A stretch of DNA of 53,979 nucleotides, counting the filler, from Sphacelaria rigidula (taxonomy: Eukaryota), in the NCBI GenBank assembly GCA_964200075.2. It is 3 parts of 3 records of this genome, joined end to end, with 100 filler letters (N's around TTAATTAATTAA, not from the genome) between each part and the next. Parts side by side here need not be neighbours in the genome. Positions count along the whole stretch, not along the records: positions 18,034 to 35,964 come from CAXNAA020000962.1; 2 more parts are not named here. One strand, written 5' to 3'. The notes under the pieces were generated by a model. The model was not told the origin of the DNA. It saw nothing but the letters and a program-made list of their open reading frames with translations, and did no database searches. A program made the position numbers and the translations under genes. Position 1 is the stretch's first letter; each line of letters starts with the position of its first letter. Shown one piece after another: positions 1 through 53,979 of this stretch.

Positions 1-65
1 CACATATACCGAAAGGTGTAGACTGGTGCCCAGAATAAATGGGACGACAACAACACACACACACA
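1..65 (+). mobile_element. 3' end of tRNA-derived SINE, ending in (CA)n
   Basis: Reverse complement of the SINE tail region at 345-420 and 23360-23425 (…gtagactggtgcccagaataaatgggacgacaacaacacacacac). Truncated by the scaffold start. Confidence 0.8.
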
Positions 66-344
66 TTTATTTCTTCCGAGTCGTTGTACGGCAGATGTTC
101 ACATGTTTTTCCCAGGGCACTTATCTCTACACGTCAAAATATGAGCCAGGCTAGTGCGACGGTGGAGACGACGTGGGGAGCCTTGGTTTGACTTGACTTC
201 CAGCAAGGCTCCCCACGTGGTCCACCACCGTAGTACTATCCTGGCCCGACACTTAACTTTTGATGTGTCACAATCTTTGAATATTGCGACCTGTAACGAC
301 AAGTGCCCTGTTTCTCCCCCCGAGAATCCGCACTGTCGGGCGTT

Positions 345-1005
345 GAGTGTGTGTTGTGTTGTCGTCCCATCTATTTTGGATGCCAGTTCACACCTTCCGG
401 TATATGTGGTCGCACCTGCCTGGGTCACACAAGAGGAAGGTCAACACAGGACTTCTTTTCTTCTTCACATGTTTTTAGTACCCCACCCTCCTTCTGCGGT
501 GCTTGCCCTTTTTTTTTATCGCGAAAAGGGTTCAGCAGTGCCTTTCCCTCGTCGTTTAAGTCGAATTTCGTGTACTCACGACATAGAACGAGGTTTTCGT
601 CATATTGAGAATAGAGGCCACAATTGAGAGTGAAGGGCGATCAATTAGTGAATGACCGGTTTCAGTTCCGAAATGCCCCTCCACGACGCCCAATATACTT
701 TCTGTAGTACCTTGCCACTGAGGCCATTGATATCCCCGAGTAGGATATCGACGTGTAGCTGTAAGCACACGCTAGTGATGGAGGCAAAAAAAGGCACACA
801 CGGAATGAAAAATTAGTCAAGTTAAACCGAATGATCACAGCCAATCTCAATCAGCACTCTACTCTCAATCTCGCGGAAACCTTGTTATAGTCGCTCTCCA
901 CTGTTGGGCATGGTGTGGGAAAAATCCCAGATCGCTCCGAGAATTAAACCCACGATCCAACCGTCAGAAGGTTTCGAGATTACCAACTGAGCCACCGGGG
1001 CGACC
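345..1005 (-). mobile_element. tRNA-derived SINE, full length, interrupted by a MITE
   Basis: Minus-strand head ggtcgccccggTGGCTCAGTTGG (Pol III A box), degenerate B box, (CA)n-like tail at ~345-360. Colinear with the copy at 23360-23722 apart from the 586-887 insertion. Confidence 0.85.
586..887. mobile_element. MITE, Tc1/mariner-type (TA target duplication)
   Basis: ~50-bp imperfect terminal inverted repeats (gaacgaggttttcgtcatattgagaatagag / ctctactctcaatctcgcggaaaccttgtta) with TA at 584-585 and 888-889. The uninterrupted SINE copy (cacgacatggtcgctctccac, ~23589-23609) lacks it. Confidence 0.75.
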
Positions 1006-2290
1006 ATGATCCGTGACAAAAATCTGGACCCTAAAATCTAGTGTGCAGCCTCAGAAAAAAATGAGTTGAAAAAGCTACGAGGCTTTTAAATCATTATGCA
1101 AGCACGGGTTCTGTGTGCATGTGACCCATGATTATTTTCAAGATGAACGGTTTTTCACAAACCACCCTCGCATGATAAGTGAAAGCCTATGAAAAGCGCA
1201 CCCCTACCGTTGAATCACAATCCCCGCCCAGGACTGACTGGTGACGTGTACGAGTACCACTGTGGAAATTTGATCTGCCTGCATGCTCAACACAGTGTAG
1301 GTGTGGAAGAAACGGAATATATCATCATCTAAGGAGCGAGGTAATCTCACAACAAGCATCACGGTGTTGACAACCGCCCCCATTCGCTTCACTAAGTTGG
1401 AAACCACAGCAGCAGCAGCCTCTGAGCACTAGCATTAGCAGCGCAACAACAATGTCAACATCCGCAGAAGGGCAGCCCGATGTGTTCGTTGTTGGGTCGG
1501 AGGGAAATGATGATAGCACTGGACCTGCAGGGTTGTGATTTGCGTAGATGAAACGTATGTTCAGTTGTACCAGCGGCAGTACGGACAACTGTTTTCGTGT
1601 TCCCTTGTTCAGGGTGCGCACTCATGCTCGGGGGGGGAAATCATAAATGGGACCTTGCTACATGCTCAATTGAGTAATCATGACCCTGTTCAACCAGCGT
1701 CTCACAAAAATTACCCGTGAAGAGTCCTCAACGTGTATACTGCCGGCGTTAATGAAGCACTTTTGCCCTCCGCAAGCCTGCCCGACGATTAGCCGTATGA
1801 CCTGTGTGATCTGTGGTTGATCTGTATCCGTATGACCCGTTCAACCTATACACAATTCTTGGTTGGTGACTTGTAGAACCCGGTCGCTCCGTACGAACTC
1901 CGTACGAATATCCTGATGGATGATCTGTATGACCCGAGAATTCGTACGAACCTGTCGTTGTTGATTTGTATACTCTATCGATCTGTACATTATCTCCTTG
2001 CACACACCTGTGTAATCCGAATCAGATATCTCGCAACGCCAACAGCTACCTGTGTACCCTCATAACCCGTACAAGATACCTCCTCCCTCGTGATCGATGC
2101 TACCCGGATCACGAGTATACCTTCCCATGGCTGGTTGCACTGTGTCATTTGAATCGTGTACACAAGTGTGCTCACGCTTGACATGGAAGACTCAAGTGAC
2201 ACGGATGATGTTTTGTCCGACGTGCGAAGTCAACCACATAACAACAGGGATCGAATGGCACATGAACACGCACATAAACGCACGCCTCAT

Positions 2291-2470
2291 ACGTCCACGG
2301 CATTCATGTTCTCAACCATCTAAAGAACATAAATAGCGTGGACGAATCAGAAACGAGCGAATCCGATTCCACCGCACGTGCTCGACACGAAAATAATTTG
2401 ATTAGGGCGTGTCTTGGCACTTTGTTTTTCGATCGAAGAAGTGCGGTCGTTATTTTTTGTCGATCAAGTA
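2291..2470 (+). repeat. Dispersed copy of the TTTTCGATCGAAAA hairpin repeat family
   Basis: Aligns by eye with ~52383-52540. Inverted partial copy at ~3170-3225. Confidence 0.65.
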
Positions 2471-5400
2471 GGTCCACCGCATTCATGTTCCTAAAAGCCT
2501 TTAACTCAAAATTATACGTGGCGGCGCGCGGAGAAGGATAGCTCGAGGTATAAAACAGTCGTCTTCGATCGAAAACATGCGGTCGAAAGGCACGAAGCGG
2601 CACTTGACTCAAATCTTACCGACCACCATACCAAATAAAACCTGTTCACAGGACCATGCAAACTCCATCCAACTCATTCTCAGCTATCACCGCAACCCTG
2701 CAGCACAGAGCACGAGTTGAGCACAGGGATACATGCACTGCAGTAGGATGTGCTTTGTTTATTTTTGTTTGCGAAAACTTGCGTATCTTCTCTCGTGGTA
2801 AGGATCAGCGACGGAACTGCGTGTCACGGTGGGCAACCAAGTTGCGTGTACCCTCATGGACAGTGCAGGTAGTACAAAGCTGCACGTTGCTGACGTCCTT
2901 TTCACGTCGCATTGTAAGCAGAGAGAACTGATAGTTCTGGGCTGTCTACACTGCACGTTGCCCGCTTCTCTTTTATATCCTCCTGAACGAAAAACGCACA
3001 CACGCACTCAAGACACCCTGCTTGCAAGCGGTGCAGACAGTACAGACTGTCTGTACTGTACACGAGTGACCATGTACCGTTTCACGAATTTCACTGTCTT
3101 TTTTCGATTGAAAGCTTGAAAATTCATCTGGACCCAAATGCATCAAAGGGAGAAAATTTCGCTCAAATCGATTTCACCGCCCCATTTTCTCGATCGAAAA
3201 GAAAAGTGCTAAAGCACGCCCCAACACACGCCCTGATTGTATATCCAACGTAATGATAGCGGAGCCTCCCTCCCCTGTGGTGATTACGTTGGTTGATGAA
3301 GCCTTCTATCTTCCAGTTCGTGTTGTCAAATGATCGCAATATAAGTAATCTCCCCGCTAAAGCGCGGGCATTAAAACATAAGGATCCCATTCTAGCATAC
3401 CATACAGGGCAGAGAGTACGACAAACTGTTCTCACCGTCCCTAGACTGCTACTCCGCTATCTTCAACTGAAAGCACTACATGCATGCGTCACATATTTGT
3501 CTACTTTTCGCTGCACATCGGATATTTATGCTCACTAAGTGTTGGACGCTATGTTTTTCATTCTGCACGGACTGCTGTGTTGGACTGCTGCTCACGTTGT
3601 ATTTTGTACTTGTGCATACTTTCTTGTACTTGAACTTAGCCCAGCTCCCTCGGCTGATTTTCTTCCATACTCAATGAGCTTCTTCACTACTGTGCTGTAT
3701 AAGCTCGTATGTGGATGCAGTTGGAATAGTCGGTGTGGACAGCGTGCAGTGCTCTCAGGTATGCTGAGTAGGCTAGCCTTTCGTAAACCGTGTGGCGCAA
3801 GATGAAGGATATCCACGTTTCGGCAACTTTCACTGTACTGTACGGTACTGTCGTAGTACATGATGAACGGTACATAATACTGACTGAATGTATGTAGCAT
3901 GGTAGTACAGATAGTCTCGATGTGCTCCGCAGAGAAGCTCCAATCCCTGCCCCTTCTGGAAACCACCCGCATGGTCTGCGCTGCTGTCTGTACGGTACTG
4001 AGTACTCAGACTGAACTGCCGTACACGATATCGGCATGTTTGCAACTCTGCTGTCTGTATCACCGAACTCTACAGTGCGTTTGAAAAAGCACATGGTGGT
4101 GCATGGATCACAACACCCCCATGGAAAAAAACGATCAATACACGGAGTAAACATATAGTTGCTGGGGCTCCTAGATGAGACGTGTCCAGCAAAATAGAGA
4201 TAATCTGGTGTGTACCGTCAGTATTAATTAGCCGTGCTTGTAGACGTGAAGACATCTCAGACCAATATCGTGAGCACACATGCCCATTTAATATGATGTT
4301 GCACATAACCTGCTGTCAGGCCTGACAACCGATCTCATGTGCACCACTACGCGACTGTCTGTACGGCTTGGAGGGTACTAAAACTGTAGCGTGTAGACAT
4401 GCCGGGTTGATTCGCACCCTCGCCTACCCGTGCCCGCGACCACGAACGTGCACACTCGTACCTGACACATCCAACGTGGCGCATTCCACCACCATCACAT
4501 GCGGCCCGACCTGCACCGTTCGGTTACAGTAGGTGACCTGGTCTTCCACAGAGATGACCATGGCCTTCTTCAGCAGCTTCCCCAGCTTAGAAGGCATTTT
4601 CCGTTACGGTCAACCAGTACTGGTGAAATGAGTCGACCTTTCGCAAATTGTCAATCCTCTTTGAAAAAATAGCGTGCCGGATTTGTTTCCCCTGGCTGTC
4701 ACCTTCCGGTTACGTTTGGGGATCCCTGTACCGGTGAAGAAAGCTCCTAGACCTATTGGTCCTACCTATCGCTTCAGCTGTGGCAACTCGTTTACTGTGG
4801 GACTACCTGTTCACAGAGAGTGTATATCCTGTGTGAGTGTTTGAGAGCGAATCTTGCGAACGCGAAAGATTCATCAGTACGATACAATGATGGTGTATTG
4901 ATACTTTCTGTCAATTTTGACAGTCCCCCGTAGCAGACGCCTCCCGAATTATCGTGAAACCCAGAAGAGAAACGACAAAATATGACCGCAAGAAACTCGC
5001 CGCAAGCGCGAACGAAAAGTTCGAAAAAGGGTCATTTTCGGCAGAAAAACCCGGCTGTATACGAAACGGCCTAATGCTCCACTTTAAGTAGCCGAGTGGT
5101 GGCCCTCTTTGAAATCACATACGCCTATTCGGGGGTGCTCCGCAAATGCCGAAAAAGATAGATGACCCCCAAATGGCGTGACGTTGGTCCTGTTGTTGTA
5201 CTTCACTCGGTCAAGTTACTCTTCGTTTATGTCCCCACTTTTCTTCCGCCCAAATCTACCCCAAACAAGACACAAATAGACTTAGTTCAAAAGTCGTTTC
5301 TAAACAAGTGCAACAATGCGACACTGCCTGAGGCCACGGTCTTATCAAGACCGAGAAAATAAGTGGGAAAAGGAAGACGCGCCCAAACGCAGCATGTTGA

Positions 5401-5868
5401 TTCGTCGCCGCAACCAAAGACCCTACGGCAAGCAATCGACATGCTGCTTTTGGAAGCTTGTTCCCTTTCCCAGTTCCCGCTTCTCGTTTCAGATTTTCGA
5501 CGCGTTCGTAACAATCACCCGATGCGGTGGAACATGTAGCGGTTCGATCGTGAATCCGTTTCTTTTTGTTTTTCTGGCTATTGCGAGATCTTTTCATTCA
5601 TCCTCTCTTCTGGATATTTACCACGGGTATGGGCGAGGTATGGGTTAAAAACAGACAGTGCAGTATGACCAAATTAGCGTGCGCCCTACGTAGACTTCCA
5701 TGCAGTACGGGGTGTCGAGTACCGCACATGTAGGGCAGACCGTTGGCACAAGAAATTGCGCTCCGAAACACGCCACCATAGTTCACGGCCAAGCCCAGCG
5801 AAAACAGTTCAGTATACATACTGTACTGTCTGCACTCTACTGTACTGTACCAAGAATACATCATTAAC

Positions 5869-6726
5869 ATGTTAAAGGGGTCTGCTAGTACCGTCAATGC
5901 TGATGATCATCCCGACAGGAATCACACATGGCCAACCACCACCAGCTCCCGCGTAGAAGTCGCGCATTGCTTCGGCACGTGTGCGGGGAACTTGCGAGAG
6001 AATTCTTGCCTACTGGAAGGAGCACGGGTCGCGTACTCGGTGGGTTCGCGTGTAGCAGTCACCGAGGTTGACGGAAATGCCGACGAGCTCACGTTCCTCA
6101 GCACGGGATTCCCTGTGCGCTTGGTGAGTGCGGTGGCGTGCAGCCCGGACAAACGGTTCGTCGCTGTGTGCTACAAGAGATTGCAACGGCCTCGCACCGC
6201 GTACGCCACGGTGTACCATATTCCGACCAAACCACAGCCATCGAGAGTCAAGACTCTGTCCTACGAACGCACCAGGATAAAACGAGGGCAGCCTTCGCAG
6301 CAGGGTGGTCCCATTAACTCAGCAGATGATGGCCTACTTTCTCTTGTATCACTAGCGTCTCGACAAGCAACCATCGGGGATAAAAGCAACAACAGCAACC
6401 GGGATGGCGGCAGCAAGGGTGGTACAAGGGCTCAGAACCTGGCGTGTGCTGGGAAAACCGCGGAGTTTGTGGCCGCCAATTTTTCTCAAGATGGCCACTT
6501 GCTACTCGTGTTGGACGGACAACCAGCATGGACTATACTGTGCTTCGAGTGGAAATCTGGTCGGCGCATGTTTACCCTCCCGGTGGGATCGTCTGTGCAC
6601 AGGATGGTTTTTTCTCCGATTGACGAAAGTAAGATAGCTACGGCCGGAGACAACGGGCACTTCAGGATCTGGGCTATGCAAGGGGGTAAAATGACGCCCA
6701 TGGTAGCCATCGAGAGGAATGGGGAG
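5869..6726 (+). CDS. First coding exon of a CFAP57/WDR65-like WD40 ciliary protein (gene incomplete in window)
   Basis: ATG at 5869, 286 codons, donor GAG|gtacgt at 6727. Motif order HCFG…N…VAYSVG, AVACSPDKRFVAV, RVKTLS, EFVAANFSQDGHLL…GQPAWTILCFEW, FSPIDESKIATAG…FRIW matches my recollection of the CFAP57 N-terminal propeller. Confidence 0.75.
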
Positions 6727-7967
6727 GTACGTGTTACTAGAATTGTGGCGGCGTGGCTTCTCTGTGTACAGTACACAGAACAATCGGTTCAACTCGTGAA
6801 CCCAGCTCTAACAAGAGAGCTCGCAGAGGATGCACACTGTTGGTGAAGCACTTGCTTCGTGCAGTAAAGAAAATAAGGTGGCTTTCACTTGGCGCTTCAC
6901 TTGGCCGAACCTAGAATCAAACACAGTACAGTCACCCTCTACTCTACAAAAAACTGATGACAAGCTGGTGGGCCTGCTTGACGTGGGTAGCTTTGGAGCG
7001 AGACAGCGTAGGGCCATATATCGATCTTTCGATAAAAAATCTTGTATACGTTCTATGAAACGGTTTATCCAAACTGTTGATACCTTAGACTCTACATACC
7101 AACCTCTTCACTGCGCTGACAATAAGCTGACTTTCTGTATACGAGCTATTCAGTACACGAGCGATTCAAATTCTACACTACTCCAGTATGACGATTGTTC
7201 CACCTCTTCGGTTACTACGTGCGTTACTACTATTCACTATTGTACGATATTTCTTACGAACGCTGAACCGTAACCTATTCTTCCGCTAAAGTTGAGTATG
7301 TGTTCGGAAAAGCTATTTCATAATTTCCAACACGTCGTGTGGCATGCAGGCTGATGCTAATCCCACTGCTTGAGGTCAAGAAGGACACTCGGCGATTTTC
7401 GTTCGAGGCTTGCGTGTCGGGACATGAAATTAATATGTGTGACTCGACAATTTGGAGGACATGAGTGGAGGAGTCATCGGGGGGGGGTTGTTGTTTGGGG
7501 AGTCACAGCCGTTGAACGATAAAAGGGGTCAAATTGTCATTTTTTTCAAGTGGGGCAAGAATTTTTCACTACGAAGAAATACGTGCAGACGACATGGTCT
7601 ATGACAATATATCGTTTTGCCGTTCAACTAAATGCATCTTCGTAATAACCCTGTGCGAGCTTGTTCCATGGAACAACGATGACCTTAACTTAGACAATAC
7701 GATAGGGGACAAGGGCGCGGCGGGGGTGATTCTGTAGCATTCCCCCTTCCCCCTCCCTCCCCCTCCCTGCCTCCCCACCCCGCATCCACACCCCCAGACT
7801 CTTGGGTTGGCGTTCAGTGGCAATGGTGGTGTCACACAAGCCACCAGGACCTCCTTCATTTTCCTCATTCTCTCTGTTTATTTCCGTTTTTTCCTTCATT
7901 TGTCTTCCATTCCCCTTTTCCCTTTTACTATTCTCTATACGTTTTTGTTTATAATTTTTTTTTTTTC

Positions 7968-8620
7968 CCGCTACCAGAGCATAGCGGCATGGACATGAAA
8001 TAACGAAGCTAATCATACTTCTCTTTAACCTACCGTAACACAGCCCGGACATACAGTAGACATGAAATAACAAAGCTAACCATTATTTTTCTTTAACATA
8101 CCATAACACAGCCCGGGGACACGAACACGAAATGATGAAGCTAACCCTGCTCTTAATTCAACCGACCATAACACAGCCCGGACATAGACACGGGATAACG
8201 AAGCTAAACACTTTTTTTCTTCGACCTACCGTAACACAGGCCGGATGCAGACATTTTTTTTTCACCTACCATAACACAGCCTGGACGAAGACATGACATG
8301 AAGAAGCTATTTTTTTTCACTTTAACCTACCATAACACAGCCCGGACATAGACATGGAATAACGAAGCTGGGTATCCATTTTCTCCAACCTACCATAACA
8401 CAGCCCGGACACAGACATGAAATGATGAAGCTAACCATCCTTTTTCTTCAACCTACCATAACACAGCCCGGACATGGACATGAAATGACGAAGGTAGCAA
8501 TTCCTCTTTTTTAAACTACCATAACACAGCCCGGACGTAGACATGGGATAACGAAGCTAGCCGTCTTTTAAGCAGTAACCAGAACACAGCCCGGATATTG
8601 ACATGAAATAACGAGAATGA
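7968..8620. repeat. Tandem array, ~11 units of ~63 bp
   Basis: Consensus cctaccataacacagcccggacatagacatgaaataacgaagcta followed by a variable ~15-20 nt pyrimidine-rich segment. Confidence 0.9.
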
Positions 8621-9599
8621 ACAGTTCTATTTCCCCACATCAATACGGAAAACAACCGAGATTCTTCCTCCCGTATCATAACAAGGGTGAGACATAAAAT
8701 AAGACCAAAAGCCAGACATGTAAGTACTAGCGTGCAGGTGGACCACCTTACGTGTAAATCGAGAATACAATATATATAACAAGTAAATACAGGGTAGGGC
8801 CATCACCCCCGACATGTTATGTTCACATGGAGGTGGGATCTTGTGGTGAGATATCCGTAAATCTTTACCGGTTTCCAATAGGCGGTGGAAATCTGGTCAG
8901 ATATTTTCCTGAATTTTTCGACATTTGGTGCACAGGCGTCTGATGAAGGGAAGGGGTGCATAATGCATGGCATGAAGGTCAAGACGTACTGCACTCATGA
9001 AACAAACACTTCACCAATGACCGAACACATGACTTACGAGAAATAATACTAAGCGGTACGTGAACTTCTTGAGATCGTAAAGAACAGAAAGTAGTACAAA
9101 GTGTGAGGGAATCGTTGGCCAAGCTTTTGGCAGCGAAGGTCTACTCGGGATCATTAGTAGAGTCGCGACCCATGGTGAACCGTACACGGAGTGGGAAGAA
9201 GTGATGTACGGGACATCCCGATGTATGAGTAAGACCTTGTGTTATGCAAGCCGTCCTTGAACCTTACACGGTGAAAACGACCTCCCTGAAGGAAAGTAAG
9301 CGGTACAGCAGCGGGGCAAGAAGATGAAAGATACGACCGTGGGACGTCTGGTGCATGGTTTACTGTAGAGCACCTGGCACAAACGTGGGGTACTTGTGTC
9401 AAAGGTATTAGATTTAGCTTTAGGCTACGAGCCTGTGTTGGAGGCATTGTTTAGTGTCGGTGAGCCAGCAAAAGTACTGAAAGGCGGCACCTGTCCCCCA
9501 ACAACTACTGGGATTGGGACATCCCAGTACCTTGACTACATCCCACCAAAATACTTGAAACGAACAAGCTGGAGACGCTCTTGAAAGAAATCGATAGAG

Positions 9600-12500
9600 A
9601 GACGGTAAGGAACGGCACATGGGGAAGTAAAGAGTGGACGGGTAAAGTACTAGTAGTGCTGGTATGCTGAGTCCCTAGCGATATGACGAGATAATAAGTT
9701 AGAAGAAATGCGATGAAGCTGGACTATATTGTTTGGCAAAAGGAAAAATTGAAAGGCAGAGAGAACACTTCCGAGTCATGCTGAATCAGAGCGCGACTAA
9801 GGATTGGGAAAGGATAGAGACACGTAAGGTGTCGGCATGGGTTAGAGGGTAGGATGAAGAGTATGCATTGCTAATGGAACAGCAATCCTAAGACGTAATC
9901 CACGGGTAAACAGAGGAGAAGAGAAGCTGGAGCAAGTGAGTGCCCGGAAGGGGAAGGAGAGGGTATACAGGGGCCCGAAGCAGATAGGAAAAGGCCAAAA
10001 CGGGAACGGGAAGAACAATCAAGCAAGGGAAAATAGAAGTGAAAACGACGAAGAGAGAGAGCAGTAGACAACAGGAGATCAGATAATGATTCGGAAAGGG
10101 AGTTGAGCATAGGATCGTGGAACGTGTGTGGATTCGCCACAGACGGGCGCAAAAGAGTAGAGATAGCCCAACAAGTAAGTGAACGCGACCTAGATATAGT
10201 GGAAATCCAAGAGTCACGGGAAAAAGAGGGGACGGAAATAGGATGCAAAGCAGAGAAGTATGCATGGACAGGGGAAAACGGAAGGGACAGAATACCAAAA
10301 GCAGGGGAGCGGGCGAGTAGGATTCTTAGTCGTGAAATACCTGTGTGGCATCATAGAAGTGATCAACAACACAAAATTTGACGAGAGCATATGGGTAAGG
10401 GTACCAGGAGATCGGGGAACGAAGGAGTTCTTCGAAGGGAACATCTACATGCCCCCAGAATCGAAGAGTAGGGTAAGCGATATACAGCGGAGGTTTGGAG
10501 AGATAGTAGCAAATGTACATAAGTATCAAAGGCAAAGGAGAAGTAATGTTAGTGGGAGATGTTAATGCAAGGACTGGAAAAGCAGGTCAACCGGATGATA
10601 TCATTGGGCAATATGAGGAAGGTCAGAAGAAGACGAATGGGGTAGAAATGCTGAAGTCCCTTGAGAATAACGAGATGAAGACGCTGGACGATGGAGTACT
10701 AAAGCCAGAGGCGCAATAGACATGGACTAGAGACCGCAATGACGAGAGAGAACACTCCGTTCTTGACTATATTGTGGTAGAGCATAGAATTAGTAAGGCG
10801 ATAGAAGTGCATGGCGTGAGAGCTACAAATCATTGCCTAATATGCACAGAAAGCCAACACACGAGAAGTGAAAGAAATAGGCGGGGTGGGAAGTTTTACA
10901 AATGGAGAATCGATAAACTAGAAATAGAAGAAAAACAGGAAGATTTCCAAGAATATATGGTAAAAATGCAGTGAAATTTTAGGAGCTGTTGGAAAGCGTA
11001 GGTACAGTTGATACCGAAATGGGAAGGGATCGAGCAGGGGCGAAGGTTATATAAGGATGTGAGCAGTTGATCAATAACACAGCGAGTAAAGTCATGAGGA
11101 AGAAACTGATCGTATGCAACAGAGCAGTAAAATTGCCGGATGTGGAAGTGGAAGAGGCAATGGGAGTAAGGGGAGAGGCCCACGCAAGATTCATATCGAG
11201 TGAAGCTACGGCAGGATGGGAGGAGTATACTAAATGAAGCTCGAAAAAAGTAGAAACGATTTTAGAGGAGCAAAAGAAGGGAGTATGAGAAGATGTAAAT
11301 GAATAAAAAAATGAAGATTTCGATGGCGGCATGAGACAAACTTGGGTAGGAATAACAGGGGCAATGGGAAACTAGACTGGAAAAATAGACAAGGGGATAG
11401 CCACACTGCGTGCACAGAAGGGTAAAATGGTCGGTAGTTCGGAGGGAGAGAAAGAAGTGCTGGTCGAGCACTACCGGAAACCAGGAACACCAAAAATTCA
11501 CAAGAAGTTCGACATGGCATTCGAAAAAGAAATCAACGCGTGGGCAGAGTAAATGTAGAGGTGTCAAAACGGGAGGATGGAGGCTCGAAAGAGTTGCAGA
11601 GAGAGAATTTAACAGATATGAAGCAAAGGGGTGTGTAGCTAAACCTAAGAACAGAAAAACATCACGGGCAGATGAAATAGTGAAGAGATTTTTCAAGAAC
11701 GGGGGAGAGGGAATGATTACCATGATGGTTATGCTGTACAACTGGGCCTGGAAAAACGAGTACACACACAAGAGGTGGAGAGAAGGAGTAGTCGTCAATC
11801 TTTTTGAAAAAAGCGACAAGGCTGACCCGAGAAACTATGGAGGGATAACGCTACTGAGCACAGTAGGGAAAATATTCTGTAAGATTGTGGACGATAGAGT
11901 AAGAATGATGGTAGAAAGAGAAGAAAAAATCAGCGAGGGGCAAGCAGGATTTAGACTAAACCGTAGTTGTGTAGACCATGTGTACACACTAAGTAAGATT
12001 AATCAGGGTAGGAAAGACACCGGGCTGACAACGTACTGTTTCTTTCTGGACGTGCAAAAGGCTGATGGCATATTATGAAGAAATGAGTTGTGGAAAGCGT
12101 TGTGGGGAACGGGGATCAGAGGATAGATGTGGAGAATGGTGAACAATATTACAGAATGTGTCACAAGTGCTAATGTATGATGCTAGATGGGGAAACGTCG
12201 AAATAACTTGATATTTTCACGAGGAGTTCCACGAGGATGTACATTATTACCCACTCTATTCAAAGTATTTATTGATGACCTGATAAGAGCAATAGCAGCA
12301 GCAGAGCAAGGAGTCAAGGTGGGTGAAGATATGGTATCAGGATTGAAGTTCGCAGATGATTTCGTGGGGATATCAGGAACACCAGAAAAAGTGCAGAAGC
12401 AAATAGAGAAGCGCTGCATACACTAGGAATGGAGAGTGACAGCGGACGTTAACAAATGCGCGGTACTTGTCTGTAACGAAGATGAGAAAAATCCGGTAGA

Positions 12501-13688
12501 GTTCAAATGGAAGTGGAGAGAAGAGGAACTGGCGACCGTAGACCAGTATACATACTTTGGCGTAGCGAGCCAGAACAGCTGTTCTTACGATGAACATATA
12601 AACAAAGTAATAGAATAAGGTAAGGCACACATAAGCAGGATGGGCGTGATCCCCAGAGACTCGCACCTAGACACTAGGATTAAGAGATCTATCCTGATGA
12701 ACGTGATCGTACCAAAGCTGGAATATGCAGGAGAAGTATGGGAGGGGAACGTGAAATTCACGATGAAATTGGAAACAGTACAGATGGTAGCAGCCAAGAA
12801 AATATTTGGATGCTCGAAAACGATGAGTAATACAGCATTGAGAACAGGGTTGGGAATGCACGCACTTGAAACAGAGACAGGAGGAAATTGAAACGGCAAT
12901 TTCGCGTAAAGAACATGCAGAAAAAGGGATTGCCAGCTATGGTTGACAGGGCGGTATGGAAGAAAAGTACGAAAGGGGAGGCTCTGATAAGGTGGAATAA
13001 AGAAGTCGAGAAAGTATGAAAGGAGATAGGAGGAAACCAAGGCGAAATAATATCCATATATGAAGGCGGGGGTACAAGACAAAAGTAAGGGGTATGATAG
13101 AAATAAGGGGGAAATGAGCGCTTAAACGCAAAGTAGATGAGGAAAAACACCTGGAGATATACGGGGGGTTGAGAGAGGGGATCGGGATGAAAACGTATTC
13201 GCATCGTCCCATGGACGCTGCGAAAAAAGTGAAACTGCGACGTCGGGTGGGGGACCTGGACCTGCCAGAAAGAGGAAAGAGATATACCAGTCGTCGAACG
13301 GAGGAGGAAGCAGATGCGCAGAACTGCCCCTGTGGCAAAGTAATAAATAGCAGAAGTCATATAGTGGTAGAGTGTGAGCTACACAAGGAGGAACGAGACG
13401 TGCTAGAGGGGGAAATGCGAGACGTGAACCAGCGTGGCATGAAATCGTTTGATGCATTGGACAGCAGGGAGAAAACGATGGCTATATACTAGGAGATAGA
13501 TGGTGGCCACAGAAGGCGAAACAGGACGGGCATAAGATATGTAAGAGGTTTTTGTGAAATGTATGGAAGAAACGTGATGAGCGCCGGAATATTGAAGGTG
13601 GCTCCATCAGGAGTAGGAATGGTGCTCCGTCTCGAAAGGGGTGCGTGGTCAATGGTCAACCGACTAAGGCAAGCACCAGATGAGTACG
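9600..13688 (+). mobile_element. Decayed non-LTR retrotransposon (LINE): APE endonuclease, RT and C-terminal Cys/His motif, intact 3' end
   Basis: APE motifs (WNVCGF, DIVEIQES, LVGDVNAR), RT motifs (YGGITLLSTVGKIF, EGQAGFR, FLDVQKA, GVPRGCTLLPTLF, FADD) and CPCG…SRSHIVVEC. Many stops and frameshifts. The 5' boundary is where similarity to the second copy starts; 9000-9600 may also belong to it. Confidence 0.92.
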
Positions 13689-13789
13689 CCCCCCTGATAG
13701 CACCAGTATGTGTGTATGTTCTGGGGTTATAGGCTAGAAGTCTAATATTGCGCTACGAAGGCAAGAAGCATCCCAACCGTGCACACATG

Positions 13790-16692
13790 GGCCGATACTC
13801 TTTCGTTACATACGAGTACCGCGCATTTGTTGACATTCGCTGTTACTCTCCATGTCCTAGTGTATTCTAGCGCCTCGTCTATTTATTTTTGCAAGCTTTC
13901 TGCTGTTCTTGAAATCCCCACAAAATCATCTGCGAACATGAAACCTGATATCACATCTTCACCCACCTTGACTCCCTGATTTGCTGCTTCCGTAGCTAAT
14001 ATCAGGTTATTAATGAATACCTTGAACAAAGTGGGCGATGCCGTACGTCCTTGTGCAACTCTTTGTAAAACATCAAAATGTTCCGACATTTCCCCGTCTA
14101 GCATCATGGCACTTTTGGCACATTCTGTCATCTTCTTCACCATTCTCCACATATTTCCCCTGATCCCAGCTTCCCACAAGTTTTCCCACAGTCCGTTTCT
14201 CCATACTGTGTCATGAGCCTTTTGCACGTCCAGCAAGGAACAGTACGTTGTCAGCCCGGCGTCTTTCCTGCCTTGATTAATCTTGCCTAGTGTGTACACA
14301 TGGTCTACGCATCTACGGTTTGGTCTAAAACCTGCTTGTCCCTCGCTGATTTTTTCGTCCTTTTCAAGCATTGTTCCTACTCTATCGTTCATAATCTTAC
14401 AGAACATTTTCCCTACCGTGCTCAGTAGCGTTGTCCCTCCATACTTTCCTGGGTCAGCCTTGTCTCAATTTTAGAAAAGGTTGACGACTACTCCTGCTCT
14501 CCACCTCTTGGGTGTGTACTCGTTTTCTCACATCCAATTCTACCGCATAACCATCACGGTGATCATTCCTTCTCCCCCGTACTCGAGAAATCCATTCACT
14601 ATTCCGTCTGCCCCTGCTGCATTTCTGTTCTTGAGTTTAGCTACGCACTCCTTTACTTCATCCATGGTAAATTCTTTCTGCAATTCTGTCGAGCCACTAT
14701 CCTATCGTTTCGACGTCTCTACATGTGCTTCTGCCCATTCGTTAATCTCGTTTTTGAATTCCGTGTCGACCTTCGCGTTAGTTTCTGGTGTTCCTAGTTT
14801 TCGGTAGTGCTCGACCAGCACTTATGTCTTCCCCTTCGAACTACTGTCCATTTTACCGTTCTGTGCCCGTAGTGTGGCTACCCCGTTGTCTACCTTCCTT
14901 GTCTGGTTTCCCATGATCCCTTTTATTCCTAAGCACATTTGTCTCGTCCCGCCATCGAAATCTTCAATTGTTTTATTCACTACACCTTCCCATACTTCCT
15001 TTTTTTTCTTCTGTACCATATTTTTTACTTCCTTTCGAGCTGAAGTATACCCCCCCCATCCTACCGTACTTTTGCTCGACACCCATCTCCCGTGGGCCTC
15101 TCCCCGTACTCTTGTACTATAGCCGCTTTCACTTCCTCATCCCATCATCACTGCTCTGTTGCATACGATCAGTTTTTTATTCATGACCCTTCGCTGTGTT
15201 CTTGACCAGCTGCTCCCATCCTTCTTCAAATGTCGCTCCTGCCCGATTTCTTTCCATTCCGGTATCAACTGTACCTACGCGTCCCAACAGTTCGGAAAAT
15301 TCCACTGCATTTTTAGCCATCTCTTCTTGGAACCCTTGCCTTTTTTCATCCATATCTACTTTATCGATTCTCTATTTGTACAGCTTCCTACCCCGCCTAT
15401 TTCTTTTAGCTCTCGTCTATTGGCTTTCTGCTCATATTAGGCAGTGATCTGTGGTCCCCACGTCCTCCGCGCATATTGGCACTTCCATTTCTTTACTGTT
15501 CCCATGCTCCACCACTATATAGTCAAGGACGGAGAGTTCTCTCTTTTTCCCTTTGCATTCCCTCGTCCATGTCCGTTGCGCCTCTGGCTTTTGTGCTCTA
15601 TGGTTCAGCGTCTTCATTTCGTTATGCTCAAGGAACTCGAGCATTTCTACCCCATTCGCGTTCTTCTTATCTTACTCGTATTGCCTAATGGTATCATCCG
15701 GTTGACCTGTTCTTCCTACCCTTGCATTAAAATCTCCCATTGACATTACTTCTCCTTGCCTTTTATACCTATGTACATCTGCTGCTATCTCTCCAAACCA
15801 ACGCTTTATATCGTCCACCCTACTCTTCGAATCTGGGGGCATATAGATGTCCCCTACGAAGAAATCCTCCTTTCCCAGTTCTCCTGGTACCCTTAGCCAA
15901 ATGCTCTCGTCGAATTCCGTGTCATCGATGACTTCGATAATGTTACACAGGTTTTCCTTGACTAAGAATCCTACTCCCCCGCTCCCCTGCTCTGGGGCTT
16001 CTGTCCCTTCCGCTTTTTTCCTATCCATGCGTACTCTTCAACATTGCATCCTATTTCTACTCCCTCTTTTCCTCATGACTGTTGGACTCCTTCTACATCT
16101 AGGTCGTATTTACTCACTTGTTGCGCTATTTCTCCTCGTTTGCGCTTGTCTGTGGCGAATCCACACACGTTCCACGTTCCTATTCTCAACTTCCTTTCCG
16201 AATCATTATCTGCTCTCTTGTTGTCTCCTATCCTCTTTCCGTGTCTCTTACTTCTACTTTCGCTTGCTTGATTGTTCTGCCCCTTGCCGGTTTGGTCTTT
16301 GTCTAGTTGCTTCGGGCCGCTATGTCTCCTCTCCTTCCCCTTCCGGGCACGTACCTGTTCCTGCCTCTCTTTCCCTCCGTTTGCACGTGCACTACGCCTT
16401 AGGTTTGTTATCCCGTTAGCAATGCATACTCTCCATCCTACCCTTCTGACCCATGCCGATATCGCACTTATTTCTATCCTTTCCCACTACTTGCTCGCGC
16501 TCTGTTTTAGTGTGACTCGGAAGTGTTCTCCTTCCCTTTCTACTTTTCCCCTTGCCAAACAGTATAATCCAACTTCATCGCATTTCTTTTTGAACTCTAT
16601 TCTCGTCATGTCGCTACGTACTCCGAATACTAGCACTACCAGTACCTTACCCGACCACTCTTTACTCCTCCATCCGCCCTTCCTTACCGTCT
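13790..16692 (-). mobile_element. Second decayed LINE of the same family, 3'-truncated after the RT core
   Basis: Minus ORFs with GDFNAR, SVLDYIVVE, TTDHCLI, EGQAGFR, LDVQKAHDTVWR and FMFADD. Colinear with ~9600-12490. Confidence 0.92.
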
Positions 16693-17027
16693 GTAGCCTT
16701 TGCCAGACGATCTGCACAAGAGGACTTTCAACGAGGGACTCCTCCAGGATCCCTGACCTCGTGCTCGGAAAGTCCTTTCTTCTCACTTGTTATTATCATG
16801 GAGTGATCTTCAACAGACCACATCACAAGCCAGCAGCAAGGGGCCACACAGATAAGGGCCATCAATCCAGGACCCCCCATCCCCTGCCACTGCTCCGATC
16901 ATGCATGCGGTTATACTCAAACCTGCGGCTTGGTATCATTTGGCCACAGCACCCTCAAAGCGAGTTCAAGACAAACGAACGACGCTTGACAACCGACAAA
17001 AACCAGGGCAAAATCGCATGCGCCAGA

Positions 17028-17740
17028 TCATGAAGAAACACTATAGTCCGAGGCTAATTTACTCGCCAGCGCCCGAGTCAACAGCATTTTACGCAGTTCC
17101 TTCAAAACAAATTCAGGCGTAGAAGGATGAATCTTGCGAAGAGACTCCCACGTGCTTTCTTCAGCACCGAACCCCTCCCAATCAACCAAGACAATGACAT
17201 TACCATTGTCATCCTCAGCGACGTGCACCAAAGCACTCATCCGACAGTCACCTTGAGCATACGAATGCTGAAATACGTATTTAAGTTCCGCAGTGATGTG
17301 CAACTGCGAGTCAGCATAGAAACGCAAACGAGCGACATGGGTCGAGTGCACGGGGCCAAAAAAAATATTGTGCACCGAATACACGTGAGCGTGATCGGCT
17401 CCGACCCCTCGTCGCGGACCTGTCGACGTGGAGATCAACTTTGGCGTCAAACCTTGCCTACCAACACGGGCATACAATGCGAAATCGCCAACTGCAAACT
17501 TGGGCAACACAGCCTGGCCCTGAGCAAGCTTGCGTTTGGTTTCGCGAGACACCGCCACAGCAACTCGCACTTCGTTACAAAACCGCACTTGCTCGCCAAC
17601 CACGCCTCGAACCTTGCCACTAAACGAATCAGCATCCATGACATCGACGTTCCACTCGCCGCCAGTGACAGAAGCCAGCGCGGAAAACGCTGTACGTGGC
17701 ATACGCCCAAACATCACACAATACGAAGTGTTACGGCAGC
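17028..17740 (-). mobile_element. Ty3/gypsy LTR retrotransposon pol 3' fragment (integrase C-terminus plus chromodomain)
   Basis: MFGRMPRT, FAVGDFALYARV, PKL…TGP, HVARLRFYAD, then chromodomain-like VLVDWEGFGAEESTWESL before the stop at 17028. 16700-16950 may be LTR remnant. Confidence 0.85.
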
Positions 17741-17834
17741 GTTGACGAAAAGAAGTATTAACCCTTTTGGACCCCATTGACGATTTTTGTTTGTGTAAAT
17801 CGGCATCATTATCAGTCATTTTCGAGGAAAATGA

Positions 17835-17933
17835 TGCCGATTCACGACACTTTCTTCGATAGCCCCCACCCCAAAACCAGCTCAAAGTGTCACGGAAAAA
17901 ATGGCCAAACAGCGCCTGATGTTCGGGTTCAGG
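17835..17933 (-). repeat. Dispersed repeat, also at 25580-25680 (+) and ~25450-25500 (-)
   Basis: Shared cctgaacc…aacatcagg…ggccattttt…gctggttttgggg…ggctatcg.aa…gtgtcgtga. Confidence 0.7.
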
Positions 17934-18033
17934 NNNNNNNNNNNNNNNNNNNNNNNNNNNNNNNNNNNNNNNNNNNNTTAATTAATTAANNNNNNNNNNN
18001 NNNNNNNNNNNNNNNNNNNNNNNNNNNNNNNNN
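17934..18033. other. Artificial scaffold linker
   Basis: 44 N + TTAATTAATTAA (stop in six frames) + 44 N. Confidence 0.97.
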
Positions 18034-18087
18034 AAAGGGAGCCGTGGTCAATGGTCAAACGACTAAGGCAAGCAACAAATGAGTACG
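18034..18087 (+). mobile_element. LINE 3' terminus followed by C11
   Basis: Matches 13636-13688 (gtggtcaatggtcaaacgactaaggcaagcaacaaatgagtacg). Confidence 0.85.
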
Positions 18088-19003
18088 CCCCCCCCCCCGA
18101 TACTGTAGCATGTATAATACCACTCCATTGTACTTCTTACAAACCAGGAAACTCGTCCGGGTTGATAAAGTTTGCGAGCATTCGAAGCCTTGGGACTTCA
18201 TTTTTCCTGCTCCCTCTGTTTTCGACCAAAGACGTTCGCCACCTTCACGGTCCACCAACAGATGAGTCTTCTAGGTGCGTCTTGGTCTGTATATGTCTGT
18301 GAATCACCCTCTGTAGGCTAGACCTTTCACCCCCGTTAAGTCGACAACTGCTGACTTCGGCAACCTCATTTCCTATTGTTTAGATGGGGTCTGCACCAGG
18401 AAGACAAATGAGGTACTTGGGCCGCTGTTTGTGGGTATGGAAAATTGAATGCCTGAAATTGCATGTTTTAGCTTTTCGGCGTCAGACAGATTGCGACATA
18501 TCAGAGAGGCTTGCCGCACTCTTTGAGATGAATTTGATGCCTTTTTTCAATCTTATGTACACTCAGGTTGACTTTTGACCGGACTAGCGACTTCGCATAA
18601 AAATTCAAGAAACATGATACTCTTGCATGTATCTTGGCAAAGCTCATAAAGCATGAGATAATTCTTCGGTTTGTATGAGAAAATGCTAGTTGGCGAATTG
18701 TCAACTTGGGCGTAAGAAAGATAGAGAACGCGCGTTCGAAACTTCTCAGAAAAATAGGAAGTATTTCAGAGGTAGCGCAATAAGCTTAGCTCTCGTTTGA
18801 GACAGTGATTGGCGCCGAAACGCCAATGTCAGCCTTTTTCAGAGAAAAAAAATCCACATGGTAGCATGAGAGGCACCCATAAAATAAAAAATGGAACCTC
18901 CAATGAGGTACTCATTCTCGGACCCACTTTTCAAGGTTGTCTCTCTGACCCGCGGCACCCGGGGACATGGGGGAATGCGATCTTATATCGTAGTCCACTT
19001 CTA

Positions 19004-19422
19004 TTGAACACGAGATTTTACCATTTGCAGATTGACTTCTTTTTTAGGATGAGCCTTGAGAACCCTCATGAGCATCGAAATATTTTCGGAAATAGAGTGC
19101 AAATATACTCCCCAGTCGTGATGCGTGGCCTCGCTCATGCTCAAAAGGATCCATCCGCAATTTGTATAATCCCATGATAAGACCGAACCACTTCGATTTT
19201 CGATCATTTCCCTTTGAAATACTGCTCGTATTTGTCAGCATCCCTTGTTGACACAGGATTTTACAAATTGCGGGTGGATTTGTGTTTGAGGATGAGCGAG
19301 ACCACACCTCATGGCCGGAGAGTTCTTTGCATTTTTCTCGAAACAATTCCGATGGTTATGAATGTTCCCAAGGCTCCTCCTCAAAACAAATCCATCCAGG
19401 ATTTGTGAAATCCGTATTCAAC
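19004..19422. repeat. Imperfect inverted repeat (two ~175-bp arms, ~70-bp spacer), MITE-like
   Basis: 19004-19178 aligns with the reverse complement of 19247-19422. Confidence 0.75.
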
Positions 19423-20492
19423 GACCGTGTTTGTTCTCCACGAGAGCCACAAAATTCACTATTTCCCATTCCATCATTTCTTATACGCGGACAACATCTG
19501 AGAAATATTGTTTTGAGGGAATTGCTTATATATCTTGATTTCTGATACTCAAATTCTCACTAGCTGATTTCTCATCAGCGAGGCGATTTCTCATCAGCGA
19601 GTCGGTACTGTACAGATCTAGCAGCATGTTGCACTTCCGAATTATGAAATGGGGTCCTACGTGTACTACATTCGCGTACTATACGATTGGTATCACAGTG
19701 TACTACTACATTACTGGTACTGGTCAGTACTGTACTGACGACATCATGTCAGATCATTTGCTGTTGTATTACCGTACCGACCGTACATGTAGAGTAAAGT
19801 ACAGCGTAGTACAGTACAGCGGAGTGCGATAATCCCACCCATGTCCACATACAGCATGCAGATCTGGATCGAAAAAGGTGGGCCCCAACAACAACTTCTA
19901 CCGTCAGACGAGTGAATTCTCAGTCATGCCGGATGACCAATTCTTGTAGGTTACCTTGCAGCTCTGCTTATGTGGTCTCAGACGGTAACCGAAGTCATGA
20001 AAAATAATCATGTGAAGATTTACGGGCTGCCGTACTGATTTCATTCATGATCACATCTCGCCGGGCATGTACCGGTGGGGAGACGGACGTATCCCTTCAT
20101 TAAGCGGACGAACCCCGAGTAATGAGGGGAGTTGGAAGTTTGAGATGAAAATCACGAAATTCCGGGATAAGTTGCTGAAATACAAACGTTATTTGGTATT
20201 CATGAAATGTGTCCGTAGCTCCCTATAATCTAGAAGGGATATCATAGTATGCTCCACTACATGGATCTTATTTCAAGATTAATCTGTGATGCAAAATACA
20301 CAGAAAAGTCGGCCTTTTTTCATTTCGAGGGGTTTTTGGTAAGTTTAAGATCTCTGGGATTTTCACACTTCGAGTATTGTGAGCCAGATTGTTGAGGTGT
20401 GGGGCCTCACGTGTGGTCGCTTTCCCATGGCAGGCGTGCCATAGGCTTTCCATACGTGCTAGTTACGATTCCTGCGTATTAGGTCGCTTCTA

Positions 20493-20969
20493 CTAGTCAG
20501 AAAACGGCCTCTCTGATAACTGCCTTCTTTGAGCTCTTTATCTTGGATTTTCGCGGAATACGGGCCTTGGCGGGTTGGACCTCCTCGAAATATTTTCTAT
20601 TGTGGCCAAGAGGATTCTACAGTAGCGCTTTCCCGATTTTTCGCACGCCCGGTTTTACTTTTGGCAGGATTTCCGATTTTTTCAGTCGCCCCCAAAATCT
20701 TCGAGTTGTCGGGAAAAACACGAGTTGTCGGGGAAAACACGTGTTTTTCCAAAAAAGATTTTCGGGGTGACTGAAAAAATCGGGAATCTCACCAAATGCA
20801 TAACTGGGCTCACGAAAGATCGGGAAAGTGCGCGAAGTAGAATTCTCTTGGTCGGAAAGTATCGCAAATCTTTCAGAAGAAGCCCAATCCGCCACGGCCT
20901 GTATTCCGCCAAAAACCCACGACGAGAGGCTCAAAAACTGCAGTTCTCGGAGAGTTCGTTTTCTGGCTG
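20493..20969. mobile_element. Palindromic foldback MITE (~475 bp)
   Basis: Arms agtcagaaaacg… / …cgttttctggct are symmetric about aaaacacgtgtttt (~20734-20747). TA lies next to both ends. Confidence 0.8.
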
Positions 20970-21432
20970 TAAGAAATGGTATGATAGCATGTGGTGCACT
21001 TGAACAGACTGAGTTTCAAGATAGATACTGACCAAGAAGAACCGTCACTCAATTTCTTTGTTTTCGGTTGATCGCATGGGGTGACTATTAATGATACGTA
21101 TGGCCCGCCAGGTAATGATCGGGGAACAGTTACTCATCATGAGATTCTCGACGAGCCCATATTACCGTACTATCGTTATGATCGCTGTCCGTGCCGGGAA
21201 GGCGTATCAAATACAATATCTGATTGTATCGTTTTGGCATTTTGTTTCATCAAGTGTTGTAGGGACAAGGAGCCACCATGTCGCGAAAAGAATGTTTGCG
21301 TCGGAAAGACCGGGGATTGTATACCTTCACGAGAGCTTTCATTCGATAGGAGCTCCGACGTCAGACGTGTCACATGGACATAATGACCAAAATGTGCTTC
21401 ACGATCTTTTCACTTTCTGCTGCATACATTAC

Positions 21433-21762
21433 CTGAGCCATCACATCCTCCTGCATGGTATCCCTGCCGCGCGTGCCGCTGTGGTTGCCAGCCGTGTAAG
21501 ACCGAGCCGTCAATTTTGACGTTCCGAAAGAATGCTCGCCACCCGAGCTTTGGTAACCACCATCATCTGAACCGTCGCCAGCGCCGCTCTTTTTCTTACC
21601 TTTTTTTTTCTTTTTCTTGCCACCATCACCGCCCTCATCTTTTTTCTTCTGCTGATTTTTCCGATCGTTTGCATCAGTTGAGTTAATATTTGCTACCACC
21701 GCCCCACGTGCTTGCTTTTCGCGACGGCGTGGCTCTGCGAGGGTGTTGCCCCCACTGGCCAT
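21433..21762 (-). CDS. Probable first exon of an uncharacterised protein with Lys/Gly/Ser-rich disordered N-terminus
   Basis: gccgtgATGG start at 21762, 110 open codons (MASGGNTLAEPRRREK…GKKKKKKGKKKSG…MQEDVMAQ), donor CAG|gtaatg. Downstream exons not identified. Confidence 0.65.
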
Positions 21763-22371
21763 CACGGCGAGTCAACGCGATATTTTATCTCGTCATGTAT
21801 ACTCGAGATCATTCTACACGTCACAGGCAAATTCCATCAGAACCAACCGTGCCGACCAGCTGCTGAGATTCTTAGACAGGATCGAACGCCGCTCGACTCT
21901 CAGGAATGGAAGTAAACTACATGAAGTCTACCTCCTCTCCAGCTGGCTGTGCGTGCGGTTCTTCTGCGTGAATGTTGTGCCTTGTGTCGGTCGCGTGAGG
22001 AACCAGCCTTCGGTTGAAATCGCTCCTGTCGTGTATATTCAAGTGCAGCACTGCTGTATTTATGTACTCTCATTATAACACCATATATGCGATGGTTCTT
22101 ATCAAGACTACGAGTGCTCCCTCTTCCTCTTCTTTGATTTCATGAGCTTCGTACGGATGATACATTTGCGGATTTTTCCTTGGCGTGTATATTAACGCTG
22201 CGCAGCGAAGGCTAAAGTCAGAAAGTCATGCAGCGGAACAGGCAGCGATTGCGCCGCTTCGAATGGAGCGCGGGGGAAAACACACCGTTTCATGTATCCT
22301 TCCTTGGCTGTGTGGATGTCTCAATTGCACTTTTTCGCTGCACCAGCGCAAGGAGGGTCGGAAAAGTGTCC

Positions 22372-22380
22372 ATGAAGACG
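22372..22380 (+). CDS. Putative start micro-exon (MKT) of the plus-strand coiled-coil gene
   Basis: ATGAAGACG|gtgaga, phase 0, in frame with exon 22720. Confidence 0.4.
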
Positions 22381-22719
22381 GTGAGAGGGATGAGTGCTGT
22401 GCGTGCTGAGGATCTAGGGAAGATATGGCAGTGTTAGCTCTGGTGTACACCTTCTTTGGGTGCCAAAAACTTGACATGATACGTTGTTCCGTATACCATA
22501 CGCCCAGGTAACTGTAGTGAAAGCTGTCACTTGTGCGCGCAAGCGAAATACATGATCCGTGTGTGGTATCCCGCAAGGGTTTTACCACAAGGCAGAGGGT
22601 ACGCCCCCTGCTCAGACAGAACATACCGCCCATCGACTCCTCGGTAATATACGACACCATATGTGCAAGAATTAAACTGTACCACGTTGCTGCCTTTTTG
22701 CGTTTGTACCATGTTGCAG

Positions 22720-22844
22720 CCTCAGGTGACAGATAGTGTGGATGTACTTGACGTCGAGCTGGGAGAGGAGATTCTTAGCGGGGAGCCGAATGTGACCAAC
22801 TTGTGGTCCGTTCAAACTGTTGAAGAAGCCATTGCAAAGTTCGG
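22720..22844 (+). CDS. Putative exon PQVTDSVDVLDVELGEEILSGEPNVTNLWSVQTVEEAIAKFG
   Basis: Acceptor ttgcag|, donor GG|gtgagc, open frame. Ends in phase 2, so one unlocated exon is needed to join 30217 (phase 1). Confidence 0.6.
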
Positions 22845-23359
22845 GTGAGCAAGGATGATGCCGCTTATTACGAGAGCTGATACCACTGCTCCCAGGCCCG
22901 ATGACGAAATCTCTAGCCTTGATGTTCCCAAAGATACCGACGTTGGTGACGCCGAAACTATGCCGTTCGGAAGATACTGTATATGGTCGAGATCCATGTG
23001 TTCAGCTCTTTTGTCAAGTAGTGCAAGGTGCTTCATCTTCGAAAACTCGAAGGTGAGAGGATCTATTTCGTGTACTGTACACATCGAGTATCACACGATG
23101 TTGATTGCAAGGTTCAACGATGTGCTTATGACGTCACCGCATATATCTAGTACTCGTAAGCAGTGCTTCAATACATTATTCGCAAGGTGTGAGACTGAAA
23201 CTGGCCCGTGCATACTGACGAAAGGAGATCATGACCAGGTGATCCATGATGACAATTTGATGTGAAAAGACGAAGACTAGAAGGAGAAAAATCACGATGG
23301 TCCCACGATTAAAGAGACCTACATACCACATGCGCACGTATGGGTCTTTCAACCATAGA

Positions 23360-23722
23360 TGTGTGTGTGTGTTGTCATCCCATCTATTCTGGACGCCAGT
23401 CTACACCTTTCGGTATATGTGGGCGCACTCACTGGGGTCACATGGGAGGAAGGCCTACACAGGAGCTTCACTTCTTTTTATTTTCAGTACTCCACCTTCC
23501 TTCTGCGGTACTTGCCTTATTTTTTTCGTCGCGAGAGGGGCTCAGCAGTCCCTTCCCTCGTCGACCGTGAAGTCGAATCTGGCGTACCCACGACATGGTC
23601 GCTCTCCACTGTTGGGCGTTGTGTGAGAAGAACTCCCAGATCGTGTGACTCAACCGAGATTCGAACCCACGACCCAACCGTCAGAAGTTTTCAAGGTCAC
23701 CAACTGAGCCACCGATACGACC
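23360..23722 (-). mobile_element. tRNA-derived SINE, full length (~360 bp)
   Basis: Minus strand: A box TGGCTCAGTTGG (~23700-23711), B box GGTTCGAATC (~23658-23667), (CA)n tail at 23360-23372. Confidence 0.88.
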
Positions 23723-24280
23723 GGCGATGCTAGGACTCCAAATTGCCATCGTTTTTACAAAGTAGGGGAAGAGGCGTTGTCACCAGCGCCTCGCGTGGAC
23801 AAGGAAAAATACACTGTTCTACGTGCTGTCTGAGACAACATTTTTCATCATCCTTGCGTCCGACGGAACAGATATTTATAGCCTTATGTAAGGTTGTTCC
23901 AGCGAACAACCATGACCGTATCTCAGTAAAACGATGGAGGTCAAGGGCGCGGCGGGGATGGTGCTATAATTCCCCCCCCCCACACCTCTGTCGTTGAGCG
24001 ACTCGTACGCTCACTTGTGCATCTACCTTCGTGCTACAGACCGAACAGAGGAATCATCCTATGATGGGGGGGGGGGGGGGGGGTATTTTGGGCTGCTTCT
24101 TGCACGAAATTCTAAGGTAAATCGTCGTTAAAAGCAACAACGGTTGTTCGAACGAGCTCATTCGTACTGCTTGGCGTCATTTTTTGCCAAACACAAGCGA
24201 ACCGCGAGTGTGGCAGATCGTCTGACACACCTATGAGCCTCTTCTTTCGTGCAATCAAATACCAGCCCCCCCCCCTATCG

Positions 24281-24328
24281 GTCGAGGTCAATGGTCTCAT
24301 GGCTATAGCATACATGATCATGAGTACA
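24281..24328 (+). mobile_element. 48-nt 5'-truncated LINE-family insertion with 14-bp target-site duplication
   Basis: ggtcaatggtc…tgagtaca resembles the LINE 3' end. Flanked by C10-TATCG (24266-24280) and C9-TATCG (24329-24342). Confidence 0.75.
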
Positions 24329-27300
24329 CCCCCCCCCTATCGTAGGACGACTCAGAAGTCGTACTAAACTACCGCAAAAAGTACCGCTGCTGTGCTCGCA
24401 CACACATCAGTTGCGTTCTGCTTTTGCCACTTGGTTTTTTGTGCCGGCTGACTTGGTACTATACTGTATGTGGTACATACGATATACACATGTGGATGTG
24501 TCAAGTAGCGTAGGGCTACAATGCGAAAAATCGGCGATTATTGAGCAGCGATCATGCTCCACAACCTCCATCGCGGTGAAATGTTTTTTACAGGTATCAC
24601 CCCGGCGATCGCATACCTCGTCGAGAGCAGATAAAGATATACGAGCGAGTACACGAAGCCGCGACCGCCAAAAAAGCCCAACTTGTCGGTGAGAATCATG
24701 GCAGGATTCATAACCTCCCCGCGATTTTTAGAGTGTTCCGTGTGTGGCAGGCTCTGAATTACCTCGGGCGTTCGTTCTAGTCGTGTGTTTACCACATGCA
24801 TTCCTACATACATATTGAATGTTGACGTTTGATATACTATAACGATAACCAGGGCGTCGCTGACGTATCAAAGACACGTCCTACCTATTGGCCGCGCGCT
24901 TGCTCCCTCATGCGGTTTTTCGGGTCACCGGTGTGGTGTTTGTTTTATACGTATACGTCTTATGGCTCTGCCCCTGCACAAAGCAATCGAAAAAATCATT
25001 ATTTCGGGTGATTGCTACATACTCAAGTATGCGCTCGTCTCTCTCGGACATCTTAGAGTAGAATCGTAGACCACGTATGTAACGATGGTATGATTCATTC
25101 TTCACGTCTCATCACTGTGAGATTATCAAATTTCATCGGACACTACACCATTCTCTTCGTGGCAGTAGACAAGACCCCTAGAAGGAGATGATTACCACAC
25201 GAGTCTGTTTGGGGACACACCACCGTTTTCACAGTGGTGTCGCCGGTACGACCGTCCACCACACGAATAAAAGGTCATGAATTTGACCCTGGCCTTGGTA
25301 ATCGCAAAAATAAAATACTCTCACGAAGGTCGAGCCGGGCGCAAAAATCATGGGAGGAGTATGATATCGTTGGAAAACCTTAGCAGATGAGATCGTTATG
25401 CGAGCTTGTCCCAGTGTCGTAGATGAACGTGTATATGGAGCACAAGTGAGACACTTTTTACGATAGCCCTCCCCCCCAAAAGTGCATGGTTTTGGGAGGC
25501 AAAATCTTNNNNNNNNNNTGGGAATTCCCACCGTTGGGCTCGTTCTCGCCAATGTTGCCAATATGAGGCGCTTCATGCAGCCTGAACCTAAACATCAGGC
25601 ACTGTATGGCCATTTTTTTCGTGAGACTTTCGGGCTGGTTTTGGGGGGGGGGGCTATCGTAAAAGGTGTCGTGAGCGTGAGTCGGGTGACATGGCCCCTA
25701 CACGCACACCTACAGAAAATGAGTAGATGTGGAGCTATAGGGAGTGAACCCTGCATTGGGTGCCACGCGACTGATGGGAGCTCAAGGAGACAAAACATTT
25801 GAACAAACACTACCGATTTTATGGACACATCTCAGGTTCGTCGATTTCATCGTGCTTCTTGTTTCAAATAACAAAGCCGCTCAAATCGAAACGCATTCCG
25901 CACAGCGTTGAAAAGTAACAAGGTGATGTAGAGGCGCACTGTAGATACCTCGGTTCTCGCGCTTTCATTGCCACTGATGGGAGTTGATGCGTCCCAACAA
26001 GCCGAGGCAAAGACTGAATGGTGTGTCTGTGGCTCTGCGAGGTTACGCGGCGTACCGGGACATGTACGTACCCTGGCGAACACTTGAGACTCTGATGACA
26101 GTCCCAAAATATCCGAATGTGCCAGTCCATGCTGAAAGGGAGTATGTTTCAACCATATGTTCTGGCAACTGACTCGCGAGACCTCTAGTGCGGATCTGGA
26201 CGCTTCCTTCCCCTAGCATCCCCATAGGTGTGGTTGTTATTCGCCAAAGTAGTGGTGTCTTTTCTTAACCAAACGCCAAGAAATGTGTGGTTCTATACTG
26301 ACGGTACGACCTGTCTCGGTAATGCGCTATGAAGTCCGCCATCGTGATAAGTTGGGCTCGAGGCCCGCCGCCGCGTTTTCAGCAGTAGGACATATGTAGA
26401 AGAGGGATCCATGGACCACAATTTCTTGTCTCCCCTCTCATCCCTGTGGACGGGAACCTGCAGCTTTTACCCTTCAGTTACCGAAAACATACAGTAACGC
26501 ACTTGACCCTCGCAGTATCTTAATCGACCATTGGTGTGTTTCTTCTGTATCTTTGCTACCGTAGTACGCTCTTTGCTTTCGGTTGTCGGATATTATTATG
26601 TGGCACAGCATCCTGGTGCAGTAAGCCGCAAGGAGGGGAATAGGTGGGTTTACGTAAACCCTTCGCCACAGACCCTACGGCTTCGCATAACGTCCACTGC
26701 TGCTGCAGCCGCAGAATATGTATACAGCAGTAGATACCTCCTGTCGAAGTTGCTCATAGGAAACTACTTACGTGAATCTCGCCCACGAGTTATCTATTAT
26801 TCTAGTCAAAGGTAAGTGAGCGATCGAAGCGTTGCATACCCATCAGTCCATGACTCTACGGTCGATACGTTGCGGTACAGAAAGTACTGCTTGCGCTGAG
26901 CGGTGCCAATCACGGAAAACGGTTTGTGCGAGCGAAAAAGACGTCATCGTGCGAGGTTGCCCACGTGCACGTTTTTCCGTGAAACAGGGGAAACGAGCAT
27001 CAATCTCAATCGTGTGCTCATATAAATGGACTAGAACGTTGCCCGGCACTGCTAGCGCACAGCACGCGAGATGCATCTACTGCGTGTAGCTTGGAAACCG
27101 ATTTGCGATCATGATGTTCGCCGTTTGTGTCTCTCGATCTGAAGCTTCTCACATGCGCTGTTTCCCCCACCCCCGTGGTTGGAAAGGCACATGTTTTGTC
27201 GCGGCACATAGTACAGGGCGATACAGTGCAGAACAGACAGCAGCAGTAGTGTTGCAGGTTCGACGTGACACATTCAGTTATGATTGTACAACTGTACCGT

Positions 27301-27984
27301 ACGGTACAAAGTACATCGATATCGCACGCTCTCGCAACGCGTCGCGCAACCCAAAACGGAGTTCACCGCCTCCTCTCTTGCTTACAAAATTTTCCCCCAC
27401 ACGCTGCAAAGTTACCAATGGTGAGCAATGGCCTCAATAGGCACGTCGCTAATAAGGGTTGACGAGCTTGCAGCATCAAATACAAACAAGATATTGTCGA
27501 CCGTCCGATCGTTCGTGCTGCCGTCACACACATATACGCACCTTCGTACTCCTATCCCGATGGGATTGACGACGGTTGGCAACGACGACGTAAAATCCGC
27601 CACTCACTGTGTGAGTTAGGCAACCAGGGTACCGTTTATTTTTTGCCCTTGCGTTTTTTGCGGTAACCATGATTGTGGTCGAGCTAGATCATATTGTGCG
27701 GGGTAGGACAACCTCAATTCCGCGCAAAGGGGATGATAATACTACGTAGTGTGTCAATGGTGAGGCGCCCATGAGGTAGTGTGTAACTCACAGTCGTCTC
27801 TGGAAGTGGTGATACCAGAAAATGAGGCAACTCATTTGGAGGCTGTCATACGTATGCAAAATAATCATTACGCTTCGGGCCGAACGATCTTGGCAGGATG
27901 CAGCTCACCCTGCATGTGACTCGCCGAATACATCACGGCGCTTTGCGCTTGGTGATTTATTGCGGGCCTGGTCCGGCGAAAACC

Positions 27985-28064
27985 CGGCGTGCTCCGTCTC
28001 GGCTTCGTAGGGGGATGCAAGGTCAATGGTCATATGACTACGACATGCAAAATCATGAATACAT
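27985..28064 (+). mobile_element. Diverged LINE 3'-end fragment followed by C6
   Basis: gtgctccgtctcg…ggtcaatggtcatatgacta…tgaataca parallels 13622-13688. Confidence 0.7.
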
Positions 28065-30216
28065 CCCCCCAAGCGCAACGCAAAACCCAGGGAGCTCGCC
28101 CCCCCGGAGCTCCTGACTTCCTCGTCACGGATTGAAAGGTTACACTACTCAATTGTTATGACAGTTGATACCCTCCGAAGAGGTGAGTGTATGGGAGTAA
28201 AAACAGGGTGCTTACCCCTTGTCCACGTGGCATGTACAAATGTACATGTTTGCCTCTCGTCACACCGTGATGTCTGAGGAAACTATCCAAGTAATTTATG
28301 CGCGGTACGTACACGGCACATGCGCGACACTTTCTTACACCCATCAGGCATAGATGAGTCCACGATCATGGCGCTTCGAGATCTGATTGATCAAAATGTT
28401 TTCATGCCGTCGAACAAAGCCAACGTCTATTCATACGTCCTCACGTACACACAAGAATTTTCTCAAGCGATTCCCAACACCCTGACACCCGGTGTCTAGA
28501 TCCAGGTAACTTCAGTGCACCTCCGTGCCACTCTAGTGCGAAGACTGACGACATACAGTAGAGGTTGCAGCCCGTGTGCACGAAGATTTGGCATTGGAAA
28601 CGAGAACGAAATGGAACATTCTCACCGCCTGCCGACGGAGAGGGTGACAACTGTCGCCAAAACAGCTAGTAGGTTCACAAGGGAGGGGTGATATGGAGAA
28701 AGCTACACCTACTGAAATACAGGACAACTCCTACAAGAGGCTGTAGCAAACAAAATGCCTTACTCACAATATATAACGTTTTGGGGCATTCGCAATCTCT
28801 GCAAGAATGAATGTGAGATGTTTGACCAACACTAGAGCCTTCTCTCGAAAAATGGTATTTTGTGTTCGCAGCGTTCGTGTCACATTTCGTTTGCAGTAAT
28901 CAGTAAACCCCCAGTACAAGCGACGAATCTCCCACATGAGCAGAATGTCTCCCACACGAGCATTTTCTGGTTCTATGGCGTGGCCTCTCCCGATATGTTG
29001 ATCGACTGCGAAAGATAAAACGCCACGTTTTTGTTCTTGTTTTCTTGTTTTCAGCACAATCAGGCACTGTTTTCGGTACGTTGACCGCCACTATGCCACC
29101 GAGCACAGCACATGGCCGCTGCGCGTCGAACCACGTCCAGCGGGGGTTCGACGGTCTGACACGTCGTATCCCAAGCCAATAGTTCATAGCTTGTACGTTG
29201 GAGATGTTTTTAGTCTGTCGGTCGACGCATTTATGGGGCCCATATCTATTCCTTTTTCACACTTGAGTAAAAACAAATACGCACGGGCCGAACTGTGGAG
29301 CAGTGGTATCCCTCACGTCGCCTTCGGTCAGATCTCCCTCTCATGACCACGCCCCGTGCACGTAGCGGGTTTAGTCAAGGGATCCCCTCATAGCGGCCGT
29401 TGGAGTGCAATTGTAGTATGTTGATGAGACGCTCGAGGGCTTTGTTTACCCGTTCCCCCCTGTGTTTCGCACCTCTCCGCGCTTGTGCCTGCCAGTTTCC
29501 CTGGGTATCGACGTGCTGCTGTTCGAATAACCCAACATTGGCAAGATGTTTCCTTCTCGCACGCGGTGCAAGCTGCCGATGTGACGGTATACAATTGTTG
29601 GATACCTTTCGTGTGCGTCAAGTTGTGCTTGCGTCTGTAGAAGGCGGGAAGAATGCGTTTCACGAGACACCACCCCCTCAGCCTTTAAACCCGTTGTCCA
29701 AGCTCACACTCAGCATCAGCAGCACTCCCATCGCCTCCGCGGCCAATACGCCATGCTACAAGCAGCCGGGCGATTTCCAGAGCAATACTGTGTCACTGAG
29801 CACACCTAAAATACTGAAACCATTTCCGCGGTCGGACACTCTGTGCCGACCAACTCCTTGCTCAACGCGCGTGTACAAAGTTCAATCAAATTGGTGTTTT
29901 CAACGAGCCATCTCCCCGCCTGCCCACCCCATTGTGATCACAACGGCAGATGTTGCCGTTGAGATATAACGGCGTAGAGAATTCAGTTGTGTACCGGTCG
30001 CTTGCGCTCATACTAAGTGGGACAGATTTTCTCCCCAGGTATTGAAAAAAATACACGGCCCTTTCTCCACCGCTGCTACGCTGAGGAAACTCAACCCCCT
30101 GACAACAGAAAGCGCGGGCGTGCTTCTGAAACTCTCTACTATTGTGGTGTGTGAAAACTCTCTATGATTTCATCTTTTCGTGTATTTTACCGCCCAATTG
30201 GTGCTCACCACCGCAG

Positions 30217-30353
30217 CTGGAGGTCGTTACGACGACGTGGTGCGGTTACAAGAGAGCCTCTGCGATGTAAAGCGCCAATTTCAAGAGCTGCAACTGAAGG
30301 AGGTCGAGAAGGATCAGATCCGACAATCATCGCTGTATCGAGCCGCGCAGAAG
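30217..30353 (+). CDS. Coiled-coil protein, internal exon (GGRYDDVVRLQESL…YRAAQK)
   Basis: ccgcag| acceptor, AAG|gtacgt donor, phase 1 to 0, in frame with the next exon. Confidence 0.85.
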
Positions 30354-30611
30354 GTACGTGTGTGTGTATGTGTGTGTTTGAGACGAAAATACAGACAAAA
30401 AGGGTCTTGCGTTTTCCAATCAGACGATCTTAAGCATTTAAAGCCAAGAAGAGGTTCCAAATGTTATTTCGCTGAGCAGTAGTGTAACCATTTGCCGGTG
30501 ACTTCATGTAGCGGGTACGATAAAACGTTCATGGGACTCGAGTTTGATGCACGAGAAATGAGTGCTTTAACAGCGGAGAAAACATCTACTAGTGTATCGT
30601 GCTTCGCTGCC

Positions 30612-30682
30612 AGCAGTGCTCCGTCTTGAAAGGGATGCGCGGACAATGGACAAAAGACTAAGGCAAGCAAGAAATGAGCACG
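30612..30682 (+). mobile_element. LINE 3'-terminal fragment
   Basis: gtgctccgtcttgaaaggg…gactaaggcaagcaagaaatgagcacg matches 13622-13688. Confidence 0.8.
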
Positions 30683-31972
30683 ATTTCAGTCATATTCGTG
30701 TACTTCCCACATTTCCCCCTTTAGACGTCCCGTTCCTCCTTGTACCGTTCACATTCTGCCACCGTATGGGTTCTACTCTTTATTACTTTGCCACAGGATC
30801 AGTTCTGCGCATGTTTTTCCTCCTCCGCTCGGCTCGTGGTGTGCCCCCTCCTTTCTCTTTCTGGCAGGTTTGCACCCCCTACCGGAAATCGCACTTCCAT
30901 TTTATTCGCGTAATCCAATTGGCCGTGCAGACATGTTTCCACCTTATCCCCTCTGTCAACTCCCTGACTATTTCCAAATGCTCTCCCTCGTTCCACTTTC
31001 CCCTTAGCGCTATTTTCTCTCTTTTATATATATATTTTCGTTTGTTTCTGTCTTGTACCTTCCACATTCCCCTCTCGACATTGTCTCGTCTTGGTTTCCT
31101 CCTATATCCTTCCATGCTTTCTTGACTACCCTACCCCATCTTATTCCAACCTGCCCTTTCGTCGTTTTTTTCGTTACATCCCTATCAGCAATGGCTGGCA
31201 ATCTCTTCCTTGGCATGTTCCTTACGTTATATTGCCACTTCAATTACATGACATCTATTTGTTCCAAGTGAATATATTCCTAATTATGCTCTCTATATGG
31301 TGCTACTCGTCGTTTTTGAGCGTCGCAGTATTCCTTAACTGTTGTCATCTGTACTGTTTCCAGCTTCTTCACCATCTTCGCGTTACCTTCTCATGCTTCT
31401 CCAGCATATTCTAGCTTCGGTACAACCACATTCAACAGAATACATCTCTTGATCCTGGTATCGAGGTTCGAGTCTCCTAGGGTCACGTTCATCTTACCTA
31501 TATGTGCCTTAAGCTCTCCTGTTACTTTACTTATGTGTGCATCCCAAGAAGCACCATTTGAGATATCTACGCCAACGTATGTATACTGATCTACGATCGG
31601 CAATTCCTCTTCTCCCCACTTCCATTTGAACCCTATTCCGCTTCTCCTTATCTTCGTTACATTCACCTATCGCGCATTTTGTTTAGGTTTGCTGCCACTC
31701 TCCATTTCCTAGTGTATTCTAACGCCTCCCCCACTTGTTTTTGCAACCCTTCTGGTGTTTCTGGTACCCCGACGAGATCATCAGCGAACATCAATCCCGA
31801 TACCGTATCTTCCGCAGCCATGACCCCCTGCTTTGCCGCCTCTATTGTTATTGTGATGTCATTATCACACACCTTGAATAGAGTGGGTGATGACGATATT
31901 ATTGTGTGCAACTCCTTGGGAAACAACGATATATTTTGATATTTCTATCATACTACTTCTCGCACAATCTGA
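30683..31972 (-). mobile_element. LINE fragment (RT C-terminal half), intronic and antisense
   Basis: SGLMFADD, LDTRIKRCILLNVVVPKLEYAGE. Colinear with ~12150-13447. Confidence 0.9.
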
Positions 31973-31986
31973 CCGGGGAGGGACAG

Positions 31987-32183
31987 AAATATCTAACAAA
32001 TAGAGCCAACGAGATGCATTCGGCGGAGCGGCGGGTGGAACAGGTGTGCGCCATACGGGAGGCTGACCTCGAGCAACTGCACCAAGCGCAGCACGAAACA
32101 CTGGAGTTGGAGCTGAGTTGGCTGCCCGAGCCGCGCATGAAATATACCAACCGCTGCCTGGAATTGAAGAAAGCACAGGCCGG
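31987..32183 (+). CDS. Coiled-coil protein, internal exon (KYLTNRANEM…PEPRMKYTNRCLELKKAQAG)
   Basis: ggacag| acceptor, GG|gtaagt donor, phase 0 to 2. Confidence 0.85.
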
Positions 32184-33504
32184 GTAAGTGCTGTAGGTAG
32201 GCATAGTTGTCCTGGAGTTTTGGGGCGCGAGTCGACTATCGGCCATACATTTGGTCCCAGTCACACGGCGTGTTTCAGGGAAACGTAACGCAATTAGGGG
32301 ACACCGTTGGCAATAGCGGCATGGGGACAGTTTAATCAGGGCACATAGATTTATGGGGGGAAACGCCCAACGGCTCACGACGCATCGTCAATTTTCTGCT
32401 ACACGAATCGAGCGCCGAGCCCATCTACTGACGATGTCTATTAACTGAGTAACTCCTCCACTCTTTGCTTCATATACGCCGTACCAAGGATTTCGGTACA
32501 TGACCGACCTGGGGCACGCTTGGTTCAAGTAAGGCACAGTGTGGAAGACACATTTTGTGCGTGCATGTTAGAGGGTTGATGCCACAGAATGCATCAAAGA
32601 TCAGGAGCACCCTACTTCATGACGAAGCCCGTTCCGAAATTGACTCGGGAAGGCCGGTCGATCAGGGTTTGGTACACTGAGTAATTTGTTGGATCCCGTG
32701 TGACCCTAGACAACAGCATGCGATCTCAGCAAGGAGCATGGTGTCTCGAGATAGGACTCGCATCCTGATAGAACCAGAGTATGAGCAATGTCTGTTCCAG
32801 ATAACACTTAGGAAGTAAGCCTCGCCAGGAGTACCTTCGACGCCGGCTCAACTACAGCACCTTGTTCGGCAGTACGTAGTAACACCGTATGATGCACACT
32901 ATCGCCAAGCTTTTACGTTGTTGTCCCCAGTGAGATCCCAACTCACGCTTACAAAGCAAACATACTCAGCAATATGAAGATAGTCGCTTGTGTGTATTCT
33001 AGGCTGTCACCTCGTATTGTCGAAGAAGGTGCGGCAGCTGTGCCCATGTCAAAGGTTATCCTCCCCGCGAGGGTCACCTTCTGCGTGCTGTTTGTACGAG
33101 GGGTCAGCGTGACTTTAATTGCGCTATTATGCGCATCGGGGTCTTAGGAACAATAGCGGGGCGTTGGTGCTACCAGTTTTTCAGATGACGTATCGCAAGA
33201 GGTGTCGTCTTGACCGCACACTCATTCATTCCTGGCTGCTTGTACTGCGCAAGCCCACCACGTGTCAGCGTATTCATGTACTGAGCACACCCACGTCGAA
33301 GGTACAGGCCTCCTTTTGTTCGCTTTCACGTTTTCCTGATCCCTCCGCCCACACGAGTGCTGAATTTATTTTCAAGGTCCCACACGAAGAACACGGAACG
33401 TCTGTCCTTTCCCCCCCTCCTCCTCTCCCCGCCTCCTGCCGTCTATGTCTCCCGATATATTTCTGTGCCGTTTCGAACGCCTGGTCCGTTCAAATGATCG
33501 ACAG

Positions 33505-33610
33505 CCTCGTGCGACTCGAGCAATACCGTGACGCCCACACAGTGCACAAGACCCTGTCCAAGCTTATCCCGAAGGAAGAGCGGGCATGTCTAGAGGCGTA
33601 CAACGCGCAG
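33505..33610 (+). CDS. Coiled-coil protein, internal exon (LVRLEQYRDAHTVHKTLSKLIPKEERACLEAYNAQ)
   Basis: cgacag| acceptor, CAG|gtccgt donor, phase 2 to 0. Confidence 0.85.
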
Positions 33611-34666
33611 GTCCGTTGGAACTTTTCGCGTGATGGGGAGGGGGGTGGAGGAGGGGGGGGGGGGGGTGAAGGGGTATGAAGAAAGACAGCAAGCACAGAG
33701 AGTATGTGTTTTCCAACATATTATCTGTCATCTGGACGTCTCTTAAGCGGCGCCGACACTCTTGGGAAGTGTTCTGTTGCCTGTGGCTCGTCATTCTCCG
33801 TCCGGTGATACGATCACCCCAGGGTTCCCGGTATATGACCAGTCAGGGCGGCTTGCTCTGTGTTTATGATTCTCTCAATATATATATAATTGTATATTTT
33901 CTTCCTCTGTCCCATAAGTTAGGGTAGTTAAGTTTGAACGAACATAACTGTGTACATTTTTTTTTCGTTTTCTAATATGATTTCCTTGTTTTTTTCAGTT
34001 AGAAGCAACCTTTTATTTTCAACAGATGTCGCTTACCCTCCGCGGCCGAACGGCCGAGCACAGATCAATTGGCCCGAAGATGGCCTTATTTCTCCCCCTT
34101 TCCGTTGGCAAAAAACATAAAAACATGGAAAAAATGGGACAAAACCGTTGAAGACTTTCGTTTTAGTCTACCTCTCGTGCAGAGGCTAGCTACTCCTCCG
34201 AAACCAATCCGTTGTGTTTTCACTCATGTCCAGCATGAAATTGGTATGAATCGGTCGAATTTGGCAAAATCGGGGTCTGAACTGGCCAAAATAAGGTCAG
34301 TTTTGACCTGAATTTTGAACAAAAAATATACGATATCGGACTTCCCCTACGTTCTATCTCGCCAACCCCACCAGCTTGAGCGTCGTACACATGTACCGTT
34401 GGGGTGAGCGCCCCCTTTACGCCCAAACACTGTAACTTTTGGGAAAGAGGAAGTGTACACATATCGCGAGGAGCACAGTTCTTGTTTCGTCTGCTCTACA
34501 CTAGTGTCACATCTCTGAATATATACTGTCCCCAAACCTGGATGAAGTTAACCAACGGCTAGAGTTCGAGCAGTCCTCCTTTCACAGAGCAGACCACAAG
34601 CGCTGGAGTAGTCTAGGACTACTTGAATGACCACATACCCCTCGGGAAACGGGACCTACGCATCAT

Positions 34667-34797
34667 ACCCTGGACAAAAGAATACACAGTTAAAAAGTGT
34701 ACTGAGTACAGTATCGACTATTGCGCGTATTGCAATAGACAATGGATTCCATACTTTACGCAGTACACTTTTTGACAATAAAATCTATTGTCCAGGG
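34667..34797. mobile_element. ~130-bp MITE with CCCTGGACAA termini
   Basis: ccctggacaaaag … ctattgtccaggg. Degenerate second copy at ~39046-39175. Confidence 0.7.
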
Positions 34798-35207
34798 TGT
34801 GCTACGTATATAGGCAGGAAAGCATCCACGGTACACCCTTGGTGAGCGAGAGTTTCAATACAATCGCGAACACAAATACAACCCTGCTCGTAGGACAGGT
34901 GCCGACGGGCAATATATTATGTCTCTTGTGTGGCTTCAGACGATGAGAGAAGGCTGTTCATTTGATTTCTCGCGTGATATCGCAGTGGTCTCGCGTTGAC
35001 TCGGTGATACTTGACGTCTATTCAGGGCACACGGAGTGAAGTATGACATACATATGCACTGATGTTTTGAAGGCCTTCTGCGGTGCATATACACGTGCTT
35101 TCTGAAAGAGCACTGCTGCTAATTCTGTTCGTCGCTTCCCTTCGTTTTTTCTTTTCATTTTCTTCCGCGTTTTAACAATCCGCTTGTCGTGTGTGTGACT
35201 TCTGCAG

Positions 35208-35326
35208 CAAGCATTAAAGAGACGGATGCTTCACAAGCGACAGATGCAGGACAAGGAGAAGCTGTACGAGACTCTCACCGACTACCGACTACGAGAGCGA
35301 GGAGAACGCGGCAAGATCATAGAAAA
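35208..35326 (+). CDS. Coiled-coil protein, internal exon (QALKRRMLHKRQMQDKEKLYETLTDYRLRERGERGKIIE)
   Basis: tctgcag| acceptor, AA|gtgatg donor, phase 0 to 2. This frame is not in the ORF track. Confidence 0.78.
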
Positions 35327-35626
35327 GTGATGAAGTCTCTCCATAGCTGCTCTCCAAATCACCTTGTACATGGTTCAGCAATATTTACTACAGTATTAAT
35401 ATAGGGAGAAATAACGATGTTATCCACAACATCGAAGCGATGGGTACTTGATGACCCCATCGAATCCTGTCTAGAAGTCCAAAACATGGGCAAATCACAA
35501 GTGGAGGATCATACTTCGATGTGTACTTCTGAAGTTTCTTTTCAAGTCAGGGAGACGTCAGTTCAATCCGGTCGATGTCATCACCAATCATGTGGTCGTT
35601 TTGTGTTGACGAAAATGCAAATACAG

Positions 35627-35798
35627 CCTGAGGAGTAGGCTGGAGCACAGCGAGCGTAGTATGGGCCACGCTCACGCCATGGCTCTAAAACGGCGGCCGG
35701 AGCTGTGTCAAAACCCGTCCGCCCATTGGCAACGGCGATCTCACTACAACGCTACTGCTGCATCGCTCCGCGGGGAGCAGCTTTCTAAGGCCGTCAAG
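35627..35798 (+). CDS. Coiled-coil protein, internal exon (LRSRLEHSERSMGHAHAMALKRRPEL…SLRGEQLSKAVK); gene runs off the scaffold
   Basis: atacag| acceptor, AAG|gtacat donor, phase 2 to 0. Confidence 0.82.
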
Positions 35799-35964
35799 GT
35801 ACATGTTGTACGTTACTTTCTGTGTCCTAAGAGTAAAGTGTATCGTATAGTGTTCGAGGTACACTTTTATATTCCGTCATGCATATTTCGGGGGGGGGGG
35901 GGGGGGGGCGTGTATTTTTTTTTCTCCTGAGGTCATAAGGCACACGCCGCCAAATCAAACGAAG

Positions 35965-36064
35965 NNNNNNNNNNNNNNNNNNNNNNNNNNNNNNNNNNNN
36001 NNNNNNNNTTAATTAATTAANNNNNNNNNNNNNNNNNNNNNNNNNNNNNNNNNNNNNNNNNNNN
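35965..36064. other. Artificial scaffold linker
   Basis: 44 N + TTAATTAATTAA + 44 N. Confidence 0.97.
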
Positions 36065-36133
36065 GGCTGATGCGCCCACATATCCCGAAAGGGGTAGACT
36101 GGCGTCCAGAATAAATGGGACGACAACACACAC
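36065..36133 (+). mobile_element. SINE 3' end with (CA)n
   Basis: Same sequence as 1-65. Confidence 0.8.
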
Positions 36134-36494
36134 ATAGAGTACGGCATGAGTCCGCGTGAGGATTTACGACACTCGGAGCTCAACTGGTGCTTCACGGACA
36201 GCAAATGATAAATCACACGCCTTTCACTCTCTGGTGTCTGTGTCTCTGTGTACTGTTGGGGGGTAGGCGGGCGGCGTGTCTCCAATCGGATCTCAATTCT
36301 CGTGCTGTTTCTCGGTAGCAGGAACCAACGAATCAATCGAAAAGTAAACAAACGTGGCCAGGTGACGACTCTCTCAAACGGATCGGGGATCCTGATGACG
36401 CCTACGCCGCCATGAACTAACTTCCCGTCACCCTTTTCACGAAACACACACAAACAAAACAAATCGAACCGAAGCATACGGCCAACCCTCTCAC

Positions 36495-36584
36495 CTTGTA
36501 AACATGCGCGAAGCCACCCTCCGACAGCAACCGCTTTACGCGAACCTTCCTCCCCCCGACCTCCACCACAGGCATGTTCCCCAT
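36495..36584 (-). CDS. First exon of a NAK-family (AAK1/GAK/STK16-like) Ser/Thr kinase
   Basis: gccATGG start. Translation MGNMPVVEVGGRKVRVKRLLSEGGFAHVYK contains the NAK-type Gly-rich loop (EGGFAxVY). Donor AAG|gtgaga. Rest of the gene lies beyond the scaffold end. Confidence 0.85.
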
Positions 36585-36835
36585 GGCGAATGATCACGGC
36601 ACGAAGAGCGAGAAAAAAGGGACGATGGAAAATTGCGACGCAATGCGACGCAATTTTAACGGAAGCGGTAGCAGCAGTAGTCCAACACTACCCTTCCGCT
36701 ACCTCCCCCCCCCCCCGCCCTCGCCTGGCACACCCTCCGTCGTGACGTTCTTGTAGATCCCTTTACGGTAGTTATGCCCAATCTTGCAGCGGACGGACAA
36801 AGCTACAAACACACGACACCAGCCAGCAGCCCTAG

Positions 36836-36837
<2 letters not shown>

Positions 36838-36897
<60 letters not shown>
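36838..36897. repeat. (GCA)20 / (CTG)20 microsatellite upstream of the kinase ATG
   Basis: Perfect 20 units, ~250 nt upstream of the start codon. Confidence 0.97.
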
Positions 36898-36898
<1 letters not shown>

Positions 36899-38116
36899 GA
36901 GGAGAAAAGAAAGGAAATCCTGCTGCCTGGACCCCAGTAGCGTGCTTTCGTGTGGAAAACAGACCTCTCGACCTGCTACGCGGGTCACCGTACTCCACTT
37001 CACTCCACTCCACAGCACTGCACTTGGCTCTGCTCCGCTCTGCGCCCGTCCTTTCGGTTTGTGCGCCGCAGTGCCTCACCCCAGCCCAGCCCAGTCCACT
37101 CTGCCCGCCCCTGCTCTCTTCAGATTTTCTGCACTATACACCAATGGAGGCGTTTGCCACCCGCTGCGCTATATATATATATCAATAGAGGGAGCTTGTT
37201 CGGCCAAACCCCCCTCTTTCAATTGATTCAGTTTTGGCCGCAGAGTTGCTGTTGGTCACGGCCTGGGGCTCAAGCTAGAGTGCACCCACCGCACCGAGAG
37301 AACACATCAGCCAAGGCCGATGTTTGGCGCTCCTAGCTGCGACAAGTCAGTGGGACGGTAGCGTGCAGGGAATCGGAGGGGAAGGGACACGGAGGAATCT
37401 ACTTTTCAGATGTATTGCTTTTGGCATGCGCTAAACTCGTGTGTACTCCCATTACTCTTGATTGGTGGTGTTGACAGCGGTGGGAACGTGTCACCATTCA
37501 AACCTGTACGTCACTCGTTGCACGCCGCAGGTTCCAGCTTGATCCGGTTTGTCAGTGTCGGGACGTGCTCTTCGGCTTTCAGCCGCTTGTATCGGTGGAA
37601 AGTCGTACTAGTCGGGTAAACTGTGAACCTATACACGCGCGAACATGGCACTTTCATCAAGAAAAACGTCTCGCACTGCATTTCTGCCAAAAACACCCGG
37701 AACCCAGATGCACCCACAACATTTTCGAAGGGGAGCTGTGGTCTGAGGAAGAGTTGTTTTCAAGGCTAGCTGTGATCAAGATAGGGTTGAGTCTTGTGGC
37801 ACCGGTGGACAAGACGCGCAAAGGACCTCGGCTTGTAGGTGCCAGTTCACATGGCGATTCTTGGAGTCAGCCGTCGTGGATGAGGCTAGCTCTGATGGGA
37901 ACAAATCTCGATTCTGTGGACACCCCAATCTGCGCAAAATCGGGGGAATTTACACTTGAGAAAGTCGCGTCTGTGGGGATCCTTGTATCGTGTCGCTGAT
38001 TCGTGACAGTTTTGTACACAGATCTTCAATCTCCGCATGGGTGCGGTTTCGCGGAGGCGACCTGAGTAAATGTACGTGAGCAATGGTTGGTACTATGGAG
38101 ATGCCGCCAATTCTCA

Positions 38117-38340
38117 CGCTAACCCTAACCCTAACCCTAACCCCGACCACGGCATACCGAGAACCCTCGGGCAAGGGGGTGCGGAGTGTTCCCCACAGTA
38201 AGTGTGCATAGCCAGAGCTCAAATCGACGCCTTTCAGCTGATTTTAGATCAAAACACGTTCTGGATGAGCTGGGTCTACTGCTCACCATTGCTCACCTGC
38301 CCTAGACCATGAATTTTCTCAGAACTTTCTTGACTCTGAA
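38117..38340 (+). repeat. Dispersed repeat beginning with (CTAACC)4 telomeric hexamers
   Basis: Hexamers at 38119-38142. Inverted homologues at ~40880-40955 and ~53220-53410. Confidence 0.75.
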
Positions 38341-38416
38341 ATCAAGTAAAATCGAGTACCAACCATTGTTCACGTACATTCCCTGAGGCCTACTGATATC
38401 GCGTCGGTAGAGTTAC

Positions 38417-39045
38417 CCCTTGAACAGCGAGCGACGCTTGGGAACTGTTCTACTGTTTCACAGGCTCGCAGTCCGGAGACATTCGGGGGTTTCCAGTGGC
38501 CAGGGGGTGTGGTTTGTAGGGGGGGGGGGTCTGTCCGCAAAAGAGCCGAAAAGCTCCGCAAGTCAACCATGTGCGTTTGGAAGTTTCCCGCGGAAAATTA
38601 TGAGGCGTGCACCAGGCACGACAGGCGCGGGGTGCCCATTCTGACCAATCACGCTCGTCAAAATGAGCACGTTCTTCCGGTTCGGGTGGACTACTTTGGA
38701 CTCATTCGCTGTCTACTCCCACGACTCATTTTGGTCATGGGAAATCAACCATAGAGTACATGGGTACAAATGACTTGTTTTGTATTCTGCTCGTGGTTCC
38801 CGCCGCCTGCCTGATCCCTCATGTGCTGCCAGCATATCTTCATACTGTCTGTAGTTTTGTTGAGCGCTAGGCAGAGGCATCAGCACTATCCAGTAGATTG
38901 TGTCCAGTGAAGAGCGATGGCACACATTTTCTGTCTCTTGCCGTTGTATCCAATGAAGACATGCAGCACACATACATACCGACTTTTCACGTCAGTGCCT
39001 GCAGGGTCAAAACTGGTCGAGGGGTTCTCCGGGACTATTTTCCAT
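38417..39045 (+). mobile_element. Non-autonomous element (family B) with piggyBac-like terminus
   Basis: Starts cccttgaacagcgag. Homologous to 45602-46170 (+) and 48630-49672 (-). Confidence 0.75.
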
Positions 39046-39242
39046 ACCATACAAAATAGAATACACCGTCAAAGGTGTCTGCGTACAGTATCGACTATTG
39101 CGCCTATTGCAACAGACAAAAGATTTCATACTGTGCGCAATACATTTTTCGGCAATAGAATCTTTTGTCCAGAATATCAAATTTCCCATGTAAAATGGAT
39201 GACAAACATTTACTTCCTCTATGAAAAATGCGTGTTGTGTCG

Positions 39243-40621
39243 AAAAAATCATGTGTGCACCCGGGTGCACCATCTGCACCCTCGGATAATGGCAACACAC
39301 GTGCGGCTGACCTGTGTCGCATGACCACCCCGACTGCGGTGACTTGGATCACACTTGCAATCGGAGCCTGCACAACCAACGCAGAATACAGTCGGCAGTA
39401 CAACAGTAACATGATGTCGTACTCTCTCTCATCTCTCACTACCCGTCGCGTGGTCGAGTCTGCATGACTTCCCACTGCCAGCTCGAACATGAAAAAACAT
39501 TATGTTGACTCATTCAAAGCTCAAAGTTTTATACTCGCTTACTTCCCATTCATGTATGATACACACCGACAAAGTATGAACGGAAAAGAGACGCCGCTTC
39601 GTGTACCCCGAGTGGCGCAGAAAACCCAAGGTAGAGAGAGTGGCGTGTACCGAAACAGGCAACATCATGGCAACTATATTATGTGCTTATAGTGGTTAGT
39701 TGTAATGAGTCTATCGGTACCGCGATCTATGTGCACCGTACCGTCCCCGCAGCATCCGCCCGCTGTTTGAAAGAACATGGAGAGCGTGTCACCCCAACGG
39801 TGGGTCATCTCTTTCGTCGGCATAACTTTCACTAAAAAAATTCCTACCCTGGCGGTCAAGGGGTCATAATTGAAAGCTGACTGCAGAAAGGGGTCACGCT
39901 ACCCGGGCGGTTGGTGGATGTGATCCTTCAGTGATGTGATCCTTCAGTGATGCATGCCCATGAATGAACGGAGGAACACAGTGAGAGGGAAAGAGAAAAG
40001 GAAGGCACTGCACTGTACTCTCTGTACAGCGTTGTACAATCCTCTGTGTTTTGGCTGGGCTTTCGTGTACCTACACTGACAATGTACCCTCCTGTCTGTA
40101 GGCCATCACTTCTTTTGCTGTTGAGAGGGTGTGGTGCACATAGATCGCGGTACCGATAGACTCAACACAATCAACAACCAGAAGCACATACTATAGTCGC
40201 CATGATGTTGCCTGTTTCGGTACACACCACTCTCTACCTTGGGTTTTCTGCGCCTCTCTGGGTACACGAAGCGGCGGCTCTTTTCTCTTCACTTTGCCGG
40301 TGTGTATCATACATGGATGGGAAGTAAGCGAGTATAAAACTTTTGAGCTTCGAAATAGCCAGAATTTTGTTTCATGTTCGAGCTGGCAGTGGGAAGTCAT
40401 GTAGACTCGACCACGCGACCGGTAGTGAGAGATGAGAGAGAGTACGACATCATGTTACTGTTGTACTACCGACTGTATTCTGGGTTGGTTGTGCTGGCTC
40501 CGATTGCAAGTGTGATCTAAGTCACCACAGTCGGGGTGGTCATGCGACACAGACCAGCCGCACGTGTGTTGCCATTATCCGAGGGTGCAGATGGTGCATC
40601 CGGGTGCACACATAATTTTTC
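39243..40621. mobile_element. Large foldback element: ~490-bp inverted arms around a ~395-bp spacer
   Basis: 39243-39738 is the reverse complement of 40133-40621 at high identity. Confidence 0.92.
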
Positions 40622-41009
40622 AAAATTATGTAGCTAGAAAAGCGCAGTTTTGAACCCTAAATGTAACATAGTACAACTCAGTCCACCTGCGGGGGGGGGG
40701 GGGGGGTCGCTGTCTGAACCCCAATTGGGCTACACTATGTACATGGTTGATATCACTTGATTTGAGTGTTGAAAAAACGAGAGTAAGATCTTGAGTGGGG
40801 CTAACAGTCCCGTGTGCTCCTCGCGTGCGCAGAACACGTGTTCGTTAAAATCGGCGCCACAGGCGCCGATTTGGGGTCTACCAAGGCCGCACTTTGCCTA
40901 GGGAACACGACGCACCTCCCTTGCTCGAGGGTTGGGGTTGGGGTTGGGGGTAGCGAAAGTTATAAAATGCGTCAACCATGCACACATAGTAGCCCAACGT
41001 CGGTTACCC

Positions 41010-41630
41010 TACTCTATTGCGTACTAGGGAAGCCGAAGAGCAGGCAGGCTGTGAATCATACTTCGAATACAGCATCGTACCGTGATACCCTACCGTGATA
41101 TAGTGCACTATACTCCCATCATCACAGTACAGGATAATGCCGTATGGTTATACATGACGGTACAGTCGATACTGCGAGAAGAGTGAATAGTGTGCGTCTA
41201 GAGTTCAGTAGTGTAGTGCCGTGCATCACCCCGCAAGTACAGCAGCAACAGAGAGTAGCACAGTATAGCATAATATATTACCGTCGTCGCAGGGTACGGC
41301 AACGCTCCCCATCCGCTTGCGCGAAGCTGCTCCAGAAGTTGGCATGGGTAGGCACGCCCTGTGCTGTCACCAGACTGTTTGCTGTTGAAATATCAAACGT
41401 ATGTTGCACCATCATCGTACGTCACAATACGTACACCACATACCTACAGAGTGGGGAAAGCCCAACCTTCGGCCTTCCTCCGATTCGGGGCTCCGGATCT
41501 GGGAAAATCGTTCACAAATCGTGACATTCCAATTTGAACTTTCCCTGTCTGACCCATCTTGGGGAGCCGTAAAATGCGTTTTCCGATTTCAGATCCCCCG
41601 ATCTGAATACAGATAGAGATTGGTCACTTG
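41010..41630 (+). repeat. Dispersed repeat (family D), copy 1
   Basis: Colinear with ~46280-46970 (gaagccgaagag.aggcaggc.gtgaat…gagttcagt.gtgtagtgcc…gcaagtacagc). Confidence 0.75.
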
Positions 41631-43488
41631 GATAAACACTGGTTTAACGTACCGGCACCCTCACAGGGGGCAGGCAGCCCACCGAGATTCAGGGCATGAG
41701 TGTACCACCGTGCACTATTGAAACACCAATTTCGGGGATATGAACGATGTGAAAACTCGCCGGCTGTAACCCCCGATAGGAGTATGGCGGCTGCGGTCAA
41801 CTCGACGCATTGGGACCGGGTGAGCTACCCCTGAACGTGCGCCTTCAGGTTGGGCAAAAGAGCGACCTCCGACAATCGCCATGTGTAATGAGTTGTGGGG
41901 CTACTACCGCACAGCAGAGGCACGAGAAATGCCCCCCTCCCGACGAAAAGAAGAAGCCGTGCGGGCAGATTTCGAAATCTCAATCTGTCTCGATGTGGAG
42001 ATCGCCATTTTGGCATGTGCGGAAAGATTTCCTTTCATAACGTGTAAAACCTAGTGAACGGCCGTTACAGGGGTAGTTCCTGGGAGCCCCGAAACTCCGA
42101 TATCTGTACAGCCGGATATGGGACCCCAAGGTAACAGGGATCTGTCCAGCGAACTGCGGTCAATCGCTGGGGATCACTTGTTATTCTTCGGGCTAACTCG
42201 CTCCCGCTCGTCGAGCTTCCCCGAGTGATCCTTGAATATCTAACACGAGGAAAATCATCGGCCAGCTTCGACGGTTCCTACCCTCACCGGGAGTCTCAGG
42301 ACCTCCACATTCATGGAAGATTCACATTTCCATAGGTCTGACCTTTTTATATTGTTCTATATGCATACTTCGTATAAATATATATGTAACCGTTCGCTGT
42401 AGGCCAACAACGAGCAGCATCGATTTTAGTATGAAGGTGCTACAGAAACACAGGACAAGGGAGTATGTACACAAAGGAGTCATGTGGTACGTGATGGAGT
42501 CACCCAAGGCGAAGCTGGGATGAATCAAATGTCTCGAATGTATGATTCATGAGGGGGTCATGCCGCCAAAAGTTACACCGGTAGACATATACTACGTATA
42601 TATATCCTCACCACGTCCACCTCCCTCGTTCGATGGAATGAAACAATGAGAGTATCAGCGCGATGTTTTCTGCCACTCGACTTTTGAAAAAATCCATGCT
42701 TGAACTATCCGTTGCCTTTCGTCAAACCCTTCGACCATCCGTTGGACCGAAGCCCGAACAAAGGCAGGGACGCTGGTTTGAGCTACGGTAGAGCACGCTG
42801 GGCATGCCTCCGGCCCGGTGACCGTTACAAAGATCCGAATATGACGGTTCAGGCTGACACCCAAGGCCAAGTGTCTTTCAACCCTGAAATTGAGAAGCCA
42901 AGCTATGAAGAATTTCCGTCGGTATCGAATGTCGCTTGTGATGGAGCAAATCTAGGTAGGTTTTCTCTTCCTTTCTGACCTGCGCTCCGTCACTCACCTA
43001 CAGCATCAGGGCAGACCGCCAACGGTGAGATCGCTCAGCATGCCTCTGGCGTGACTAAAAACAGCACCTCTTTGCAACTGGCCTGCACAGATGAATGAAC
43101 AGATCTATCTCTCTGCAGCGGTATGCCTGGGTAAGTATGTACAGACCGCGAAAGAGACCGGCCGCCAGAAAAGCGGCAAAACAAAATATCGGAACACAAA
43201 CATCCAGAGACCCGCCGCCAAAAAAATCTCGCCGAACAGATTTCCAGCCAAGGGGTCTGAGGCTGCGGAGGGATAATGCGAAGAAGGTCCGTTGCAAAGA
43301 GCTAGGGGCCAGCCATCGCCTATGGGACTTGCCCCTCGTTGTCGATGATGCTTTCCATCCTGTCACACAAAGACTGACCAAATAATGTCTAGTGGCTCCG
43401 CAGCCTATGCGTCACAATGGGATTATCTTGGAGAAACGATTTTACAGTTGACAAGAAGCGGAGGGGATTACCGCACAACATAACTTGA

Positions 43489-43689
43489 TCCTTAGACAGC
43501 GAGAGACGTCCATCTGAAGAATCGGCATCCAATTCACCTTAAAAATGTAGCTATGGTCCATATGGACTACGCTCGCCGTCCACGGGTACGGATTATCCCC
43601 AAGACCGCGACGCGGGTAGTCTATCTGGATCACGCATTTTTATTTTTCATTTCTTCAAATGAAATTGATTCCGACACAGCGTCCAAGGG
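43489..43689. mobile_element. Two adjacent, oppositely oriented ~100-bp piggyBac-like MITEs
   Basis: 43489-43586 and 43597-43689. Termini tccttagacagcgag, ccccaagaccgcga and gtccaaggg, with degenerate TTAA flanks. Confidence 0.65.
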
Positions 43690-44384
43690 TCAAAGTTGCG
43701 CTCAAACAGGTGGGTTTTGATCCCGCTGTGCTGTGTACGCGCTGCGAGTGTACGACGGCTACATCATAATGTCGCCCGCAACTTTCGCTCCTGTTGTGCA
43801 ATCTTCAACCTTCTGTACTTCATTGATGCTCCTAGGTAGGTGTACAACCGCGAGGCGGTTTATCGTTCAGGATTTCGCCACTTTTTGTAGGGAGTATTTA
43901 AAACTCGTATTTACTGCTGCGGAACACTGACGGTCGTCATTGGTTCACGAATCGTAACAGCAAGAAAAGACAAAATACTTGGCTTGAAATTGAAACCCTT
44001 CGACCGCCTGAGATATACAGTTGTAGAATCGGCATCATTTTCACTCGAAGAAGAAGTTAGAGTTGATGCCGACTCCACATATGCACACCTGAGGAGATCA
44101 AAGGATGGGAAGGATATCATAATGTGGAAGGGACAAGCACACCCACACAATGATTCCATGTAGGGGATACAAAAGGGAGTAAAGCAGAAGTGCACGGAGA
44201 AATCACCATCACACATAGATTTATTCATTATTATTTCGGCATATTTGTCCGATCTCTCGAACCCGTGGTCGACGACGTAGGCTCGTCTTCCCAGCACTGA
44301 ACACTGACTGTCCCTGCTGTTCCTTGCAAGACATGAGGTTCTCATGATCTTGTCTGAGACTTTGGAGTAGAAACAGAAACAAAA

Positions 44385-44600
44385 ACAACCGAGGGTCGGA
44401 CAAATAATGATCCGTCCGGAAATTACTTGGTTTTAGTATAACTAATTCGACTCGTACGAATCAATCCCTGGGCCTTGTTTCCAGCGTTACAACCCAGGTA
44501 CACGCAGCCCAGACACGTGGAATAGCGCGAAAGTTGCGTGGATACCCCTTGGATCAGCGGTCAACTTTTTTCTCCCTTTTGGGCAATTCGGCCGAAGAAA
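44385..44600 (+). repeat. Dispersed repeat; inverted copy nested in the family B element at ~48910-49100
   Basis: agggtcggacaaataatgat…acttggttttagtat…tcgactcgt…gaatcaatccct.ggc and cagcg.tcaacttttttctcccttt occur in both. Confidence 0.7.
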
Positions 44601-45601
44601 TAATGGCTTTCGTGATTCGAACCCGTGATGATTCGTCCTAACCGTGAAAACAACCGAACGTAATATTTCAAGTAGTTGGCATCTGAGCTATTCATCGTAA
44701 CGTATTCGTAATTGGCGGTTGTCTCAATCTTTTTCGCTTGCCACCGCTCATCACATTGGGGATCCGAAAATACTCATACCCGCTCCACATTTCTAGAAAA
44801 AAAATCCTCTGTACTCAGTTTTGACTGACTTACGGGCTGACCGGTCGTCGGGGGTCCTGCACTTTTCAGCCCAGATTCTGACTCTCGGGTTTTTCCAACC
44901 GATCGAGCCCATTTCGATCGTATTTGTGAAACAAAAATGTTCTTCTTTTTCCAAAACTCTGCCTACATAGTGCACCAGGGCTGAAAAACTATGCCCCACA
45001 GTCAACAACACCCTCCTGATAAACGGGGTATCTACTCGTATCGCCCGAATAACACCAAGTGACACTAACTTGGACACTGTTTTGCTGACGATCTGTTTAT
45101 TTCACCAAAATCTACCGACGCTAGCACTGTCGAGTTCTATCGAAGAGTAGTAAGCGAGAAAGCTCCTAGAACAATCCTGAAGACGTCTGATGCTGACCAC
45201 CGTGCCAAATAAAACGAAGAGAGACGCCAACAAAGTATAGGTTATTTCGACTGAATCGACCTCCAACTTGGTAACGAATAAAAACATTTTGCGCCATGCA
45301 AGTTTTTTACTTGTGCTACGAAGATACCAGTGTCCTTACAATATCGCTTTCCCCGTCCCCCAGAAGAGTTTACCCTACTTCCGGTGACAATCTACTCATG
45401 GTGGATATTACTTGATATGAGTGTTAACACCGATAATCGTATCTTTCGTGGGACTGGCAGTCCCGAGTGCTCTTCGCGTGGGCAGAATACAGTTTGTCTA
45501 AATCGGCGCCGATTTGAGTTCTGCCCACGCACTCTGCCTACGGAAACTCTCTGAACGCTCCATGCCCAAGGATTTTTCGATATGCCTCGGGTTAGGGTCA
45601 A

Positions 45602-46170
45602 TCCTTAGACAGCGAGCGTCGCCTCGGAACAGTTCCACAGGCTGACAGTCCAGAGACATTCGGGGATTTCCAGTGGCTGGGGGGGTCTGTCCGCACAGTA
45701 CAGTAATCGTAAAGCTCACCAAGCCAACCATGTGTGTTTCGAAAATTTCCACGGAAAATTCGAAGCCAGGAACGAGGCCTGAGAGGCACGGAATGACCAT
45801 TCTGACCAATCACAGTCCACGTGGTTCCCCTACAGGAGGACCACAGGTGGAATATTTCGCTGTCTACCGCCATTTTTCATTTTGGCCAGACAGCTTGACC
45901 ATAGATGACACGGCTACAAATAACTCGTTTTGTACTCCGCTCAAGGTCTGTGCTGCCTGTTTGACGCCTCGTGTTGCCAGCATAGCTTCACATTGTAGTG
46001 TTGTTGAGCACTGGGCAGAGGCATCAGCATCATGCAGTAAATTGTGTTCAGTGGAGAGCGATTGCACACTGACTGTTTCTTGCAGTTGTATCAAGCGGAG
46101 ACACACCGCGCACATAGTGACTCTGTACACCTCCACGATATAAATCGGTCAGGGGTTCTCGGCAACTGTT
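45602..46170 (+). mobile_element. Family B element, copy 2
   Basis: tcaa|tccttagacagcgag start, colinear with 38417-39045. Confidence 0.75.
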
Positions 46171-46279
46171 TATTATACAGAGGCCCAGCATCCACATGCT
46201 TATGAAAAAGGCGTCCTGTGTAGCAAGAAAAGAGCTGTCCTGAACCCCAAACGTGGCCTAGTCCATCTCATGAGTGTGG

Positions 46280-46970
46280 TATTGCGTCATTGTGCATGAA
46301 GCCGAAGAGTAGGCAGGCGGTGAATAATCCTTCGAGTACAGTGTCGTACCTTGGTACCCTAGGGAAATACAATGCAGGACACTCCTACCATTGCAGCACA
46401 TGATAATGCCGTGTGGTGATACACTATGGCACAGTCGGTATTGCGAGAAAAGTGAACAATCAGTGCGCGAGAAGAGTTCAGTCGTGTAGTGCCATACATC
46501 ACCCTGCAAGTACAGCGACAACGGATAAGGAGAGTATAGTATGTATAGTATCGTTCGATATAGAGAGACATGTGACAGCGCAGCGCAGCAAAAAATATCA
46601 CCATCGCCGCAGGGTTCGGCGTCAGCATATAATCCGCTTCTCAAACCCGGTGCGGAGCTGCTGCAGCAGCTGGAGAGGGCAGGCATGCCCTGCGCGCTGT
46701 CACGAGGCTGTCTGCTGCTGCGGTTGCAAAAGTACCAGACGCCTCGTACCCTACAATTCCATGTCAATGCACGTACGTCACCTCAAAAAAATCGGGGGAA
46801 GCCACGATCTCGGAACGATTTTTCCCGATTCTCTCGAAAAATCGAAGGGAAACCGTTCTGAGATCGTGACACTCTATTTGGTCCAGATCGGGGTAAAAAA
46901 AATGTTTTCCGCGATTTTCCCTCCCTCTCCCCCCGATGCTCGAAAAAATCGAGATTGGTGACTGCCATAA
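46280..46970 (+). repeat. Dispersed repeat (family D), copy 2
   Basis: Colinear with 41010-41630. Confidence 0.75.
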
Positions 46971-47124
46971 AAGATGGTCTGGGATCGTGACACCCCGATT
47001 GTTTCTCCCCCAATCGACGGCCATAAAATGCGTTCCTTAATTTTCTTCACCCCGCGAAAAAATCGACACTGGTGACTGCCATAATATATGGTCCCAGTCC
47101 ATCTGCCGAGGGGTCGCTGTTTAA

Positions 47125-47223
47125 CCCTGAGACCGCGAGGGTAGTCCACCTGGATCGTGCACACTTTTTTTCAAGTCAAATTGATGCGGATCCAGCGGAT
47201 CCCTCATTCTATTATTCAGAGGG
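47125..47223 (+). mobile_element. piggyBac-like MITE
   Basis: TTAA|ccctgagaccgcgag … gaggg|TTGA, immediately followed by another terminus (tccttagaccgcga at 47228). Confidence 0.7.
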
Positions 47224-48174
47224 TTGATCCTTAGACCGCGACCCCCCCGCAGGTGGACTGAATTTGACTGTGCCACAGTTAAGGTTCAGAGCAGCTCTTT
47301 TCTCGCTACACAGGACGCGTTTTTGGACCTTCTTTGGCGTGACACGAGAATTCAAGCATCCGTTAATCGAGTTTTGTGACGAACTTTTGTGGGGTCCTTC
47401 CTTGGGTTATGTGGCGACAGCTCGATCACGAAAATTTGAAAAATACATATCGTAGCGCCGGTTTTTCGGGGTCCCAGAATGGAGACTACTTTGAAAAACG
47501 AGTTGAACCCCCGCCGGACACCCGAAAAACGGCAAAAAACTCAAGAAGTCAAAAAAACTCGTACAAAGAAAGTTGCGTCATGACACATAGCATATTTGTG
47601 CAACGTTTCAGGGTCTAATTCCTCATAACGGCGTGAAGGTTTGCGCGTCTGTGGAGGACGTGGGCTTGAAACGACCAATCCCTAACTACTTGGTTTTAGT
47701 ATGGAAGCGTCTATTTGGGTGACTTTCACGTCAAGGCAAAAAAAACTGTACAAGAGGTTTTCGAGTTCATCCACAGAACTTTGTACATGTGTTCCTTTGC
47801 CTATCCTGGGACGCATCATTCAATTCTTTTTCTTTTGGGCATTCTGTACCGCCTTCCGGAGGTCTACAGACGAGGACCCCCGCGGGCCGGTGGGAAAGGG
47901 AGAAACTTTGAAATTTTGTCAAGAATACATTTTTTCCATTTGGTGTTCCAATATATACGAAAGTGCCAAGTTTGAGGGCGATCTGAGCTTTTCTACAACT
48001 GATTCAGGGGACACCGTCACGAGGCTCCCTGGGTCTTTCGTGCGGATCAGTGGAAATTAGCGACGCCAACATCCGACATCATCGATACATCACGGTTTCG
48101 GGTATAATTTGACCCTCGTAGTAAGCGTTTCAAAATACTTTTTTTTCGTTGGATTCCCGGGTCGATGACGGTTA

Positions 48175-48360
48175 GGGTCTGTCTTAGCACATTAGTTTTG
48201 GATCGAAATTGTGCGGTGGAAAACAAAAATCCCGATCTGGTGGGTCGTAATTTCAACCATCGTTAATTTTGAAGATGGTTGAAGTCATGGCCATTCGGAT
48301 TACGATTTTTATTTTTTTCACCACTTTTTCGATCGAAAACTGATGTGCTAGGACAGTCCC
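48175..48360. repeat. ~185-bp hairpin unit, same family as 52003-52680
   Basis: gtcttagcac…tcgaaa…gcggtggaaaacaaaaatcccgatc…ttcaaccatc and its inverted copy. Confidence 0.8.
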
Positions 48361-48629
48361 TTGATACGATTTGAAGCAAGTGAAGATTGGGTGAAAATTG
48401 AGCTTGGAATTCATAATTCCGATCTCGGAACAATTATACGGGCGCTGATTGGTCGATATACCATTTCGCCCTTAGCGCGACCACTACGGCCTTACACACA
48501 AATCCGGCTATGCCATGCTCTTCAGCTGTCCATGGCGGTCAGTATGATATCATGTATGAGACTATTGGATAGGTATTGCGAATGGCGTTCGCTGATGACA
48601 CAATTATGGGTGATAGGGGTGGACTAGCC

Positions 48630-49672
48630 TGTAGAAAAAAGTCCCAGAGAACTCCTGACCAGTTTTGACCCTGCAGTCAACTGCGTGCAGAGTCGGTGTG
48701 TATGTGTGTTGCGCGTCTTCACTTGATACAACGGCAAGAAACGGTAAAAGTGTGTCATCGCTCTCCACTGAACACAATCTACCGCATGCTGCTGATGCCT
48801 CTGCCTAGCGCTCAACAACAACACTACAGACAGTGTGGAGCTATGCTGGCAGAACATTAGGGGTCAGGCAGGTGGCGTAGACCAAGAGCAGACTACAAAA
48901 CACGTCATTTCACGGTAAGGACAAATCATCACGACTCAAAATCACCAAAATCTACGATTTCTTCGGCCTGATTGCCTGAAAGGGAGAAAAAAGTTGATCG
49001 CTGNNNNNNNNNNTAAGCCTAGGGATTGATTCGTCACGAGTCGACTCATAATACTAAAACCAAGTTATTTACAGACGAATCATTATTTGTCCGACCCTTG
49101 CATCATTTGTACCCATGTAGTCTATGGTTGATTCCCCATGACCAAAATGAGTCGTGGGGGTAGACAGCGAATTAGTCCATTGTACGAGATAGTCTTTTCC
49201 CTTCTCTGTCGGTGTGCTTTTTTGAGCAGATCTCAAGTTTTTTTTTGTTCTTGAAATTAGGCTGGAGTCTCGAAAACATTATGGAGGACTCTTATGTCTT
49301 GTAAGCAATAGCAGGGACGGTATTGGAAAGACGAGCCTACGTCTGTGACCACAGGTTCGAGAGATCGGACTGATGTGTGGAAATAATAAATAGTAATAAT
49401 AATATAAAGTTCACCCGAACCGAAAGCAAGTGCTCATTTTGACGACCGTGATTGATCAGAATGGACATTCCGCGCCTGTCGGGCGTTGTGCACGGCTTAT
49501 AAATTTCCGCGGAAAACTTCAAACACACATGGTTGACTTGGTGAGTTTTTCGACCCCTCTGCGGACAGACACTCCCACGCTCAAAAATCACAGCCCCGGC
49601 TACTGGAAACCCCCGAATGTCTCCGGACTGCCAGCCTGTGAAACAGTTCCGAGGCGACGCTCACTGTCCAAG
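48630..49672 (-). mobile_element. Family B element, copy 3, interrupted by two insertions (~48910-49100 and ~49180-49405)
   Basis: Three blocks are reverse complements of consecutive parts of 38417-39045. Confidence 0.75.
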
Positions 49673-49687
49673 TATCTAGGGTAATAA

Positions 49688-49801
49688 CCCTTAGACTGCG
49701 GTGCGGTGCGGGCAGTCCATCTGTATCCTGCATTCTAATTCAACTGAAATTGATGCCGACACAACAGATGACCTACTACTCTAGTTGTTCGTGAGTTAGG
49801 G
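49688..49801 (+). mobile_element. piggyBac-like MITE
   Basis: ATAA|cccttagactgcg … taggg|TTAA, shared core tgaaattgatgccga…agatgacctact. Confidence 0.7.
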
Positions 49802-50855
49802 TTAAAAGTAGCGCCATTTGTAAACTGTCAACGGTGAGTATCTCATGGAAGTGGCGTAAACCTCTCTCCTCCCCTCTTCCGTCTGTTGGTGTCATGCACG
49901 CTAACTGGTCGTTGGCCTCGAGATGGCACACGGAGTCACTTCACTCTCTTGTCCGTTGCAATTCGCGAGATCCTTTCGAAATGGGGCCGTGGTCTCGCGG
50001 GTGTCGGCTATTTTAATGAACAGCTGAATGTTGGAGCACGTGTATTTATAATATACCTCTACAAAACATTGAAGAAACTACAGTGATAGTGCGCGGACAA
50101 GCCCTTCCTGTTCACCGAGCCGAATCTCAAATGTATATCTTTTGCTCCGTTCCATCGACCACGAGTACACACCACCAGCGGCGAGAGCTGTGCGTCTGCT
50201 ATGGTATCGTGTCGTATACGTAGATCAACATAGCATACCGTGTGCCCGAGTACTGCGCCGCCCGAGTACTCCGCCACCTTCGGAAAAAGTGCCAGATCAT
50301 CGATGCAGATCGCCGAAGATGCGTCCACGTGGTACGGGATTGTGGAGGGACGAGTGAAGAAGTACATGGCAGATAAGACTAGCGCGCGCTATACCAAGAA
50401 ACTTATAGCTGTGTTATTAGGCCGTGACTTATCAGAGGCATCCTAAACTCGAGATTCCCGGCATATTTAACAGTGTATTTCACAGAAAAATATCTCGGGA
50501 ACTTTTAGTTCGAGATGCCTTGATCAAGAAAATAATTTCGACCAAATTCTCTGTCCGTTGAATTTGACAGTGACTAATGAAAACCTCATGATCAGCAGAA
50601 TTTATCCGCCATCCTTATCGAAGGGAAGCCTTAGACTCGATACAAGAACGTGACGTCGTGACAGCATGCAACTAGATCAGTGCGTCATACGCCCGACAGA
50701 TGCATCGGCCATTTCTTGACCAACCGCTACTGTCTGCCCCACCAGTACATCGCATTAGTATGTCATTGCTAACAGCTGCACACAGACAGTAAAGTACGCG
50801 GCTTTCGAGCATGCTTCGGCCCCATTTCATGTAAAAAAATATGTTGGCATCTTAA

Positions 50856-50957
50856 CCCTTTGATCGCGAGAGTGGGCCACCTGCTGCGTCGGTATCAACA
50901 TTCACTTGGAGAAAGAGTACCTGATCCACGTGGACTACCCCCACCGCGGTCTGAGAA
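50856..50957 (-). mobile_element. piggyBac-like MITE
   Basis: TTAA at 50852-50855 and 50958-50961. Reverse complement of the 53048 copy. Confidence 0.75.
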
Positions 50958-51315
50958 TTAATACTGTCTGTATATACAGGTTGTTTACTCAAGCAGTCAA
51001 CATCCGTGTTGGGGCAATTTTTGTAATACTCTTGGAGTTGACGACTTATGAAAGATTTTTTACGCCAGGCACCGCCATTACATCGAAGATTGAATCGCAA
51101 ACCTCTCGGGAGTGGGACATGTTCGAGATGTTCTTCTCCGCTCTACATTCAGAATAGAGAACATTTCTACAACCAACACGGCGCGACGTACAGATTGACC
51201 GGTCGTGGGGGGTCGGTCCTGCGTCAACATAGCCCGAGGTCATGACTCTTCGGTACTCTCTCTATCGAACTAATCCCGATGGTTCTCGTGAACAAGAGAG
51301 ACTTTGTTTTTCAAA

Positions 51316-51415
51316 CACTTGGACCGCGATGCCGGTGGTCCATCTGGATCACGAATACTTTTCTCAAGTGAAATCGATGCCGATTCAGCTGGTGACCTAC
51401 TCTCCTGGTCAAGGG
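51316..51415 (+). mobile_element. piggyBac-like MITE
   Basis: cacttggaccgcga … ggtcaaggg|tttaa, shared internal core. Confidence 0.7.
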
Positions 51416-52002
51416 TTTAATGCATTACGTAATCCCTGCGCCAGAGCTGAAGAACTGTTAAATGGACAATTCACAATCAAAAACACCCGTTGGTAACGAG
51501 GTGTGCATGTACAGAGGCGTGGATCAAATCTCCATTCTTTGCTCGAAATATTGTCGAGAGCTTTTTTTTTATTGCTTTAGTCCACCAGTGAACAGGTGAA
51601 ACTTTGAAAAAATGGTTCCTTATGTCGGTTCCCGAGAACAATTGGGATCCGTTCGATCGAACGAAAATACCGAAGAATACAACCTGGCGCTACGTAGTCG
51701 CAGGACCCCTTTGACCGATCAGTCCGTAAAGTCGCTCGAGATTGACCGCAGATTTTTTTTTTTCGGAATGTGAACGGGATACCACTCGCGATCCCCGACA
51801 GATTGTCCGACACAGTTTCTTGGAATGTCAGATGAGCCAGGGGTCGACGACTGCGTGGAGCACAGCACCTTCTAGTGTGCTTTAAAAGTGTACCGGTCGG
51901 TAAGTAGAGTACCGTGTGAACAGCAATACATGGTCATCTGGACAGCAGAAAACCCTCCGTTCTCTACTGGTTACAGGATGTGTCTTAGACCCTATCTTGG
52001 GT

Positions 52003-52680
52003 CCTGTCTTAGCACAACAGTTTTCGATCGAAACAGTGCGGTGGAAAACAAAAATCCTGATCTGATAGGTCATGATTTCAACCATCTTCAAAAAGATCCT
52101 GACCTGATAGGCATGGCCTTAGCACATTAATTTTCGATCGAAAAAGTGCGGTGGAAAGCAAAAATCCAGATCTGATTAGGTCGTAATTTCAACCATCGTC
52201 GTGAATGTTGAATATGGTTGAAATCATGACCTATCAGATCGGGATTATTGTTTTCCATCGCACTTCTTCGATCGAAAACTATTGTGCTAAGACAGGCCCT
52301 GAGACAGGGCCTTATACCGTGTCTTATCAAATTGTTTTCGACTCGAAAACGTACGGTGGAATCGAATTTGCTTTTACCTGATACGTCCACGGCATCCATG
52401 TTCTTAACCATCTGAGAAAATCAATAGCGTGAGCGAATCAGAAACGAGGGAATTCGATTCGACCGCACGTTTTCGACACGAAGACAATTTGCCAAGACAC
52501 GGCCTTAGCACATCATTTCTCGATCGGAAAAGTGCGGTGGAAAACAAAAATCCCGATCTGATAGGTCGTGATTTCAACCATCTTCAAAAATAGACTGCGA
52601 TAGTCGAAATCACGACTTGTCAGATCGGAGTTTCCTGTTTCCATCACACAGTTTCGCTCGAAAAAGAATGCGCGAAGACA
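52003..52680. repeat. Tandem array of ~180-bp hairpin units
   Basis: Half unit 52003-52093; palindromic units ~52116-52295, ~52320-52500 (variant) and ~52502-52680. Confidence 0.82.
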
Positions 52681-53047
52681 CGCCCTCACCAACACAGTGC
52701 TTCATCCAAGCAACGTCCTGCAGGCCATCACGGGCGAGTCTTGAAAAAAAAAGCAGCGGAAGTGATTCAGAACAACTTCGCTCGTTTTGTGTGGTTGGGA
52801 TCCGAATCTGCAAGAGCAAAAAGAAGAAATGTGCTGGGACGTCAGAGCCAACGGCGAATACCACCCTTTACCTCACAGTTGTTCACACGGTGGTCCCGAT
52901 AAACACCCGATGCAGTGCCTGATAGCTTATACCGTATTGTAGTCCTGTATCAATCACCTAATTGATTGCTTGTTGGTATTTGCGTCTATCCGTTACGAAC
53001 TGCAGCACCACTGTCGGTTCTTGTGATGTTATAGTGCGTCACTTTAA

Positions 53048-53144
53048 CCCCCAGACCGCGAGGGCACTTCATCTGGACCATGCATACTTTCTCAATTGAA
53101 ATTGATGTCTTTCCAACAGATGACCTACTCTCGCTGTCCAAGGG
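53048..53144 (+). mobile_element. piggyBac-like MITE (best preserved, 97 bp)
   Basis: TTAA|cccccagaccgcgag … ctcgctgtccaaggg|TTAA. Confidence 0.82.
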
Positions 53145-53219
53145 TTAAATCGACGATTCTCGTAAAAATCCCGGAAAACGTTAATGCAAATGGTCGCCGC
53201 TCGGTATATATCCCACCGA

Positions 53220-53410
53220 CGCCACCAGAAAAAATATTGGAAGTTTTCGTGAATTGCGTCCCGAACCGCAGGCAGGTGGGCAGTGGACCCAGCTCGTCCA
53301 GAACATGGTCTGCCAACGAACACGTTGCCTGGGGGGACTATAATAATACACCCCCCTTGCCCGAGGGTCTCGTACGCCTTGGGTCGGGGTTAGGGTTGGG
53401 GTTTCAGCGT
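53220..53410 (-). repeat. Copy of the telomeric-hexamer-bearing repeat
   Basis: gacccagctcgtccagaac and ccccttgcccgaggg…gtcggggttagggtt are reverse complements of parts of 38117-38290. Confidence 0.72.
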
Positions 53411-53924
53411 TTTCGTTAGTTTGTTCAAAAAAATGAACCGTAGGTAAACGACAATACTTTAGGTCGCCCACAAAGCAGCTAGTATCAATAGTCCACATAG
53501 GCTATGAAGTCGATCGTCAACCATGATTGAAGAAAAAACACTTGCGTGCGGTAGGAAGCGTCAACAAGGATACACAGATCGATTTACACACAGCTGAAGG
53601 AAATGGTGTTCGGGCCATTGCTACGACATATCAACCATCCTAGAATGTCAGAAGTGATTGATCCGTAGACACTCTATCCACAACCAATCGTGTCCCATCA
53701 ACCCCGCTGGGCTGACTGCCACGTTCAAGAATCGGAGAGGAAAAAGAGCGGACAGCCTTGCCACATTTCCGTTGTCGAGCCCCGGCAAGTTCTACGCCTG
53801 AACCTTCTGCTGCTCGAGCTACTCATACAGTGCAGGACAAGTGTTGTGTGACGTACACTCAGCTACTCGGTTTCCTGACAGAAGTTACGTCCAAATCAAT
53901 CCATTTTCGTTCCCCACACATCAC

Positions 53925-53979
53925 CGACAGGTGTAATCCGGCGTCCAGCATAGATGGGACGTCAACTACAACAACACAC
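53925..53979 (+). mobile_element. SINE 3'-end fragment
   Basis: ggtgta…ggcgtccag.atagatgggacg.caac…acacac. Confidence 0.7.

Follow-up and report, generated by a model that had tools for sequence, protein, structure and literature searches.

A brown-algal non-LTR retrotransposon of RTE-X type and its non-autonomous partner very probably integrate by target-primed reverse transcription (TPRT) at G:C tracts. We analyzed 53,979 nt of DNA from Sphacelaria rigidula (GenBank assembly GCA_964200075.2; parts of three records joined by filler), here referred to as the window, which contains copies of the LINE (family A) and of its partner (family B) (Table 1). The effect is real, strong and genome-wide. 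The family is already catalogued with a (C)n trait in Ectocarpus (Dinatale et al. 2025, PMC12477816, supplementary table), and what is added here is evidence that the C-run serves as both target and tail, together with a related lineage that ends in (TAT)n.

Table 1. Features of the window relevant to family A, family B and the insertion site in the host MITE
Feature	Position	Strand	Remark
C-rich tract upstream of full-length LINE	7742..7795	+	
Full-length decayed LINE, family A, ~5.89 kb	7798..13688	+	5' end accurate to a few bases
Tandem repeat, 63-nt unit, in LINE 5' untranslated region	7988..8610	+	Present also in L167, L168, L169
Single endonuclease-RT reading frame, interrupted by frameshifts and stops	9605..13683	+	tblastn with P0001
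APE domain; RT domain	~10110-10840; ~11820-12570	+	Coordinates computed from tblastn and Pfam on P0001
Terminal ~65-nt module common to LINE and partner	13622..13688	+	Also codes for the protein C-terminus
C6 directly after LINE 3' end	13689..13694	+	
Second LINE copy, without 3' part	13802..16687	-	
Family A 3' end, then C11	18034..18098	+	54 nt visible past the gap
Host MITE	24051..24353	.	Ends placed by eye
Left TSD copy, C10-TATCG	24266..24280	+	Within right terminal inverted repeat of host MITE
Family B copy (RTEX-N1-like, non-autonomous), 48 nt, 5'-truncated	24281..24328	+	
Right TSD copy, C9-TATCG	24329..24342	+	Tail C's and target C's indistinguishable here
Full-length family B partner, ~500 nt, then T-C6	27562..28070	+	Element itself 27562-28063
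Family A 3' end, fifth in the window (84% identical), without C-run	30616..30682	+	
Inverted LINE fragment joined tail to tail with the fifth 3' end	30680-31891	-	

The LINE and its non-autonomous partner

The initial annotation had proposed an APE-type LINE, and the autonomous element indeed combines an APE endonuclease with an RT. Positions 9605-13680 of the window align by tblastn, through several frameshifts, to residues 1-1360 of P0001, an intact relative (1,360 aa; 78% identity across the RT piece used as query) with Pfam domains PF03372, PF14529 and PF00078; catalytic motifs are present in both the APE and the RT domains of intact relatives. The head of the LINE recurs at two other loci, both with C-rich DNA just upstream. 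Its stop codon lies 5 nt upstream of the 3' end, with no poly(A), and the terminal DNA module therefore also encodes the C-terminus of the protein. A stable hairpin at this module was not significant in four copies (z-scores −1.65, −0.93, 0.39 and 0.48). The best other genomic RT matches have ~72% protein identity, and family A looks decayed in this genome, with old copies, because the open frames of all 150 scored RT matches reach at most 517 aa and many contain stops. Twin priming was considered for 30616-31891 and rejected, as the two pieces meet tail to tail (judged by eye).

Family B is non-coding (longest stop-free frame 66 aa); in 17 copies, the distance between the head motif and the end is 471-513 nt. 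It has its last 61-62 nt in common with the LINE at 72-76% identity, and its head is weakly similar to that of the LINE, with a mean local score of 20.9 for 17 B heads against a mean of 11.6 and a maximum of 17.2 in 300 shuffled controls. Copies occur in tandem: of the 126 A and B copies kept, 23 were nested, each starting directly after an A or B end, and run contigs contain head-to-tail joints. The head of family B gave no Rfam match to E = 5 (window 27300-28150), and no tRNA was found in any of five loci. A SINE derived from a tRNA, 5S or snRNA was rejected on the grounds that no small-RNA head was found, a search that a decayed head could escape.

C-runs in place of poly(A) at 3' ends

Four element ends in the window lead into C-runs, with C6 after 13688, C11 after 18087, C9 after 24328 and C6 after 28064. 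These lengths agree with the initial annotation, which had attributed all four ends to the LINE; the LINE in fact accounts for just 13688 and 18087, and family B for 24328 and 28064. A fifth end in the window, at 30682, is an exception to the rule that LINE ends adjoin C-runs, and both this end and one in L006 have no C whatever. The rule itself was upheld by the genome-wide survey of 3' junctions that the initial annotation had suggested. The terminal 19-mer of the LINE has 4,282 exact genomic occurrences, of which 3,198 are followed by N-CCCC, against a chance level of 0.5% of window positions at which CCCC begins. The remaining 1,084 ends lack N-CCCC; in the fetched sample, many such ends have interrupted tracts. 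The corresponding 20-mer of family B has 785 exact genomic occurrences.

Loci were fetched with queries free of the downstream C-run. Among them, a C-run of at least 4 was present within 15 nt of 78/85 A ends and 71/84 B ends, and an A-run followed only one end in each set (1/85 and 1/84). Together with the 6/96 A-runs before 5' junctions, these counts rule out an L1-type poly(A) LINE. Close relatives in other assemblies had this terminal motif followed by a C-run in all five cases where the 3' end was covered (L162-L165 and L170).

C-runs and duplications at 5' junctions

The 5' junctions were called with our own heuristic of reference-anchored extension; all-against-all calling was discarded because it extended through chance C-run matches between copies. 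From 170 ends, 44 were dropped (19 unusable owing to locus edge, N or excessive length, and 25 with the junction inside the element), and from the 126 copies kept, the 23 nested and 7 full-length B copies were set aside, which left 96 independent truncated copies. In 69/96 of these, the 20 nt immediately upstream of the 5' junction contained a C-run of at least 4, compared with 5/96 at 60-80 nt upstream and 2/96 for G-runs (Fisher p = 3e-23), and the copies stand in a single orientation relative to the tract. The median distance from tract end to junction was 5 nt. Flanks beyond the C-tract were variable among copies, and the base preceding it showed no preference (A 34, T 29, G 11 vs. a background of A 130, T 140, G 60). 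A strictly sequence-specific APE element is excluded by these variable outer flanks and by the 27/96 junctions that had no C-run of at least 4.

Target-site duplications were called as the initial annotation had advised. Strict locus-specific duplications were found in 19/96 copies, whereas 30 permutations yielded 2.6 on average and never more than 5. No strict duplication was called in the other 77/96, which may be expectable for old copies with unstable tracts. The earlier proposal that the C-run is part of the original target and starts the duplication is supported by the 69/96 5' junctions and by the intact MITE ends described below (33/36). It had, however, treated a targeted C-run and an encoded tail as alternatives, and both hold. 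In 57 copies the 3' side had more C's than the 5' side, in 32 it had fewer and in 7 the two counts matched (p = 0.002); of 20 copies with a weak 5' tract, 15 nevertheless had at least 6 C's on the 3' side. Because the 3' tract is more often the longer one and C tails persist at weak targets, the C-run is also a tail, to which the element adds C's of its own.

The insertion at 24281-24328 and its host MITE

The flanks of the 48-nt insert, C10-TATCG and C9-TATCG, are as first reported. The insert had been read as a truncated LINE copy; its median alignment scores, 35.5/44 with 84 B ends and 26/44 with 86 A ends, identify it as a truncated copy of family B. It lies in a MITE that carries a G/C run in both terminal inverted repeats, G18 at 24066-24083 and C10 at 24266-24275. 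The G18, which the initial annotation named among potential targets (~24066), belongs to the opposite terminal repeat of this insert-bearing MITE. Contigs from three DNA runs, one of which is possibly the window's own source, were identical to the window from 24318 onward. Among the joints listed for four runs against window 23000-28600, which may likewise include that source, no contig skipped the 48-nt insert.

As a paralogous empty-site test, we examined 57 ends from 29 other MITE copies, retrieved by the MITE interior alone. Of these, 36 were uninterrupted, and 33/36 had a C-run of at least 4 before the same motif; the C-run at 24266 is therefore target, since the terminal repeat of the MITE carries it without any element. 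Eight of the 57 ends held an A or B insert, in the same orientation and directly after the C-run, a count that leaves out L090, a ninth match, as ambiguous; 12 ends were unclassifiable. A rough expectation under random insertion, assuming up to 25,000 ends, is fewer than 0.3 of 57. One of the eight inserts, L091, is similar to that of the window and may not be independent. In L163, a close relative from another assembly, the C-run is likewise followed by this MITE-like motif. A point against targeting is that long G/C runs abound and most have no insertion on the upstream side (8/8 of those checked).

Relationship to RTE-X elements of Ectocarpus and to other targeted elements

The initial annotation knew of no described poly(C)-targeting LINE. 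This no longer stands, as such traits are noted for the RTEX-1, RTEX-2 and RTEX-N1 families of Ectocarpus sp. 7, in table notes only (PMC12477816). The supplementary table lists RTEX-1_Ec32 with 'single EN-RT ORF; (C)n 3'' and RTEX-2_Ec32 with '(C)n termini/TSD'; both have a single EN-RT ORF and lengths of 5,511-5,867 bp, and the TSDs of RTEX-1, RTEX-2 and RTEX-N1 are given as 'C-rich'. RTEX-N1_Ec32 is described there as non-autonomous, 604-607 bp long, with a 60-bp 3' end in common with the LINE (83% identity), weak 5' homology to the LINE head, tandem copies and a head of unknown origin. Fig. 1C of the same paper depicts terminal motifs. In its main text the terms 'C-rich' and 'homopolymer' are absent, and the part of its account of these families covered here contains no discussion of targeting. 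Our search of the open-access literature, with Repbase reports and subscription journals outside its scope, found no paper analyzing LINE C-tract targeting.

The window LINE resembles RTEX-1 and RTEX-2 in its single APE-RT ORF, (C)n 3' end, C-rich TSD and length of ~5.89 kb. The RT tree groups the window copies into a 10-row clade (support 100/99) with the Ectocarpus-named proteins P0006 and P0089, and the P0003 cluster also includes Ectocarpus-named members; these proteins are titled 'unnamed protein product' rather than RTEX. Ectocarpus-named RT matches are 54-66% identical where most of the query is covered. By its anatomy and RT relatives, with the published consensus compared through its description, the LINE appears to belong to the Ectocarpus RTEX-1/RTEX-2 system. 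It differs in residing in another genome (244 Mb) and in that the scored copies here are decayed, whereas many intact RTE-X copies are reported in Ec32 (PMC12477816). The RTE-X label is taken from the same table, our RT tree being free of clade-labelled references, and RTEX has been placed beside RTE (PMC5753468, PMC11203168). Comparison with solved structures returned matches to L1 and R2 RTs only, which are too distant for clade placement. Family B in turn resembles RTEX-N1 in its ~60-nt common 3' end, weak 5' homology, tandem occurrence, C-rich TSD and head of unknown origin. It is shorter, at ~500 nt compared with 604-607, and its common end less similar to that of the LINE (72-76% vs. 83%); the published length may include more C-rich flank.

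Several other systems use simple repeats as targets. Many families of Chlamys, Penelope-like elements, target (CA)n and (C)n repeats (PMC8557442), but with a GIY-YIG endonuclease and within another retroelement class, in contrast to the APE endonuclease of the window element. The APE-type LINEs Waldo, Mino, Kibi, Koshi and Dong insert in simple repeats, and their listed targets, ACAY, AC, TC, TTC and TAA, include no C homopolymer (PMC3812793); compared with such microsatellite-targeting elements, the preference seen here is loose (27/96 without a C-run). In RTE-clade LINEs and their SINEs, the microsatellite at the 3' end and the initial base of the TSD are correlated, and a template-dependent choice of primer has been proposed (PMC6007223). 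This tail-target logic is alike, but their TSDs start with T downstream of a T stretch, and the abstract mentions no C homopolymer (PMC6007223). As in mammalian L1 and Alu, where a homopolymer tail pairs with the complementary nicked strand, the TSD starts with the homopolymer (PMC3812793). The difference is that C/G takes the place of A/T and poly(A) is absent (A-run at 1/85).

Proposed mechanism and alternative explanations

By the geometry of TPRT, a sense-strand C-run that opens the duplication implies that a G-rich 3' end of the opposite strand served as primer, so that priming would be on the G strand. The element RNA would most likely end in oligo(C). A nick in the G strand would expose a 3' G-run able to pair with this oligo(C) and prime reverse transcription, and a cut of the second strand a few bases past the tract would produce duplications beginning with C's. 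Every insertion would leave C-tracts at both ends for later copies to use, giving rise to nested head-to-tail arrays. The partner would be carried through its common terminal ~65 nt, in a putative trans-mobilization. As to what chiefly determines the target, our guess is tail-primer pairing, aided by an endonuclease that accepts G-rich DNA.

The most serious competitor, which has TPRT in common with this explanation and corresponds to the version in the initial annotation, makes the endonuclease alone the dominant determinant, reading and nicking poly(dG) strands, with the oligo(C) tail a by-product of read-through. We consider this quite possible, although we lean against it. The L1 endonuclease reads T-tracts. 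The strict strand bias at 5' junctions (C-runs 69/96, G-runs 2/96) and the MITE hot spot would be expected of such an enzyme, and endonuclease cleavage is the presumed driver when other APE elements target microsatellites (PMC3812793). However, pairing alone would also give the strand bias, no base is favored before the tract, and C tails are found even at weak targets (15/20).

Two further alternatives dispense with targeting. If the C-run were merely an encoded tail, 5' C-runs could have come from tandem copying or from template jumps onto earlier tails, as the 23/126 nested copies and the on average longer 3' tract might suggest; but nested copies were excluded ahead of the 69/96 count, the C-run of the MITE exists without an element in 33/36 intact ends, and locus-specific duplications number 19 against a permuted maximum of 5. 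This explanation is largely refuted and we regard it as very improbable. Slightly less credible still is passive accumulation, whereby copies insert without bias and persist, or come to notice, mostly in C-rich repeat DNA. The copies are old and G/C homopolymers are frequent in the repeats of this genome, yet the C-run is confined to within 20 nt of the junction and is gone at 60-80 nt (69 vs. 5 of 96), and the signal is on one strand only, a stranded base-level pattern that regional selection would not be expected to give. An artefact of assembly or sequencing at homopolymers and contig ends can be practically dismissed: many matches to the LINE end sit near contig ends and homopolymer lengths are generally unreliable, but five other assemblies, contigs from other runs and the Ectocarpus annotation (PMC12477816) all show the same ends.

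With the family already catalogued in Ectocarpus, the discovery value is modest. To our knowledge, nearly all well-studied homopolymer-primed retrotransposition involves A/T. An abundant C/G version, with at least 4,282 and 785 exact ends, indicates that the tail-primer rule is one of complementarity, not of adenine. A C-targeting family may also help explain the G/C tracts, nested arrays and contig breaks of such genomes.

A related lineage with (TAT)n ends

The 3' module (~45-60 nt) is conserved as DNA among relatives with ~50% RT identity. Distant relatives, which form a separate RT clade (support 97/97) whose branching relative to the window clade is not resolved by the tree, retain its terminal 45-60 nt with a different continuation: TATT came next at 13/15 of their 3' ends and a C-run at 0/15. 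We offer this related lineage, with the same 3' module but a (TAT)n end, as a new lead, because a single assembly, in which the flanks are A+T-rich, supplied all 15 ends. The megabase contigs that carry these relatives belong to one LINE-rich bin, titled as a bacterial MAG, and are probably host DNA. Relatives of P0029 were not found in viral contigs.

The two kinds of end raise the speculative and, in our view, rather unlikely prospect of a LINE lineage in which the RNA tail itself dictates where the element inserts, with tail and target switched together, (TAT)n vs. (C)n, while one 3' module is kept. The RNA, with its 3' UTR of 5 nt and without poly(A), would derive its tail from the tract surrounding the element. 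Oligo(C) targeting would then be self-sustaining and would seed new G:C homopolymers, and redirection would be possible by a swap of tail with the endonuclease unchanged. The (C)n and (TAT)n lineages, with one 3' module, form a natural pair for the question of endonuclease vs. RNA-DNA pairing. In two of the (TAT)n copies, L174 and L180, a duplication beginning with ATT could be read by eye.

Length distribution of truncated copies

Among the copies of family A (the decayed endonuclease-RT LINE) at L001-L160, 19 of the 49 truncated ones were 60-69 nt long, a length that corresponds to the module common to this family and its non-coding partner, family B, and several of these carried clean duplications. 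Family-B copy lengths grouped near 95-100 nt and 290-305 nt. This clustering of lengths in both families suggests reverse transcriptase stall points or short sub-families. At the 5' junction of one copy (L106), two telomere-like (TTAGGG) units lay between the target duplication and the truncated copy.

C-tracts and surrounding repeats

No family-A or family-B end was seen upstream of the four long G/C runs listed in the table. Their flanks were found again elsewhere in the window, and several repeat families therefore seem to supply C-tracts. The abundant MITE that hosts the 48-nt family-B insert has terminal inverted repeats that begin with GAG and contain a G/C run, both in the window and at L072-L100. 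A 4-bp duplication is suggested at several of these copies by inspection of their flanks by eye. The MITE was not matched to any family in the portion of the Ectocarpus table (PMC12477816) that was compared.

Repeats and coding fragments in the window
Feature	Position	Strand	Remarks
Host WD40/beta-propeller protein exon	5782-6846		weak PF23409 match
63-nt tandem repeat, LINE 5' untranslated region	7988-8610		recurs in L167-L169
LTR-retrotransposon integrase/chromodomain-like fragment	17058-17933	minus (ORF 17028-17981)	identity judged by eye
Long G/C runs	23972-23981, 25643-25653, 38519-38529, 40691-40706		
MITE	24051-24353		further copies at L072-L100
67-nt 3' end and inverted LINE fragment, tail to tail	30616-31891		without C-run
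Inverted repeats (long) and ~100-nt repeats (in clusters)	39244-40620, 51982-52597		typical of DNA transposons or MITEs

The WD40/beta-propeller exon sits just upstream of the full-length LINE, and the integrase/chromodomain-like fragment separates the second LINE from the gap. The tail-to-tail joint has a 3-nt overlap.

Relatives with (TAT)n ends

L172-L191 represent contigs that are rich in LINEs and as long as 2.8 Mb; they were deposited under a bacterial MAG title and are probably eukaryotic host DNA. Their LINEs, the more distant relatives, have (TAT)n at their 3' ends.
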